Source: a virus. From it: DNA of 64,000 nt. Below are positions 1 through 64,000 of the stretch, one piece after another. Below the pieces are notes generated by a model. It saw only the letters and a program-made list of their open reading frames with translations, made no database searches and was not told the origin of the DNA. The stretch lies in the IMG/VR virus record IMGVR_UViG_3300008262_000008; one strand, given 5' to 3'. A program made the translations under genes and the position numbers. Every line of letters starts with the position of its first letter. The first letter of the stretch is position 1.

Positions 1-3000
1 GCAGTTCCAGTTGTTACAGTTGAAGTTAATTGACCTGAAGTTGTAATTGCCGTGATATTAGTAAGTGCTCTAGCAGAACTAATTACTTGAGTGTTACCTA
101 CAAATAAACCTCTACTATTGACAATATTAACGTGTTGATTGAAGTCCCAAGAAGTTGTTGAGTTTGTATATGTAATAGTTTTATCCGTCGCCCCGCGAAG
201 TGTGATTCCTCCACCGTCAGCTGTGGAATCTGTTGGAGAAGCTACACTACCAAGTTCAATATTTTTATCATCAACTGTAACTGTTGTCGAATTTACAGTT
301 GTTGTAGTGCCATTAACGGTGACGTTACCAGTAACTGTTAGATCACCACCTACAGTTAAGTTTTGACTTGCTGCTAAGGTTATAGGAGCATTGAATGTTG
401 AAGTAGCATTAACAGTTAAGGTATCAGATGATGCATCACCTAAAGTGGTATTAGCATTAGCAACTAGGTTTCCAGATAAAGTAGTTACTCCTGTTACTCC
501 TAATGTTCCTGCAACTGTAGTGTTTCCAGAAGAAGCTTCAACAAAGAATTTAGGACTGGTTAATCCTGAGGTTGGATTAACATAAACATTTCCAGTAAAA
601 ATACTTCTCTTATCAACTACAAGACCACCATACGAACGTAGTGCTACATCTGTATCACCGTTGCTATCTGCATCTCTTTGGAAAATAGTACTTGCACTAA
701 TGTTTCCTTTAAAGGAAGCAGAACCACTATATGACTGAGCACCAGCAACATCAATATCACCATAAACTTTTAAAGTTCCAGCAATTAATACATTTTCTCC
801 AAAAGATGAACCACCTGTTACTCTTAAAGCACCTGCAGCAGTATAGGATGATGGAGTAGTGCTTGCTGCAGTAGCATTAGTGATGGAAGTTACTCCAGTT
901 ACTCCTAAAGTATTATTGACTTGAGTTGCACCATTTAGCGTAACTCCACCAGTAAATGTTGATGTACTAGTTACACCTAGAGTACCAGTGATTGTGGCGT
1001 TGTTATTAACAATTAATGCAGTTCCTGCTCCAGTTAAAGTTAAGTTACCAGCAATGATACCAGCATCAGTTCCAGAAACAACCTCAGATGTATTTGTAAC
1101 TGCACTTAAGAATACATACTTTGATAGATCTGTGTTCCATCCAAAGAACCCTAAACGTGCTTGAGTATCATAGTATCTAAATTGAACACCGCGATCTTTA
1201 TTATCATTTGAAGTTGGTGCTGTATCACCATTAATAGTAATAATGGGGTCATCAATTGTTAAGGTTGTAGCATTAATAGTTCCACTTGCTCCATTTAAAG
1301 TAGTATTGCCAGTAACTATTAAGTCTCCACCTACAGTTAAGTTTTGACTTGCTGCTAAAGTTACAGGAGCATTAAATGTTGAGGTGGCATTAACAGTTAA
1401 GGTATCAGATGATGCATTACCTAAAGTTGAATTGGCCTCGGCAATTAAATTATTTGTTAATGTTGTAACACCAGTAACACCTAAAGTTCCTGCAATTGTT
1501 GTGTTACCTGATGCAGCAATAACGTTAAATTTATTTGTATTGATATTAAAGTTGCCAGTTAAATCTAAAATTCCAGCAATATCAGTATTTCCACTAGCAG
1601 CAGTAATATTAAATTTATTTGTATTGATAGCAACATCATTGAATAAATTAGTAACTCCTGTTACTGAAAGTGCATTATCTACTCCAACACTTCCTTTAAC
1701 AGTTAGAGTTCCTGCAGTGCTATTATCTTGATTAGGATCAAGAATAATATCTCCAGTTGCACTTAAAGTATTTGCTGCAAAGCGAATACTTTCTAAAGTT
1801 ACATAACTATTGGTTGATCCAATAGTAATTTCTTCGTCAGCAGTAATATTTAATAATGCATTTCCTGCACCAGAGTTAGTTGAGGTAATTGCAAGAGTTC
1901 TGTTTGCAGCATTATTACCAGATAGACTTAGTGTAATATTTTCTGCAGATCCTACAGTCAATCCACCACTCTTAATAAAGGTAATATTTTGACTAAACTC
2001 AGATGGAGTATCAACTGACATTTTGGCGTTAGTGCCGCCAACCTCAAACATTCTAGAACCACCAGAATTAACTTTCAGTTCTGAAATAGTTCTAAAACCA
2101 TTGTATGTATTAATTTGATCTAGGTCATAATTTGTTGATGTAGTGCCATCATTAAATGTAATTCTAGAATTCTGAAGTTGTGTGTTATCAACACCACCAG
2201 TGGCAATCGTAACATGACCAGCAGCAGTAACTCCAAAATCTTCTTGATCGAATGATGCTAATCCTTTCTGTGGAGTTACTGAGGAAGCAATAAATTCCCA
2301 TGAACCTGTTGTTCCACTAGTATGCGTAGGTTGAGTTCCACCAGTAATTGCAGCAACAGCTTGATATAGTCTTCCACCATTAACTACTTTATCTCCTCTT
2401 GAATATGCAGTAGAAACAGACCATGCAGATGCAGTTGTTCCTGATACTGCAGTTGCGATAGGGACTGTTAAAGCTGCAGTAAGTCTTCCCCACTGATCAA
2501 CAGTAAATTTGGTTGTATTTACTGTTTGTGTGCCTGTACCTACAGATGTGAGACTTTCAGTATTATAGTCACCAGCAACAACTGTAGTATTAATTAAATC
2601 TAGTGTTGGATTACCTAAAACTCCATTGCCATCAACAACACTAATTCTTCCTGCGGTTCCTGTAACTGTTCTCATCCCAATAGAACCGTCTGCAGTTTTT
2701 GCGTAAATGCCAATGTTGGTATTTTCTGCAATTGCTCTTAAATCTCTATCAAATGGTTGGGCAGATTGACCTTCAACAGTTCCATCTAGTCCATAACCTT
2801 GAATAGTTGTGGGGTTACTAGCATTGATTACACGACCACCAGAATCAACGGTAACTTTTGTATATGTTCCAGTTGCACTTTCATTTGCTGGATTATAGTG
2901 TGGTAGAGTACTAATTAATCCAAATTTAGTTGAAATAGTTAAGTTGGCAGAACCATCAAAAGTTCCAGAACCAACAGAGTCTCCAATTAATGTAATAAGA

Positions 3001-3287
3001 CGAGTATTAGCAAGTCTAGTAGCACTTGCAGCATTTCCAATCAGAGATCCAGTGATAACACCTGCTGCAAAGTTACCATCAGCATCTCTTTGTACTAATG
3101 TATTTGGAGAATTGTCAGTAGCAATTTCTGGCGTAACATATCCCAATAAGTTCCATGGGGTTGCACCATCACCGATTTTAAATCTTCGGGTATTAAGTTC
3201 AATTCCAATTTCACCTTGAGCCAAAGTGGGATTAGCATTACTCCACTCAGACGAATCACCTCTTCTTAGTTGTATTCTATTTGCCAT
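1..3287 (-). CDS. Tail fibre protein, truncated by the window edge (N-terminal ~1095 aa present)
   Basis: Not in the ORF track. ATG at 3287 gives MANRIQLRRGDSSEWSNANPTLAQGEIGIELNTRRFKIGDG (Mtd_N/hyaluronidase-like fibre N-terminus), then T/G/N-rich beta repeats. The frame is open to position 1 and a perfect TATAAATA lies upstream. Confidence 0.85.
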   Translation of the reverse strand, partial: MANRIQLRRGDSSEWSNANPTLAQGEIGIELNTRRFKIGDGATPWNLLGYVTPEIATDNSPNTLVQRDADGNFAAGVITGSLIGNAASATRLANTRLITLIGDSVGSGTFDGSANLTISTKFGLISTLPHYNPANESATGTYTKVTVDSGGRVINASNPTTIQGYGLDGTVEGQSAQPFDRDLRAIAENTNIGIYAKTADGSIGMRTVTGTAGRISVVDGNGVLGNPTLDLINTTVVAGDYNTESLTSVGTGTQTVNTTKFTVDQWGRLTAALTVPIATAVSGTTASAWSVSTAYSRGDKVVNGGRLYQAVAAITGGTQPTHTSGTTGSWEFIASSVTPQKGLASFDQEDFGVTAAGHVTIATGGVDNTQLQNSRITFNDGTTSTNYDLDQINTYNGFRTISELKVNSGGSRMFEVGGTNAKMSVDTPSEFSQNITFIKSGGLTVGSAENITLSLSGNNAANRTLAITSTNSGAGNALLNITADEEITIGSTNSYVTLESIRFAANTLSATGDIILDPNQDNSTAGTLTVKGSVGVDNALSVTGVTNLFNDVAINTNKFNITAASGNTDIAGILDLTGNFNINTNKFNVIAASGNTTIAGTLGVTGVTTLTNNLIAEANSTLGNASSDTLTVNATSTFNAPVTLAASQNLTVGGDLIVTGNTTLNGASGTINATTLTIDDPIITINGDTAPTSNDNKDRGVQFRYYDTQARLGFFGWNTDLSKYVFLSAVTNTSEVVSGTDAGIIAGNLTLTGAGTALIVNNNATITGTLGVTSTSTFTGGVTLNGATQVNNTLGVTGVTSITNATAASTTPSSYTAAGALRVTGGSSFGENVLIAGTLKVYGDIDVAGAQSYSGSASFKGNISASTIFQRDADSNGDTDVALRSYGGLVVDKRSIFTGNVYVNPTSGLTSPKFFVEASSGNTTVAGTLGVTGVTTLSGNLVANANTTLGDASSDTLTVNATSTFNAPITLAASQNLTVGGDLTVTGNVTVNGTTTTVNSTTVTVDDKNIELGSVASPTDSTADGGGITLRGATDKTITYTNSTTSWDFNQHVNIVNSRGLFVGNTQVISSARALTNITAITTSGQLTSTVTTGT
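346..1427 (-). repeat. Internal duplication in tail fibre gene (346-446 and 1327-1427)
   Basis: Two 101-bp copies with 6 mismatches, 981 bp apart, encoding TLG(D/N)ASSDTLTVNATSTFNAP(I/V)TLAASQNLTVGG. Confidence 0.9.
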
Positions 3288-3333
3288 TTGCTCTAGAAAT
3301 CCTCTACTATATTTCTATAATTAGTCTCTTATG

Positions 3334-3341
3334 TATTTATA
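3334..3341 (-). promoter_or_regulatory. T4-type late promoter TATAAATA
   Basis: Exact gp55-type consensus on the minus strand, 46 bp upstream of the tail fibre ATG. Confidence 0.8.
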
Positions 3342-3349
3342 CTATCAAT

Positions 3350-3374
3350 AAAAAAAGGGGAAGTGTATTTCCCC
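3350..3374 (-). terminator. Rho-independent terminator
   Basis: Minus strand GGGGAA-atacac-TTCCCC followed by T7, just after the stop of 3386..3589. Confidence 0.8.
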
Positions 3375-3385
3375 TCACAAACATT

Positions 3386-3589
3386 TCACTCTTCAGATTT
3401 TTCCTCTTCCGTTTCTTCGGGTTGATTTAAATAATTTAGTGTTTCAATCGCTCCAGCTAGTTTCAAAATAGTAATCTCATTTTCTTTAATTTTCTTTGCC
3501 AAACCTTCATTTTCTTGAAGTAGTGTATTATACTGTTTGGTAAAATCAGCTAACAGCTCTTCAGAACTAGTCTTTTCAATTGCCATCAT
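3386..3589 (-). CDS. Small coiled-coil hypothetical protein
   Basis: 67-aa ORF with heptad-like character, co-oriented in the operon and followed by a terminator. Confidence 0.7.
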   Translation of the reverse strand: MMAIEKTSSEELLADFTKQYNTLLQENEGLAKKIKENEITILKLAGAIETLNYLNQPEETEEEKSEE

Positions 3590-3821
3590 CAGTTCTCCTT
3601 AATAATTCTAGTAGTAAATTTTTGATGTCAGAAACATCAGATTGTAACATGTTAACATCACTTCTCAAATTTTGCAACTCTTTTTTTCTTTTTTGATTTG
3701 CTTCATAATTAGACATGTATCTATCATATTCAGTTTTGTCCACATTTAATATTGCACCAGATCTAGCATCTCTGACAAGACCTGCTTCATCTTCAACGGG
3801 TATTAAAAAATCATCATTCAT
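3576..3821 (-). CDS. Conserved T4-like cyanophage hypothetical protein (coiled-coil C-terminus)
   Basis: 81 aa, abuts the VrlC-like gene. The GLVRD..SGAILN.D..EY..Y pattern is typical of the small gene after VrlC in cyanomyoviruses (recognised from memory). Confidence 0.75.
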   Translation of the reverse strand: MNDDFLIPVEDEAGLVRDARSGAILNVDKTEYDRYMSNYEANQKRKKELQNLRSDVNMLQSDVSDIKNLLLELLRRTDDGN

Positions 3822-3822
3822 T

Positions 3823-6800
3823 TTACGTTGCTAAAGCAATACATCTTAAACTTTCAATAATTGGTACAATAGCTTGGTTCTTACTCTTCATAATAATTTT
3901 TACCTGGAAAGCGGTAAATGCATCACCAGAGAAAGTATATTCATAAGATTTGAACTGAACAGTCTCTGTCGGAATCACAGTTTTATCTGGATTGCCAGTA
4001 TTATTAAATAATTTATAACCAATTTGATCTTCTGGAGTAGTAGATCCAGCTGGAATTACTTTATATAATACTTTAATGTCTGCATCTGGATGTCTCCAAG
4101 CATCAAACATTACCTTGAGAGATTTAGATTGAATTGTCAATCTTGCCAATCTAGTAATATATATGGCTGCATTTGGATCACCAACTGCAAGAGTTGCGGT
4201 TGAATCAGTCGTTAAATTATTAATTCTATTAGAAGTTGTAATACAACTTAGTCTATCTAAGTCAATAATTGGAGATAGATATTCACTCTCAGATTGCATA
4301 ATTGTTTGAATTAACAATGACTTAGCACCATTATTTCTTGCGTTTTCATTAACTTTTGATGCAATCAAGTATTGCTTATCCAAATAATTTGAAGTATTTA
4401 ATTCTACATCAAATAATGTTCCGTCATTAACAAAAGAATTTGTTAGAACAGTTACTCCGTCATTAATTGAAGTACCAGTGACAGCATTTAATCTAGATGA
4501 AATAGTTGTCTTTGGTACAATTGCTGTCTGAATTTGAGGTGTTATTACTTCAAATGGTACGTTTTGAGTTGCATAAATTTGTGTGGAACCTCCAGTAATG
4601 CCATTAATACCTACTGAATTTGTAACTAAATCATAAGAATCTAAAGTTGGAGCACTAATTTCAGTGTGTGTTTTATTAATCTCTGTTAGTGGAATACCAT
4701 CTAAATTATAACACTCAACTACAGTTCCTTGTTCATGTGCAACAGCAATTGTATTTGCAGCTGCTCTACCTCCAGTCTTAATTGTGATTGTTGTGCCATC
4801 AGCACTAATAGCAGAATATTGTAAAATTTCATTTTCAATTTTAATATATCCTGGATTACTTTCACTGATAGATAATCCAGCAACTGTTTTGTGGAATGCA
4901 CTTGCATCAACTACAGACAAAGTAGTATCAGTTGAACTAATACCAGTTTTTAATGAAGTTGGTGAAATTTCGGAAATCGCTCCAGAAATGGTCACATTAT
5001 TTAAAGTATCATGCATACCATGATTGCTATGTGCTATAGTAATTTTCCTACTATATGCTGGATAAGATGGAGCGACGCTAACATAAGCCGTTCTAGTATC
5101 ACCAGCATATGTTGGTGTTCCACTAATTGTTCCTGATGCAGCGGATGGTGACGCCTGACTAATAGTTTCAGATGCAGTCCAAGTTGCATTAGTTGCAGTG
5201 CTATTTGCTCCCAAATATCTAACAACAAGTGTTCTTGTTCCTGCTGTCCAAGATACAACTTCAGCAATCAATCCACTTGTACCACCAGTTATTGTAGCCC
5301 CAGCAACAAAAGTTCCTGTTAAACCAGCAGAATTCAATACTATAGTAGATGTTGCAGAACTACTACGAATTGCATACGTTAATGGTGATCCAGTACCTTG
5401 GTTAAATGCCCCAACAATATCAGTTACTACTAATTGATTTGGTGTTGTAGTATTATTAAATTCTTTAATGGTTGCTTGAGCAGCAGCATTACCAACTTGC
5501 CTAATTGTAGCACCAGGAGTAAATGTTAAACCTGTAGTATTCAATACTAAAATTTGTTCTGGTTTATAGGTCTTAATTGCATTCTCTTTAAGATTGAGAA
5601 TTTGATTGTTGCCAATTCCAAGTTCTGCATTATTAAAGATTGCCGTTCCTTGTGATTTTGTAAATTTAGCTCTATAGATATTAAACTTCAAGTCTTCATA
5701 TTGATCAGCAGTCCACGTTGTTGCGTTCTGAGATTTAAATAGAACACCAGCATATGGCTGTTCAGAAATAGTTCTACTACCACTGATATCGATATCTCCC
5801 ATTCTAGAAATCCATACTCTATATTCATTACTATCAGATAACAATACTAAAGAATATTCTACCCCTTTTTGCAAATAAATTGGAGCTTTAAATCTGAAAG
5901 TAGTTGCTAGGGAAGCATTTTCAGAAATTTGAACATCTGATGGATAAATGGTAACATCGGAGAATGGTAAAATTTTATTGGATGGATAACCATTTACCAT
6001 GGTACGAATTTGGCAACTGATAGGAATATTATTATCTCTAGTTGCAAAATATATTTCTGCTTTAGTTACATATACTCCATCATCTTTATCTACTAGGAAT
6101 GATTGTGCTAATGGATCATACCATCCAATTTGTCTAACTTCAGTTCTCGTTGATGTGATAGTTCTTGTATCAGTTACTGTATCCCTGACAATATCAGCAT
6201 TTCTAACAGCAAGAATATTTTCTTGTACCGTATCTAAAGTTCCAGAAGCACTATAAGTTGTATCTGCGGAAGAATCTACAGTTCCAGGAACGTAACTATT
6301 AACTGAACTTGTTGTAAATCTGAGAGCTCTAGTTCCCGTTGGCCATCTTGGATTAGTATCTACAGATGGACTTGGAATAAAGAAAGTTCCATATAATGTC
6401 CCCTTTCTATCACTAATTAATCTTCTATCCTTTACAACTGCTTTAGCACCAGAGGAACCTTGTAAAATTTCACCTACTTTAATATTTCCATAGAAGTTTG
6501 CATTGACTTGAGTTGCCATTGCTTCAGTATCAATATTTAAATATGCAGTTTGAGATGAATATGTTGAAGGCAATGTACTATCATCATAAGGACTATATAC
6601 ATAACCATCATTTGGTGCCACAACTTTTAATTTTACTCCACTAGATAATCCAGTTACAGTCTCACCAATACTAAATGGAATATCATTTGTTCTTGGATCG
6701 GTTGCAGCATTTTTAATTAATTCAATTAATTTAGGAGTGCAATATTGTTCGATTGAATTTTCATCAAAGAACCCATAAACTCTCGTTTTTGGCTTCAATC

Positions 6801-9800
6801 TTTCTACTTCAAATTTAATATTTCTAGAGCGAATATATGGAATTGTTGTTCTAGAAACTAATGAATCTCCTAAACTCTTATTGTCAATTCTAGGTACAAC
6901 TTTTGTTCTTACTCCAGTTCTAGCTTGATTTGTAGTTATAGTAAAATCTCTTCTTTCATGCACATATGCGAACCATCCTGTAGGACCTAACCATCTACCT
7001 CCACCTAAATTTGTATGCGATATATATGTGCTTGTACCAGTTTGCTTTTCACCAGTCCAAGTTGTTTCCCAAGCATTCCATTCAATAGGTGCAAATCCAT
7101 TTTGATCAGTATTTAAATTTCTAGATACTGACGAAAAATCTCCTTCAACATTTTCAATTCTTGCAGGAAGTCTCTTAGTTTCAATCCAATCATCACTTGA
7201 TGGAGTTAGATCAATTCTTCCAATATATGCAAATACGTTAAATGGGTTTACATTCTCCTGTCTTGATGCATATGGTTGTTTAATTAATAATTCATCAGTA
7301 AATGGTAAACTTAAAATTGGCCCACTCTTTTGAATATTTGTAGATAATGCACTATTATACTCTAGAGGAACATTTGTGGTATAATGTGAAGGTCTAAGTT
7401 GTCCATTTTTAAAATCTAAGGATGCTTTATATTCTGTACTATTGACATCTCCGATATTATGAGAAGTAAAATCATCAACTACATATCCATTTTTTAATTT
7501 ATCGTTGTTGTCATCATCAGTAATTCTCATTGAGTTAGTATCTGCTTCAAGCAAACTCAATGAAGTGTAATATTCTACTTGATTTAATCTTCTTTCAATA
7601 GTTCCAATATCTCGCATTGTATAGCGACGATTATCTTCTTTTTTGAAAATTACATCTCTTTCAGGATCAAATCCATATGGTTTATGGATAAGAATTCCCA
7701 ACAACATGGCATTATTAAGTACATCAGGAACATTTGGATTTTCTGCTGATTTTCCTAATACTGGTTTAAATTCCCCCTCAGAAGTTAGATATAATCTATC
7801 AATTCTAGAGAGATAATAACTATAATCACAACGGAAATCAGTATCAGGTTTTGGAATATCAAATACTGTTGCTTTTGGATCTGCACTAGTTTGGAACAAT
7901 CTAGAAGCAAAATCTAGAGACGAACAATTTACAAAAAATGGACTAGCAATTGTTCCTGCACCACCAACATCTCTTAATGGCTTAACTGCAGGTCTAAAAT
8001 CTAAAACATCCCTAAGTTTTTTATCATTAAATTCTGGAATATCTGCATAGTCTAAACCAACATATGACTGAGCACTAAAATAATCACCACTACTTTCATG
8101 AGAGAAATAATCAAATACTACTAATAATTGTCTAACTGGCGCAGGGGCATTACTAAATCTTCTGATTTTACTAATGTTATAGAAGAAACCATTTTGATTT
8201 GGATCTAATTCATAATATGAAGTAATATTTTTACTTCCTGCATCAATTGAACCATCTGCATCACTCAATAATGCTGAGATATTTTCTCCATTTAGATTAA
8301 CACCAGTGATCGTTTCTCCAAGATTAAAAGAAGTATTATTTAATGGAATATAACTCAATTTTAATGTGGATGAATTGAAATCCACTACTCTTGCTCTGGC
8401 ACCAGAAACCGTACCATTAATAATACTACCAGTTGCAAAGAATGTACTTTCAACTAAGATACAAGAAGGAACTCTGGGTACAGCATCATCGGTAGATTCA
8501 TAGACTGCATGTAATTTATATACATCAGGTATACCTAAACTAATTTCATAGTCTTGAATTCTAGTTCCATAAAGATTACTATATGATAATCCATATTTTG
8601 CAGCATCAGTATTAATATAATTAAATGTAGTCTTTGTTACTTTAAAGACTGTCATTTTAATTGAGTTCTTAATTTTTCTATTCAGAACATTTTTTGAAAC
8701 TGCAGCAGTAAGTCTTACAACAGTAGCATTAGCTAATCCAGTTACAGTGATTGTAGAACGTGGAGTACCTGAAGTATTGAAAGTTGTATTTCCAACGGTG
8801 AGATCAATAGTATCTCCAACTGCATAAGTACCAGCTCCACTAATAGCAGTAACAGTTAAGGCATGATTACTTCTACCCAAAGGTTCAAATTGCTCATTTT
8901 CAGATAGTGAGGTTGCAAAAGACTGACTGACTACGGAAATATTATCAATAGTTCTTCTTACAATCATTGATTCATCACTAATTGATCTTACTGCCTGCTT
9001 TGGCATATCAGTAATTAAGTCACCATTTTCTTTTGCAACAAATAAATATGGTCTTGCCCTCCTTGGAGTAAATGCTGTTCCATTAGTAATTCCACTAGTT
9101 GCTTCATATGAAGCTGTTTGGGGAACAGTAGTATACGCAAAAACAGTTCCAACATTAATTGCAGATTGATTTAATCTAGTGACTCTAGCATATGCAGAAG
9201 TTGAAGCTCCATAAACAACATCTCCAGGTCTTAGTTCAACAGCAAAATTACTTCCAGTTCCACCTTGTATTCTAGTAGTTCCTGTATTAATTGTATAATC
9301 AGTACCACTTAAACGTTGAATATCATTTAATACTAAATCAGCAGTCATAATAATAGTAGATGACTGATTTTTACATACTACTTGCTTAGAATCAGTCAAT
9401 TGGTAATTAAATACACCATTACTAGCAGCAATAGTTCCAACAACTCTACCATCAACTTCAAGAACTTCACCACTTACAAAGTTTCCTGAAACTTGATATA
9501 ATTTTATAAGAGTTGATGCACTAACTGCACTTTCAACAAATCCAGTTGCTTTTGAAGTTCTTCCAACAACTTGAGATCCTAAAGCAATGGTACATGCAGC
9601 TTGCGTATTAATAATAGTAAACATTGCTGCATCCATAATATACAGTTTCCAAACTGTGCTAGGATCATTAAATGTAGATGCAGTTGAATCATATTCAATG
9701 GAAACCGCTCTGGCATATCCGATTAAATTACCAGCAGCATTTCCTTTAGTTACAGTTCCAAGATCTCGTAATTCAATAACGTTATAACTATTCGTTGTAA

Positions 9801-11037
9801 TTCCAGTTCCTGTTATTTGTGGAGAACCCCAAAGATTATTAATCTTAAAGTAATTACCTAATTCGAAAGGAACAATACCATTTTGAATACTATTATAATC
9901 TCTTGGTTTTAATAAATCAATATATTTTGGTATTAATGTTTCGGTCCTATAACCTCTAACATATCCTACTCCAGGTCCAACTTCAATCGCATACAAATCA
10001 TCACTTGGAATGGCTTCCTGTGATGTTTTTTGATTGGAAGTAAATACGCCATCATTAAACCCATCATTTAAACTTTCTCTAACTCTAACATCAAAATCAT
10101 TTACTACATAATCGCCACTTTCTTCATAGGTTCTTAATGCAATGGTTTTTTCAATTTCACTATATGCTGTTTTGTCTACAAACTGTTCTACTTTAGCTTG
10201 ATTAAGTCTTAGTAGTTCGATGAAATTTTGATCCGCATCGTCATCAACTATTTTTTTGACTAAAGTAGTTTTAAGTTTTAATCTATGTGCCCCTGGTGCA
10301 GAATAATTTGAAGTTCCTACTGAATTATCATTTAAAGATGCATCATCCTCAGAAGTAATAATTGATTCAGAAATTTCAAGACCAATTCTATATGTTGGAT
10401 TATTATCATACTGATCTAGAATGATATATTCACTTGGAACATCAACTAAAAATCCCCTAATAAAATAAACGCCCTGATTAATATATGCTGCTGATCCAAC
10501 TCCTAATGCGTTAGTTGGAATTAATTGTGCAAAAGGACTTCCTGCCTCAATTAAATTAGATGAGAATGTAATATCAGATTCGCAAACTAATTGTTCATTT
10601 TCTAAAAATGATTTTCTATCTCTATTTGTATCTCCAGATTCTAAATATTTTACATAAAATGTAATAAAATCTCTTTCGGATGTATCTGCATCAATACTAA
10701 AAAGAACTTTAGCTTTAACCCCACTAGTTACACCACTAATAGTTTTTCCATGTAAAGATTCTCTATACGCCTCAATAGATGAACCTAAAAATGTTGGCTG
10801 TACTAAAATGCAATTTAAGTCGAGGTCATATCCAACTTGACCAGGAATAACCATTGCACCTTCTTTAAAGAAGTGCTGCCCCATGTTTTCGATCTGATTT
10901 TGTAAGATCGATTGCATAGTTGTAAGTTCTCTAGCCTGAATAGGATATCCTGGCCTAAAGAGAACTTTATAGTAGTTCTTGGCAGCATCAAAATCGTCAT
11001 AATATGGGTTTACGTTCAGATTAGTATTCTGTGGCAT
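3823..11037 (-). CDS. vrlC: VrlC/DUF4815-like large virion structural protein
   Basis: 2404 aa. N-terminus TNLNVNPYYDDFD...YKVLFRPGYPIQARELTTMQSILQNQIE is characteristic, and the position downstream of gp8 matches cyanomyovirus synteny. Confidence 0.85.
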   Translation of the reverse strand: MPQNTNLNVNPYYDDFDAAKNYYKVLFRPGYPIQARELTTMQSILQNQIENMGQHFFKEGAMVIPGQVGYDLDLNCILVQPTFLGSSIEAYRESLHGKTISGVTSGVKAKVLFSIDADTSERDFITFYVKYLESGDTNRDRKSFLENEQLVCESDITFSSNLIEAGSPFAQLIPTNALGVGSAAYINQGVYFIRGFLVDVPSEYIILDQYDNNPTYRIGLEISESIITSEDDASLNDNSVGTSNYSAPGAHRLKLKTTLVKKIVDDDADQNFIELLRLNQAKVEQFVDKTAYSEIEKTIALRTYEESGDYVVNDFDVRVRESLNDGFNDGVFTSNQKTSQEAIPSDDLYAIEVGPGVGYVRGYRTETLIPKYIDLLKPRDYNSIQNGIVPFELGNYFKINNLWGSPQITGTGITTNSYNVIELRDLGTVTKGNAAGNLIGYARAVSIEYDSTASTFNDPSTVWKLYIMDAAMFTIINTQAACTIALGSQVVGRTSKATGFVESAVSASTLIKLYQVSGNFVSGEVLEVDGRVVGTIAASNGVFNYQLTDSKQVVCKNQSSTIIMTADLVLNDIQRLSGTDYTINTGTTRIQGGTGSNFAVELRPGDVVYGASTSAYARVTRLNQSAINVGTVFAYTTVPQTASYEATSGITNGTAFTPRRARPYLFVAKENGDLITDMPKQAVRSISDESMIVRRTIDNISVVSQSFATSLSENEQFEPLGRSNHALTVTAISGAGTYAVGDTIDLTVGNTTFNTSGTPRSTITVTGLANATVVRLTAAVSKNVLNRKIKNSIKMTVFKVTKTTFNYINTDAAKYGLSYSNLYGTRIQDYEISLGIPDVYKLHAVYESTDDAVPRVPSCILVESTFFATGSIINGTVSGARARVVDFNSSTLKLSYIPLNNTSFNLGETITGVNLNGENISALLSDADGSIDAGSKNITSYYELDPNQNGFFYNISKIRRFSNAPAPVRQLLVVFDYFSHESSGDYFSAQSYVGLDYADIPEFNDKKLRDVLDFRPAVKPLRDVGGAGTIASPFFVNCSSLDFASRLFQTSADPKATVFDIPKPDTDFRCDYSYYLSRIDRLYLTSEGEFKPVLGKSAENPNVPDVLNNAMLLGILIHKPYGFDPERDVIFKKEDNRRYTMRDIGTIERRLNQVEYYTSLSLLEADTNSMRITDDDNNDKLKNGYVVDDFTSHNIGDVNSTEYKASLDFKNGQLRPSHYTTNVPLEYNSALSTNIQKSGPILSLPFTDELLIKQPYASRQENVNPFNVFAYIGRIDLTPSSDDWIETKRLPARIENVEGDFSSVSRNLNTDQNGFAPIEWNAWETTWTGEKQTGTSTYISHTNLGGGRWLGPTGWFAYVHERRDFTITTNQARTGVRTKVVPRIDNKSLGDSLVSRTTIPYIRSRNIKFEVERLKPKTRVYGFFDENSIEQYCTPKLIELIKNAATDPRTNDIPFSIGETVTGLSSGVKLKVVAPNDGYVYSPYDDSTLPSTYSSQTAYLNIDTEAMATQVNANFYGNIKVGEILQGSSGAKAVVKDRRLISDRKGTLYGTFFIPSPSVDTNPRWPTGTRALRFTTSSVNSYVPGTVDSSADTTYSASGTLDTVQENILAVRNADIVRDTVTDTRTITSTRTEVRQIGWYDPLAQSFLVDKDDGVYVTKAEIYFATRDNNIPISCQIRTMVNGYPSNKILPFSDVTIYPSDVQISENASLATTFRFKAPIYLQKGVEYSLVLLSDSNEYRVWISRMGDIDISGSRTISEQPYAGVLFKSQNATTWTADQYEDLKFNIYRAKFTKSQGTAIFNNAELGIGNNQILNLKENAIKTYKPEQILVLNTTGLTFTPGATIRQVGNAAAQATIKEFNNTTTPNQLVVTDIVGAFNQGTGSPLTYAIRSSSATSTIVLNSAGLTGTFVAGATITGGTSGLIAEVVSWTAGTRTLVVRYLGANSTATNATWTASETISQASPSAASGTISGTPTYAGDTRTAYVSVAPSYPAYSRKITIAHSNHGMHDTLNNVTISGAISEISPTSLKTGISSTDTTLSVVDASAFHKTVAGLSISESNPGYIKIENEILQYSAISADGTTITIKTGGRAAANTIAVAHEQGTVVECYNLDGIPLTEINKTHTEISAPTLDSYDLVTNSVGINGITGGSTQIYATQNVPFEVITPQIQTAIVPKTTISSRLNAVTGTSINDGVTVLTNSFVNDGTLFDVELNTSNYLDKQYLIASKVNENARNNGAKSLLIQTIMQSESEYLSPIIDLDRLSCITTSNRINNLTTDSTATLAVGDPNAAIYITRLARLTIQSKSLKVMFDAWRHPDADIKVLYKVIPAGSTTPEDQIGYKLFNNTGNPDKTVIPTETVQFKSYEYTFSGDAFTAFQVKIIMKSKNQAIVPIIESLRCIALAT

Positions 11038-11055
11038 TTTGTTAATATCCTACTA

Positions 11056-12588
11056 TTAAAATTCTACAACAACCTTAATGTCTTCGATCTGGTCGTTTGC
11101 CCTGGTAATTGACTTTCTATTATCTATATAGAGAACTTGTGCCGAATTTTTCTTTAATTCAGGCGATGAATATCCAGAAGTGAAACGGGATCCTAGATCA
11201 TAATCAGTATTATTAATTGTTCTCACAGAAGTGTTTTGTCCAAACTGTACATCTGGAGATGCACTAGCACCAGAAGTTAATCCCACAATTGGATTACTTC
11301 CTGTAAATAATGATAAACTACCAGAAATTTCAGGATAAATACCATCAACTTTATTTTGATAGTATCTTAATACTTTTGTTACTGGGTTCCATGAAACAAC
11401 TTTTCCTCTTGAAGTAATGGTTTGTCCACCAACTGTTCTTTGTTGCTGGATAGTTTCGTCTGGTTGGTAATTATTTTGAAAAGTTGGCGAGAAGATAACA
11501 GCGTAAGTTCCTGATAAAGTTAAATCTTCAGTTAATTCTTCAGTATTATATTTTTTTGGATTGATAATTAATCCAATTCTACGATAATCGTTATCAATTG
11601 GAAAGTCTCCAGACCCTTCAGAATATGATAATTTGGTATTTACCATAACTCTATATCCACCAAGTTCAATATCTGCCTGAGCACCATGTCCACCAACAGG
11701 AGGAATAATTACATCAATTTGTCCTCCTGTTCCAGTACCAATACCAGCAATATTTGTAGAATCTACGGTAATTCTTCCAAAGGAATAACCTGTTCCCCCA
11801 GATGTTACTGTAGCTGAGAAGATTTTACCTCCATCGATTGTAATTGAAACTCTACCTCCAGTACCGTCTCCATTAATAGGTACGTTCTCATAAGTTCCAT
11901 TATTATAACCAGCACCAGCAGAAGTAATAACTACAGTATCAATTTCTCCACCAACTGCGTTACTAGAAACCACAGTATCATTAATTACAGGCATGTAATC
12001 ATTTGAGAAAAACTTTAGAACCGATGAAACAGGAATAGTATACATATACTTCCAACGATAACCATCAGAGGTTGAAATAACTGAAGTTGACGTTCCTGTT
12101 GGTTCTACAGTTGAAGGTTTTCCATTTGGATCCGATGGAGAAGTTCCATTGAAAATGCACTTATAAACTTGATATGAAGAGTTGACTACATAAAAATCAG
12201 ATTCATACAATCTTACAGCACCTGAGGATGCTGTTTTAGTTGGAGAATAATCATGTCTATACATATCATATGTGTATCCCAATCCACCTGTAGTTTTTTC
12301 AGGAGGAACCCATTCAATTCTTCTTACAACTTGAATAACATCTGATGAAAGAACTCTTTTTAGAGAGATCATATCATCATAGATATCAGTAAATTCTGAA
12401 AAACTATCAATAGCTGCAGGAGGCGTATTTTCATTATCCCATGGTTGAGGTCTTCCAATAAAGAAATATAATCTATCTCTAGTTGAACCTGCATCTAAAT
12501 CGCTTTGAGATGCAACTGGTCCCTCTAAAGCTTTGATGAATTTCTTTGCAGAAAATATCCTAAATTGATCAGTTAATAGTGCTGACAT
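11056..12588 (-). CDS. gp8: Baseplate wedge protein gp8
   Basis: 510 aa. Motifs MSALLTDQFRI, YFFIGRPQPW, YDMYRHDYS, FYVVNSSYQVYKC, DGYRWKYMYTI and C-terminal LYIDNR..ITRA.DQ.EDIK.V.EF. Confidence 0.92.
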   Translation of the reverse strand: MSALLTDQFRIFSAKKFIKALEGPVASQSDLDAGSTRDRLYFFIGRPQPWDNENTPPAAIDSFSEFTDIYDDMISLKRVLSSDVIQVVRRIEWVPPEKTTGGLGYTYDMYRHDYSPTKTASSGAVRLYESDFYVVNSSYQVYKCIFNGTSPSDPNGKPSTVEPTGTSTSVISTSDGYRWKYMYTIPVSSVLKFFSNDYMPVINDTVVSSNAVGGEIDTVVITSAGAGYNNGTYENVPINGDGTGGRVSITIDGGKIFSATVTSGGTGYSFGRITVDSTNIAGIGTGTGGQIDVIIPPVGGHGAQADIELGGYRVMVNTKLSYSEGSGDFPIDNDYRRIGLIINPKKYNTEELTEDLTLSGTYAVIFSPTFQNNYQPDETIQQQRTVGGQTITSRGKVVSWNPVTKVLRYYQNKVDGIYPEISGSLSLFTGSNPIVGLTSGASASPDVQFGQNTSVRTINNTDYDLGSRFTSGYSSPELKKNSAQVLYIDNRKSITRANDQIEDIKVVVEF

Positions 12589-12600
12589 TGTTATTCTCGT

Positions 12601-12618
12601 TCCTCCATATTATTTATA
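12601..12618 (-). promoter_or_regulatory. Late promoter TATAAATA (12611-12618) and SD GGAGGA (12601-12606) for gp8
   Basis: Exact motifs on the minus strand in the short gap before the gp8 ATG. Confidence 0.8.
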
Positions 12619-12626
12619 ACTTAAAT

Positions 12627-15600
12627 TTATAGTGTTGGTTGTTCGATTAGTATGGTTTGATATTCAATATCTTTAATTCTGTAAGAAGCTCCAGATAAAT
12701 TACCAGTTATATTTTCTCCACCTAAAATAGCTTGTACAATAGCTCCAGTTCCTGTTGTATCTCCTGGATCAGGAACTACAATAACTTCTGGAGGATTTTC
12801 TGGATCGTATCCATAACCACCATCAACAATTGTTGTTGAAGTTAATTGATCTAAAGTTAAAGATGTTGTAGCTGAAGCTGCAAGAAGACCAGTAGTTTCA
12901 ATATCTAAAGTTGGCGCAATAGTATATTGTTGTCCAAAATCCATAACCCTAATATCTACAATGGTAGAATTTTTAGAGAATGTATATAAAGTTCCTACTA
13001 GTGGATCCCCAGTATCATATGGTTGTGGAGACTTAACACGCAAAATTTTATTTGTACTATCCCAAGAAACGACCTCTGCGGTAATACTTGATTGATCTCC
13101 AGTGATAATTTCACCTTCTATAAAATCGACATCAATTGTATTTTCTCTAGATTTTAGATATATGTCTAAAATTGCGGTATGTTCTATACCTTCATCTAAT
13201 CCACCTGCTTCCAAAATAGATGCAATAACTGGATTTGGGTGACCATCTTTAATTTTATCTTGAGTTGTAAGTAGTGTTAGATTTACACCTCCCGTTGTTT
13301 CTTCAATACCATATAGTGTTCCTGGTTTACCTCCATCTAAACTAGTATCACCATCGTATTCAGTACCAGCATTAAATAAATCAGGAATACCATCAACAAA
13401 TCCATTTACAGGAGTATCCTGAAATGCAAAATTTGATAATACTGAAATTGGATCAGTTAATAATGTAACGAATGATCCTATAGTATCTATTAAAATATGA
13501 GGTTTTTGTGCTGACGTTGTAAAATCTGATTTACCTGCATCAAATTGTACAACTGTGCTTCGTTCACTTGCTCTTCCCGCATCAATAAATGCTAGGTCAT
13601 CTACAATAAAATTAATAAACAATTCACCAGTAGATTGCTTCCAATCGTATACAATTCCCTGCTTAGCACCAGCAATATTAACAGTCCTGATAATTCTATC
13701 ACCAATATTAAAAATTAAATCTTCTGGTCTTTCGAGAACAATTCTCTGATCATATCTAAAATTATCTCCCCTAACACATCCTGATATAGAATAAGTATCT
13801 TTGGTTGTATAAGTAAAAATTTCATTTTCAATATAAAATTTTCCACTACCCGAAAAGGGATCTGTGGGATTAATATAAATTGTAGTATCAGATCTACCAA
13901 CATCTTTAAGTAGACCAGCTAAAAATCTACTGCCAGAATTTAAATATTGTCTATTTCTATTAACTCTTTTTAATCTTGCCTTTCTGGTTAAAACTATTTT
14001 TGGTGCGGTAGTATACCCTTTTCCACCAGAGGTAATATTTACATTCGTTAGTTCTCCATTAGAAACATCAATTGTTGCTTTTGCACCAACACCATTACCA
14101 CCTTCAAAAATAAGATAAGGTGGTATATCATAGTATTCTCCAGGATCTGTAATTTGAATACTAGAAACATATCCAGCATTATCTACATTAATTTTTCCTG
14201 CAGCACCAATTCCACCACCACCTTGTATTATAAGACCAACATCTCCCTCAGTATAATTTTTGCCAGGATTAATAATACTTAAAGAAGTAACACTATTAGT
14301 TGATACAGATGCAGATGCCCCATTTCCTCCAAATCCACTAATATTAACTGTTGTTGGGCCAAAATATTCATCACCTTGAGATACTAATTGAATATAAGAT
14401 ATCGCTCCATCAGAAATATTTGCTATAGCTACTGCTGGAGTAGTTGGATTGCCACCTGAAATTTCTAGTGTTGGTGGAGAAGTATAACCTCCTCCCCTAT
14501 TGATAATTTGTATCTCAACTACTTTTCCAGCTAAAACAACAGCACTTAAAACTGCTCCAACACCGCCGCCCCCGTTCGCAACAACTGTTGGTTCGGACTG
14601 ATATCCAGAACCTTGATCAGTGATAGTTATTGTAGAGATTACTTTATCAGATCGTAAAATAGGTTTAGCATTTGCACCATATCCTTGTGTTGCTGCAGCA
14701 CCTGTACCAACAGGTGTTGATAAAATTTCAACTCTTAATGGATCATAACCTGCGCCACTATTAATTACTTTTACTGCAACAATTTTATCTTTGAATATAA
14801 TTGGTTCTAACACTGCAGGAACACTTGGATTTCCAGCATTCGCAATTCTTAAAATTGGAGGATTACTTACATCATATCCAGAGCCAGCATTTACAACATC
14901 TACACTATCAATTCCATTTTCAGTATTAAATGAAGGAATTAATACTGCTCCACTTCCAGGAGTTAATACTGTGGGATCTTCACCAAGTTCAACTGGCGAT
15001 CCATAGTATGTTGGGCCTATTACATATGGATATGTAGGAGTTGTTAGTGAGTTATTAAATGTTGTAAAATATGCATATGTTCCGTTAGGAAAATCTGGAG
15101 TAACACAATATCTTCCATTATGCTGATCTAAATCACCATATCCCAAAACCCATTCATAATCCTGTACATATTGTCCAGCTTGTCTTATAATTGGTAAAAT
15201 TTGTTGATTTGGTGGAGTAGTATTAATAGGATTAATAATATAATATAAATTGTATGAACTTGTTGTTGGTGCTACTGGAGGAACTTTGAAAAATACTTTT
15301 ATAATGTATTCTCCAGGAGATAATCTTTGAACGATACTTTCATCTTTATCTCCTCCAAAAACCGAGTTTGCGATTGGGAAACCTGTTGAAGTTTGGAGCT
15401 CTAGATCAACATCAATTGCGCCTGGATTTAAATCAAGTGTGATAGAAACTACTGATGTTGAAGATACTATAAATCTATAGAATTTTTCTACTCCATCAAT
15501 ACTACTAATAATACTCTCTTGGAATTCTATTCTTTGATAAGGTAATGGCGTTACAATTGGCAGAGGATTTTTTAATCTATAACTTGTAGATAAAACTTTT

Positions 15601-16148
15601 ACACCAGAATTTATATTTGTTGGATCTGTATAACCAACAGGACCATATATGGGATACCCATCTAATGCCACACCCAAAATTTTAGAATGTCCATCTTCAT
15701 GATATAAATCATCATTATAGTAATTTCCTCTACTCAGTTCTTTGTCAACTTCACTCCAACCATTCCAACCTTTTCCTGTATTGTAATGGTATACATTATT
15801 TTCATCTGGATATCCATCATATTGATCTTTACCAGTAATAAAAGAACTATGCATTTTATCATAGTTAAATCCAGCTGGAGGTAGAGGAGCTCCTTGTTGA
15901 CCAGCATTAGGTGAATATATTGGCACACCATTCATTGCAAATCCAACAATTTTATAAGATGTTGGAACAGAAATCGAAGAAGGAATATTAACTCCCCCTC
16001 TATAAATTATTGTCTGATCAAAACTTTGTTCCTCAACAGTACTTGTGTTGTTTGCATTAGGAAATGCTCCAATCGAATGTAGTGGTAATCCATTCGATTG
16101 GATTCTCATAAAACTGTTATTATTTTCGAATGTAAAGGTGCCTGCCAT
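12627..16148 (-). CDS. YHYH-domain virion structural protein with PPC-like insertion and GxGA beta repeats
   Basis: 1173 aa. YHYH-family motifs VGFAMNGVPIY, VYHYN, HSKILGVALDGYPIYGP, GDLDQHNGRYCVTPDFPNGTYAYF, followed by GxGAxA...GxGY...P repeats. Confidence 0.8.
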   Translation of the reverse strand: MAGTFTFENNNSFMRIQSNGLPLHSIGAFPNANNTSTVEEQSFDQTIIYRGGVNIPSSISVPTSYKIVGFAMNGVPIYSPNAGQQGAPLPPAGFNYDKMHSSFITGKDQYDGYPDENNVYHYNTGKGWNGWSEVDKELSRGNYYNDDLYHEDGHSKILGVALDGYPIYGPVGYTDPTNINSGVKVLSTSYRLKNPLPIVTPLPYQRIEFQESIISSIDGVEKFYRFIVSSTSVVSITLDLNPGAIDVDLELQTSTGFPIANSVFGGDKDESIVQRLSPGEYIIKVFFKVPPVAPTTSSYNLYYIINPINTTPPNQQILPIIRQAGQYVQDYEWVLGYGDLDQHNGRYCVTPDFPNGTYAYFTTFNNSLTTPTYPYVIGPTYYGSPVELGEDPTVLTPGSGAVLIPSFNTENGIDSVDVVNAGSGYDVSNPPILRIANAGNPSVPAVLEPIIFKDKIVAVKVINSGAGYDPLRVEILSTPVGTGAAATQGYGANAKPILRSDKVISTITITDQGSGYQSEPTVVANGGGGVGAVLSAVVLAGKVVEIQIINRGGGYTSPPTLEISGGNPTTPAVAIANISDGAISYIQLVSQGDEYFGPTTVNISGFGGNGASASVSTNSVTSLSIINPGKNYTEGDVGLIIQGGGGIGAAGKINVDNAGYVSSIQITDPGEYYDIPPYLIFEGGNGVGAKATIDVSNGELTNVNITSGGKGYTTAPKIVLTRKARLKRVNRNRQYLNSGSRFLAGLLKDVGRSDTTIYINPTDPFSGSGKFYIENEIFTYTTKDTYSISGCVRGDNFRYDQRIVLERPEDLIFNIGDRIIRTVNIAGAKQGIVYDWKQSTGELFINFIVDDLAFIDAGRASERSTVVQFDAGKSDFTTSAQKPHILIDTIGSFVTLLTDPISVLSNFAFQDTPVNGFVDGIPDLFNAGTEYDGDTSLDGGKPGTLYGIEETTGGVNLTLLTTQDKIKDGHPNPVIASILEAGGLDEGIEHTAILDIYLKSRENTIDVDFIEGEIITGDQSSITAEVVSWDSTNKILRVKSPQPYDTGDPLVGTLYTFSKNSTIVDIRVMDFGQQYTIAPTLDIETTGLLAASATTSLTLDQLTSTTIVDGGYGYDPENPPEVIVVPDPGDTTGTGAIVQAILGGENITGNLSGASYRIKDIEYQTILIEQPTL

Positions 16149-16165
16149 TACTCTACTCTTTCCTT

Positions 16166-16172
16166 TATTTAT
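16166..16172 (-). promoter_or_regulatory. Late promoter-like ATAAATA
   Basis: In the 33-bp gap between the giant gene and the YHYH gene. Confidence 0.6.
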
Positions 16173-16181
16173 TTCTAAAAG

Positions 16182-19100
16182 TTATTCTTCATCTAGACCA
16201 AAATCACCAAATACATTACCAGTGCCTAATAATAAAGTTGAATTTGGTAATTCTACTGTAGCAGCAATTACTTCAGGGTCTCTATAACCATAACCACCAT
16301 CAACAAGATTGACCGATGATACACCTACTAATGCTTTTAATTGTCCATCAAATCCACCAGTTGAAGTTACAACAACTTCTGGTCTAGATGTGTATCCAGA
16401 TCCACCAGCACTAATTTGTGTTTCTGAAATTAGTCCCTTAGAAATTACTGCCGTTAATACTGCAGATTTACCATATACAGGTCCATCATAATTGTATGTC
16501 ACGAGAGAATTTGAAGATTCAATAACAGCAACTGTTCTGTCTTCTGTCTCACCCTCAATTGATAAAATATCATCAGTTTCAACTTCAGGAACTACAACAT
16601 CTTGTACAACGTCAGCATCAGAACCAATATATGCAAATCCAATAAATTGACTTCCAGTTCTAGGAACTTCAGTGAAATTAATTCTAGAACCACTTAAATC
16701 ATAACCTTCTCCAGCTTTTTGGATGACACCATTCATGGAAACAATGATATTATTATCAGGTTTTGTTAATGCAGAAGATCCCTCTGTAACTGTTAATGAG
16801 TAGAAAGAATTATTTCGCTTAAGGTTAAAGCTAGATCTTAATGAATCAAATTCAAACGAGATATCATCTAAAATTCTAAGCTTACCTAAGTAAGTTCCAA
16901 CGAAACTGGAACCGAATTGAGGAGCTTCGTAGAATGTAATTTTATCACTAAATGTAATGTAAGAAATGCCTGGTTGTTGTAAAATTCCATTAACAAATAT
17001 TAATACATAACCTTCAGTATTTGGGAAGTATTGTATTCCATTATTATATGTTAAATCAAATGTTGTTTGAACTCCATCAAAACCACGGAAATACCTATCT
17101 ACTTTACCAAGAACCTGGGTAGTTTTACTGTTATATGAAACATAACCACCACTAGATGTAATCCTACAATAATCATTAAAATTGCCCACTACTGAAGTTA
17201 AGAATAATTGTTTTGTTGAACCAACTAAAACAACCTTATTAATTGTTGCATATGAATATTGATTATTATATACTTCTTCTAGAGATACAATGGTTGCTTT
17301 TCCAATTACATTTTGAGTTGTAGTATTTTTATTTGCAATCAATGCTCCCTTATCAAAAGTTGTATATGTTATAGTTGAAGGAACATTTGCATAATCAGTA
17401 AGAATACTGATGTATAAATCAACTAAAGTATTGATGGTGCTTCTAACAGTAGCACAAGAATTAATATTATATGCTGTTGGATAAGCATCATCATATAACA
17501 CTTCATCATTAAATACTTGATCAACTGCTGCATAATAATTTGCTAACTCATGTCTAGCATTTTGATAGGATGTTGGTACTGGAATATTATTAATTACATA
17601 AGGTAGTAATGTTTTTAGATATGTTAAACCTGCAATACTTTGCGATTCTTCACCAGCAATTCCATTAGTAATGAAAGTGCCAGTCACTGCATCATAATAA
17701 TATAATGCACTATTCACAACTTTACTATTTCCACCGTATCTTACGTTATGAGCGATTGCATCAATCCAGTATTTAATATCTCTTTCACACTTGACTTCAT
17801 TTGTTGACCAAGTACCTACTGTCTCTGTAGGAACACTAGATGTATTTCCTGCATTAAGAGCAGTTGTCATAATCGCGGTAAGAGTAGTAATTGCACTTTG
17901 AACTTGTGTGCATGAAGATGAGTTTTGGTTTGAACCTGTTGTAGGATCTGCAGAAATTGTTAAATCCTGAACAGGAGTTAATCCTGTATATGTTCCAGTT
18001 GGTAAAGTATTAGTAATCGCTGCCTTCATCAAATCTCTTGCATAATTAAATGCTGCAACAGATTGCGTTACTTCTCCCGCTAAACCATTAGTTAGAAGGG
18101 TTGTAGCGTTGCTAAAGTAGTATAAAGTATTAGTTCTAGTATTTTGATTTCCTCCATCATACAGGTCATTAGCAACCCCTTTGATGAAGTATTCTAGATC
18201 TCTCTTACACTTGTTTTCACCTGTTGTCCAAGTTCCAACATTTCTCTTTGGTAGATTAATTAGACTACCATCTGTTAAAATGCCAGTAAGAATTGCAGTT
18301 AATGATGTAATAGCACTTTGGACGTTCGAACATGAATTTGTGTTAGTATTTGAACCTGTTGAAGGATCTGCGGTAATTGTTAAATCTGTAGTTGGTAAGT
18401 TGTTTGTTATAGCAAGTTTGCATAGATCTCTAACTTGATTAAATGCATAAATTGACTGAGTTAGTTCTCCTACTAATCCATTAGATAATAATCCACCCGT
18501 TGCTTGATCAAAGTATGCAATAGTTGCATCATAGATATTTGCATTACCACCATCATAAAGATCATTAGCAATCGCATCAATTACATAACCAAGATCTCTA
18601 CGACACTTAGTTTGATCATTATTGGGGAAAACAAATGTTGGATAGGCAGCAATTAAATTATTGATGGTAGTATCAATAATATACTGTCTATTTTTCTTGA
18701 TTAGAGTTCCAGCATCTTTAAATCTATTTACCGAAGAAGATGGTAACCAATAATCTTGTGATGTTGGTGTACCAGGATACATAAAGTCTGGATACGTTGC
18801 CTTAATATAACCAGTAGTTTCCTCAATGATATAATCACTGTTTGCATAAATTAAATTACTAGCATCCTTAAATCTACTTACAGATGAAGAAGGAGAATAA
18901 TCACTTTGCGATGCTGGGGTTCCTGGGAACTCAAAGTCTGGATATTGACTCTTAATATATCCACTAACTTCTTTTGCAATAAAATCTTTATTTGAGATTA
19001 AAAGATTTGATGCATCAATATGTGTTCCATCAATACCGATTTCAGTATTTGGTGAGTTGATAGGCAATACGGTATTTTGTGTGTCAGTATGATAGAACTC

Positions 19101-22100
19101 AACTCTTCTTGATAGTTTAGTAACAGTTCCATAATTTATTGTAGGACTGTCACCAACTACAATACTTCTAACTGCAAATAGTCTACCAGCAGTAATTTCA
19201 ACTAAATTATCTAGATTTAATACATTAGTAGTTGGATTCCAACTAGTAACATATGCATTTGCAACTTCTTGAGATTGACTATCTAACAATTTGACAAAAT
19301 CATTTTCTGCAAATGTTCCACTAATACCATTTTCAAAATAAGCTTCAGCATATTCAGTTTCATTAATACCAACAATAGTGCTTTCATCTCCAGTCTTAGT
19401 TTCTGAAATTTCATCAATTAGTGAAATACTATCTCCAATATCAAAATCTGCTAATGATTGATCAACATCAACCGTCATTTTATTAATTTTTCCTGAAATA
19501 ACAGTATCACCAGCTGTTAGTGATACTGTTTGACCCTCTTCAACTACTGTAATAATAACTTCATTATCCGAAGAATTAACTGTTTGTGATTCATAAAAAT
19601 AACCTTCGATATTTTCTGTGTCTAAAGTTAATTTTCCACCTGTGTTTGATATAATTGGGGCACTATTATATAATGATTGATCGAGAGTTGCATCTGCACC
19701 AGAAGTTAATCCAGTAAAATATTCACCGTCCTCAATCTGAGAACTAATATCAATTAATTTTAATCTATTAGTAGAACCGACTAATACGGTTGCAATAGAA
19801 CCACTTACATTACCTTCAATGATATCATCAACATCAAATGCACCAGATGTAATTATAACATCCAAGAATAGTGTATTATTTACTACTTCATAACCATAAA
19901 TTTCAGCAGTTCCAGATTGTGTAGTGTTTGTAATTTCTTCATTAGTGAACTCTGCCTCAACAGGACTATTTTCCACATCAAATTCTACAGGTATGCGAGT
20001 ATAAATTTTCTTAACCTTTGCGGTTCTTTCTATTATTGAAGTAACTTCTGCAATACTACCGCTAGATTGACCATATACATAATTTCCAAGAGTTATTCCA
20101 CCAATAACAGGATTTGGTAGTATACGAGTTCCATAATTAGGAGATGGTAGGGAAACACCATAAGTTTTTGTGACATTTAATGCCAAATACTGTGGAGATG
20201 ATAATGTTGAAGTTAATATTAAAGTTTCCGCAGTAACTTTAGTTGTTGGACCAGCACTAACCGAGATATTTGGATCTGTATATGCATAGAATGTTGTCAA
20301 TGGTGAAGGAGATACAAGTGTTTCATTAATTGCTGAAATTGTATAATCTCTAGCTTTGTTGTATGCAGCATTAGTAGCAGTAACATTTTTGTATATGAAT
20401 GATGTTACTGCAGTTCCTGACGAATTTAAATATGCTGATACATAATTCACTATTCCAGAATTTCCGTTAGTTAATAAATCATAAACTAAAGCATCAACAT
20501 AATCATCGAGTGCTGCTTTCGCGTTTGTAATTTCACTTGCAGATAAATTTAAAGTTGTATAAGTATTGGTAATAAATTTATGTGTTTCAGATACTATATA
20601 CTCCTTATTATAAAGAGCAAGTTTAGAAGCATCTTGATAGTTTTGTCCTGCTGGTCTCAAGAAAGCAATCATAATATCGTATAAAGTCGCAATAGCAGAC
20701 TTAACATTCGCACATCCACCAACATCATTTGTAATTGTATAATCTCTTACTGGATAACTTATTGGTGTTACAGTTTGATATTGTGCTGTATAAATTTCAT
20801 TATTAATTACTTTTTGTGCCAACTCTTTAATTTTTTGTAAAGTTACAATCGTAGGTAGTAACTCATTTTTGACTGAAGTAATTGATACTCCATCAGCAAG
20901 ATAGAATTTTAATCCATCAATAGTATAACCTTGTCCTCCAGTCAATAGATCTAAAATTACTGCATCGATTAGCAGTTTCATATCTCTTTCACACTTAGAT
21001 TGACCAGCAGCCCCGCTGGGGAATGTTAATGCATTATATTGAACATTATTTAACGTATATTTAAATTGACTGATTGTATATGCAACTGCTTCTTTAGCAA
21101 TAAAATCTCTATTGAACCAGAGTAAATTGCAAGCATCTCTATATCTTTGTGCTGTAGGAGCAAGAACATCATTAATAACACCCCATAGATAATCAATTCT
21201 TGAAGCAATAGCATCTGCATCAGATTCAATGTTAGTACCTAAGGTACTAATAGGTCTTTCTAAAGTAAATTGAGCATCATAATCAACTAATGTATTCAGT
21301 ACAGCTTTTTTGCAAAGATCTCTAACAAAGAAGTGTGCATGTAAACTTTGTAGAAGTTGACCAACTCCAAATTGCTGTGCTTCTCCTGGTTGATAAAGAT
21401 AACGAATTTGCTCGTTAGATGAAATATATGCTTTTGCAGCAGAAATTGAATAATAATCTCCACCAGAAGATAAATCTTGTGCAACTGCAGTAATTAATAA
21501 TTGCAAATCTCTTCTGCAAGTACTTGTTCCAGATAGGTTATTGCCAACATCTCCTGGTATTTGGAAATCTTCATAATAATATTTTAATTCATTCGATGCT
21601 TCTTCTGAAATAAACAATGAATTTTTCAAGATAACATCTGCAGCTTCTCTGTATGAATTTAAAGAACTATCAAATGCATCAGTGTAAACAATATTCTGAG
21701 CATTGATTACTTGCTTTGCCAGAATTGGAACAGTGATTTTTTCAGATACTTCTGCTGTAGTGTAACTAGTTGGTAAAATGATATTTGAGTTGTTAGTACC
21801 GTTAAAATTAAACAATACTAATGTATACGAGTCTTGAACAAACTCAGAAGAAGGTACTGCAAAATTATTAGTATATCTTGCATTTGTTGAAATGCGAAGA
21901 TCATCAATGTAACCAGTAAATCCTGTAGAAACGTTTTGGTATGAGTTGCCAATAGTCAAAGGTCTATTTGCGTAAGTGCGAGTATCGGAGAATGAAGTCG
22001 CAACACCAACACCGTTTACATAAATTTGAACTTGAGTGTTATTTTTAACAACTGCAACATGTGACCAACTATTGAGTGAAGCTGTAGCGGTGGTGGTCCA

Positions 22101-25100
22101 ATCTGTAGCATTATATCTAACAGTAATTGTGCCAGTAGAATTTCTTAATATAGTTAATGCACCTGCATCAGATCCACTATTTCTAAAGTCAAGGAACGTC
22201 TGAGTTGCCGCTGTAGTTGGATAAATCCAACATTCAGTTGTCCAATTTCCAGATCCAAGATTAAATTTTTCAGTATCATTAATATATACCCAATCACTAG
22301 AACCTAAGGTTCTTAATGATGCACTACCAAATTTAAAGAATGTAGTATTTAAACGAGATGTAGATCCATTGACATTAATTTTCCAGTTAGAAATAGTTTC
22401 CCCAAGTGTAAATGAACCTGTAATTGGTCCTGTATAAATTGTTCTAACTGAAGGATCACTATTTAATAGTGTAGTCTCTGCACCAGAAGTTAATCCATAA
22501 ATTTTGGATGATCCTCCGATTACTGGGAAGTATGTTAATCCGCTAATATTTTTATATGAAAGTTTGCTACTATATAAAGTTTCTCCTTCTGTAAAATTGC
22601 CTGTTTTACCATTTACTGATAGTTTGATAGATGTGATAGTTTCATCCATTTCAAAATTGTTAGCATTTAATGCTGTATATTCAATTACATTATCTTCAAT
22701 TGATTGATATTCAATAAAGTTTGTATTTACAGAAACAGTATCATCATTAATATCTACTAACTTAGCAGAAGATTCGCTAATATCATCAACTACAACGTTT
22801 GGATTTTCTGGATCGACAATTCTATTAAATACTAATCCATTAAATGTTGTTCCAGAATTAATTTGTAATGGTGCGCCATCATTAACTGGAATTCCAGTTA
22901 CAGGATCTCTGTATGCCCCAAGGGCAGTAATTTTTACAATTTGTCCACTGCTCTTTCCATAGATATAATCACCACTAACAAGAGCAAATAATCCATTTGG
23001 ATTTTGAGGTGTTCCTGTAATTTTACTTAATACAAGGCGATCATCAATTTGTCTAAATGATATTGGTAATCCTGTAGTGTTTAAACATGGTTTATTAACA
23101 ACAATTTCAGTGAAGCTAATAACCTCAACTACTTTTGTATCTTCATCAATTCCAGGTCCAGAAACTTCAGCACCGACAACAATTAAAGGTCTTGTAGGTG
23201 GATAAGATACATTAGGTAAAGTTTCTAATCCATTTGCTAATCCATTAGTTAGGATTGCCATAGATGTAGCAATTGCTGATGCTTGTGATGCACATGATGG
23301 ATTTGTATCATCATCTGGTACTCCTAGGTTGGGGAATGGAGCACCTACAGGTTGTGAAATTGGAGCACTATCAGTATAATACTTACCACTCTGCATAACA
23401 AAATCTAAATTGCCAGATCCTGATGGAACGGATGTTGTTAATTGTACTTTTGTGCTATCTATAATTTTAAATACCTTGGTATTATTTGGAATTCCAGTTC
23501 CAGTAACTGTCATTCCTTCAATTACATTAACGGTACTTTGATCAACTAGTGTAATTGTTGAAGTACCATTTCTAATAACATTTAATTTTACTTTCCAACT
23601 ACGCATTGCAGCAATAGCAAGATTTCTTGCATAATTGAATGCATCAATAGTTTCTTCTAATTGATTGTTAATATGAACAAGAGTTGATCCTCTATAATAT
23701 GCCTCAGTAGATTCAATAATTCTATAATTTCCACCATACTCTAAATCGTCAGCAATTGCAGAAATTACATATCCAATATCTCTTGCACAAGTTTGATCAC
23801 TTACAGGAATTACTAAGTCTGGATATTTTGCTTTCACATATCCTAAAGCTTCTTGAGCAATAAAGGTAGAATTTAATCTAAGACCATTAGCAGCATCTGC
23901 ATTAACACCATTTTGTCCAGTTACAATACCTGTAGTGGTTGAAGATGGAAGTTTAATAGTAGTTGAACCAAATCCTTGCTGTGTAGTTCCATTTTGTGCA
24001 ATATAAGTGATTGGTGTTGTACCATTAATTACACAAGGATCTAAAGCAAAAATAGTTACGTTACTGTCTTCAACAAGAGCATCCTTACCATTTAGATTTA
24101 ATACAGTTTCATCCTTGGTGAAAATAGTCGATGGATTTGTAACATCTGACCAATTACCAGGATTTCTTAGTGGAAGAGAACTTAGATTTGCTTGCTGAAT
24201 ACAAGTTGTTAAAATTGTTACTAGAGTAGAAAGTGAATTTCTTACGTCTGTGCAACCAAAAGGATTGGTATTTGAAGAATTTCCTTGTTCTGGTGAAGGA
24301 TCTGCAATAATACTTAGATCTTTAACTGTTAATTGATTATTTGCAGCTTGACCTGCCCAATAAGCAACTTTTTGGAAACCGTAAATACTCTGTACTTCTT
24401 CTCCAACTAATCCATTTGCAAGAGGACTACCATCAGCAGTAAAGTAATACTTAGTATTATCCCAAATATTTGAATTACCGCCACTAGAAATATCTGCTGC
24501 TAAAGCAGTTGTAATATAACCCATGTCTCTCTTGCACTTCAATTCTCCAGGAGAATAAGGAGAATTACTAATAATTGTTCCAGGTAGTCCATTCAAGTTG
24601 CCATTTGTAAGAGCAGTAGTTAGATACAATGACAATGTAGTAATTGTACTTCTAACATTAGCACATGAAGTTGCACTAGTATTTGATCCTGTCGCAGGAT
24701 CAGCAGTGATATTAAGATCCTTAAATCCTAACTGATTAGTAACAGCTTGGATCATTAGATCTCTAGCTTGATTAAATGCATAGACTGATTGAGTTTGCTC
24801 ACCTAATACACCATTAGTAATTAATGCACCCTGAGATGTAAAGTATGCCTTAATAGCAGTGATAGTATTGATATTGTTACCATCGTATAAATCTTGAGAA
24901 ATAGCATCTACAATATAACCAATATCTCTCTTACATTTTGCTTTTGCTGCAAGCACTGATGGACTTTGTAGTTCTGGTAATGCAGTAAGTGTTCCCGCTT
25001 GTAAAGTGCTTGTCAAAATTAATACTAAAGTACTAATTGTTGATTGTACATCAGTACATGCATTTGGATTTCCAGATTGCAAATTAGATTCTAATACGTC

Positions 25101-28100
25101 CCCAACTCCTTCTACAGCTGGACCTGCAGAAATTGAAAGATCTTTATTATACAGTTGATTAGTTGCTGCTTTCTTCATCATGTCACGAGCCATATTGAAG
25201 GCAACTACAGATTGATCAACTTCTCCATTTACACCATTACTAATTAATGTAGTTCCTGCAGTATTAAAGTATGCTTTAGTTGCAGTGATTGTTGAAGCAT
25301 TTCCACCAATTCCAATGTCACTTGCAATAGCATCAACAATATAACCAATGTCTCTACGGCACTTATTTTCACCAGTATTAAATGAACTTGTTCCTTCTGA
25401 TGGCAGTGTAGCAACACTTGAAGTGGAAATTGCAGTTGTGACAATAGCAGTTAGAGTGTCAATTGCTGTTCTAACATTAGCACAAGAATTTGGACTTACA
25501 TTACTTTGAGTTAAAGGATCTTCAGTTAAAGTTAAATCTTTAGTGTATAGTTGATTAGTTACCGCCTTCTTCATCATATCACGAGCCATGTTGAAGGATA
25601 CTACAGATTGTGCAGTTTCTCCGACTAGTCCATTTGAAATAGGAGTTCCTTTGTTGAAATATTGTAAAACAAACTTTCTACTATACTTATTGTTCTCTAA
25701 GAATACATCTAGAGAAATAGCATCAATGAAATACTTAATGTCTCTTAGGCACTTAGATTTGCCAGCTACATATGATCCAGAATTTTCCGTAGGTAAACTT
25801 TCAATTCCTCCAGTTCCAAATACAGTAGTTATGACACCAATTAATGTATCAATCGCACTTTGAACGTTTGCACAAGAATCAATACTTACATTACTGTTTG
25901 TTGCACTATCCGCAGTTAAAGTTAAATCTTTTACATATAATTGATTAGTTACCGCTTTCTTCATCATATTACGAGCCTGGTTAAATGCTGAAATTGATTG
26001 TGCATATTCACCAAGTAGTCCATTTGTTAATGGTTGACCATTAACAAAATATTGCTGTGCAAATTTTCTAGTATACTTGTTTCCAAGCATGAATACATCT
26101 AGAGATACTGCATCTACCAAGTAACCAAGATCTCTACGACACTTCAATTCATTAGTCTGATATGAACCAGCATTTTCGATTGGTAGTAGATTTAAATCTC
26201 TAGCAATTAATGTTGTTGTAATTAGATTGGTTAAATTGTCGATTGATGTTCTAACATTTGCACATGATTGTGGAGATTGATTTGAACCGATTAATGGATC
26301 TGGGGTTAAACTTAAATCTTTCACATATAATTGATTAGTAATAGCTGATTTCATCATATCACGAGCCATATTGAAAGCAACTATTGCTTGATCTTCTTCA
26401 TCTTGAATACCATTTGTTATAGGTGTGGTTGTAGCTGAGAAATACTGCTCTACAAATTTTCTACTATATTTGTTTCCTTCTAAGAAAATATCTAAAGAAA
26501 CAGCATCGATAAAGTGACCAATATCTCTACGGCACTTTAATTCATTAACATTATATTGACCAGCATTTTCAGATGGTAGACTACTAATTGATCCACTACC
26601 CAACGCAGTAGTTGCGATTAAAGATAGGTTATCAATTAGTGTTCTTACATTAGCGCATGAGTTTGTATTTGTATTTGATCCTGTGTCTGGGTCTGGTGTT
26701 ATAGTTAAATCTTTAATAGTTAGTTGATTAGTTAATGCCCTCTTCATCAGAGTTCTAGCCTGATTGAATGCTTCAACAGAAGCTAACTCCTCTCCAACTA
26801 AACCATTAATAATTGGAACACCATTATTAAAGTACTGTAGAACAAATTGTCTTGTATATTTATTTCCTTCTAAGAACACATCTAGAGAAACAGCATCAAC
26901 AAAATAACCAATATCTCTCTTGCACTTCAACTCTGTTGCCGCAGCTGCAGGATATACATTTAACATGTTATTCCATGCAGTCAGTACAATTTCTGTCTTG
27001 TTTAGTTGAATTAAACGATATGCATCATTAAATCTACTATGAGTATCACTTCTGGTATCACCTGGGAAATAGAAATCTTCAAACTGGACTGCAATCTCTG
27101 CCAGAGATCTATCTGCAATTTCGTCTCTATTTTGCTGAATTAGACGATAAGCATCATTAAATCTACTTGAAGAATTAGATTGAGGATCTCCAGGAAATAC
27201 AAAATCTGGGTGCTCAATTGCTACTTGAGCAAGAGATTTATCTAAAATTTCATCTTTATTCTGTTGGATTAGACGATAAGCATCATTAAATCTACTTTGA
27301 GCATCTGTTGTTTGATCACCAGGGAATACAAAATCAGGATATTGAGTAGCAATCTCTGCAATAGATCTATCTGCAATTTCATCTCTATTCTGTTGAATTA
27401 GACGATAGGCATCATTAAATCTACTATGAGTATCTGATTGTACATCTCCTGGATAATAAAAATCTGGATATTGAACAGCAATTTCAGCAAGGGATCTATC
27501 AAGAATTTCTGCTCTATTTGCAAGAATTAAGTTCTTAGCATCTAGATATCTATTTGAAACTAGTGGTTCAATTCCAACAGTTGAACCTGGATCAGCACCA
27601 AAAGTAAATGTTGGGAATTGTGTTTGAATTCTTGCAGATGCAGTATCAATAATTTCTTGGCGATTTGCTTGGATTAAACGATAACCATCTTTAAATCTAT
27701 AAGAATTGGTAGGAGCTCCTGGATATACAAAGTCTGGATAGTTTGCAAAAATATAGGATTGTTGATCAGCAAATGCCTCCTTAACAACCTCATCTTTGTT
27801 TGCAACAATTAGTTCACTTGCATTTCTGTATCTTCCGATTGATGGATGATTAAGATTTTGAATTCTTGAAATAGTTGCGATTAATCCAGTAGATGAAGCT
27901 CTGATTTCTTCTAATTCAATAAATTCATCATAACCTGTTTGAGTGCTTGGAACATAATTACTTACTGTTAGTTTAGTAATACCATTTAAGTTTGTAATTG
28001 TGTGATCGGTTGTCTTTCCAAGTCTATTAGTTCCTAGTGTAGTAATATCAATTCCAACTCCACCTAAAGCATTTGCATAAGTATTTGCTAGTTTAATTCT

Positions 28101-31100
28101 AGATTCATCCACTCTGATTACATATAAGGTAATGTTGCCAGCTGGAATAGGATCTAGAGGAATTACACCTACAGGTACTGTATAACGAACTTCTGTGCCT
28201 GTAACAAATGAGTGCTTTCCAATAGTAATTGTATTGCTTAAAATATCAACAACTTGGGATGAAGATCCATCAAATGAAACTGATGGTAAGACACTTTCAG
28301 AACTAATTACTGAAGCTCTAACTTTTGAAGTTTGACCAACAATAGTACGTCCTAAATCAGGAATAACCCCTGCAATATTCTCAATCCAAATTTCGGATTG
28401 GAATACCTTATCAATTTCAATCTGAACGTATTTTACAGTTGTCGCAGGTTGTGGAGGATCTGAAAATACAATACCTTGAACAGTTTTGGTAATTGTTTGA
28501 TTGGGATTATCAGGATCAGGTTCTGTAATTTGTAGACCATTAACAATTGTATATGCTTTTCCAGGAGCTTGAACAATTCCATTTAAACTAATCAAAAGTT
28601 TATCAGCACTAACAATTGAATTTGTACCATTAATTGTTAATGGGAATGCAGTTCTAGTTCCATCAAATAAACTAGAAATATCATCAAATTCTTGAACAGT
28701 TGAAGTAATAATTTGTTCAGATGAAGTAAGTCTCTTACTTCTGAATATAACAACCGAATTGTCAAATTCACTATATCTTGGTTCTACAATAGCAAATGAT
28801 TCTACAGTATTGAGGTCTGCAATTTCACCAACACTTACACTTCTAGTAACTTCAATTGAAGGATCATTTTTTCTAGTTTCTTGTACACTATCTAAGACTA
28901 GTTCTCCAAAAACTTGGAATCCAGCTGGATGAGTGTTTTTCTTTATGCTATCTCTCCACTTAGAAATTACAACTTTACTCTTAATAGCATAGGAGAAATT
29001 TTGATAATAATAACTATCTTGTAATCTTTGAATAATTTCACTTGGTTTTCCAGTATCATCTGCAAATTTTCCAGATGTTTGTGTTACCGCATTGATATTT
29101 AAAACACCTCTAGCTCTAGAGATATTATCAATAATTCCACTAGACTTCGATACTAATCCTGTTACTTTTTGCCCTTCAATGAATTCACCGCTATAATTTT
29201 CTAACTTTAGAAGTCTTGGACCAGTTTGCCAACCATTATTTTTAGATACATATCCAAATGCAGTTTGTTCAGATAATGAATTGCCCTGATATACATATTC
29301 ATCAGATAAAAATCTAGCTGTTTCAACTATAGCTTCTGCTGTTCCACCAAAACTTTCTGTGAATATAATTAATCTTCCATTTCCACTATTAATTAATGTA
29401 ATTGCATCTCCAATTTCAGCTCCTTGTGGAGTTAATGCTATTTTTAGTTGATCTGCATCTAAAGAATTTTCAGATCCTGCAATTGCATAATATGTCTGAG
29501 TTGTAGATAATCTACCAAAACTTGATAATGGCAATTCTGGAGTTCCAATAGTTGTAGTTCCTTCAACGGCAGCAAAAGATATTTCTGCACCATTTGGAAT
29601 TCCATGAGGTGATGAGAATTGTAAGTAATTTAGATCAACGTTAACTACAAATGTGAAAGAAGATTTAAGTGCAACATCTGGAGCTGATGAATATCCAGTT
29701 CCAGGATTCTTGATTTCAATTGCAGAAATTCTGCCATTTTTAATAACAGCTTCAGCTTCTGCTCCCACTCCTCCACCACCTGTAATAATAACAGCAGGTG
29801 CAACAGTATATCCACTACCAGGGTCAGTTACATTGATTGATCTTAAAATACTTGTATTTAATAACTGTAAGTTTACAGGGAAGTTAATCTCTGGTTTTAA
29901 TGTATAATCATGAGAGTAATCAAATCCAAAGTTATTATTTTTTAATTTTTTAATTTTTCCAATATTAGTACCCTTCAAATATAATGAAGATCCCGATCCT
30001 CTAGGTGGAATAATTACATTAATTTTTCCACCACCACCTTGTAATTGTGGTCCTAAAATACCATCAATACCTTCAATATCAATTGATCCAAATGTATAAC
30101 CTTTTCCAGCACTAGTTAAAGATGCTGAGGTGATCTTACCAGTTTCATTTCCAGGTTCTCCTTCCAAGGTAACTTCAAGTTCAATAAATCCACCAACTCC
30201 GTCACCAATAATAGGAATCTTTGTATATACACCAGGTTCATATTCAGTTCCTTGATTTTCAATTTGTATTCTTTCAATGGTTCTTACTGCGCTAATATCT
30301 GTAACGACTGGTAATTTCTTATAAAATCCTCCAGGACTTACAAATTCAATATCTGCAATTGGACCATCAGCTGTTGTTGAAGTAGTGACATATGAAGTAT
30401 TTTCTGCAATAGCAGGACCTTCTGGTTCAAAAGGTAATTCAATCGAGAATTTATAATCACCACTGGTAACAGTTCCACCAGAAGTAGAATAAACTTTAAA
30501 TTTGCCTGCATATGGAGTTGATCTCACAATTGCATATGCATTTTCAGTAACTGGAGATTCATCTCCCAGGTGTGAAGGATCAAAATAATATGTAATACTA
30601 GACGCTAAGTTATCCACTTTAAAGGTCACTTTTGGTGAACTTCCAGCAGCATCAATACCAGGAGTTCCAATTCTAATAATATTGTTGAATGAATATTCAA
30701 TTCTGTTTAAACTATCTCTTGAGAAAGATAGGAAATAACCTAAATTTGATGGATGACTTAAATCGAAGTTGTATTGATGACCATAGATAAAATTAAGTAC
30801 AGGAGACTTTGCGTAAATAATAATTCCACTAGCAGCTGCAGGATTAGATGTTGCATCTGCTGGTAAATTAAATGTGAAACTTCTACTTGAAATAATATCA
30901 TTAACTGAAAAACTTCCATCATATTCACTTGGAGAACCTACGCTCCCATTACCTTCAATAAAGATAATATTATCTCTATTCAAATAGTGTGCTGTTTGAG
31001 TACCAACATAAACTTGATTAGTAGCAGAAATTCCAGATGGAATAATTCTAATAATTTTATCTACAGTTGTAATAACTGTGATGTTCTTAACAAGTCCTAA

Positions 31101-34100
31101 TCCAGATATAGTTAAAGTTGTTTTTTCTGTACCAGCAGGACTGGTATTCAATGAAATCTGAGTTACATCTAGAGAAATTAGAGAATTTTTAAAGTAATTA
31201 GATGTTGTTTGAGTTCCAATATATTCCCAAGTTATAGTGCCATCAGCAGCAGTACCTGATACATGTGTTGGAGCAGTAGATCCTGATGTTCCAGATACTG
31301 TAGAGCGATATACTAGTCCAGTAGTAGTATTCTTAACATACTGATCTGCCGAATAAGATGTATTACCAGTCCAATTTGTTACACTGTATAATTCATTAAT
31401 TAAAATATAATAAATTCCTTCAGCAAAATCCTTAAATCTTGCAGCATCATCATTTGGAATTTTTAGAGTAAATGTTCCTGCAGTACCAACTCCAGGAGTT
31501 ACTGTTGTTGTTGCAGAAGTGGTTGTTAAACTCCAAAATACGGTTGATTGATTTGCAACTTCATATACTCTTTCTCCTGCAACAAATAGACCATTGTAAT
31601 TTTCAACAACTAGTGTCCTTGTTCCAGAGTTCCAAGAAGTAACTACAGCGGTCGATCCGCTGGTAGCACCTTTTACCTTGTTACCAACAGTAAAGTCACC
31701 AGTTCCACCTGCTTGGAAATTTAGTTGCGTTTTAAAACTATAAAGTCTATATTCTTTAATTTCATTTACATCATTAATATTATCTGAAACTAACTCTGAT
31801 AACTCAGTTATAGTTGTTTGATCACTAAAATTAGTTGCATCAGTATTATATGCTACGTACACATACTTATTTACAGTATCTACTTTTGTAATAACTGCAT
31901 TCTGAGTTTTTAATCCAGTTGCATATACCTTTTCAGAAATAGTTGCACCTGGAGTAAAGTTTGCAGATTGATTTAATGTAAATCTCTTAACATTTCTAAA
32001 TTTGGTTGGAATAGTATTTCTAATATAAAATTTACTACCTTTCTTACAATTAACTTTTAACTTAATACCACCTGGGGTAGGAATAGTAGCAGTTCTAGAT
32101 GCCCAAGTATTTACTGATGATGAGCAAGTTACATAGTCTGATTGTAAATTTGAATTTAATTCATTAAAGTCAAGAATAGTTGCGTTATCAACTCCAGGAA
32201 TATAATCCTGTATATCAATTGAAGTATCTTGAACTGTGGATTGAGACCACGCAGAAGCACTACTGTAAATATAATTGTAGGTATAACTTACAGTAGTTAC
32301 TGTAGCAGTTCCACTAGGTCCAGTAATAGTCATTCCTGGATAGATTATTGCGCTAGGTGAAGTTAATGTAAGTGTTAACACTGCTCCAACACCAAATCCC
32401 GATAAACTATACGCTGACACTGCAGCTGATCCACCTGTATATGTAATAGTTTGGTTGTTGGCAAAGGATCCAGAAACAATAGTTGCAACAATATTTGCAA
32501 AAGTACTGTTGTAATTACCTAATTTATTTGCTTCTCTATTTTTATCAATTTTAATTAAAATTCCTTCTTTTGGTACAATAATTCCAGAGGAAAATTGATT
32601 GACTGTTGCTGTTACTTGTTGTCCAGTTAATGATGATCCAGTATATCTTGCATATGGAGAAAGTCTAAATTCATCCACATATCCATTTAGAGGTTGAGTT
32701 GCTCCATTAGCAGATCCGATATAAATTGGATTTGGAGTCGATACAGTAGTTGCAGTAGATGAGTTAATAATTCTAACACCATTTAGATATACATAATAAT
32801 TTAAATTTTCTTTAACTAATGCAATATGATGCCATGTATCAGATGTAAATGCGTTGGATGAAGAATTGCCTAAATTTTCGGCACTTCCTGTTCCTCTAAG
32901 TTGTAAATTAATAACTCCTGTTGCACGAGTATATCTTAGAGTAATATGGTTTGTAGATCCAACATTACCACATGAGAAAAGAACTGGAGTAGTGCCTCCT
33001 GTAGATCCAGATCTGAAAAATCCCTCCAGAGTAAAATTGGTATTTGACATTAAATTGCCAATCGGCGTTGATGCTGCAGGAATTGAGAATGCATCTGTAG
33101 AACCACTTGGAATGTAAAGAGATGCAGTTCCATGCTTAAATTCTGCAGTACTAATTGTAGATGCTCCTCCGAAGGTAACACCGTTTCTCTTATTGAAACT
33201 TGAGTCTACTACAGAAGTGGAACCATTTACACCATCAAAATGATATAGTATGAAAGTATCTGAATTATAAGCACTATATCCAGATACTAAAGTATCTCCC
33301 GATGCATCTCCATGAACAGATGTTGGATAGAATGAAAATCCTTTTGTTGTAGAGCTATTAGCATTTTCCGAAGCAAATAATTTACTATTTGAAACTAAAT
33401 CTCCATCATAACTCAATTTAATTTGATATGAATATACTTCACTATCTGTAGTAACACTTGTTAAAATTTGTATTTGTCCAAAAATATCAATATTTGATGA
33501 AACATATCTTGTCTCTACTGCTGCAACATCCGTACATGAGAATGCTTTATGCCATCTTAAAGTTATAGTATCATATCCTGTATTGGGATATTCTATTTCA
33601 TTTGCATTAATAGACATTACTGCAAATTGAGATGCTCCACTGTAATTATAAGTGATGATAATATCATCAAATTCATTAATTCTAAGGGATACATCACTGA
33701 CATCACTAACACAAGTAATATCCTTTATGAAATGTAAATCAATTGCTCGTGTACTTTCATTCCAACTTGCCTTGCCATAAAGTATATTAGTTGGAGCATT
33801 TGGAGTTATAATATCCAAAACTTCTCCAGTAAAATGAATATTGTCTTTGCTATCTATAGCAATAGATGTAATTTTTTCACTATATCCACCAAGAGAAATT
33901 TTTCTTCTCTTAATAACATCTCCATCATTTCTTAAGAATACAAGATAAGCATCCTGTGGAGATACTGAATTAGTATTTGTATATCCTGCAACGAATAAAT
34001 CACCATTTTTATCTGCAGCAATTCCAGTGATTGTATCTTGCCTAATAGCACCGCTAACACCAGATATTTCTTTTTGCCAAGTTAATGTGCATACAAGACC

Positions 34101-37100
34101 AGTAGAATTTTCAGTGTACTTTGCAATCACAATATCTGGATTAAATTGTGTTGTAGTATTTGGTTTTGTTTGACCAACTACAAAAATTTCTTGTCCTTTA
34201 ACAATAATTTTTTGGAAATCAGCATAACGTAAACCTTGACCTGGATATGGAGATGATAAACTCTTTTGCCAAATTAAAGTGCCACTATCATTGTATTTTG
34301 CCATGATAGCAACAATATTTCCATTAGAATCTGCTGCCTTACCACAAATATAATAATATTTTTCTGAAGTTCCAAATATATCATTAATTACGACATTATT
34401 ATATTGTGTCCAGTGTTTCGCAAAGAAATAATTAGTTTTCTTGTAAATCTGTGGGTGTGAAATTATTAATCTAGGATCAAAAGTATATGAATTACCAGAA
34501 TTAATAATATTAACTTTTTCAATTACTCCTGTAGATTGCAATACTGGTTCTACAATTGCATCAGAACCATCTCCAGAAATTTCAATAGATGGAGGAATGT
34601 CAGAATTATAACCAGTACCAGGTTGTACAATGTCTAATTTTTCAATACCATCAATAACTCTCACTTTATAATCCTTTTGATTTTGGATCATAATAGGTGT
34701 AGTATCAACAAAAACAGTATCTCCAACTTGTAAATTATGTTCTAAATTAGTTGAAGTACCACCATCATTTTCAGTACAAGTAATTGTTCCGATTGGAGTA
34801 TCTCCATCAGATCCACCCAAAGCAAAAGTATATGCACTGATCGTTTTTCCTTCCACTTTAGAAATACGAGCAGAAACTCCATACCCATCAGTATCAGTTT
34901 CATCAAATACTAATTTGTCTCCTACCTTGTAATTATTTCCAGCATTTTCAATTACATAACCATCAATTTTTGCGGATTCAAATTTAGTAGTAGTATCAAT
35001 TTCAATATCTACTCTAGATTCTTCTCTAACTGATGGGAAATAGTCATATAAACCAATTACATCTTCTTGTCTATAAGATGGAATTGCATCAGATAATTCT
35101 GCAATAGTGTCTCCAAGAAGTGCATTTGATAAACCAAAAGTAATTCTATCACCAGGTTCTAAGATACCTATATCAGATAGATATACCCAATTAACACCTC
35201 CATCATTATAACCAGATCTTACTGTTGGTTGACTAGCACCAGAAATTGCAGTATTAGAACATCTATATAATTTACCAGTATTAAATCCGTCTCCATCCGA
35301 ATATACTATTTGCCCTGCGGTGTATTGTGTATTTGGTTCCCAACGACCTGCCTCTTTAGTATATGCATAATATCTTAAAGATATAGTATTTTCGATTGGA
35401 TCATATAAATTAACTATTGCTTTAATTTGTCTACTTAATGTAGTACCAATTGTTCTCGTTGAAGTAATTATACTATTTTCAGTAAAATTACCAACAACAT
35501 TAGCTAATTCATATGCAATATTAATAAATCCACTTTGATCACTATCTTCTACTTCAAATGTTAAAAGTTCCCCATCTTCAGTAATATAATCCCCAACAAT
35601 ACCAAATGTTGTTCTGTCTAAATCAGTATCAACATTTTCAAAAGGATCCCTAAATCTTACAACGTCTAGTGGGAGATATGCTTGAATTGAATCTGCAGAT
35701 AAATTCCAAGCATCAACTTGAGAATAATATTTTGGACCAATAACATATGGGAAAGTAGGAATACCTTGCAAATTATCTAGATTTGTAGTATCTTCTACTA
35801 TAGTTACAAAGTATGCATATGTTCCTTCTGGGAATTCTGGGGTTTTGCAAAATCTTCCGTTATATTCATCTAAGGTTCCCAAATTATAAGAGAATTCATA
35901 ATCTTGGATAAATGATCCAGCTGGATATTCCGAGAGAAGTGGTCCGTCAATTCTTTCTGGAGAAGAAGATGTTAGGCTATCTAGCAACTTGTAACTAGAT
36001 ACCATTCTTTCAATAATACTCTTATCATCTGTAGGGTCGGAATAACCATATGGTCCATAAATCGGACTACCATCATAAGCCCAACCTAAGATAGGAGAAT
36101 GTACTAAACCTTCAATTTTTTCTGCTACTTGTCCATTTCTAATTTCTAAGTTATCTCCTAAAACATATCTCAATTGTCTTGGGTCAGACAAATGAGCATA
36201 ATCTCCACCAAATTGATTATTTAATCCAGAGAACACATATCCTCTAGATGCATCTAGTTGCTTTTCAAATGCATAGTTGAATATCCATTCAAATACCTTA
36301 CATTCAAATCTTGCACCAGATCCAACAGATTTTAGAACAATTTGAGTTGATCCTTGATTATAATTAATACCTCTGTTTAAAATTTCAATATTCAGAACTT
36401 TACCAATAGAATCTCCAGAAGTCGAAATAATTGCTCTTGCCTTAGCACCAAAACCATCTCCATAAATTTCAACTTCTGGTGGAGAAGTATATCCAATACC
36501 AGCATTAATAACCGCAATAGATACAATTCTACCATTATTAACAATAGCTAATGCTTCAGCACCTCTTCCACTAGAAACTTCAATGGTTGGTGCTGCAATA
36601 TATCCTTCTCCATAATTAGTGACATTAATATTTTGAATTGGTCCCCTAACTGAAGCATATGCTGAAGCACCATCGCCACCGCCACCAGAAATACTAATAG
36701 TTGGAGTTGAAGTATAACCTTCTCCACCAAAATCAACAAGAATTTTACTTAGTTTATTGTTAGTAATAACTGCAGTAGCGGATGCACCTGATCCACCTCC
36801 TCCAACGATTGAAATTAGAGGTTGGGAAGTATATCCATCTCCAGCATTTTCAACAATAATTTCCGTAATAGAACCATTTACAACAACATCAGCAGCTGCG
36901 CCTGATCCACCACCGCCAGTAAATACAATATTTGGTGGATTTCCTGCATCATAACCACCACCATTATCCAAAATTTTAATATCACTTAGTTTACCATATT
37001 TTAATGATTCGCTGGATTTATAGTTCCAAACAGATACTCCATTAATCCAAGAACCTACTGCTCCTGGAGCAGTATCAGTCTTAACTGAAATTGTGTTCTG

Positions 37101-40100
37101 TGTTCTTGGGAATCTCTTTAAATATCTTTGATTACCTGGAAGAAGTGCCGTACCAACAAAGGGTCCAATCTTATAACTTGGAATTCCTGTAGAAGCTACA
37201 TAAACATAATTATCATTAAAATATACGTTTTGTACGTTGCTTGTATAAAGTTGAACAGAATTGTTAATTGAAATGTTATCGCTCTTACCTTTATTAAGAT
37301 CAATTGATACTAATAGTTTTCCAACAGGTAATGTATTAGGATCTCCACTTGCAGGTAATGTATATGTAAATGTAGTATCTGAAATAGATGTTACAGTATA
37401 TGTCCCATTATATAAAATAGGAGCTGCTCCATAAATTGTAACTTGATCACCAACTAAAAGACCATGTTTTCTAGTTGTTGTAACTTTTGCTGTTGTATAC
37501 CCAATACCTTCAGGAACAATACTAGATGCTTCAATTAGTTTTTTAACATTATATAACCATGTATTAATAAGAGTATCTGTTGTTGTTGCTCCAATTTTAG
37601 TGATATTTAATTTATCCCCAGAAAGATAATATCTTCCAGTATCAACAAGTTCAGTACTACCAGCCTCAACAATTCCATAAATTTTCAAAACTACTTCTTG
37701 TTGAGTTCCTTTATTTGCATAAACAAAGAAATTAGATTGCACAGAAGAAGCAGCTTGATGTTCATCTGCTAATCCATTTAATCCTCTGGTACATTCTAAA
37801 AATTGATTTAGTGTTTTTTCTTTATATGAAATTAATTCTCCATTGATTAGAATTTGACCATTCTTTTCGGGCCATCCAATAGTAGAATCTACAGTAATTA
37901 CACTATCTGTAGTAGTAATTTTTTCACTAAGTTTGGTAGTGTATGGAACTACAAAATTTCCAACTAAAGATTCTTTAGAAATTACAAGTTCAATGACACT
38001 ACTATCAACTACATTAATATTAATATAATTTTCTACTAATGCTGCAGCATATTGAACATTAGTATCGATTGGATCCTCAAGTTGTTCAATTAGAGCATCT
38101 TTTAAATTTTCTATCTGACCAGATATCAAATTTACACGAACAACAGTATCCACAGACCATGTAGCTGCAGATGGTTTAATAATCTGGTCTTTTGGATAAG
38201 AAACATCAATTTTTTCATTAAAAAGAATTCTGAAAAAATATGAAATAGAATTTTTTGTACCTTTAGAAGAATAAAACTCTTTGATAGTTTTAATAAACTG
38301 TGGTACACTAATTGTTGAAAAGTCTAATGTTGGGAAATATGGAGCAAATTCCTCAATAAATTTTTGAATAATTCTTCTATAGAATAAAGTATCTAAACTT
38401 TTTACTTCAGTACCTGCTTTATGAGTTGCTGCTAAAGATTGTTTTTCAGATTTAAATAACGCATTTCCTTTTGCATCATAATCATATATGCCACTGACGC
38501 CTCTCTTACAATTTACCAATTTTGATTTAGTGTACTCTGTACCCTTCTCAATAACTCTAAAACCTGTAATTTCATCAAAACCAATATCACAAGATGCCTT
38601 TGCAAATGGAGGCGCTGCGATTACGACAGTTGGTGGATTGAATGGATCATATCCTTCACCAAAATTAGTAATATTAATATCTGTAATTACACCATTAAAT
38701 ACTGTTGCTTCTGCGGTTGCATTTACTAAAGTTTTATCTCGTAGAGCAAATCCATTATCTCCAATTCTTGTATCTACAATATACACACTTGGAGGAACTT
38801 CATATCCAGATCCTCCACTTAATAGTTGTATTTGCGTTACTTGACCATCAGAGTTGACAATAACATCAAGTACTTGAGCACCTACAGGATCAATAATTTC
38901 AACTCTTGGTGGATTTGTATCACTATATTCTCTACCACCAGATACAACGTTTACTCCAATAACTTCGCCTTCAGTATTTAAAGTTGTGGTTAAAATTGCT
39001 TTTACTCCAGAAGAAGTTCCTGGAGCATCAACATAAACTTTTGGTGGTGTAGTATAGTTAGCACCTGAAGAACTTAAAGTTACAGATGTAATAGATCCAT
39101 TAGTAACAGTAACTGTATCAACTCTAGCTCCACCAGGATTTACAAAAGATAATCTAGGAATATTAATGTAACCACTTCCACTTTCGGTAATTAGAATATT
39201 GCTAACTTTTCCTTCATTATTTACTATTGCTTTTGCTTTTGCGGCAATTCCATTTTCAGGAGCTTCAATTACAATTTTTGGGGGGTTTGTAGATTCATAT
39301 CCTTGCCCTGGATCGAGTAAATTAATGGATTTTACTCCACCAATCAATGCCAGTGCTGTTCCACCTTTTCCTGAAGAAGATTCTATTGTAACTTTAGGTG
39401 TAAATTTAGACGTATAACCAGATCCGCCAGAAGTAACATTAATATTTTCTAGTTCACCAAAATCATTAATTACTGAAATTGCAGAAGCACCACTTCCTGT
39501 AGATTGAATTAATTGCTCACTTTCAACATAGGTCATCCAAAAATCAGCACCAGCTGCAGGAGCTTGCTTAAAGATAATAGTAGATCCTTGGATAGTAAAT
39601 CCATCCTCTTCCTGAGAATATGCAGTTAAAAGCTTTTTCCCAACAGATACGTTTGCAAAAATATCACTTACAGGAACATAAGGTTGATTATTTAATTTTA
39701 ATTCAAACAAAGTTTTGACACCATTAAATTGAGATTTAATGTCATCTATAAACACAACTTCATCTAAACTATATCCTTTCAAATAGAAAATAGAACATGT
39801 GGAAGAATCATCATTTAATTGTCTTGCTCTCGGTGCGGTTGCAAAAACAATAGTATCACCTACAACTGTAAAATCAATTCCTGGCTTCAAATATTCATTA
39901 TATACTTTTACAATTAAATGATATGCAGATGTTGGGGTAACTGTTAAACCAGAAGAAACTAAATTAAAAATTGTTGTGGTGCCATCATACAAGAAAAATG
40001 CATTAGCACATTCTTGCCACTTATTTCTATATTCAGTTAAACTTAAAGAATCTGATAGTACTACTTTTGGTGATTTTTGCACACCGCTATAATAAATGAC

Positions 40101-40406
40101 TTCATCATCAATTAATACACTTCCATCAGTATCAATGAATGAATCTGTACTTTGTACTACAATATCAGTAGAATTACTTGCCGCATCTTCAAGTAAAATA
40201 GAAGTATCTTGAAGTGATTGTTTAGTATAAAAATCAACATCAAAATATTCAACTAGTTGGTTGAGTATATTATATGATAGTCCCGTTTTCTCTTGAGATT
40301 TATAATAAGTCTCAAAGAATTTTTCAAACAGAGGATAATTTTCTCTGATGAAAGATGGTAACTGTGAATTGATACTAAAAGATGCTTTATTTAATTCCTT
40401 TGACAT
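16182..40406 (-). CDS. gp7: Giant gp7-like baseplate wedge initiator / adhesin-like virion protein (8074 aa)
   Basis: Uninterrupted 24,225-bp ORF directly after gp6. N-terminal SQLPSFIRENYPLF..F.E.YY and FY.SKGT..S..YFFRILF motifs are typical of cyanophage gp7. It contains YHYH, propeller-like, LamG-like, CBM-like and helical repeat modules. Confidence 0.85.
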   Translation of the reverse strand: MSKELNKASFSINSQLPSFIRENYPLFEKFFETYYKSQEKTGLSYNILNQLVEYFDVDFYTKQSLQDTSILLEDAASNSTDIVVQSTDSFIDTDGSVLIDDEVIYYSGVQKSPKVVLSDSLSLTEYRNKWQECANAFFLYDGTTTIFNLVSSGLTVTPTSAYHLIVKVYNEYLKPGIDFTVVGDTIVFATAPRARQLNDDSSTCSIFYLKGYSLDEVVFIDDIKSQFNGVKTLFELKLNNQPYVPVSDIFANVSVGKKLLTAYSQEEDGFTIQGSTIIFKQAPAAGADFWMTYVESEQLIQSTGSGASAISVINDFGELENINVTSGGSGYTSKFTPKVTIESSSGKGGTALALIGGVKSINLLDPGQGYESTNPPKIVIEAPENGIAAKAKAIVNNEGKVSNILITESGSGYINIPRLSFVNPGGARVDTVTVTNGSITSVTLSSSGANYTTPPKVYVDAPGTSSGVKAILTTTLNTEGEVIGVNVVSGGREYSDTNPPRVEIIDPVGAQVLDVIVNSDGQVTQIQLLSGGSGYEVPPSVYIVDTRIGDNGFALRDKTLVNATAEATVFNGVITDINITNFGEGYDPFNPPTVVIAAPPFAKASCDIGFDEITGFRVIEKGTEYTKSKLVNCKRGVSGIYDYDAKGNALFKSEKQSLAATHKAGTEVKSLDTLFYRRIIQKFIEEFAPYFPTLDFSTISVPQFIKTIKEFYSSKGTKNSISYFFRILFNEKIDVSYPKDQIIKPSAATWSVDTVVRVNLISGQIENLKDALIEQLEDPIDTNVQYAAALVENYININVVDSSVIELVISKESLVGNFVVPYTTKLSEKITTTDSVITVDSTIGWPEKNGQILINGELISYKEKTLNQFLECTRGLNGLADEHQAASSVQSNFFVYANKGTQQEVVLKIYGIVEAGSTELVDTGRYYLSGDKLNITKIGATTTDTLINTWLYNVKKLIEASSIVPEGIGYTTAKVTTTRKHGLLVGDQVTIYGAAPILYNGTYTVTSISDTTFTYTLPASGDPNTLPVGKLLVSIDLNKGKSDNISINNSVQLYTSNVQNVYFNDNYVYVASTGIPSYKIGPFVGTALLPGNQRYLKRFPRTQNTISVKTDTAPGAVGSWINGVSVWNYKSSESLKYGKLSDIKILDNGGGYDAGNPPNIVFTGGGGSGAAADVVVNGSITEIIVENAGDGYTSQPLISIVGGGGSGASATAVITNNKLSKILVDFGGEGYTSTPTISISGGGGDGASAYASVRGPIQNINVTNYGEGYIAAPTIEVSSGRGAEALAIVNNGRIVSIAVINAGIGYTSPPEVEIYGDGFGAKARAIISTSGDSIGKVLNIEILNRGINYNQGSTQIVLKSVGSGARFECKVFEWIFNYAFEKQLDASRGYVFSGLNNQFGGDYAHLSDPRQLRYVLGDNLEIRNGQVAEKIEGLVHSPILGWAYDGSPIYGPYGYSDPTDDKSIIERMVSSYKLLDSLTSSSPERIDGPLLSEYPAGSFIQDYEFSYNLGTLDEYNGRFCKTPEFPEGTYAYFVTIVEDTTNLDNLQGIPTFPYVIGPKYYSQVDAWNLSADSIQAYLPLDVVRFRDPFENVDTDLDRTTFGIVGDYITEDGELLTFEVEDSDQSGFINIAYELANVVGNFTENSIITSTRTIGTTLSRQIKAIVNLYDPIENTISLRYYAYTKEAGRWEPNTQYTAGQIVYSDGDGFNTGKLYRCSNTAISGASQPTVRSGYNDGGVNWVYLSDIGILEPGDRITFGLSNALLGDTIAELSDAIPSYRQEDVIGLYDYFPSVREESRVDIEIDTTTKFESAKIDGYVIENAGNNYKVGDKLVFDETDTDGYGVSARISKVEGKTISAYTFALGGSDGDTPIGTITCTENDGGTSTNLEHNLQVGDTVFVDTTPIMIQNQKDYKVRVIDGIEKLDIVQPGTGYNSDIPPSIEISGDGSDAIVEPVLQSTGVIEKVNIINSGNSYTFDPRLIISHPQIYKKTNYFFAKHWTQYNNVVINDIFGTSEKYYYICGKAADSNGNIVAIMAKYNDSGTLIWQKSLSSPYPGQGLRYADFQKIIVKGQEIFVVGQTKPNTTTQFNPDIVIAKYTENSTGLVCTLTWQKEISGVSGAIRQDTITGIAADKNGDLFVAGYTNTNSVSPQDAYLVFLRNDGDVIKRRKISLGGYSEKITSIAIDSKDNIHFTGEVLDIITPNAPTNILYGKASWNESTRAIDLHFIKDITCVSDVSDVSLRINEFDDIIITYNYSGASQFAVMSINANEIEYPNTGYDTITLRWHKAFSCTDVAAVETRYVSSNIDIFGQIQILTSVTTDSEVYSYQIKLSYDGDLVSNSKLFASENANSSTTKGFSFYPTSVHGDASGDTLVSGYSAYNSDTFILYHFDGVNGSTSVVDSSFNKRNGVTFGGASTISTAEFKHGTASLYIPSGSTDAFSIPAASTPIGNLMSNTNFTLEGFFRSGSTGGTTPVLFSCGNVGSTNHITLRYTRATGVINLQLRGTGSAENLGNSSSNAFTSDTWHHIALVKENLNYYVYLNGVRIINSSTATTVSTPNPIYIGSANGATQPLNGYVDEFRLSPYARYTGSSLTGQQVTATVNQFSSGIIVPKEGILIKIDKNREANKLGNYNSTFANIVATIVSGSFANNQTITYTGGSAAVSAYSLSGFGVGAVLTLTLTSPSAIIYPGMTITGPSGTATVTTVSYTYNYIYSSASAWSQSTVQDTSIDIQDYIPGVDNATILDFNELNSNLQSDYVTCSSSVNTWASRTATIPTPGGIKLKVNCKKGSKFYIRNTIPTKFRNVKRFTLNQSANFTPGATISEKVYATGLKTQNAVITKVDTVNKYVYVAYNTDATNFSDQTTITELSELVSDNINDVNEIKEYRLYSFKTQLNFQAGGTGDFTVGNKVKGATSGSTAVVTSWNSGTRTLVVENYNGLFVAGERVYEVANQSTVFWSLTTTSATTTVTPGVGTAGTFTLKIPNDDAARFKDFAEGIYYILINELYSVTNWTGNTSYSADQYVKNTTTGLVYRSTVSGTSGSTAPTHVSGTAADGTITWEYIGTQTTSNYFKNSLISLDVTQISLNTSPAGTEKTTLTISGLGLVKNITVITTVDKIIRIIPSGISATNQVYVGTQTAHYLNRDNIIFIEGNGSVGSPSEYDGSFSVNDIISSRSFTFNLPADATSNPAAASGIIIYAKSPVLNFIYGHQYNFDLSHPSNLGYFLSFSRDSLNRIEYSFNNIIRIGTPGIDAAGSSPKVTFKVDNLASSITYYFDPSHLGDESPVTENAYAIVRSTPYAGKFKVYSTSGGTVTSGDYKFSIELPFEPEGPAIAENTSYVTTSTTADGPIADIEFVSPGGFYKKLPVVTDISAVRTIERIQIENQGTEYEPGVYTKIPIIGDGVGGFIELEVTLEGEPGNETGKITSASLTSAGKGYTFGSIDIEGIDGILGPQLQGGGGKINVIIPPRGSGSSLYLKGTNIGKIKKLKNNNFGFDYSHDYTLKPEINFPVNLQLLNTSILRSINVTDPGSGYTVAPAVIITGGGGVGAEAEAVIKNGRISAIEIKNPGTGYSSAPDVALKSSFTFVVNVDLNYLQFSSPHGIPNGAEISFAAVEGTTTIGTPELPLSSFGRLSTTQTYYAIAGSENSLDADQLKIALTPQGAEIGDAITLINSGNGRLIIFTESFGGTAEAIVETARFLSDEYVYQGNSLSEQTAFGYVSKNNGWQTGPRLLKLENYSGEFIEGQKVTGLVSKSSGIIDNISRARGVLNINAVTQTSGKFADDTGKPSEIIQRLQDSYYYQNFSYAIKSKVVISKWRDSIKKNTHPAGFQVFGELVLDSVQETRKNDPSIEVTRSVSVGEIADLNTVESFAIVEPRYSEFDNSVVIFRSKRLTSSEQIITSTVQEFDDISSLFDGTRTAFPLTINGTNSIVSADKLLISLNGIVQAPGKAYTIVNGLQITEPDPDNPNQTITKTVQGIVFSDPPQPATTVKYVQIEIDKVFQSEIWIENIAGVIPDLGRTIVGQTSKVRASVISSESVLPSVSFDGSSSQVVDILSNTITIGKHSFVTGTEVRYTVPVGVIPLDPIPAGNITLYVIRVDESRIKLANTYANALGGVGIDITTLGTNRLGKTTDHTITNLNGITKLTVSNYVPSTQTGYDEFIELEEIRASSTGLIATISRIQNLNHPSIGRYRNASELIVANKDEVVKEAFADQQSYIFANYPDFVYPGAPTNSYRFKDGYRLIQANRQEIIDTASARIQTQFPTFTFGADPGSTVGIEPLVSNRYLDAKNLILANRAEILDRSLAEIAVQYPDFYYPGDVQSDTHSRFNDAYRLIQQNRDEIADRSIAEIATQYPDFVFPGDQTTDAQSRFNDAYRLIQQNKDEILDKSLAQVAIEHPDFVFPGDPQSNSSSRFNDAYRLIQQNRDEIADRSLAEIAVQFEDFYFPGDTRSDTHSRFNDAYRLIQLNKTEIVLTAWNNMLNVYPAAAATELKCKRDIGYFVDAVSLDVFLEGNKYTRQFVLQYFNNGVPIINGLVGEELASVEAFNQARTLMKRALTNQLTIKDLTITPDPDTGSNTNTNSCANVRTLIDNLSLIATTALGSGSISSLPSENAGQYNVNELKCRRDIGHFIDAVSLDIFLEGNKYSRKFVEQYFSATTTPITNGIQDEEDQAIVAFNMARDMMKSAITNQLYVKDLSLTPDPLIGSNQSPQSCANVRTSIDNLTNLITTTLIARDLNLLPIENAGSYQTNELKCRRDLGYLVDAVSLDVFMLGNKYTRKFAQQYFVNGQPLTNGLLGEYAQSISAFNQARNMMKKAVTNQLYVKDLTLTADSATNSNVSIDSCANVQSAIDTLIGVITTVFGTGGIESLPTENSGSYVAGKSKCLRDIKYFIDAISLDVFLENNKYSRKFVLQYFNKGTPISNGLVGETAQSVVSFNMARDMMKKAVTNQLYTKDLTLTEDPLTQSNVSPNSCANVRTAIDTLTAIVTTAISTSSVATLPSEGTSSFNTGENKCRRDIGYIVDAIASDIGIGGNASTITATKAYFNTAGTTLISNGVNGEVDQSVVAFNMARDMMKKAATNQLYNKDLSISAGPAVEGVGDVLESNLQSGNPNACTDVQSTISTLVLILTSTLQAGTLTALPELQSPSVLAAKAKCKRDIGYIVDAISQDLYDGNNINTITAIKAYFTSQGALITNGVLGEQTQSVYAFNQARDLMIQAVTNQLGFKDLNITADPATGSNTSATSCANVRSTITTLSLYLTTALTNGNLNGLPGTIISNSPYSPGELKCKRDMGYITTALAADISSGGNSNIWDNTKYYFTADGSPLANGLVGEEVQSIYGFQKVAYWAGQAANNQLTVKDLSIIADPSPEQGNSSNTNPFGCTDVRNSLSTLVTILTTCIQQANLSSLPLRNPGNWSDVTNPSTIFTKDETVLNLNGKDALVEDSNVTIFALDPCVINGTTPITYIAQNGTTQQGFGSTTIKLPSSTTTGIVTGQNGVNADAANGLRLNSTFIAQEALGYVKAKYPDLVIPVSDQTCARDIGYVISAIADDLEYGGNYRIIESTEAYYRGSTLVHINNQLEETIDAFNYARNLAIAAMRSWKVKLNVIRNGTSTITLVDQSTVNVIEGMTVTGTGIPNNTKVFKIIDSTKVQLTTSVPSGSGNLDFVMQSGKYYTDSAPISQPVGAPFPNLGVPDDDTNPSCASQASAIATSMAILTNGLANGLETLPNVSYPPTRPLIVVGAEVSGPGIDEDTKVVEVISFTEIVVNKPCLNTTGLPISFRQIDDRLVLSKITGTPQNPNGLFALVSGDYIYGKSSGQIVKITALGAYRDPVTGIPVNDGAPLQINSGTTFNGLVFNRIVDPENPNVVVDDISESSAKLVDINDDTVSVNTNFIEYQSIEDNVIEYTALNANNFEMDETITSIKLSVNGKTGNFTEGETLYSSKLSYKNISGLTYFPVIGGSSKIYGLTSGAETTLLNSDPSVRTIYTGPITGSFTLGETISNWKINVNGSTSRLNTTFFKFGSASLRTLGSSDWVYINDTEKFNLGSGNWTTECWIYPTTAATQTFLDFRNSGSDAGALTILRNSTGTITVRYNATDWTTTATASLNSWSHVAVVKNNTQVQIYVNGVGVATSFSDTRTYANRPLTIGNSYQNVSTGFTGYIDDLRISTNARYTNNFAVPSSEFVQDSYTLVLFNFNGTNNSNIILPTSYTTAEVSEKITVPILAKQVINAQNIVYTDAFDSSLNSYREAADVILKNSLFISEEASNELKYYYEDFQIPGDVGNNLSGTSTCRRDLQLLITAVAQDLSSGGDYYSISAAKAYISSNEQIRYLYQPGEAQQFGVGQLLQSLHAHFFVRDLCKKAVLNTLVDYDAQFTLERPISTLGTNIESDADAIASRIDYLWGVINDVLAPTAQRYRDACNLLWFNRDFIAKEAVAYTISQFKYTLNNVQYNALTFPSGAAGQSKCERDMKLLIDAVILDLLTGGQGYTIDGLKFYLADGVSITSVKNELLPTIVTLQKIKELAQKVINNEIYTAQYQTVTPISYPVRDYTITNDVGGCANVKSAIATLYDIMIAFLRPAGQNYQDASKLALYNKEYIVSETHKFITNTYTTLNLSASEITNAKAALDDYVDALVYDLLTNGNSGIVNYVSAYLNSSGTAVTSFIYKNVTATNAAYNKARDYTISAINETLVSPSPLTTFYAYTDPNISVSAGPTTKVTAETLILTSTLSSPQYLALNVTKTYGVSLPSPNYGTRILPNPVIGGITLGNYVYGQSSGSIAEVTSIIERTAKVKKIYTRIPVEFDVENSPVEAEFTNEEITNTTQSGTAEIYGYEVVNNTLFLDVIITSGAFDVDDIIEGNVSGSIATVLVGSTNRLKLIDISSQIEDGEYFTGLTSGADATLDQSLYNSAPIISNTGGKLTLDTENIEGYFYESQTVNSSDNEVIITVVEEGQTVSLTAGDTVISGKINKMTVDVDQSLADFDIGDSISLIDEISETKTGDESTIVGINETEYAEAYFENGISGTFAENDFVKLLDSQSQEVANAYVTSWNPTTNVLNLDNLVEITAGRLFAVRSIVVGDSPTINYGTVTKLSRRVEFYHTDTQNTVLPINSPNTEIGIDGTHIDASNLLISNKDFIAKEVSGYIKSQYPDFEFPGTPASQSDYSPSSSVSRFKDASNLIYANSDYIIEETTGYIKATYPDFMYPGTPTSQDYWLPSSSVNRFKDAGTLIKKNRQYIIDTTINNLIAAYPTFVFPNNDQTKCRRDLGYVIDAIANDLYDGGNANIYDATIAYFDQATGGLLSNGLVGELTQSIYAFNQVRDLCKLAITNNLPTTDLTITADPSTGSNTNTNSCSNVQSAITSLTAILTGILTDGSLINLPKRNVGTWTTGENKCKRDLEYFIKGVANDLYDGGNQNTRTNTLYYFSNATTLLTNGLAGEVTQSVAAFNYARDLMKAAITNTLPTGTYTGLTPVQDLTISADPTTGSNQNSSSCTQVQSAITTLTAIMTTALNAGNTSSVPTETVGTWSTNEVKCERDIKYWIDAIAHNVRYGGNSKVVNSALYYYDAVTGTFITNGIAGEESQSIAGLTYLKTLLPYVINNIPVPTSYQNARHELANYYAAVDQVFNDEVLYDDAYPTAYNINSCATVRSTINTLVDLYISILTDYANVPSTITYTTFDKGALIANKNTTTQNVIGKATIVSLEEVYNNQYSYATINKVVLVGSTKQLFLTSVVGNFNDYCRITSSGGYVSYNSKTTQVLGKVDRYFRGFDGVQTTFDLTYNNGIQYFPNTEGYVLIFVNGILQQPGISYITFSDKITFYEAPQFGSSFVGTYLGKLRILDDISFEFDSLRSSFNLKRNNSFYSLTVTEGSSALTKPDNNIIVSMNGVIQKAGEGYDLSGSRINFTEVPRTGSQFIGFAYIGSDADVVQDVVVPEVETDDILSIEGETEDRTVAVIESSNSLVTYNYDGPVYGKSAVLTAVISKGLISETQISAGGSGYTSRPEVVVTSTGGFDGQLKALVGVSSVNLVDGGYGYRDPEVIAATVELPNSTLLLGTGNVFGDFGLDEE
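17390..19030 (-). repeat. Second repeat block: three A units followed by three B units
   Basis: A units DASNLLISNKDFI, RFKDASNLIYANSDYI, RFKDAGTLIKKNRQYI. B units KCRRD (18608), KCKRD (18212), KCERD (17792). Confidence 0.88.
24150..26927 (-). repeat. Seven tandem ~130-aa (390-426 bp) KCxRD repeats (B units)
   Basis: The K codon of KCxRD begins (minus strand) at 26927, 26537, 26144, 25754, 25364, 24938 and 24539. Each unit has a second Cys in an SCANV/CTDV motif. Confidence 0.92.
26930..27840 (-). repeat. Seven tandem ~43-aa (129-bp) helical repeats (A units)
   Basis: SRFNDAYRLIQQNRDEIADRSIAEIATQYPDFVFPGD unit. The DNA anchor acgata recurs at 27015, 27144, 27273 and 27402, an exact 129-bp period. 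Confidence 0.92.
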
Positions 40407-40418
40407 TTCTTCCCCTTA

Positions 40419-42434
40419 TTAGAAGCAAGTACTATCTGATGTAAGCGTTGGCACTGTGACCGTTAAATCAACCGTATTAGTAATTGGTGCAACTTCAGCA
40501 ATGATATTAGGATCTAAGAATGAGAAATCAAGATTGACACCAACTGGAGATACATTCACATCTGGATATGTAATATTTAATACGGTTCCTGGGTCAGGAG
40601 TTAAAATAGTACCAATATTTGATGGTATTGCTGTGACAGTAATTGTCCCATTAGATACTACATTTATTGGTGCTTTCGTTATATTTATAGATCCAAAACA
40701 CATCTTTCCTGTTGAATAATCGACAAATCCTGCCTTCTTATTAGTGTATACTTTTTTTGCATTTTCTAAGTAATATACTCTAAGATTCCCATAACCATCA
40801 TCCTCAAAATATTGAGGAGTAGTTGGTAGATCTTTAGTATAAAATACAGAACTTCTTACTACGCTTGGCAAAACTGCTGAACAAGTTGGATCTAAAGTAC
40901 CCAACAAATTATCAACACTATCACCAAGGATACCGCCAAGTCCAGCATTTACTTGATAAAAAGGATTTCCAAAATTTAAACAATAAGTTTCAATCTGATC
41001 GAAGTTTGGAGAAAATCTTCTTGATATTGATAATTGAGCTTGCGTTGATTCGAATGCTTTATTGGAGTCATCAATTGACTTTATTAACTTAGATAATTGA
41101 AAATTATTATTGAATTGATTTAGTCCTTCCTGTTTAGCAAATTCTTTAATGATATCATTGATATTAGTTTCTAAATCACTTTCAGATAAATTAGTTTTAT
41201 ATGATTGATAATAAGTTAATGATCTTAAGTTTATGTACATTACATCTGCATCCAATACTTCAATATCAATAGATGCCATTGAATAGTTTCTTAAATCTTT
41301 AACAATTGTTTTCTTAGTTAAATTGTTTAGTTTCGTTCCTGTTTTAGTACGAATGACAAGATAAACTTTTCCATATACAGGTGGAGAAACAGTTTCTCCA
41401 CCATATGCAACCACTGATTCAATATTTGCATATACTTTTCTTGCAAGAGTTTCATAATCTGTTGCTGTAACTGCTCTATACTGTGTAGAATAATATCTTG
41501 GTGCTATGAATTTGATGGATTCTAATGTTTCTTCATCACTACCAAACTGTGATTTATCATTTGTTGTTAGTATACAACTTGATAGAGATATTACCCTATC
41601 AAAAGAATCCAAGACTTTTCCTAAAAATACAAACTCAACAATATCATTTGCTGGAGCTCCATTTGTTTTAATATATTGCAATTCAACAAGTTCATTATTT
41701 GATAGTTCTCTCCCCACAATACCATCACCAAAAATAATTTCATATCTCTTATCTTCTGTTTCTTGTAAGAAATAATTTCTTGATGATGCATCAATTTCAG
41801 TAATATTTTCAGCAAGAGTGTAAAGATCTACTTGTTGTGATTGTTTATTCGCTCTTATCTGAACTCTAAGCGTAGAGGTATCAACTTTATCATTTGGGAT
41901 AATGTATTTTTGATCTTGATTTTTGTTTACAAGGTAATTAAAAGTTAATAAAGATCCTTCATATATGATAAAAGCATTAAAAGTTGCCGTCCCATCAATA
42001 TTATTAACAGTTGTGGAGATATTATCAGGAATTACAAAAGTATATGATGTTCCATCAGTTCCAGTGCCACTAGCAACCAGACCTTTATATAAAGTTATAA
42101 ATGTTGGAAATTCTCCATTATTCCCCTTTTCAGTCTGAACTACTAACTTAACACAAGCTTTTGCTGCAACAATTGATCTTGGAGTATAATTTAGTAGTTT
42201 TGCAAGACTTACTACATTATCTCTGATTGTTGAACTACTTAAAAATAGTTCATTTACACTCATATTTGCATTAAATGCAGTATAATAAGTGTTATATGCT
42301 AACATGTCTAGCATATATGACAATGTAGAACCAGTAAAATCGTAATCTGTGAACTCTTCTTTGGTTCTCAGATAAGATTTTATGGATTCTCTAATCTCAA
42401 AAAAGTCTAAGGCAGTAAGATTTGAAGGAAGCAT
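40419..42434 (-). CDS. gp6: Baseplate wedge protein gp6
   Basis: 671 aa. LTALDFFEIRESIKSYLR..EFTDYDF.GS.LSYMLDMLAYNTYY.AFNANM..NE.FL.S.T.RDNVVSLAK.LNY.PRS, and Q.RAVT..DYE. Confidence 0.95.
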   Translation of the reverse strand: MLPSNLTALDFFEIRESIKSYLRTKEEFTDYDFTGSTLSYMLDMLAYNTYYTAFNANMSVNELFLSSSTIRDNVVSLAKLLNYTPRSIVAAKACVKLVVQTEKGNNGEFPTFITLYKGLVASGTGTDGTSYTFVIPDNISTTVNNIDGTATFNAFIIYEGSLLTFNYLVNKNQDQKYIIPNDKVDTSTLRVQIRANKQSQQVDLYTLAENITEIDASSRNYFLQETEDKRYEIIFGDGIVGRELSNNELVELQYIKTNGAPANDIVEFVFLGKVLDSFDRVISLSSCILTTNDKSQFGSDEETLESIKFIAPRYYSTQYRAVTATDYETLARKVYANIESVVAYGGETVSPPVYGKVYLVIRTKTGTKLNNLTKKTIVKDLRNYSMASIDIEVLDADVMYINLRSLTYYQSYKTNLSESDLETNINDIIKEFAKQEGLNQFNNNFQLSKLIKSIDDSNKAFESTQAQLSISRRFSPNFDQIETYCLNFGNPFYQVNAGLGGILGDSVDNLLGTLDPTCSAVLPSVVRSSVFYTKDLPTTPQYFEDDGYGNLRVYYLENAKKVYTNKKAGFVDYSTGKMCFGSINITKAPINVVSNGTITVTAIPSNIGTILTPDPGTVLNITYPDVNVSPVGVNLDFSFLDPNIIAEVAPITNTVDLTVTVPTLTSDSTCF

Positions 42435-42868
42435 TATTCAGCTCTCTTTAAAATGAAGTCTATTGATTGAACTATTGGTTGTCCTACAATTGTATAGGTT
42501 ATTTCAACGTCCAACTCATTACTATCTTCATAACCAGTAACAATCACATCAGAAATAATTATTCTCGAATCAAAATTATTAACAGTATTTATGATCTCAT
42601 CCCTAATTTCTGTGACTAAAATGGGATCTAGAGGTTCAAATAATAAATTATATACTTTACTACCAACATTAGGTTGAAATAGTTTTGTGCCAAGACCAGT
42701 TAAAACTAAATTTTTGATAGCATTTTTTATAGCTTCTTCATTTTTTAATGAAATTGCATCTTTAGTTGAGTAATTCACGCCTAAAGACATAGCAATATCT
42801 CTAAATGCTTTGCTCGTTAGAGTACCAGAAGCTGAATATCTATCAAATTTTTCTGATCTTACGGTCAT
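42434..42868 (-). CDS. gp25: Baseplate wedge subunit gp25
   Basis: 144 aa. KNEEAIKNAIKNLVLT..G.KLFQP..GS...LLFEPLD...EI..TVNNFDSRI, upstream of gp6. Confidence 0.92.
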   Translation of the reverse strand: MTVRSEKFDRYSASGTLTSKAFRDIAMSLGVNYSTKDAISLKNEEAIKNAIKNLVLTGLGTKLFQPNVGSKVYNLLFEPLDPILVTEIRDEIINTVNNFDSRIIISDVIVTGYEDSNELDVEITYTIVGQPIVQSIDFILKRAE

Positions 42869-42869
42869 T

Positions 42870-43064
42870 TTATTCGTGCCATCTCTCTACGAAATCATCA
42901 AATCCATATGAACCACCGCAAGGTCTAGAATAACGGTCTTCTGGCACATTATATCTAAAAGATTTTAGGTATCTTTCGCTACCATAATCAGTTATTAGGC
43001 ATTTTGTACCTAAATCTTCATACATTATATCAAAATTACGATCTGGATTTGGGGAAATTGCCAT
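42870..43064 (-). CDS. Conserved cyanomyovirus hypothetical protein
   Basis: Track ORF 42870..43091, but the likely start is the ATG of MAISPNPDRN. Occupies the usual position upstream of gp25. Confidence 0.7.
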   Translation of the reverse strand: MAISPNPDRNFDIMYEDLGTKCLITDYGSERYLKSFRYNVPEDRYSRPCGGSYGFDDFVERWHE

Positions 43065-43125
43065 TTTTGCTCCTTTCGAACTGATTTTCACCAGAACTTT
43101 TAAGGGAGGTTGCTATCTCCATCAT

Positions 43126-43132
43126 TATTTAT
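43126..43132 (-). promoter_or_regulatory. Late promoter-like ATAAATA followed by a GGAG-ATAGCAAC-CTCC hairpin (43105-43120)
   Basis: Motif lies between a terminator and the gp25/gp6/gp7 operon. Confidence 0.6.
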
Positions 43133-43148
43133 CACTGTTTTTGGCATG

Positions 43149-43174
43149 AAAAAAGGTATCTGAATTCAGATACC
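43149..43174 (-). terminator. Rho-independent terminator
   Basis: Perfect 20-bp palindrome GGTATCTGAATTCAGATACC (43155-43174) followed on the minus strand by T6. Confidence 0.8.
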
Positions 43175-43184
43175 CTTAAAAATA

Positions 43185-43331
43185 TTAATTTCCTTGCCCA
43201 CGATAACGCTTTTTGCGTCCATTGCGTGAGGTTGCTGCCAAATTTGTATTTTTACTACGTCCCTGACTAGTAATTTTTGGTTTACCAGGAACATAATTTG
43301 TCTTAACTAGACCAATTTTTGATTTTGCCAT
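43185..43331 (-). CDS. Small highly basic protein (48 aa)
   Basis: Hand-translated: MAKSKIGLVKTNYVPGKPKITSQGRSKNTNLAATSRNGRKKRYRGQGN. Below the track cutoff and followed by a terminator. Confidence 0.75.
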   Translation of the reverse strand: MAKSKIGLVKTNYVPGKPKITSQGRSKNTNLAATSRNGRKKRYRGQGN

Positions 43332-43379
43332 ATAAAAAACCTAAAGACTATAAGATTTTACCATAAATTTTTGAAAATG

Positions 43380-43952
43380 TCAATCCCCAACAAAGACATC
43401 TACGGCACCTCCACCAATTAAACTTAAACAACCAACATGCATACCATTTAAAGGATCACCAACTCGACATAATCGTTTTTTATTTACAAATACACTCTTT
43501 CCAGTTGATACTGCTTTTCTTTCATGACCAATGCCATTCTTATCTTCTACTACTAATGATACACTACAATTGCATGTGGTAGGTGGTGTTGTGGGGGGAT
43601 TACCTGGACAAGTAGTAATCACAGTATTCATTGTTGGCGATATATGATATGTCAATAAGTCTTGATCCAGAATAGGTACAATTTTATTAATTAATACTAC
43701 TCCTTGTAAAGCAGATCCTACAACTGCTGGAGGCATAGGCACAAGTGGAGTTGGCGGCCAATAGCATTGAGCATTTTTTTGCACTAATGGAAGCTTAATT
43801 GCTGGATCCCCACAAGCGGCTGTGAGGCATAATGAACTCTGAGTAGGATGTTGTGCTAAAGGACCGCCAGCAGCAGCGCCTATTCCATGCCCAGTACAAG
43901 ATCCTCTATAAATTCCTGCAGGTTTTTTTAAACTACATGCTTCTGCTGCCAT
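43380..43952 (-). CDS. PAAR-like baseplate spike tip protein (gp5.4-like)
   Basis: 190 aa. G.CTGHG near the N-terminus and HER.....S.SVFVN...L.RVGDPL...C.S.I..GA.DVFVG at the C-terminus, with many Cys/His. Confidence 0.8.
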   Translation of the reverse strand: MAAEACSLKKPAGIYRGSCTGHGIGAAAGGPLAQHPTQSSLCLTAACGDPAIKLPLVQKNAQCYWPPTPLVPMPPAVVGSALQGVVLINKIVPILDQDLLTYHISPTMNTVITTCPGNPPTTPPTTCNCSVSLVVEDKNGIGHERKAVSTGKSVFVNKKRLCRVGDPLNGMHVGCLSLIGGGAVDVFVGD

Positions 43953-43964
43953 ATTTTACTCCTA

Positions 43965-46115
43965 TTAATTGCAGATTGCTGGAAATGGATTGCCATATGC
44001 ATTAACTGTTTGACCCCATAATACTGCTTCATTTGAAAAATTATGATGAATACCAATTGTGCCACTAATTGTATAGTCTACGCATCCTGTGCCACTATAA
44101 GATGTAGTTACAGTTGAATATGTTGCTCCACCTGTATATGGTGTTGTTCCAACCCCTGTGACCGTTCCAGCGCAAGCTGGTGACGTTCCCGTAAAGGTAC
44201 TAAAAATATTTATAGGTCCATTAGCAGAAACAGTTAATGTACTTCCACTTACACTCAATACAGTAGCTATAGTTCCATTATTGAATGTTAGAGTTTGATT
44301 TATTGCATTACTACCAGAAGTTAATGATACTGTAATTGATGTAGATACTGCTCCAATACAAGTTGAACAGTTATCGTTAGTAACGTCTACTACCATAGTG
44401 ACATTTATACTGGCAGTCTCTCTAGAATCTGGAGAATAATCAATCATATTATATTTTGTATCACTTGTAGCACAAGGAAGATCAAACCAAGATCCAACAG
44501 TACTATAAACTTTTCTAGCTCTTACTGATACAGTTTTACTTTCATCATCACTAATTGCTTGATAATAACTATCATTAGCAGAATTTGAACCAGGAACAAC
44601 TTGATCAGTATAGATTTTACCTAACTTTGGTACTGTATCTGTTAATGTTTTAGATACACTTGGATCAATATACTGAGGTTTTATTTTTTCAGCAAGATCT
44701 TTTCTCAATCCTGTTCTGCCAACTCTTCTAGTTTTTATTTCAATTGGATCTTCTTCAACAGTGAATGGTGGAATACCATATTCAACCTTAATCTCACTAT
44801 ATCCAGGTTCAAGCCTTTCTAAGAATTCTTCTTTAGAATAACCATAATAGTTTCTTGCATTAGGAGTTGCATCATAAGCATTTAAAAATTCTTTATGGAT
44901 TTCTTTTGCATCTCTTTTTTCTGATGCGATATCTATCCTTGTTTGATTTGTTGATGAAACAAAAGCAGCTGGTGGTGATGCATCAAGATATCCAGATCCA
45001 GGATATACGACTTTAACAGATAATAGACTACCACCTACCCATTGCCCTTCCAATTTTGCAAAATCCCCACCAGTATTGGGTGGATCAATACCAATTGGAG
45101 GACGATTATTTAATTTATCAAATCCAGATCCACCAGTGATTACTGTTACTCCAGTTACATATCCATTTACTACTGATACTGATAATTCAGGTTCAATAAC
45201 TTCACCCCAAGGATATCCATTTTCAACAGTTGCTTTCGTATACCAAATAGTTTTATTTCTAAATTCATATAATCCAACAAGTACACATTTATCTGTAATT
45301 CCTTTTCCTGCTTTGACTGTTGCTGTAGCTGTAGCAGATGAAATTGATTGATTATATGTAAAATTAGATCCAGATCCACTCAAGTAAAGTACATGCATAT
45401 TGATGGATGTATCAGTTGTAAAGACCTGTGATATTGTCCATCCATTGATTACTTGACCGACTTGAAAACGAGTTGCAGCGGTGCCACCATAACCATTCGA
45501 ATAAGTAATAGCAACTCTTAGATCATTTGTACCTACAGTTCTAATTAATGGAAATGGATCTTTTTCTCCTGCATCAGTTAATTTGCCATCTGTAGTAGTA
45601 TAAGTTAATCCTACACTTATGGGAGGACATAAAACACCAGTTCCAGGAGTTGTAATCTTTGTTGCTCCATTACAACCATAGTAACCTTTAGTAAGTGTGG
45701 TAGCAGTCGTTCCCCCTGTAGGAGGAGCTCCCCCAACACCAGGAGTTGCACCAGTTGTAGTACTGCTAGTAGTAGTTTGCAAACATGGCCATCCACCTAC
45801 ATGAGATGATAAGTCCCACAGATAATACCACCATTGTGAAGATTCGATTGGAGTAAAACTCAATGCTGAAGGTGCTGCATCAAACACTCTTGAACGAATA
45901 GTTCCAGTTCCACCAGAATAGGTATCATCAACATATGGATAAACGACACAATCCGTTTCATGTCCTGGATATGGATCATACCCATAACGAGTGTACAAAC
46001 TCTCTGGAGACATTACTTTAGTGATTGCAATACCACTTGAATAAGCTACACCAGTATAGGTAAATCCATTACTTGTGAATGTTCCGTTACTAGGTACAAC
46101 GCATGTCGCAACCAT
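43965..46115 (-). CDS. Virion structural protein (716 aa)
   Basis: T/G/S-rich, contains GxVTGVTV..GGSGF and GxL.SV.V..PGSGY repeats like the other structural genes, and lies directly upstream of PAAR. Confidence 0.7.
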   Translation of the reverse strand: MVATCVVPSNGTFTSNGFTYTGVAYSSGIAITKVMSPESLYTRYGYDPYPGHETDCVVYPYVDDTYSGGTGTIRSRVFDAAPSALSFTPIESSQWWYYLWDLSSHVGGWPCLQTTTSSTTTGATPGVGGAPPTGGTTATTLTKGYYGCNGATKITTPGTGVLCPPISVGLTYTTTDGKLTDAGEKDPFPLIRTVGTNDLRVAITYSNGYGGTAATRFQVGQVINGWTISQVFTTDTSINMHVLYLSGSGSNFTYNQSISSATATATVKAGKGITDKCVLVGLYEFRNKTIWYTKATVENGYPWGEVIEPELSVSVVNGYVTGVTVITGGSGFDKLNNRPPIGIDPPNTGGDFAKLEGQWVGGSLLSVKVVYPGSGYLDASPPAAFVSSTNQTRIDIASEKRDAKEIHKEFLNAYDATPNARNYYGYSKEEFLERLEPGYSEIKVEYGIPPFTVEEDPIEIKTRRVGRTGLRKDLAEKIKPQYIDPSVSKTLTDTVPKLGKIYTDQVVPGSNSANDSYYQAISDDESKTVSVRARKVYSTVGSWFDLPCATSDTKYNMIDYSPDSRETASINVTMVVDVTNDNCSTCIGAVSTSITVSLTSGSNAINQTLTFNNGTIATVLSVSGSTLTVSANGPINIFSTFTGTSPACAGTVTGVGTTPYTGGATYSTVTTSYSGTGCVDYTISGTIGIHHNFSNEAVLWGQTVNAYGNPFPAICN

Positions 46116-46117
46116 TA

Positions 46118-46318
46118 CTACTTGCCGCTATCAAATATAATTTCTTCAATCCTATTTAGTCTGGCATAGATGGCATCTAGTGCTTCAGCAAGATAGATAT
46201 GTTTACTACTACCAGGAGGTCGATACTGCAAACTCTCCTTGGTAATGACTGGAATATTCCCTACAACAACTCGTAGATCTTCCAATCCCTTTTTAATCTC
46301 TGCTACTTGTTCTTCCAT
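46118..46318 (-). CDS. Conserved hypothetical protein (66 aa)
   Basis: Likely start MEEQVAEIKK at 46318 (TGATG coupling to the upstream gene). Contains LQYRPPG...H..L.E.LD.IY.RL. Confidence 0.7.
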   Translation of the reverse strand: MEEQVAEIKKGLEDLRVVVGNIPVITKESLQYRPPGSSKHIYLAEALDAIYARLNRIEEIIFDSGK

Positions 46319-46992
46319 CAGTTTTTTACTCCAATTAAAGAATAACGTGGTTCGTTCACATACCAATCTCTCTCAAGAAACGCGGAATGAAACAGATTTC
46401 CATCGTAGATAACGAGACGATTATACTTCATTTCCGAAAGATAATACATACACCACTTATCATCCTCAACAATAGTCTCCCATTCCGTTTCTTTATCAGA
46501 ACTATTCTTAACTGCACTCTCAATTTCTGCCTGAATCGCGGCGGGGGTCCTTTTCCAGTTAGTATATAACTTCTTATACGCATAAAATCCCGTGCCACCT
46601 TGACAATCCTGATTTAACCAAAGATTTGCTACGGTATCAGTATAGTCTACATGCGGGAGATTATTCCTAAATCGCGCAGGCATACTGCCAGAATAGATGT
46701 TAGTTGCCCAGGTAAAGAAGGTTTCTTCTCTAAAGAAATCATTCAGAAAGTTGTTGATATTATACAACCAACCTCTCGTAATATGTTGACGACTACCTGG
46801 TGATAAATCAAAGTTAAACTCTGAGTTAATAAACGCAGGGAAATACTCAAGGAACTCCCTACAATCTTCAGGGTGGGAGAGGAAGTCATCAAAATAATAC
46901 CAGTCAGCACCTAACACACTCTCTTTGTAGAAAGTATGTTTGGGATTAATCTGAGTGGCATGATCAACAAATGCTTTTGATAAAAAATTCAT
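46318..46992 (-). CDS. DUF6445-like / 2OG-Fe(II) oxygenase-fold protein
   Basis: 224 aa. LPHVD (HxD), LWLN...GGTGFY and MKYNRLVIYDGNLFHSA (distal His), a double-stranded beta-helix oxygenase pattern common in cyanophages. Confidence 0.7.
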   Translation of the reverse strand: MNFLSKAFVDHATQINPKHTFYKESVLGADWYYFDDFLSHPEDCREFLEYFPAFINSEFNFDLSPGSRQHITRGWLYNINNFLNDFFREETFFTWATNIYSGSMPARFRNNLPHVDYTDTVANLWLNQDCQGGTGFYAYKKLYTNWKRTPAAIQAEIESAVKNSSDKETEWETIVEDDKWCMYYLSEMKYNRLVIYDGNLFHSAFLERDWYVNEPRYSLIGVKN

Positions 46993-47150
46993 TCTTCAAC
47001 TTTTGTTAAAATAATAGTGTCTTCATCAAGTGAATATGAGATAACATCGCCTTCTAACCATCCCAATTCTTCAATGAGATCATCTGGTAATTTTACAAAT
47101 AAATCTCCACTATCGTCTTCTTCTAAATTAAGTGTATATTTTTTTGACAT
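46989..47150 (-). CDS. AbrB/MazE/SpoVT-like small DNA-binding protein (53 aa)
   Basis: Hand-translated: MSKKYTLNLEEDDSGDLFVKLPDDLIEELGWLEGDVISYSLDEDTIILTKVEE. The G...V.LP..L.E.LG...GD.I pattern matches the swapped-hairpin family. ATGA overlap with the next gene. Confidence 0.7.
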   Translation of the reverse strand: MSKKYTLNLEEDDSGDLFVKLPDDLIEELGWLEGDVISYSLDEDTIILTKVEE

Positions 47151-47158
47151 AAGATCTC

Positions 47159-47392
47159 CTAAAAATCGTCGATTTTTAAAGTGACGGTCTTACAATCATA
47201 ATCTATCATGAATAAGATTTCCTTATTGTCTAACCATTCTAGTTTTTCTAGAATGTCTTTTGGTATCATGGTTAATAACTCATCATCCTCAGTATAACAA
47301 TATGCAATCTTATCTGTTAGATTATTTAATTCTTCCTCTGTTACACTAGTATCTTTTACTTCTACTGAACTAATATCAATTGTTTCATCCAT
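47159..47392 (-). CDS. Hypothetical protein with AbrB-like C-terminal half
   Basis: 77 aa. LLTMIPKDILEKLEWLDNKEILFMID...VTLK aligns by eye with the adjacent AbrB-like ORF. Confidence 0.5.
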   Translation of the reverse strand: MDETIDISSVEVKDTSVTEEELNNLTDKIAYCYTEDDELLTMIPKDILEKLEWLDNKEILFMIDYDCKTVTLKIDDF

Positions 47393-47393
47393 A

Positions 47394-47561
47394 TCAAATA
47401 CTCCATACTGTCTGTAGTTTTAATTCTACTAAAAGTTCACCTGCCTGTCCAGAGACATCAGGATCTACATGAGTATTCTCTGTTTGTTCTAGAAGAGAAA
47501 ACAGATAATCTAATTCTTTCTGAGATAACGTAATGTTATGAAGTTTAATTTTCTTTGTCAT
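47394..47561 (-). CDS. Hypothetical protein (55 aa)
   Basis: Hand-translated MTKKIKLHNITLSQKELDYLFSLLEQ...TVWSI. Fills the gap between neighbours exactly. Confidence 0.6.
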   Translation of the reverse strand: MTKKIKLHNITLSQKELDYLFSLLEQTENTHVDPDVSGQAGELLVELKLQTVWSI

Positions 47562-47563
47562 GA

Positions 47564-47971
47564 TTAGTTACAAACTGAAGATCCAAGTGCAAAACCAAGA
47601 GGTAATGACCATCGAAGCGCCTCGTTTTTACTCAACGCCCCAGCAATTGCAGCACCATATGCCCCACTAGTGAGACTATTGCACTTTCGTTGCTGTTGTA
47701 TATATGGAGGATTTTGTGGAATTTGTTGAGGATAATAACCCTGAGATCTACAGGGAACTCTCTCTACTCCATACGATACACGCCCTGGCACCCAGTTGCC
47801 ATATGGATCGTAGAACCCAGGAGAATACCTCTCAGTAGGGATCTCGACCATGCATCCAGTGTGATAGTACCCCCCAGTGTTATAGTTCCTCATTTGTGCA
47901 TTTGCAGGGGTCATCAACCCTACAGACCCAAAAATTACCGCGAAAAAAATTTTGAAATCCTTGATTGCCAT
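47564..47971 (-). CDS. Secreted/membrane protein with glycine-zipper-like C-terminus
   Basis: Track ORF 47564..48025, likely start MAIKDFKIFF at 47971. Signal peptide (...TPANA), Cys pair, and GAYGAAIAGALS...WSLPLGFALG. Confidence 0.65.
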   Translation of the reverse strand: MAIKDFKIFFAVIFGSVGLMTPANAQMRNYNTGGYYHTGCMVEIPTERYSPGFYDPYGNWVPGRVSYGVERVPCRSQGYYPQQIPQNPPYIQQQRKCNSLTSGAYGAAIAGALSKNEALRWSLPLGFALGSSVCN

Positions 47972-48100
47972 TTGTGTTTTTCCCCTGAGAGTATAATTGA
48001 AAGACATTCTTGTAGACACATCCAAATATAACTGATCTCTTCTATGAATGTCGTCTTTGTAGACATCTGTTACCTACGAAAAAATTTTTGATTATCGATA

Positions 48101-48107
48101 TATTTAG
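48101..48107 (-). promoter_or_regulatory. Late promoter-like CTAAATA
   Basis: TAAATA core in the non-coding gap at the early/late boundary, upstream of the 47.9-43 kb genes. Confidence 0.45.
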
Positions 48108-48218
48108 AGGGTGCTTTAGGGACCGTTATAGATTACATAGGACCCGAAAGATTATATAAAGGGGGGGTATATACTGCCTCTAAGTATAACTAACTCCTCT
48201 GCCTCTGTGTATAACTCA

Positions 48219-48238
48219 GAGGGGCACAGATGCCCCTC
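48219..48238. other. GC-rich stem-loop GAGGGGCA-caga-TGCCCCTC
   Basis: Perfect 8-bp inverted repeat 20 bp after the stop of 48258..48410. There is no clear U-tract, so a terminator or RNA-stabilising role is uncertain. Confidence 0.6.
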
Positions 48239-48257
48239 CAAGATCACTCTAACTCAT

Positions 48258-48410
48258 TCAGAAGTCGATATATTCCAGAGTGGGAACATTGCCCTCAGAG
48301 GTATTCTCAGAGGTGCTCACACTGTCAGAGGTGAGGGAATCGAGAATAGAGAGAATTTCCTCCCCGTTGTTACCTTGGCGCAGCATCGAGATCATCACTT
48401 GCTTAGACAT
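48258..48410 (-). CDS. Small hypothetical protein (50 aa)
   Basis: Hand-translated MSKQVMISMLRQGNNGEEILSILDSLTSDSVSTSENTSEGNVPTLEYIDF. Confidence 0.65.
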   Translation of the reverse strand: MSKQVMISMLRQGNNGEEILSILDSLTSDSVSTSENTSEGNVPTLEYIDF

Positions 48411-48489
48411 AATGTGTTCGGTTCGTTGTTAGTTAGTGTGTGTTTGAAGAGGTATATTTAGTGACCCCATCTCTCCAGGGTCAGATATA

Positions 48490-48768
48490 TCAGAGATCTT
48501 GCATCATTTCATTCATTTCGTCGGCATTGATCTTAGGATCGTTCCACTTAACGCCGTCCTTTGTTTTAACAAGATGGCGACCAATTTGCCCATCAATCAT
48601 ACAACGAACAAACTTATCCCAAGGCGTTTCGTTATCACCACAGAACTCAACACATGCTTTGGCAGTGTTATAGAGAAACTCATCATTGCCAATCCACAGT
48701 GCTACATTCCAGGTCTCATAATTTGCCCAACCGTTGTAACCTTTGTCGATGGTGTTGGTGATAGTCAT
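48490..48768 (-). CDS. Conserved phage early protein (YNGWANYETWNVALW family)
   Basis: 92 aa. The motif is common in cyanophage early regions and the gene has its own sigma70 promoter. Confidence 0.8.
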   Translation of the reverse strand: MTITNTIDKGYNGWANYETWNVALWIGNDEFLYNTAKACVEFCGDNETPWDKFVRCMIDGQIGRHLVKTKDGVKWNDPKINADEMNEMMQDL

Positions 48769-48813
48769 TTGAGGTGATTTGTGTGTGGGGTCTCTCTCAA
48801 CCCCTGTGATAGT

Positions 48814-48867
48814 AGTATGGCAGCAAATGGGGGGAAAGTCAAGGGGTTATCTATCAGTGCTGCTTAT
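48814..48867 (-). promoter_or_regulatory. Early promoter + upstream palindrome, copy 1
   Basis: ATAAGCAGCACTGAT-10bp-TTGACT-17bp-CATACT. The leader has a GGGGT/ACCCC stem-loop. Confidence 0.85.
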
Positions 48868-49025
48868 GGGTCAAATAAGAGGGTCTGATAGGTATATTTT
48901 GTGTGGGTCTGGGTAAAATCACTTGACAAGTCGATAAATAACTGCTAAGGTCTACATCAACTCCGCCTATTTTCTGATCATTCTCTCTATACACATCACG
49001 AACATATATTTTTTTAGGTATTTCT

Positions 49026-49105
49026 TTTTCCACAACTTTTTCCACAGAAATTAACACAAATTGTGGAAAACTTCCGCAACTAACATAGAAACATAGTTTT
49101 CCACA
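49026..49105. promoter_or_regulatory. Cluster of four perfect cyanobacterial-type DnaA boxes
   Basis: TTTTCCACA at 49026-34, 49038-46 and 49097-105, TGTGGAAAA at 49062-70, in an intergenic gap next to an A/T-rich run. Confidence 0.75.
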
Positions 49106-49162
49106 TCCGCATCATCTAGAAACAAAAGTTCTTCTAACACGATTTCATCTAGTGGGAGATCT

Positions 49163-49441
49163 TCAGAGAATGACATCAGGATCAGCACCAACAGATTTAA
49201 TCATTTCAGAGACATCTTCATCATCATAGTATAAACGAAGTTCTGCAATCAGTTCATCTTGTTCTAGTCCTGAGACATTATTTACAATCGTATCGAATAC
49301 AAATTGTTCCATCGTTTTCATGTCCATGCTATCAACCAACTGAGTTGCATAGTTATCAACGAGGTCAGAGAGTTGTGCTTCGGTCAGCATAGTTTTAGAG
49401 GGTTCAGATTTAAGGACTTCAATGTAAAGATCTTCAGTCAT
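49163..49441 (-). CDS. Hypothetical protein (92 aa, acidic helical)
   Basis: L...Y...+VD.MD.KT+EQFV.D pattern seen in cyanophage early ORFs. Confidence 0.7.
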   Translation of the reverse strand: MTEDLYIEVLKSEPSKTMLTEAQLSDLVDNYATQLVDSMDMKTMEQFVFDTIVNNVSGLEQDELIAELRLYYDDEDVSEMIKSVGADPDVIL

Positions 49442-49540
49442 CTTTCTTCTTAGTTGTTGAATTGTGAGAAAAAAGTATAGGACGAATCTGTTTAGTATTG
49501 GTGCGAATTGCGTTTGTTTGACGTTGTTGACGGGACATGA

Positions 49541-49690
49541 TTAGTTGCCTTGAATGATGTCAGCAGCAGTGTGAAGTACCTCTCCTGTTGTATATCGTAC
49601 CGAGGGATTGAAGATAAACAACAGGAGGAAGATTAGACCTAGAACTTTCATCTTATCAGGTGACTTGAAAGTGAGAGTTTTAGAGGACAT
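49541..49690 (-). CDS. Small membrane protein (49 aa)
   Basis: Track ORF 49541..49753, likely start MSSKTLTFKSP at 49690. Hydrophobic VLGLIFLLLFIF. Confidence 0.6.
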   Translation of the reverse strand: MSSKTLTFKSPDKMKVLGLIFLLLFIFNPSVRYTTGEVLHTAADIIQGN

Positions 49691-49692
49691 CT

Positions 49693-50007
49693 TCAGTTCA
49701 GACGCATACCAGAGAAGAAAGGAATCGTCATGCCATTGTAACGAATGAACCACTTAAAGTCTTTCTGAAAGACATACTCACCAGGGCAACCATGCTCGGC
49801 AAGAATAGCATTGAGGCGGGACTTTGTGGTAACAGTTTGCCAACCACCATCGAAAAGTTCAATCCAAGTTTCACCAATGCGAGCGATCAGATTACCATGC
49901 AGGTACACATCGCTGGAGTTAGTATAAGAAATGACTTCGGTATTCTTACACTTCCAATCTTTGCCGTTGGTGATAGCAGTGTTCATTTGGCGTTCGATTT
50001 GGCGCAT
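49693..50007 (-). CDS. Conserved phage early protein (104 aa)
   Basis: MRQIERQM..AI....W...NTEV...VYLHGN.IA...DGGWQT.TTKSRLNA. First gene after promoter copy 2. Confidence 0.8.
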   Translation of the reverse strand: MRQIERQMNTAITNGKDWKCKNTEVISYTNSSDVYLHGNLIARIGETWIELFDGGWQTVTTKSRLNAILAEHGCPGEYVFQKDFKWFIRYNGMTIPFFSGMRLN

Positions 50008-50033
50008 TTGAGGCGTTTCCTGATTACCTTGTA

Positions 50034-50087
50034 AGGATAGAACGGATCGGGCAGAAAGTCAAGCGTTTTGAGATTAGTGTTGCTTAT
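50034..50087 (-). promoter_or_regulatory. Early promoter + upstream palindrome, copy 2
   Basis: ATAAGCAACACTAAT-10bp-TTGACT-17bp-TATCCT, leader TACAAGGTAATCAGGAAACG. Confidence 0.85.
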
Positions 50088-50105
50088 CAGACTGATTAGC
50101 AACGA

Positions 50106-50273
50106 TTATCGATTCTTATATTGACAATCAGGGGAAAACTCTTTAATCTGTTCGCAGATTTGTGCCTGACGTTGTTTGTATGCATCAAACATTTTGTTAT
50201 CACGTTGGATCAGAAATACGTTCCAACCGAGAATAGCAGCAAATGCAAGTGTGGCGTAAAGATAGAGTTTCAT
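50106..50273 (-). CDS. Small N-terminally anchored protein (55 aa)
   Basis: Hand-translated MKLYLYATLAFAAILGWNVFLIQRDNKMFDAYKQRQAQICEQIKEFSPDCQYKNR. Confidence 0.65.
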   Translation of the reverse strand: MKLYLYATLAFAAILGWNVFLIQRDNKMFDAYKQRQAQICEQIKEFSPDCQYKNR

Positions 50274-50292
50274 GATTCAATTTAGAATTAAA

Positions 50293-50565
50293 TTAAACGA
50301 GGCAAAGTGCAGGAGCAGGTTGAACCAAATAGGAGAAACGTGTTGCCGTTACAGATGCACCAGCAAGACCAATCTCATCTACAATCTCCCACTCATCTTC
50401 CATCTCACGAATTACAACATAACCGAAAGTTCCTGCGATTGGCATTTGCTCAAGACCACAACGTTCTGCCTGTCGTTGAGTGCTAAAACGCTCTTTACGA
50501 TTCCACCAACCGAGACGATTTACGTCTTCAGAAGGTCCGAAACTGATGCAAATGTATTCAGGCAT
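50293..50565 (-). CDS. Hypothetical protein (90 aa)
   Basis: Track ORF, co-oriented and tightly packed. Confidence 0.6.
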   Translation of the reverse strand: MPEYICISFGPSEDVNRLGWWNRKERFSTQRQAERCGLEQMPIAGTFGYVVIREMEDEWEIVDEIGLAGASVTATRFSYLVQPAPALCLV

Positions 50566-50568
50566 GAT

Positions 50569-50730
50569 TTACACAGAAGGAGTAACGTTGATCTCTTTAA
50601 TGTTCAACCCACAGAGTTGATTGTAGACCCGATTGAGAATAAGTTTGTCGGCGGTCTTTGCCTTTGATTTCTCATACCAAATGGTCACACATCCATCGTA
50701 GGTCTCAACACGAACACGATAGTTTTTCAT
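50569..50730 (-). CDS. Small hypothetical protein (53 aa)
   Basis: Hand-translated MKNYRVRVETYDGCVTIWYEKSKAKTADKLILNRVYNQLCGLNIKEINVTPSV. ATGA-coupled to the upstream ORF. Confidence 0.7.
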   Translation of the reverse strand: MKNYRVRVETYDGCVTIWYEKSKAKTADKLILNRVYNQLCGLNIKEINVTPSV

Positions 50731-50909
50731 GCGTTGTCGATTAGATCTTGTTCAATCTGGTGAAGTGTACTTACTGTCCAGTTCTCAGGATTACCATGAG
50801 GAGCATACAGTTGACTATAGCGAAGACCATAAAGATCAGGATTTAGATGTTGCAACTGTTCAAGAGTTTCAGCGATCTTAACGCTGATTTGGTGTTGATA
50901 ATCACTCAT
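50727..50909 (-). CDS. Hypothetical protein (60 aa)
   Basis: Track ORF, tightly packed. Confidence 0.6.
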   Translation of the reverse strand: MSDYQHQISVKIAETLEQLQHLNPDLYGLRYSQLYAPHGNPENWTVSTLHQIEQDLIDNA

Positions 50910-50912
50910 GAT

Positions 50913-51077
50913 TCAGTAGTTAGAAACAACGGTGAAGATGATGCCAGTTTCGTTATAACGAAGAGTCACATCACAGTAATACTCTTCAGACAGATTGTAG
51001 GCGAGATCGTATGCCTTATCCATGTCAGTGGTAGTGTTCTCCCACGGTGCAGCGGGGCAAAGAACATCAACTCGCAT
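50913..51077 (-). CDS. Small hypothetical protein (54 aa)
   Basis: Hand-translated MRVDVLCPAAPWENTTTDMDKAYDLAYNLSEEYYCDVTLRYNETGIIFTVVSNY. First gene after promoter copy 3. Confidence 0.7.
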   Translation of the reverse strand: MRVDVLCPAAPWENTTTDMDKAYDLAYNLSEEYYCDVTLRYNETGIIFTVVSNY

Positions 51078-51103
51078 TTGTTTCGTTTCCTGATTACCTT
51101 GTA

Positions 51104-51157
51104 AGGATAGGACGGATCACGCCAAAAGTCAAGCGTTTTGAGATTAGTGTTGCTTAT
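51104..51157 (-). promoter_or_regulatory. Early promoter + upstream palindrome, copy 3
   Basis: ATAAGCAACACTAAT-10bp-TTGACT-17bp-TATCCT. Near-identical to copy 2 over ~75 bp. Confidence 0.85.
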
Positions 51158-51393
51158 CGAAGAATGTGCCGATAATCAATTTCCCTAATCAACCAACCTG
51201 ATTGTGTTGCAATCTCTTCGCACAGTTCGTATGCTATATCAGCATCATCTGCATCGTTGTTTAGATCTAACTCAAAGATCTGTCCAATATAACGAGAGGG
51301 CAAAAACTCTTCAGTTTCAAGTTGATCTTGCTCACTCCAATCGTCATCATCAAGTGAACAATCAAATGCGATGTCAGTAACTTGAACTTGCAT
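51154..51393 (-). CDS. Acidic hypothetical protein (79 aa)
   Basis: QVTDI.FD...D.....L.EEI....GW.I..IDY pattern. Confidence 0.7.
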   Translation of the reverse strand: MQVQVTDIAFDCSLDDDDWSEQDQLETEEFLPSRYIGQIFELDLNNDADDADIAYELCEEIATQSGWLIREIDYRHILR

Positions 51394-51395
51394 GA

Positions 51396-51524
51396 TTATT
51401 TGCGGAGAGGAGAATTGAAATAACGACGGAAAGCAGTAACAAGAATGATACCCGTCGAAATAACACCAACGAGACCAAGGAAGGTAACAGCATCGCCGCT
51501 GAAAGTGTAAGTATCAGGGTTCAT
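51396..51524 (-). CDS. Single-pass membrane microprotein (42 aa)
   Basis: Hand-translated MNPDTYTFSGDAVTFLGLVGVISTGIILVTAFRRYFNSPLRK: a TM helix followed by a positive-inside tail. Confidence 0.7.
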   Translation of the reverse strand: MNPDTYTFSGDAVTFLGLVGVISTGIILVTAFRRYFNSPLRK

Positions 51525-51775
51525 CAAAGTCCTCCTGCTTGATTAACAAATGATTTAGCATCGCAAACTGTATCAAAGTATGCGATAGTTTCAAGATCAA
51601 CAGCAGCAGCACCTGCAGCGAGATCTATATTCTTTACCTTACGAAGTTCGAATCCTTCGAGAACACCACCATAAATCTCACCAATATATTGTCCATCGAG
51701 AAAGATCCATTCTTGATAGTTAGGATCTGCCATGTTGCGCTCGTATGCAATAGAATTGTTGTTCATGATAATCAA
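51524..51775 (-). CDS. Hypothetical protein (83 aa)
   Basis: Track ORF, tightly packed. Confidence 0.6.
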   Translation of the reverse strand: MIIMNNNSIAYERNMADPNYQEWIFLDGQYIGEIYGGVLEGFELRKVKNIDLAAGAAAVDLETIAYFDTVCDAKSFVNQAGGL

Positions 51776-51918
51776 CCTTGAGAAGCGTAGGACATCATTG
51801 CAATCACTTTATCGTACAGTTTCTCTACATCAACACCAACAGTTTCGGACACTTCTTGCCAATCATCATGAAAAGTGATAAGATCAGCGATTGCGGAAAG
51901 TTCGTCTGGAGTGAACAT
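51772..51918 (-). CDS. Small hypothetical protein (48 aa)
   Basis: Hand-translated MFTPDELSAIADLITFHDDWQEVSETVGVDVEKLYDKVIAMMSYASQG. First gene after promoter copy 4. Confidence 0.65.
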   Translation of the reverse strand: MFTPDELSAIADLITFHDDWQEVSETVGVDVEKLYDKVIAMMSYASQG

Positions 51919-51941
51919 TTGTTTTCTTTGCTTACCTTGTA

Positions 51942-51995
51942 AGGATAGAACGGATTGCGGGAAAAGTCAAGCGTTTTGAGATTAGCGTTTCTTAT
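51942..51995 (-). promoter_or_regulatory. Early promoter + upstream palindrome, copy 4
   Basis: ATAAGAAACGCTAAT-10bp-TTGACT-17bp-TATCCT. Confidence 0.85.
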
Positions 51996-52018
51996 GGGTT
52001 AGATAAGAGACTCAAATG

Positions 52019-52597
52019 TCAGTTTTCCAGCATTTCAGTGATAATAGGACCGAGCACATCTTGAAAGAAAGTGAAGAACTCAGTAGACGTAAATGGTACG
52101 TTTCCAAGTGTATCAATCATCCAATTTACACCATACACAGTGATACCTTTCTTGCCATACTTCTTGATCACACTAGTCGGAACTTCAGCAATACAGGGCA
52201 CAAAATACCCAAACTGCACAGGCAAATTATACTTTGCTTCCACTGCTTCCTTTACATCGAGCACCTTCTGATTAGATGCTGGATTCTTCTCACTATCGAA
52301 GTTCAGATTACACTTGCTTTCAAGATATTGAATTGCACCACTTTTAGCAAAGAGATGATCTAACTGACGCTCACGCCCATTTACATCAATTCGATTGCTT
52401 TCTTCGATGAGATTAACTGAACAATCGCTAATTACCTTGTTCCAGAAGATTTCAAGTTGATTGCCTAATTGAATGAGCACACCATTTTGTGATACTTTAT
52501 CACCCAATCCTGCTGCTGCCAGCAAATAACTTTCCGTCTTTTTACGCTCAATTTGCAACACCAAGGGAAGCAGATTGTCAGTGAGATAGTTGTTCAT
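52019..52597 (-). CDS. Putative PD-(D/E)XK restriction-endonuclease-fold nuclease
   Basis: 192 aa. GNQLE.FW helix, then RQLDHLF...YLESK (D...ExK spacing), then NLNFDSEK. Confidence 0.55.
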   Translation of the reverse strand: MNNYLTDNLLPLVLQIERKKTESYLLAAAGLGDKVSQNGVLIQLGNQLEIFWNKVISDCSVNLIEESNRIDVNGRERQLDHLFAKSGAIQYLESKCNLNFDSEKNPASNQKVLDVKEAVEAKYNLPVQFGYFVPCIAEVPTSVIKKYGKKGITVYGVNWMIDTLGNVPFTSTEFFTFFQDVLGPIITEMLEN

Positions 52598-52618
52598 TTG
52601 TGGTGATAATGAGGGTTT

Positions 52619-52741
52619 TCAGTCGTTCCAATACTCATCATATTCTTCTTCCGACATAGCAAACACCTTTGCAATCTCTTCACGATCTTCTTCACTAATG
52701 TCGAAGATTTCGCCTTGCATGTCAGCAATTTCGTCCCACAT
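52619..52741 (-). CDS. Small acidic protein (40 aa)
   Basis: Hand-translated MWDEIADMQGEIFDISEEDREEIAKVFAMSEEEYDEYWND. First gene after promoter copy 5. Confidence 0.65.
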   Translation of the reverse strand: MWDEIADMQGEIFDISEEDREEIAKVFAMSEEEYDEYWND

Positions 52742-52765
52742 GTGCTTTGTTTCGATTACTTTGTA

Positions 52766-52819
52766 ATGATAGAACGGATTGCCCCAAAAGTCAACCCCTG
52801 AAAGATCAGTGTTGCTTAT
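52766..52819 (-). promoter_or_regulatory. Early promoter + upstream palindrome, copy 5
   Basis: ATAAGCAACACTGAT-10bp-TTGACT-17bp-TATCAT. Confidence 0.85.
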
Positions 52820-52822
52820 GGG

Positions 52823-53716
52823 TCACCATGCCTTTGCCAAGTTAAAGTTATTGAAACTAAAGACTTGACGATTGACTAGTTTGAGCGTACCATAATCGTT
52901 CGACATCACATAACCTTCGTGATCCGCAATTTGTCCATCAATATAACAGCAAACTCCGTATTCAGGAATAATCAAGTTCATGAAATCTTGCTTGATAGAC
53001 ATAATCATGCGGTAAAATGCGAACAATGCGACATCATAACCAGTTTCTTCCGCAAGTGCTGCGGGGTCAATATCTTTGCCTTCACGAATATAACGATTGA
53101 GCACAATCTTGAGATCTTTTGCTTGCTTTTCAGTCACAAAATCAACAGCAGCAGACAAGAACATTGCACTGCAAACTTTACGTTGCAGTGCAACATTTGC
53201 AGTAGGATCTACCTGAGCACCAAACTTGACAAAATAGACTTTATCATTGCTGATCAGTTCAGGTACATCAAACGATGCAACTACATCACGAAGATTATCA
53301 CCAGTGTACGAAGTATGGCAAGCAATGATAAACTGTTGCTTGATGATATTGTCAAACTTATAGGTGATAGTATTAGGGCGATAGGTATCATCACCACCGA
53401 AACCAATAAAATCACCTTGCACAATACCTTTGATGCGAGGCAGACAATCAAATGCTACATGCAAAATATCAGCAACTTTACCCTCATGGTTAGCATCAAT
53501 CAACTCATGAGAATAGTTGATCTTGATTTTCTTTTTATTGAAGACAGATTTAGTACCAACGAAGAACTTTCCAGTTTCAGGATCAGTGCCAAACACAATA
53601 GCAGGAGCACCATCCCATTTGATGCTAACTTTGCCAGAATGAGTGAACCAATCCAGCACTGACATATCGCCAGTGAGAATAAGATCTTCAGGATGTTCGA
53701 GATGGGTGTTTTTCAT
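52823..53716 (-). CDS. DUF6267-like protein with ATP-dependent ligase/nucleotidyltransferase motifs
   Basis: 297 aa. KNTHLEHPED N-terminus, SIKWDGAPA (KxDG motif I), QGDFI (III-like), HEGYV (IV) and LKLVNR (V-like). Confidence 0.65.
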   Translation of the reverse strand: MKNTHLEHPEDLILTGDMSVLDWFTHSGKVSIKWDGAPAIVFGTDPETGKFFVGTKSVFNKKKIKINYSHELIDANHEGKVADILHVAFDCLPRIKGIVQGDFIGFGGDDTYRPNTITYKFDNIIKQQFIIACHTSYTGDNLRDVVASFDVPELISNDKVYFVKFGAQVDPTANVALQRKVCSAMFLSAAVDFVTEKQAKDLKIVLNRYIREGKDIDPAALAEETGYDVALFAFYRMIMSIKQDFMNLIIPEYGVCCYIDGQIADHEGYVMSNDYGTLKLVNRQVFSFNNFNLAKAW

Positions 53717-53722
53717 GCTTTA

Positions 53723-53776
53723 AGTATGGCACACAATCAGGCAAAAGTCAACCCCTGAATGATCAGCGTTGCTTAT
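53723..53776 (-). promoter_or_regulatory. Early promoter + upstream palindrome, copy 6
   Basis: ATAAGCAACGCTGAT-10bp-TTGACT-17bp-CATACT. The ATG follows only 6 nt after the -10 box. Confidence 0.85.
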
Positions 53777-54051
53777 CAGACAGAATAGGTCAACTTATCT
53801 TTTAACTTTTGCATCGCACTGTAGGGTGTAGTTTTATTCAGATCAACTACACTTCCAACGGTTGTGCTATTCTTTGGTGCGTGGAATTGTTTTGTCTTGG
53901 TGTTGTAGAATCCCCAGATACAACGACATTCATCACCCAAATTGTAATCAAACCTACGATCAAAATAAATCCAGATTGCAATAACATTGCTCTTAAAGTC
54001 TGTGCGCTCATAGTGATAACCTTCGGGTGCTTTATGAAATAATAGTTTCAT
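53776..54051 (-). CDS. Conserved cyanophage hypothetical protein (91 aa)
   Basis: H.APEGY.Y....K.NVIAIW...IWGFYNTK...HAP.NS..VG.......TTPYSAM. Confidence 0.75.
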   Translation of the reverse strand: MKLLFHKAPEGYHYERTDFKSNVIAIWIYFDRRFDYNLGDECRCIWGFYNTKTKQFHAPKNSTTVGSVVDLNKTTPYSAMQKLKDKLTYSV

Positions 54052-54191
54052 GTGAATACTGCTGTAACTCCTATCACTTTAGCAGTAGGATTGCGAGCAA
54101 GTGCAGTACGCTTAGCATCAGCATAATCTCGTGCTTCAACTATCTCATCGAACACTTTGCCAGCAACATATAACTGAACTTTGCACTTCAT
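54048..54191 (-). CDS. Conserved cyanophage small protein (47 aa)
   Basis: Hand-translated MKCKVQLYVAGKVFDEIVEARDYADAKRTALARNPTAKVIGVTAVFT. ATGA coupling on both sides. Confidence 0.8.
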   Translation of the reverse strand: MKCKVQLYVAGKVFDEIVEARDYADAKRTALARNPTAKVIGVTAVFT

Positions 54192-54370
54192 CGTGTTTGA
54201 TTACGATACTTTCTCTTGACATATTTGCTCACAATATTATCAATCACAGGATACCATGGTTCTTTATTGCTAGGGTATCCAAGTTGCCGTGCTTCAGTGA
54301 GCAACATCATGATGCAGTTCTCTTCTTCTTGAGTGAGATTGAGGTAATTGATAATACTAGTTTCAATCAT
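54188..54370 (-). CDS. Hypothetical protein (60 aa)
   Basis: Track ORF, coupled to neighbours. Confidence 0.6.
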   Translation of the reverse strand: MIETSIINYLNLTQEEENCIMMLLTEARQLGYPSNKEPWYPVIDNIVSKYVKRKYRNQTR

Positions 54371-54600
54371 CAGTAGTGTGCTTCAGAGTAATCGAGTTGT
54401 GCAGAGTATTCTGCAATTTTATCGAAACACTTTTTACGCATTTCGGTATCAGCACCTTGCATAAATGAGAAGCAATACTTCATACGCTGTTCAGGATGTG
54501 CATTGATGCGAGCAATCTCTGCCTTCGATTTGTTGTATGCGGCATTATATGCAAACATTTCACGATCTTCGATGCTCATGGTGTGAAACTTGCGGTTCAT
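54370..54600 (-). CDS. Hypothetical protein (76 aa)
   Basis: Track ORF, first gene after promoter copy 7. Confidence 0.65.
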   Translation of the reverse strand: MNRKFHTMSIEDREMFAYNAAYNKSKAEIARINAHPEQRMKYCFSFMQGADTEMRKKCFDKIAEYSAQLDYSEAHY

Positions 54601-54622
54601 GTCGTTTCCTGATTACCTTGTA

Positions 54623-54676
54623 ATAATAAGGCAAAAGGGGGCAGATGTCAACCCCCTATTGATCAGCGTTACTTAT
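54623..54676 (-). promoter_or_regulatory. Early promoter + upstream palindrome, copy 7
   Basis: ATAAGTAACGCTGAT-10bp-TTGACA-17bp-TATTAT, leader TACAAGGTAATCAGGAAACG. Confidence 0.88.
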
Positions 54677-54693
54677 GAGTATGATAAAGTATT

Positions 54694-54816
54694 TTAATAT
54701 GTCATATTGTCATCAATTCTATAGTCTTCAGGATCACCGATGGTATCATCTTCCATCACATCATCAATCCAATCACGATTAAGTTCATCGCATTGAATGT
54801 CATCAAAAATGTTCAT
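54694..54816 (-). CDS. Very acidic microprotein (40 aa)
   Basis: Hand-translated MNIFDDIQCDELNRDWIDDVMEDDTIGDPEDYRIDDNMTY. Confidence 0.5.
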   Translation of the reverse strand: MNIFDDIQCDELNRDWIDDVMEDDTIGDPEDYRIDDNMTY

Positions 54817-54944
54817 GATTGTTTCTTTAATTTCTGAATAAATTGGTTACGTTGTTTCTTGAGTTGACGTGTTCGAGCAGAACGTTTAGGAGATTTATCG
54901 TTTCTCCCTTGTTTTCTCGGTGTTTCGTGTGATTTGAGGTGCAT
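54813..54944 (-). CDS. Basic microprotein (43 aa)
   Basis: Hand-translated MHLKSHETPRKQGRNDKSPKRSARTRQLKKQRNQFIQKLKKQS. ATGA overlap. Confidence 0.55.
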   Translation of the reverse strand: MHLKSHETPRKQGRNDKSPKRSARTRQLKKQRNQFIQKLKKQS

Positions 54945-54949
54945 TGTTC

Positions 54950-55099
54950 TTACTCATAGTCATAATCTATGATATAATCTATACTATAATCATCATATTC
55001 AATTTCATATTCTTCATCTGTTATGATTGGTTCTCTAAACTCTTTAACCCATTCAGAGAGAGATACTGTTGTAGAATACGGATTGAACTTGTTATACAT
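54950..55099 (-). CDS. Acidic/Tyr-rich microprotein (49 aa)
   Basis: Hand-translated MYNKFNPYSTTVSLSEWVKEFREPIITDEEYEIEYDDYSIDYIIDYDYE. Confidence 0.5.
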   Translation of the reverse strand: MYNKFNPYSTTVSLSEWVKEFREPIITDEEYEIEYDDYSIDYIIDYDYE

Positions 55100-55109
55100 G
55101 AGTTAGTCC

Positions 55110-55286
55110 TCAACGTTGATAATCTTCTTCAGAGAACTCATCATAGATCTTTTCTAGTTTTCGTTGGCGATTATTCTGTTTTTTAACATCATAACTGAAC
55201 TCATCATGGAAACGAAACCTAGTAGAAACTTTGTTTCGATGTGACTTTGGAGTATAGTCACTGTTACGACGGAAAGTTTTACCCAT
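55110..55286 (-). CDS. Small protein (58 aa)
   Basis: Hand-translated MGKTFRRNSDYTPKSHRNKVSTRFRFHDEFSYDVKKQNNRQRKLEKIYDEFSEEDYQR. Confidence 0.6.
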   Translation of the reverse strand: MGKTFRRNSDYTPKSHRNKVSTRFRFHDEFSYDVKKQNNRQRKLEKIYDEFSEEDYQR

Positions 55287-55358
55287 GTTTAATGTGATTT
55301 AAGCAATGTAAAGTACAATTTATTTAGACGACATGCAATCATTTTTGATTGCCTAGAC

Positions 55359-55387
55359 ATCATAGACCTCTTGCCAGTTGTTGTCAA
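55359..55387 (-). promoter_or_regulatory. Sigma70-type promoter without the palindrome
   Basis: TTGACA-17bp-TATGAT. Confidence 0.75.
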
Positions 55388-55409
55388 TAGGTCCAGTTTG
55401 GAAAGTGGA

Positions 55410-56657
55410 TCAGCGGGTTGCCACACTGATAGCAGGCAGACCTTGCACGAAGATGGTGTCAACAACCCCTTGCAATCTCTTGGCAATAGCACTACCATAG
55501 TTGGTGAACACTGGCACGATCACACTACCAAACTGTTTGCGATACAGATGACATGCACCTGCAGGAATACGACCAGCAGCAATATCCTTGGCATCATCTT
55601 TGTCCATACGGATAACACGACCGACAGTTTGTGCCATCTCGATGATAGGCATTTGACGCAACATGATGCAGTTGGTGAGACCAGGAACGTTGATACCTTC
55701 GGAAAGAATACTATAGTGAAGGAGCACAAACTTCTTGGATTTGTCTTTGCCCCACTCAGTCAGAGTGTCAAAGAACTTCTCACGATTGACCTTGGTACGA
55801 TTAACATAGGCACCGTGCTTAGAAGTGATGTGAAGGATGCCAAATCCACGCTCTTCAAGTTCCCTAAGAATGTCAGAGTTAGTGAGCATGTTCCACATCA
55901 CTTTGGTGCTGGGAGCAGCAACGAGCACCTTAGGATTGCCCTCCAGAGTGTCAAGAATGTCAACAATCATGTTACGATCTGCCTCAGCAGCAGTACGCTT
56001 ATCACGGGTGATGTCTACTTTGTAGGTATCAACTTGTGGAGGAATGATGCAACCAGTGTCAATCAGTTCTTTAGCAGCAACGTTGTGAATAATGTTGCCG
56101 TAGATGCTAACGTTGTTCATGCCGTTAGCATTAGGATTGGTATGATGTTTGGGAGTTGCAGTGAAGAAATACTTGCTATCTGCAGACATCGAAGTAGCAG
56201 CAACAGCAATAAAGTGAGACTTTTGAGTAGAATTGTGTGCCTCGTCGAAGTATGCTACATCAACATTCACACCAGCATCAACAACACGACCCAGAGAATG
56301 ATAGGTAGTGAAGATGATACGATTGGTGCCTGCATGTTGAGTAACCCAATCCGCAATCTTGTCGGATTTGGTAGTAGAATAGTGATGTGTCTCACCACTA
56401 TGAACGTGCATCACATTTGCAGAGGTGATAAACTCAAGAAACTCTGCAGAGAGTTGCTCAGCAAGCAGAATACGAGGTGCTACAACAACAGCAACCTGAC
56501 CAGGATTCTGCACAAAACGTTGCAGCAAGTTCATGATCATAACAAGAGTTTTCCCACCACCAGTAGGAAAAATAATTTGCCCAATATCGTGCTGGTTCAT
56601 TGCATCGAGAGCACGAGATTGATGTAGACGTAATTTCATAACAAAGTCGATCACCAT
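55410..56657 (-). CDS. Superfamily II DEAH-box helicase (ResIII-like)
   Basis: PTGGGKT (Walker A), FDEAH (motif II), FTATP (III), LSEGINV (V) and QTVGRVIR (VI). The true start may be MKLRLHQ at 56639. Confidence 0.9.
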   Translation of the reverse strand: MVIDFVMKLRLHQSRALDAMNQHDIGQIIFPTGGGKTLVMIMNLLQRFVQNPGQVAVVVAPRILLAEQLSAEFLEFITSANVMHVHSGETHHYSTTKSDKIADWVTQHAGTNRIIFTTYHSLGRVVDAGVNVDVAYFDEAHNSTQKSHFIAVAATSMSADSKYFFTATPKHHTNPNANGMNNVSIYGNIIHNVAAKELIDTGCIIPPQVDTYKVDITRDKRTAAEADRNMIVDILDTLEGNPKVLVAAPSTKVMWNMLTNSDILRELEERGFGILHITSKHGAYVNRTKVNREKFFDTLTEWGKDKSKKFVLLHYSILSEGINVPGLTNCIMLRQMPIIEMAQTVGRVIRMDKDDAKDIAAGRIPAGACHLYRKQFGSVIVPVFTNYGSAIAKRLQGVVDTIFVQGLPAISVATR

Positions 56658-56660
56658 GTA

Positions 56661-56714
56661 AATATCCCATAAAAAAGAGGGTTTGTCAACCCCCTATTGA
56701 TCAGTAAAACTAAT
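56661..56714 (-). promoter_or_regulatory. Early promoter + upstream palindrome, copy 8 (variant)
   Basis: ATTAGTTTTACTGAT-10bp-TTGACA-17bp-GATATT. The 10-bp gap is identical to copy 7, the palindrome arms are kept, and the -10 box is degenerate. Confidence 0.65.
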
Positions 56715-57408
56715 CATCAACATTAAATATCTTTATCAAATCTTGCTTTTCATCATATTTTCCCATTAATTTATCATTTATGCTACACCATTGTAGCAGT
56801 TTATCCTCACAAAAATATGCTTCTTCTCCATATTTTTGTCTTAGCATTTCTTCGTAACTATCATATGAACTTCGTCTGTACATATAATGACCATACAAAT
56901 GCGTTTCTAATCTATGGCAGATTACACACAACTGTTCGCAATTCTTCAACTCTAATTGAAGTTTTTCATATAATTTTTTCTTTTTATTAGGATCGTCTAC
57001 ACGATACCATTCCCTAATAAGATTTGATACATTATCTGTTTTTTTATTTCTATCAATATGGTTCCACTCAAATAATTTTATAATATATTCATATTGTTCA
57101 ATTTCAGTTAAATCTTTAAACTCTGGATATACTTTAATTGCATCTTCAATAGCAAGAAATCCATTACGATGATACCTACATTTGGGATTTTCACAACCAA
57201 TGGTTAACCAGTCTTTGTTAATTTCATACAGTCGTTTAGGTCTTTCAGACCTAATTACTGCACGACGGTTTCTCTCTCGTATTCTTTGTGCAATATACTT
57301 ATTCCTGTCTATGAGATGAGAACCTCTCTGACTTGTTTTATATATTTTACCATTAGGAAGTGGATCACCTGCCATACCAGGTTGACCCCAAATATTTAAT
57401 ATTGTCAT
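56710..57408 (-). CDS. HNH-type endonuclease (putative homing endonuclease)
   Basis: 232 aa. GCENPKC Zn half-site, EWNHID, N...CEQLCVICH. Visibly more AT-rich than the flanking helicase gene. Confidence 0.65.
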   Translation of the reverse strand: MTILNIWGQPGMAGDPLPNGKIYKTSQRGSHLIDRNKYIAQRIRERNRRAVIRSERPKRLYEINKDWLTIGCENPKCRYHRNGFLAIEDAIKVYPEFKDLTEIEQYEYIIKLFEWNHIDRNKKTDNVSNLIREWYRVDDPNKKKKLYEKLQLELKNCEQLCVICHRLETHLYGHYMYRRSSYDSYEEMLRQKYGEEAYFCEDKLLQWCSINDKLMGKYDEKQDLIKIFNVDD

Positions 57409-57417
57409 ATGAGTTTA

Positions 57418-57687
57418 TTATTTTTTATTTTGTTTTTTTATAATTTCATTAATTTTTTTAATTTCTTCTTTTCCAAAATATTCATGGTGAGTAACTTCAT
57501 ACTCTAATCCATGTTTGCCAGCATCGAACCATTCAGCATATTCTTCATAAATTGCCTTAGCATTGCCAGAATAATAATCAACTAAAGATTGTCTTTTTAA
57601 CTTGTGAGAATGTGCCTCAAGATCAATCATTCGTGCGCCCATCGTCATGAATGTTTCTTTAACAGCATCATAAAGTGCTTTTTCCAT
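57418..57687 (-). CDS. Hypothetical protein (89 aa)
   Basis: Track ORF. Confidence 0.6.
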   Translation of the reverse strand: MEKALYDAVKETFMTMGARMIDLEAHSHKLKRQSLVDYYSGNAKAIYEEYAEWFDAGKHGLEYEVTHHEYFGKEEIKKINEIIKKQNKK

Positions 57688-57693
57688 AATTAA

Positions 57694-57855
57694 TTACCTA
57701 CTGAAGTCGTTTTTAAGTTTTAATGCAATTTCATTTGTCTCATCAATGTGACCTAGGTATGCATTTACTAGATTTAGAATAAAGTTTTGTTCTGGTATTG
57801 TAAAATACAAACGACGATTTGGAACCCAAACATTAGATTGTTTTGTTTCTGGCAT
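57694..57855 (-). CDS. Small hypothetical protein (53 aa)
   Basis: Hand-translated MPETKQSNVWVPNRRLYFTIPEQNFILNLVNAYLGHIDETNEIALKLKNDFSR, downstream of a promoter. Confidence 0.55.
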   Translation of the reverse strand: MPETKQSNVWVPNRRLYFTIPEQNFILNLVNAYLGHIDETNEIALKLKNDFSR

Positions 57856-57876
57856 GGTTGATTGAAGATAGTAGGT

Positions 57877-57905
57877 ACAGTAGCATGAAAAAGGGAACTT
57901 GTCAA
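57877..57905 (-). promoter_or_regulatory. Sigma70-type promoter without the palindrome
   Basis: TTGACA-17bp-TACTGT with an extended TG. Confidence 0.7.
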
Positions 57906-57912
57906 CCCCCCT

Positions 57913-58137
57913 TCAATAAACATCATTGGGGGATGGAAAGTCCGCCATCATAGTATAATTTATGAGTGCATCAATTTGTGCTTGCAATCTGTTCTCCATT
58001 TCATAGAGAGCATTAGTTGTTTCAACATTTTCTTGTTCCAGATATTTGACACGTTCTTCTAATTCATTTACCTTTTCAGTAAGTTGTTTGACTAGTAAAT
58101 TAAGTGTGTTCATATCAATAATTTGTTGGTCCATCAA
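57913..58137 (-). CDS. Coiled-coil hypothetical protein
   Basis: L...V..LEERV..LEQENVETTN.LYE..NRL pattern. The start is uncertain (58134 or 58113). Confidence 0.7.
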   Translation of the reverse strand: MMDQQIIDMNTLNLLVKQLTEKVNELEERVKYLEQENVETTNALYEMENRLQAQIDALINYTMMADFPSPNDVY

Positions 58138-58291
58138 ATTGTGTCATGTCACCCTTACCCGCCAAAGATTTAGATAACAACTGTGCATATGTTTCCATAT
58201 ATGCTGGATCAAAGGATTGCATATTACTTTTTTTAATACAATCTCTCATTTCTTTGAGTTGTTTCCATTCTTGTTCGGTCATGTCTGTCAT
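58115..58291 (-). CDS. Small hypothetical protein (58 aa)
   Basis: Hand-translated MTDMTEQEWKQLKEMRDCIKKSNMQSFDPAYMETYAQLLSKSLAGKGDMTQFDGPTNY. Confidence 0.6.
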   Translation of the reverse strand: MTDMTEQEWKQLKEMRDCIKKSNMQSFDPAYMETYAQLLSKSLAGKGDMTQFDGPTNY

Positions 58292-58356
58292 GAGTTCCGC
58301 TTGAGTTACAATAGTATATTATCAGGAAAGCAACACAAATCAAGAAATCTTAATGT

Positions 58357-58656
58357 TTAATACAGATTGCTGTAACATTCCGCAACATAATCATTTTTAA
58401 TAAGTTTATGTCTTTCAATGTATTTGTGTACATGTGATTCATGCGAGAACCAGCACACTTTTTTACCCTTTTCTTCTTTATGTTCAATACGATAAGGGAA
58501 TGTTTCATATGGAAACTTATTCAAATCATTCGTAGGTTTGATGATTTGAGTATTCTCTACTTTCTTCACCCTAGTTTTGGGTGTAATTGGTTGTTTTTTT
58601 GGTGCTTTCTTCTTTGCTGCTGGTTTAGTCTCTTCAGTTTTCTTTACTCGGGGCAT
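58357..58656 (-). CDS. Lys-rich conserved hypothetical protein (99 aa)
   Basis: Basic N-terminus, then FPYETFP.R.EH.....CWF....H..KYIER. Confidence 0.7.
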   Translation of the reverse strand: MPRVKKTEETKPAAKKKAPKKQPITPKTRVKKVENTQIIKPTNDLNKFPYETFPYRIEHKEEKGKKVCWFSHESHVHKYIERHKLIKNDYVAECYSNLY

Positions 58657-59051
58657 CAGCGTCCTGTCACATCGGTGTGGTCCTGTATCCTACCATATCT
58701 GAAGTGGATTTGCAACCTGGGCCAGTCTTCCCATGCTCCTTTCCAATTAGCAGGATACACTTCAATATACTTTGTGATGTAGCATGGTTGATACTTACCA
58801 TGCACACCAGTAGGTATCCATTCGTGATTAAAGAACTTCTTGTCTGGATCATACTTAGGATGACCCTCTTCGTATATTTCTAATGAATGTGTGCCATGAT
58901 AACTTGGATACCACAAAAGACCACTGGGATCTAACCAATAGTCTGTCATTGTGCCACCAATACCATCTTCAATATCTTTAGTTTGACACACTACATTTGT
59001 GAACTGTTCTCCTATATCATACGATGAACGAAAATAGTCAAACATTCCCAT
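58656..59051 (-). CDS. Conserved cyanophage hypothetical protein (131 aa)
   Basis: MGMFDY.RSSY.IG.......CQTKDI......M..YW.DP.G.L. Confidence 0.75.
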   Translation of the reverse strand: MGMFDYFRSSYDIGEQFTNVVCQTKDIEDGIGGTMTDYWLDPSGLLWYPSYHGTHSLEIYEEGHPKYDPDKKFFNHEWIPTGVHGKYQPCYITKYIEVYPANWKGAWEDWPRLQIHFRYGRIQDHTDVTGR

Positions 59052-59053
59052 TA

Positions 59054-59527
59054 TTATTCTCCTAGTGTGTGAATGACAGGTTTTTCATGTGCAAGAATAT
59101 GATAGAGATCAGGATCTTTTGCTGCTGATACAGGAATAAACTCAGTTTCAGGATTAAACTCTTCATCGCGGATTGCTTGGTTGATGACAATCGATCCTTC
59201 AGCACCAGAGTATGAACGATGATATGTCATCTTAGGAATGTATAATGCACCTGATGAACGATTAAGATGTACAATATGATAAGGATACCGCCATTCTGTA
59301 TTCACTAGTTCAAATGTGCGAATACCAGACAGAACACGATTATGATCTACCTGATGATAATGAATATAAAATTGTTTTGCTCCTACAATATCATCGGGTG
59401 GTGAAATAGCAGCACCAGTATGAATTACAAGATCTTGTGCGTTTGAGTTTTCTACAGAGATGTCATAGAATACAACTGCATCTGTTTCCCTGAATACTCT
59501 ATGTTTTTTAAAGTGAACTTCGCTCAT
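59054..59527 (-). CDS. hn: Cyanobacterial/cyanophage hn-type cupin-fold protein (historically labelled hemagglutinin-neuraminidase)
   Basis: FRETDAVVFYDISV..SNAQDLV.H.G.AISPP.D..GAKQFYIH.HQ.D.NRVLSG.RTFELVN and HRS.SG..GS.VINQA.R. Confidence 0.75.
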   Translation of the reverse strand: MSEVHFKKHRVFRETDAVVFYDISVENSNAQDLVIHTGAAISPPDDIVGAKQFYIHYHQVDHNRVLSGIRTFELVNTEWRYPYHIVHLNRSSGALYIPKMTYHRSYSGAEGSIVINQAIRDEEFNPETEFIPVSAAKDPDLYHILAHEKPVIHTLGE

Positions 59528-59549
59528 AATTTAACTCCATCTTGCATAT

Positions 59550-59732
59550 TTATTCTGCTCGATCAAACTCTTCAATTTGATCTGCAGATACTTCATGTTC
59601 ACCAGCAACGAGATACCAATGGTGTCCTGCACGTTCTCCAAGATATTTCATTTGATCTTCTTGAAAATGATTTTCTCTCATTGCTGCTTGAATCTTCAAG
59701 TGAATTAATTCTTCATGTGTTGGTACTTTCAT
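59550..59732 (-). CDS. Conserved cyanophage hypothetical protein (60 aa)
   Basis: HLKIQAAMRE..F......YLG.....HWY...GEHEV...QIE.F. Confidence 0.75.
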   Translation of the reverse strand: MKVPTHEELIHLKIQAAMRENHFQEDQMKYLGERAGHHWYLVAGEHEVSADQIEEFDRAE

Positions 59733-59929
59733 TCTGATAACCTCAATTTACGTTCGGGTGAAGGGATGTGTATAAGAAAGGGATCATCGTATGGATAGAT
59801 ATATTCATCATACCATCCATAACATAATGCTTCCCAAAACTCGGGTGTATTGTAACTATCCCAAGCATACATGAAGTTGTGATATCCTTCAAGGAAGTCT
59901 TCCCATTTTGTTTGTTTAACAAGTCTCAT
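59729..59929 (-). CDS. Trp/Tyr-rich hypothetical protein
   Basis: Track ORF 59729..59962, likely start MRLVKQ at 59929. Confidence 0.55.
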   Translation of the reverse strand: MRLVKQTKWEDFLEGYHNFMYAWDSYNTPEFWEALCYGWYDEYIYPYDDPFLIHIPSPERKLRLSE

Positions 59930-60185
59930 TGGAATAATATATTCTAAGGTTGTCACCACCAATATTCATGTGGTAGATTTTGCCGTCGTTGGTGTAGATA
60001 CCAATCCACACATGACGACCTTCTTCCATAGTTTCGTAGTGAAACATTCTAATATCTTCCAGCACAATTTCGTCTGGGTTCTTTTCAAATCTACTCATTT
60101 TGTTCTCCACTCTTTTGTATTCTACACCCATAATGGTTGCAGTATCACCTTCTATAAGAACTTTTGATATGTCTATTTCAGTCAT
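59916..60185 (-). CDS. Hypothetical protein (89 aa)
   Basis: Track ORF, coupled to neighbours. Confidence 0.65.
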   Translation of the reverse strand: MTEIDISKVLIEGDTATIMGVEYKRVENKMSRFEKNPDEIVLEDIRMFHYETMEEGRHVWIGIYTNDGKIYHMNIGGDNLRIYYSNETC

Positions 60186-60528
60186 CTCTCAAACTATCCA
60201 ATACTTGAAGAAGAAAAGCAATAGAGTTAGCATACTCTCGTCCATCTTGACCGCCCATTACAATATAGGCAATCTCTTTCTCTGCTAGTTCGATACGTTC
60301 ATTCCGTGTGAGTTCTTGTAGTGTGGGGCGATACCAATTACCATCAGCATCTTGTTTGAATCCAGCAGCAAGTTTTTCTTTTTCTTCCCTCTCAATCTTC
60401 GCAAGTTGTTTTAGAGCATCACCATTCTCTTCATAGAGTTTATCAAGGGCATCTAATGCTTTACGCTCTGCTTCACGACGCTCTGCTTCTTCAAACATTT
60501 CGTCGGGATATGGTCCACTTTCAATCAT
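60178..60528 (-). CDS. Hypothetical protein (116 aa)
   Basis: Track ORF, helical and charged. Confidence 0.65.
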   Translation of the reverse strand: MIESGPYPDEMFEEAERREAERKALDALDKLYEENGDALKQLAKIEREEKEKLAAGFKQDADGNWYRPTLQELTRNERIELAEKEIAYIVMGGQDGREYANSIAFLLQVLDSLRDD

Positions 60529-60764
60529 TTGTTCTTCTCACAATACAGGAAATACTTGTACTCTGCAACTTGGTGTGGTGCATATCTTACCACATCACAC
60601 TCTTTGTACTTATCAACCACTTCAAATGATGCCTCCAATGGTTTATCACCAGAAGCAAAGTGTGCTAGTACAATCAGAATAATGATGAATACAACAGAGG
60701 CACCAAGAAATACACTAACACCACGCAGAAACTCTTTGAGAGCATACTTATCTTCTTCAGTCAT
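60525..60764 (-). CDS. Membrane-anchored hypothetical protein (79 aa)
   Basis: TM helix followed by FEVVDKY..C.VVRY.....YKYFL.C. Confidence 0.7.
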   Translation of the reverse strand: MTEEDKYALKEFLRGVSVFLGASVVFIIILIVLAHFASGDKPLEASFEVVDKYKECDVVRYAPHQVAEYKYFLYCEKNK

Positions 60765-60976
60765 TCGTCAATCTCCATGATTTCAATAACAGATTTGATC
60801 TTCTCTAGATCTTGCAGTCGTGCCTCAATTTCATCATACTGTTCGCAGAAGTCATCCATACGCTCTTGGTGTCCATCATCATCATAGTTTGTCTCCTCTC
60901 GGATCTCCCATTCTACATCAGACAGACGAGCACGAGTGTCATCGATGAAGTATTCTAGAGTGTCAATCAATCCCAT
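60761..60976 (-). CDS. Coiled-coil hypothetical protein
   Basis: Track ORF 60761..61018, likely start MGLIDTLEY at 60976. Confidence 0.65.
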   Translation of the reverse strand: MGLIDTLEYFIDDTRARLSDVEWEIREETNYDDDGHQERMDDFCEQYDEIEARLQDLEKIKSVIEIMEIDE

Positions 60977-61344
60977 GCTACATTTTGAACAAGAAACCCA
61001 GGCATCACATAAGTCCATGCGCCAGGATCATTCACACCACCAACTTTATATTCCCACTTATACTCAAACTTATTGTAACTATCCCAAGTCATATAACCTT
61101 TCTCTTTATCAAAGCGACCTTTGATAGTCAGAGCATGTTTGTTAGAATAAATGTTGCGAGTGCGAAGTGCTCCACCTTTTTCACGAGTTTCAATCACCAC
61201 ACATGTGTCAGGATAGGTTGCAAAACCTTGTTCCAACATACAAGGAGTTTCGTATCGAAATGGACGATAGAATGTTTGAGTTTCGGGTGTTGCATAAGCA
61301 GGAGAAATTAGCAACATAGAAGCAAACAAAAATTTTTTAAACAT
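60967..61344 (-). CDS. Secreted hypothetical protein (125 aa)
   Basis: Signal peptide MFKKFLFASMLLISPAYA, followed by a Cys pair. Confidence 0.7.
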   Translation of the reverse strand: MFKKFLFASMLLISPAYATPETQTFYRPFRYETPCMLEQGFATYPDTCVVIETREKGGALRTRNIYSNKHALTIKGRFDKEKGYMTWDSYNKFEYKWEYKVGGVNDPGAWTYVMPGFLVQNVAWD

Positions 61345-61426
61345 TAATTGTTCTCCTCAAATCGTTGTGGACCTTGAATAAAATAATTGACAATAAGTGC
61401 CAAGATCATAAGTAGAAAATAAGTGA

Positions 61427-61741
61427 TCATCCAACTACCCTCCAACATACAGTAGCATTTCCCTTGCGCGTAGAAGCAATATGAGCAAAAGCAGCATAAG
61501 AGAGATCCAAATCAGCATGAGAATATGGACCACGATCATTCACCCTCACGATTACTTGTTTGAGATTGTCTTGATTTGTAACCCTAATCTTAGTTCCCAT
61601 AGGTAGGTAAGGATGAGCAGCAGTCCAACGGTAAGCATCAAATCGTTCTCCGTTTGCAGTAGTATTGCCGTGGAACCCATCACCCATTCCATAGAATGTT
61701 GCAATTCCACAAGTTAGTCCAGCAATCAAAGATTCAATCAT
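61427..61741 (-). CDS. rlpA: RlpA-like double-psi beta-barrel (septal ring lytic transglycosylase family)
   Basis: ATFYG..FHG..TANGERFD....TAAH..LPMGT.IRVTN..N...V.VRVNDRGPY....LDLS.AAF..I. Confidence 0.9.
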   Translation of the reverse strand: MIESLIAGLTCGIATFYGMGDGFHGNTTANGERFDAYRWTAAHPYLPMGTKIRVTNQDNLKQVIVRVNDRGPYSHADLDLSYAAFAHIASTRKGNATVCWRVVG

Positions 61742-61932
61742 TTGTTTTTCAGTAGATTGTGATAGTGTTTTACTTCAGGGTTGTCATAATCAGCGCATCG
61801 TGGATAGAATATACCTTCCACATAGCATGATTTCTCTGGTTCACGATACACAACTTTGGGAGGTGTGTCTCTCTCGCAGATTATAGTACCTCGGATACAT
61901 GATGTCAAGACCCAAAATGCTGCTTCAATCAT
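61738..61932 (-). CDS. Hypothetical protein
   Basis: Track ORF 61738..61947, likely start MIEAAFW at 61932. Confidence 0.55.
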   Translation of the reverse strand: MIEAAFWVLTSCIRGTIICERDTPPKVVYREPEKSCYVEGIFYPRCADYDNPEVKHYHNLLKNK

Positions 61933-62107
61933 AAGGCACCTGCACATCTTTTTTCCATGTATCAGTATAGCACAACCACTTTTCTACCTGATGTGACATC
62001 TCAGCAGTCCAGTGTTGACCATTCTCATCAATCGCATCAAGATAATGAATACGAGTTTTAGGATCAATCGTGCGTGTGATGTGTGTGAATTTAACTCGTT
62101 CAATCAT
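61925..62107 (-). CDS. Hypothetical protein (60 aa)
   Basis: TRTIDPKTRIHYLDAIDE.G.HWTAEM. Confidence 0.65.
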   Translation of the reverse strand: MIERVKFTHITRTIDPKTRIHYLDAIDENGQHWTAEMSHQVEKWLCYTDTWKKDVQVPYD

Positions 62108-62303
62108 TTACAAACTCCCATTTACTATTGAAGAATACTCGTGTCCAAAATCGTATCCAACGATTAGGAATAAGATTATTCTCTGTAAAATTAATACAAA
62201 ATTGTCCTCCACCAAAGAAATCACAGGTACAAATGTATTTTACTATTGGTTGAATGTTCATTTCACTTAAACGATCCCAATCAAAACGTTTATCGTAACT
62301 CAT
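62100..62303 (-). CDS. Hypothetical protein (67 aa)
   Basis: Track ORF, coupled at both ends. Confidence 0.55.
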   Translation of the reverse strand: MSYDKRFDWDRLSEMNIQPIVKYICTCDFFGGGQFCINFTENNLIPNRWIRFWTRVFFNSKWEFVND

Positions 62304-62569
62304 CGCAGTTCCTCTTCTTCTTGTTCAATCTGGAAGATTGCGTTTAGAAAGTTCAAACCATACTTACCGACAACCCAGGCATCTTTATCCTCAAAGAACC
62401 TATCACCTATGGTTCTCATATCGTATCCTTCTTTGCCTTTATCAAAGAAAGCAATAACATAACAAGTTGGGTCCTTGAAGAAACTATCCTCTGTTGGAGT
62501 ATTCCACTTGACGAGTTCATACTTGTTGTTGCATTTACTCCAACGGAACTCAACATCACGAAATCTCAT
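62300..62569 (-). CDS. Conserved hypothetical protein (89 aa)
   Basis: MRFRD.EFRWS..NNKYELVKW...CYVIAFF......YDMRTIGDRFF. Confidence 0.75.
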   Translation of the reverse strand: MRFRDVEFRWSKCNNKYELVKWNTPTEDSFFKDPTCYVIAFFDKGKEGYDMRTIGDRFFEDKDAWVVGKYGLNFLNAIFQIEQEEEELR

Positions 62570-62748
62570 GAATAATCCTCTTCATCAAAGGTAAAGTATT
62601 CGTAGATTGAAGACATCACAGCATCTTCAATATCCTCAATAATAGCACCTTCAGTAGGATTCTCTACATGTTTGTGTGCCCGTGCATAACCACGACGCAC
62701 ACCTTCTTCGATTGCTTGTTCTAAAATAACTCGGAACTTAGGTTTCAT
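62566..62748 (-). CDS. Conserved hypothetical protein (60 aa)
   Basis: MKPKF..IL..AIEEGV..G..RAHKH.ENP. Confidence 0.75.
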   Translation of the reverse strand: MKPKFRVILEQAIEEGVRRGYARAHKHVENPTEGAIIEDIEDAVMSSIYEYFTFDEEDYS

Positions 62749-62960
62749 TCAATCACCTCCCAGTGAGAATCAGATTTGTCACCAAAACGATTAGTGCCAG
62801 TGCGGGTACTTACCCAGAAAAAGTATTTACGGTTTTCTGATGCTAAGAATAACTCACCACCAGTATCCTGCTCTACAATACAAACAGGATTTCCTTCCAT
62901 GATGTTAGCAAAACGGTTCTTTGCCTTGCTAGATTTAGGTTTTACAATAACCTTTCTCAT
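62745..62960 (-). CDS. Conserved hypothetical protein (71 aa)
   Basis: V.V.PKSSKAKNRFAN.M......C.VEQ......FL.S.NRKYFFW. Confidence 0.75.
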   Translation of the reverse strand: MRKVIVKPKSSKAKNRFANIMEGNPVCIVEQDTGGELFLASENRKYFFWVSTRTGTNRFGDKSDSHWEVIE

Positions 62961-63006
62961 GCTTTTAGATGCTTGATCAGTTCAGGGAAGTTTGCTTTAC
63001 CATGTA

Positions 63007-63062
63007 ATAATACCCCGCCTACCACGCACATGTCAAGTAGGAAGAGTATTAGTAAAAATAAT
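63007..63062 (-). promoter_or_regulatory. Sigma70-type promoter with degenerate palindrome (possible copy 9)
   Basis: ATTATTTTTACTAAT-11bp-TTGACA-18bp-TATTAT-TACATGGT. Confidence 0.6.
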
Positions 63063-63093
63063 GTCAGGTATAACTTATCCTTATCAGACGGGT

Positions 63094-63381
63094 TCATGAT
63101 GTAGTTCTATAATCACCAGATTTGTAACGACGATATGATGCTAGATTGCGTGGTTCAAAATCAAAGAAATCACAACGAATTTCAAACCATTTCCATCTAA
63201 ATGAGAACCCAACATCACGGGGTCCAATACCAACAATTAGAAATGGAATCCAACTAGGATCAGGATATTGATCCCATTGAACTACTAAATCAACGAGAGC
63301 AAATCTAGGATAACATGAGAGGACTTGGAAGTACCATTCATGTCCATAATCTTCATAGTGACAGTAATCAAGGAGTTTCAC
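63094..63381 (-). CDS. Hypothetical protein (95 aa)
   Basis: Track ORF, aromatic-rich. Confidence 0.65.
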   Translation of the reverse strand: MKLLDYCHYEDYGHEWYFQVLSCYPRFALVDLVVQWDQYPDPSWIPFLIVGIGPRDVGFSFRWKWFEIRCDFFDFEPRNLASYRRYKSGDYRTTS

Positions 63382-63581
63382 AGGTTTTCTATCTCTTTGG
63401 ATAACGTCATCATATCACCCTTGTCCAGCACTGTCAAGTTATTCATCTTCTGTGCTGTCATGGTTCTCACATGTTCCATAGTTTTACGAATGATAGCAGC
63501 AACAAGTTTGTTCTCAGTATCTGCCCAAGTATTACGTTCATTCCATATTTCAGTCATTAACTGTTGCGCTCTGTCACTCAC
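63378..63581 (-). CDS. Hypothetical protein (67 aa)
   Basis: Track ORF, coupled to neighbours. Confidence 0.65.
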   Translation of the reverse strand: MSDRAQQLMTEIWNERNTWADTENKLVAAIIRKTMEHVRTMTAQKMNNLTVLDKGDMMTLSKEIENL

Positions 63582-63789
63582 GATTTACTACCTCAAAACA
63601 TACTGAATTAAATTTTCCTTTGATCCCTCTAAGTTCTATCTTAGTATGTTGAGAATGTACATACACATGCTCAACATAATATCGATCACCTATGAATAAT
63701 AAACCGTTAGGGTCATCATTATTACCCCATCGTATCTGTTCTATAGAACATCCTAGAAACTTTACTGTATCTCCTACTTTAATATTCAT
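63574..63789 (-). CDS. Conserved hypothetical protein, SH3/KOW-like (71 aa)
   Basis: KVGD.VKF.GCS.EQ..WGNNDDP..L..G..Y.VE.V.VH..HTK..L....GKFNSVCF. Confidence 0.7.
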   Translation of the reverse strand: MNIKVGDTVKFLGCSIEQIRWGNNDDPNGLLFIGDRYYVEHVYVHSQHTKIELRGIKGKFNSVCFEVVNRE

Positions 63790-63950
63790 ATGATCCCCAT
63801 ATACTTAAGATAGCGTCTGTATGCAGCATATCGTCCTAAACTAGGTTGATCTTTAACTCCTAATTGATGACATATTTCACAATACATTAACCATTCATAC
63901 CATGGAGTAGTGGGATCTAATACATGATAAGGATAATCAGAGTTTTCCAC
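63786..63950 (-). CDS. Small conserved hypothetical protein (54 aa, GTG start)
   Basis: Hand-translated MENSDYPYHVLDPTTPWYEWLMYCEICHQLGVKDQPSLGRYAAYRRYLKYMGII. Confidence 0.65.
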   Translation of the reverse strand: MENSDYPYHVLDPTTPWYEWLMYCEICHQLGVKDQPSLGRYAAYRRYLKYMGII

Positions 63951-64000
63951 CTACAATTCCCTCATGTTTGATAGTATTAGTATCATCCCAACCATCTTGC

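What the first reader, a model, noticed from the sequence alone, without database searches (positions are those of the whole stretch)
24150..27840. Nested A7-B7 repeat architecture: a self-inserted (matryoshka) domain rod in the giant virion protein
Seen: four places in this protein carry one intact module, a short helix unit A (e.g. ADAANGLRLNSTFIAQEALGYVKAKYPD) joined directly to a ~130-aa unit B (TCARDIGYVISAIADDL...SCA), at about 23880, 21660, 21140 and 20640. Here the two halves are amplified separately and in equal number: 7 A units (43 aa), then 7 B units. Similarity is mirror-symmetric about the junction. The last four A units are near-identical (all SRFNDAYRLIQ) and the first four B units form one subtype (A(V/I)SLD(V/I)F..(G/N)NKY), while the outer three A and outer three B units are divergent. 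Inference: pairing is nested (A7-B1, A6-B2 ... A1-B7), with each domain inserted in the A/B loop of the previous one. The chain would run out and back as a rigid hairpin stalk, possibly stapled by the two Cys per B unit. Streptococcal antigen I/II (A and P repeats pairing into a stalk) is a known conceptual analogue. I am not aware of this being described for phage baseplate proteins. Growing such an array requires self-insertion or coordinated duplication at two distant sites.
Basis: partly seen in the sequence, partly recalled or inferred. Interest (0 to 1): 0.85.

Follow-up and report, generated by a model that had tools for sequence, protein, structure and literature searches.

The report
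Seven nested phycobiliprotein-like domains in baseplate protein
A giant baseplate protein of a cyanobacterial virus contains seven copies of the host's pigment-protein fold inserted one inside another like Russian dolls, which is deeper than any domain nesting I found in the literature, and each copy keeps the pigment-attachment residues, so whether the virus particle carries pigment can now be tested.

Summary
Residues 4192-5421 of an 8,074-residue ORF at the gp7 position hold 7 A units followed by 7 B units.

A and B are the two halves of one phycobiliprotein-type globin domain. A holds helices A and B. B holds helices E to H and starts at the bilin-site motif K-C-x-R-D-x-G-Y. The split lies where ApcE carries its PB-loop.

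Nested pairing is supported in four ways:
- Across 203 homologous sequences, unit strings follow a balanced-bracket grammar. 129 parse exactly, and almost none are expected by chance. Nest depths range from 2 to 7.
- In both AlphaFold models the innermost A and first B form a phycobiliprotein fold (Z 16-17), and an outer A forms a globin-like domain with the outermost B.
- A-unit and B-unit similarities are mirror-congruent (p=0.037).
- Trees place the extra layers in the middle of the array.

The middle layers of the 6-deep model are low-confidence, and its register is one unit off.

The Cys-staple idea is not supported. The two Cys sit at positions corresponding to the beta-84 and beta-155 bilin sites.

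I found no paper describing this. Other agents of this scan reported the same architecture in at least 15 other cyanophage genomes.

The parts
16182..40406 (-). Giant ORF of 8,074 aa (P0001) at the gp7 (baseplate wedge) position of a T4-like cyanophage
   Evidence: It is the only long ORF here. It lies between a gp6-like gene (40419-42434) and a gp8-like gene (12627-16148). Pfam finds Baseplate_wedge, YHYH, Laminin_G_3 and Phycobilisome. Homologues are annotated baseplate wedge initiator or short tail fibre.
26934..27833 (-). A array: seven two-helix half-domains A1-A7 (aa 4192-4491), equivalent to phycobiliprotein helices A and B
   Evidence: Unit calls are. The array alone scores 43.6 bits on PF00502 (cut-off 22.2), matching profile positions 33-70. 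A 129-bp tandem repeat of 4 copies is seen at DNA level.
24144..26933 (-). B array: seven four-helix half-domains B1-B7 (aa 4492-5421), equivalent to helices E, F, G and H. Each starts with K-C-x-R-D and has a second Cys at the start of helix H.
   Evidence: Unit calls are. Invariant K3, C4, R6, D7 and C93 appear in all 10 B units of the window. The motif aligns with Cys84-Arg86-Asp87 of C-phycocyanin alpha.
26544..27035 (-). Innermost complete domain A7+B1 (aa 4458-4621), contiguous in sequence
   Evidence: In the AF2 model this is residues 220-375. It matches phycoerythrin 5aqd_M at Z 16.1 (rmsd 2.0, 138 aa) and the ApcE bilin domain 4xxi_A at Z 14.4 (rmsd 2.0, 116 aa).
17337..19016 (-). Second, independent nest A3B3 (aa 7131-7690), outside the reported coordinates
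   Evidence: Unit calls are. The AF2 model has pLDDT 77.9 and pTM 0.69. a3+b1 matches phycobiliprotein beta chains at Z 15-17. A haemoglobin aligns 129 residues over model range 1..546, which is a1 plus b3.
23172..23897 (-). Single AB module M1 (aa 5504-5745), with a beta-rich insert of about 75 aa in the G-H loop
   Evidence: and the sequence read.
20166..21653 (-). Three tandem single AB modules M2, M3 and M4 (aa 6252-6747). M4 lacks the Cys of C-x-R-D.

Best explanation
The A unit (two helices) and the B unit (four helices) are the N- and C-terminal halves of one phycobiliprotein-type globin domain. The domain is cut at the loop between helices B and E, the place where ApcE carries its PB-loop. 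In the A7B7 stretch, seven such domains sit one inside another. Each domain is inserted in the B/E loop of the one outside it. The chain therefore runs outward through A1-A7, turns at the A7|B1 junction, and returns through B1-B7. A7 completes B1, A6 completes B2, and so on to A1 with B7. The result should be an out-and-back stalk of seven globin-like domains, with both ends of the chain at its base, projecting from the baseplate protein. From domain size I estimate a length of very roughly 20-30 nm. Shown here: the unit counts, the fold of the innermost domain, the long-range pairing of an outer A with the outermost B in the models, and the nesting grammar in homologues. Inferred: the exact register of the middle layers, the rod shape and its rigidity, and pairing within one chain rather than between chains. 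The extra layers of this phage were added in the middle of an older 3-4-deep nest. Every B unit keeps the Cys-x-Arg-Asp bilin-site motif and a second Cys at a position corresponding to beta-155. Bilin binding is therefore possible but untested.
For: Fold:
- Pfam PF00502 matches (E 2.8e-14). The A array alone scores 43.6 bits against a cut-off of 22.2.
- A profile of 44 innermost modules hits 125 PDB sequences. The best 60 are all phycobiliproteins, the best at 8.6e-6. K-C-x-R-D-x-G-Y aligns on K-C84-A-R-D-I-G-Y-Y.
- The AF2 innermost domains match phycobiliprotein beta chains at Z 15-17 and the ApcE bilin domain at Z 13.7-14.4 with rmsd 2.0.

Each B unit lacks helices A and B, and each A unit supplies exactly those.

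Grammar:
- With separate HMMs for A, for helices E-G and for helix H, 129 of 203 homologous sequences (21 of 52 distinct strings) parse exactly as D -> A S n S c. After shuffling, 0.03 strings are expected to parse.
- With two symbols, 27 of 46 strings are balanced and nested, against 4.6 expected.
- Nest depths of 2, 3, 4, 5, 6 and 7 occur, always with equal numbers of A and B.
- Failures are almost all one short unit missing.

Models:
- A3B3 has pLDDT 77.9 and pTM 0.69. A haemoglobin aligns 129 of 141 residues over model range 1..546, which is a1 plus b3.
- In the A2-B6 model, four globins plus two unrelated helical proteins align 100-133 residues over 47-63..1033-1040, which is A3 plus B6, about 870 residues apart in sequence.

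Evolution:
- Mirror congruence of the A and B identity matrices is r=0.59, p=0.037. The orthologue P0002 gives r=0.73, p=0.015. The collinear pairing gives r about 0.08 and -0.26.
- B1-B4 form a lineage-specific clade. A4-A6 cluster together. A7 groups with the innermost A of all other nests.
Against: - The 6-deep AF2 model is weak (pLDDT 65.1, pTM 0.57). A2, A4, B2 and B3 are below 50, and confidence follows alignment coverage.
- In that model B6 pairs with A3, not with A2 as strict nesting predicts. This mirrors how the alignment rows were placed, so the register of the middle layers is unresolved.
- I had no coordinates. Pairings are read from the first and last aligned residues of structural alignments with Z of only 6-7.
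- Mirror similarity is modest. In 4-deep nests of other phages it beats the collinear pairing in only 12 of 18 cases.
- A balanced count alone is also compatible with other pairing orders. Only the n...c splits, the direct A7|B1 junction and the models favour nesting.
- Nothing here distinguishes pairing within one chain from pairing between neighbouring chains.
Confidence: 0.8

Rival explanations
1. Domain-swapped pairing between chains. Only the innermost A7-B1 pair forms within a chain. The outer A units of one gp7 copy complete the outer B units of a neighbouring copy, building a multi-chain fibre rather than a single-chain hairpin.
For: Equal A and B counts and the bracket grammar fit this as well. 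Baseplate proteins occur in multiple copies, which is established for T4 gp7. Natural phycobiliproteins always pair with a second subunit. In the A3B3 model the second helix of a2 lies where the X/Y helices of phycobiliproteins lie.
Against: Monomer AF2 models pair an outer A with the outermost B within one chain. The disordered linkers of 13-20 residues between A units are long enough for a return path within the chain. Split B units (n...c) that enclose whole sub-nests look like ordinary domain insertions within one chain.
Confidence: 0.1
2. A and B fold independently. The A array is a separate helical-hairpin spacer or solenoid, the B units are truncated four-helix domains like beads on a string, and the equal numbers are a historical accident.
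For: 43-residue two-helix repeats resemble solenoid repeats. Only the A array is a tandem repeat at DNA level. The middle A and B units are low-confidence in the deep model.
Against: A aligns to phycobiliprotein helices A and B, and B aligns to helices E-H of the same fold. Single AB modules form a complete globin fold. Equal numbers hold at depths 2-7 across many homologues. The linkers between A units are long, Pro/Gly-rich and predicted disordered, unlike solenoid turns.
Confidence: 0.05
3. One reading: the two conserved Cys of each B unit form a disulfide that staples the stalk.
For: Both Cys are highly conserved (C4 in 100% and C94 in 93% of 615 B units). Virions are extracellular.
Against: The first Cys aligns with bilin site Cys84 and comes with its partners Arg and Asp. 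By alignment end-points the second Cys falls at about residue 154-157 of beta chains. That is the beta-153/155/158 bilin site at the start of helix H (my arithmetic). In phycobiliproteins these two sites are far apart (my knowledge). I could not measure the distance because no coordinates were available.
Confidence: 0.1

Closest known systems
Phycobiliprotein alpha/beta subunits (Pfam PF00502: CpcA/B, CpeA/B, ApcA/B)
   Same: Same globin-type fold for helices A, B, E, F, G and H (Z 15-17). A sequence profile match. The Cys84-x-Arg-Asp motif is kept, and a second Cys lies at about the beta-155 position.
   Different: There are no N-terminal X/Y helices. The G-H loop is long and Thr/Ser/Asn-rich. 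The domains are part of a virion baseplate protein rather than a free 17-kDa subunit. They are nested or tandem within one chain. Bilin binding and trimer formation are unknown.
ApcE (core-membrane linker) alpha-APC domain with its PB-loop (PDB 4XXI; PMC11789067)
   Same: It is a phycobiliprotein domain that tolerates an insertion of 50-70 residues. Its numbering gap falls at the same place as the A|B junction. It matches both models at Z 13.7-14.4 with rmsd 2.0 A. The domain still folds and binds bilin when the loop is deleted.
   Different: The ApcE insert is a flexible loop, not further copies of the same domain, and it is only one level deep.
Si3 insertion of cyanobacterial RNA polymerase beta' (RpoC2): recursively nested hybrid-motif domains (PMC10895346, PMC13114784)
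   Same: One fold is inserted recursively into itself, with forks where one host domain carries two inserts. A 2026 survey of 2.7 million domains singled it out as a six-level nest.
   Different: It has a beta-sandwich fold and a different protein and function. Its depth is 6, against 7 here.
Streptococcal antigen I/II stalk (A and P regions)
   Same: An N-terminal repeat region runs out and a C-terminal repeat region runs back to form a stalk.
   Different: There a long alpha-helix winds with a polyproline helix. Here discrete globin domains are each completed by a distant half. The two are not homologous.
T4 gp7 baseplate wedge protein
   Same: The gene lies between gp6- and gp8-like genes. 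Pfam Baseplate_wedge matches at aa 685-742.
   Different: It is eight times longer, and T4 gp7 has no phycobiliprotein-like domains (my knowledge).

Membership tests
Phycobiliprotein (PF00502) | Globin-type fold with helices A, B, E, F, G and H | tested here: met
   AF2 innermost domains match phycoerythrin and phycocyanin beta chains at Z 15-17, with rmsd 2.0-2.2 A over 133-142 residues for several chains.
Phycobiliprotein (PF00502) | Sequence match over Pfam's gathering score | tested here: met
   The C-terminal half of the protein scores 53.8 bits and the A array alone 43.6 bits, against a cut-off of 22.2. A single module alone reaches only 14.6 bits. A profile of 44 modules hits phycobiliproteins in PDB at 8.6e-6.
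Phycobiliprotein (PF00502) | Bilin-site Cys84 with Arg86 and Asp87 on helix E | tested here: met
   K-C-x-R-D aligns on K-C-A-R-D of C-phycocyanin alpha. In 615 B units, Cys is present in 100%, Asp in 100% and Arg in 92%. This set was selected by HMM hits, so the figures are biased upward.
Phycobiliprotein (PF00502) | N-terminal X/Y helices that make the alpha-beta heterodimer | tested here: not met
   HMM alignments start at phycobiliprotein residue 39 and Pfam position 33. The A unit has only two helices.
Phycobiliprotein (PF00502) | Covalently bound bilin chromophore | not testable with these tools
   This needs expression with bilin synthesis genes, or virion spectroscopy.
Recursively self-nested domain insertion (Si3-like architecture) | A complete copy of a fold lies inside a loop of another copy, repeatedly | tested here: met
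   The three-symbol grammar parses 129 of 203 sequences. A7B7 and A3B3 in the window parse. AF2 pairs the innermost units and an outer A with the outermost B. The middle layers are not confidently modelled.
Antigen I/II-type stalk | Alpha-helical A region intertwined with a polyproline P region | tested here: not met
   The B units are four-helix half-globins, not polyproline repeats.
T4-type gp7 baseplate wedge protein | Position between gp6 and gp8 and a baseplate wedge domain | tested here: met
   The neighbours match PHROG baseplate wedge families. PF23786 matches at aa 685-742 with E 5.4e-12.

The most novel reading that the evidence does not exclude
The nested domains bind bilins made by phage enzymes (Ho1, PebS, PcyA) and attached by the phage lyase CpeT or autocatalytically. 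The baseplate would then carry stalks with up to 14 chromophore-bearing domains per gp7 copy. These would act as a virion photoreceptor and account for light-dependent adsorption of cyanomyoviruses.
Probability: 0.25. Interest if true: 0.95.

Novelty: new variant of a known kind. Interest (0 to 1): 0.8.

Why it matters
Architecture. A 2026 survey of 2.7 million domains singled out a six-level nest in cyanobacterial RNA polymerase (PMC13114784). Seven levels of one fold nested in itself would be deeper than that. The family also shows nests of depth 2-7, forks and a second insertion site. That makes it a natural system for studying how proteins grow by recursive insertion, and how two distant repeat arrays stay equal in number.

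Biology. The fold is the host's light-harvesting pigment fold with the pigment-binding residues intact, and it sits in the infection machinery of the virion. The role of cyanophage bilin-synthesis genes has been called a mystery (PMC3037559). Light-dependent adsorption has been ascribed to unknown light-induced changes in receptors or tail fibres, independent of host photosynthesis (PMC6628666). These domains are a concrete, testable candidate for both.

Tried and rejected
- Complex prediction with A1-A3 (aa 4189-4328) against B5-B7 (aa 5013-5421) gave no verdict. The score was 0.00, it was folded without alignments, and the partner's own fold was uncertain. It says nothing either way.
- Megablast of the region against isolated phages found no match.
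- A single-sequence search of PDB gave only noise. A profile of B units alone against PDB gave no hits. Only profiles that include the A unit reach phycobiliproteins.
- Foldseek on the whole A3B3 model gave no row with E below 0.001, although phycobiliproteins dominated the list.
- My first HMM iteration, which used envelope coordinates, let the B model swallow A units and had to be discarded.
- Automatic three-symbol parsing from one B model, with thresholds on HMM end-points, was too noisy. I replaced it with separate HMMs.
A viral-contig scan found no close orthologue with A7B7. The deep model therefore had only one full-length alignment partner.
- No whole genome is held for this window, so I could not ask whether this phage itself has cpeT, ho1 or pebS.
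- P0064 and P0110 looked like counter-examples with many B units and few A units. By eye each B unit there is preceded by a diverged A-like helix pair, so they are tandem (AB)n arrays.
Full report
WHAT IS THERE. The finding lies inside a single 8,074-codon ORF on the minus strand (window 16182-40406). Its neighbours match gp6-like, gp25/53-like, PAAR, gp5-like and gp8-like baseplate families, so the ORF sits at the gp7 position. Its N-terminal part carries a Pfam Baseplate_wedge match. tblastn of an internal piece hits 320 phage records, all cyanophages of Synechococcus or Prochlorococcus. The gp6 of this phage is only 48% identical to the nearest isolate. This is therefore a divergent T4-like cyanomyovirus.

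THE OBSERVATION. Motif and HMM scans confirm seven A units (aa 4192-4491) followed without a break by seven B units (aa 4492-5421). The overall unit string is A7B7, AB, ABABAB, A3B3.
- A4-A7 share RFNDAYRLIQ.
- B1-B4 are 57-62% identical to each other and 34-52% identical to B5-B7.

WHAT THE MODULE IS. Pfam reports Phycobilisome protein (PF00502) on this half of the protein (E 2.8e-14). The A array alone scores 43.6 bits against a cut-off of 22.2, matching profile positions 33-70. A profile of six modules, and then of 44 innermost modules from related phages, was searched against PDB sequences. It returned almost only phycobiliproteins: 125 hits, the best 60 all phycobiliproteins, the best at 8.6e-6. 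The start of B, K-C-x-R-D-x-G-Y, aligns on K-C84-A-R-D-I-G-Y-Y of C-phycocyanin alpha.

AlphaFold models agree. The innermost contiguous A+B of both models matches phycobiliprotein beta chains at Z 15-17. It matches the bilin-binding domain of ApcE at Z 13.7-14.4 with rmsd 2.0 A. The secondary structure shows two helices per A unit and four per B unit. A therefore corresponds to helices A and B, and B to helices E, F, G and H. The N-terminal X/Y helices of true phycobiliproteins are absent.

The A|B cut falls where the numbering gap of the loop-deleted ApcE crystal construct lies. That is the site of the 50-70-residue PB-loop, which can be deleted without loss of folding or bilin attachment (PMC11789067). 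That the loop lies between helices B and E is my own knowledge.

Among 615 distinct B units, the first Cys and the Asp are present in 100%, the Arg in 92% and the second Cys in 93%. From the end-points of the structural alignments, the second Cys falls at about residue 154-157 of beta chains. That is the beta-153/155/158 bilin site at the start of helix H (my arithmetic).

IS THE PAIRING NESTED? Four lines of evidence bear on this.

(1) Logic of the fold. Every B unit lacks helices A and B, and every A unit is exactly those helices. A7 is joined to B1 by a few residues, as in the single modules, so that pair is fixed. The next A units are tethered by disordered linkers of 13-20 residues that can reach only the next domain along.

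(2) Comparative grammar. I built HMMs for the units and scanned 121 homologous giant proteins and 96 loci from viral contigs.
- The unit strings look like balanced brackets. 27 of 46 distinct two-symbol strings are properly nested, against 4.6 expected after shuffling. They cover 163 of 203 sequences.
- I then used three separate HMMs: A; n for helices E-G; c for helix H. With these, 129 of 203 sequences (21 of 52 distinct strings) parse exactly under D -> A S n S c. After shuffling, 0.03 strings are expected to parse.
- There is therefore a second insertion site, the G-H loop. Split B units enclose complete sub-nests, for example A n [AABB] c in 45 sequences. In the S-RSM4 type the string is A A n [A A A A B B B n [A B] c] c B: a four-deep nest whose outermost domain carries an AB module in its own G-H loop.
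- Depths of 2, 3, 4, 5, 6 and 7 occur, as do forks such as A A A [A B][A A A B B B] B B B.
- Failures are nearly all one short unit missing. Two apparent exceptions are tandem (AB)n arrays with diverged A helices.

(3) Models.
- The independent A3B3 nest, folded with a 27-row alignment of real 3-deep nests, gave pLDDT 77.9 and pTM 0.69. Besides the a3+b1 domain, a haemoglobin aligned 129 of its 141 residues over model range 1..546. That can only be a1 plus b3.
- The A2-B6 construct (1,057 aa) gave pLDDT 65.1 and pTM 0.57. It was confident only where alignment rows covered it.
- In that model, four globins plus two unrelated helical proteins aligned 100-133 residues over 47-63..1033-1040. That is A3 plus B6, which are about 870 residues apart.
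- This is the long-range antiparallel pairing that nesting predicts. The register is one unit off strict nesting, which would pair A2 with B6. The offset copies the way MAFFT laid the 4-deep rows on the query.
- I had no coordinates, so these pairings rest on alignment ranges.

(4) Evolution.
- The identity matrices of A and B units correlate under mirror pairing (r=0.59, exact p=0.037; orthologue P0002 r=0.73, p=0.015). They do not correlate under collinear pairing.
- Power is low in 4-deep nests, where mirror beats collinear in 12 of 18.
- In trees, B1-B4 form a clade private to this lineage, A4-A6 cluster together, A7 groups with the innermost truncated A of every other nest, and A3 and B5 group with the outermost units of shallower nests.
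- The extra layers were therefore added in the middle, in equal numbers on both sides.

WHAT IS NOT SETTLED.
- The register of the middle layers.
- Whether the stalk is rigid.
- Whether the outer pairs form within one chain or between neighbouring gp7 copies.
- How the two sides stay balanced. Forked nests are what a tandem duplication spanning the centre would give. Pure deepening needs either an insertion of an AB copy at the junction or two matched duplications.

A complex prediction of the outer A units with the outer B units returned no verdict.

COMPARISON AND NOVELTY.
- The fold is that of phycobiliproteins, and sequence homology is supported. The domains lack the X/Y helices, and nothing is known about pigment.
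- The insertion site has a precedent in ApcE.
- Recursive self-nesting has a precedent in the Si3 insertion of cyanobacterial RNA polymerase. A 2026 survey of 2.7 million domains singled this out as a six-level nest (PMC13114784).
- Antigen I/II is only an analogy.
- Full-text searches for cyanophage with PF00502, and for phycobiliprotein-like domains in cyanophage virions, found nothing.
- Other agents of this scan have reported the same architecture in at least 15 other cyanophage genomes. Two first-reader notes cover this same stretch. I treated those as leads and tested the claims here.

WHY IT MATTERS. Beyond the architecture, these are pigment-protein domains with intact attachment motifs in the adsorption apparatus. 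The role of phage bilin genes is unexplained (PMC3037559). Light-dependent adsorption is attributed to unknown light-induced changes in receptors or fibres (PMC6628666). CpeT is encoded in 4 of 5 long viral records that carry nests, and in 3 of 3 that are near-complete. I had no negative set, and CpeT is common in cyanomyoviruses anyway. Pigment on the virion remains a hypothesis, which I put at about 0.25.

Noticed in passing
window 17337-19016 (aa 7131-7690): A second, independent nest A3B3 lies near the C-terminus of the same protein. It gave the best AF2 model.
   Followed up: yes
P0019 (S-RSM4), P0071-type, L006-type homologues: The G-H loop is a second insertion site. B units are split into an E-G part and a helix-H part that enclose whole sub-nests, giving tree-like (forked) architectures.
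   Followed up: yes
P0064 (6,611 aa) and P0110 (4,684 aa): These are long tandem (AB)n arrays of the same module, with about 34 and 17 copies. P0110 has a period of only 108 aa and no detectable helix H, so it may be a truncated form of the fold.
   Followed up: partly
window 23172-23897 (aa 5504-5745): Single module M1 carries a beta-rich insert of about 75 residues between helix G and helix H. It is a foreign domain at the same second insertion site.
   Followed up: no
window 20166-20639 (aa 6590-6747): Module M4 has lost the Cys of C-x-R-D (it reads N-A-K-A-A-L-D-D). Not all 14 modules could bind bilin at the first site.
   Followed up: no
window 27005-27518: Only the inner A units form a DNA-level tandem repeat (129 bp, 4.0 copies, 76% matches). 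The B units do not. The A side may be more recently duplicated, or homogenised by gene conversion.
   Followed up: partly
window 27843-40406 (aa 1-4188): The N-terminal half holds YHYH (aa 1400-1536), Laminin_G_3 (aa 2446-2587; a second copy at about aa 6035-6177) and a beta-propeller repeat. It also holds many short repeats with a G-G-S-G-Y-type motif (about aa 320-600 and 1130-1330, seen by eye).
   Followed up: no
L005, L010, L063, L032 (IMG/VR records): CpeT-family genes (PF06206) are present in 4 of 5 long viral records that carry nested modules. Two of the records have two or more CpeT-like matches.
   Followed up: partly
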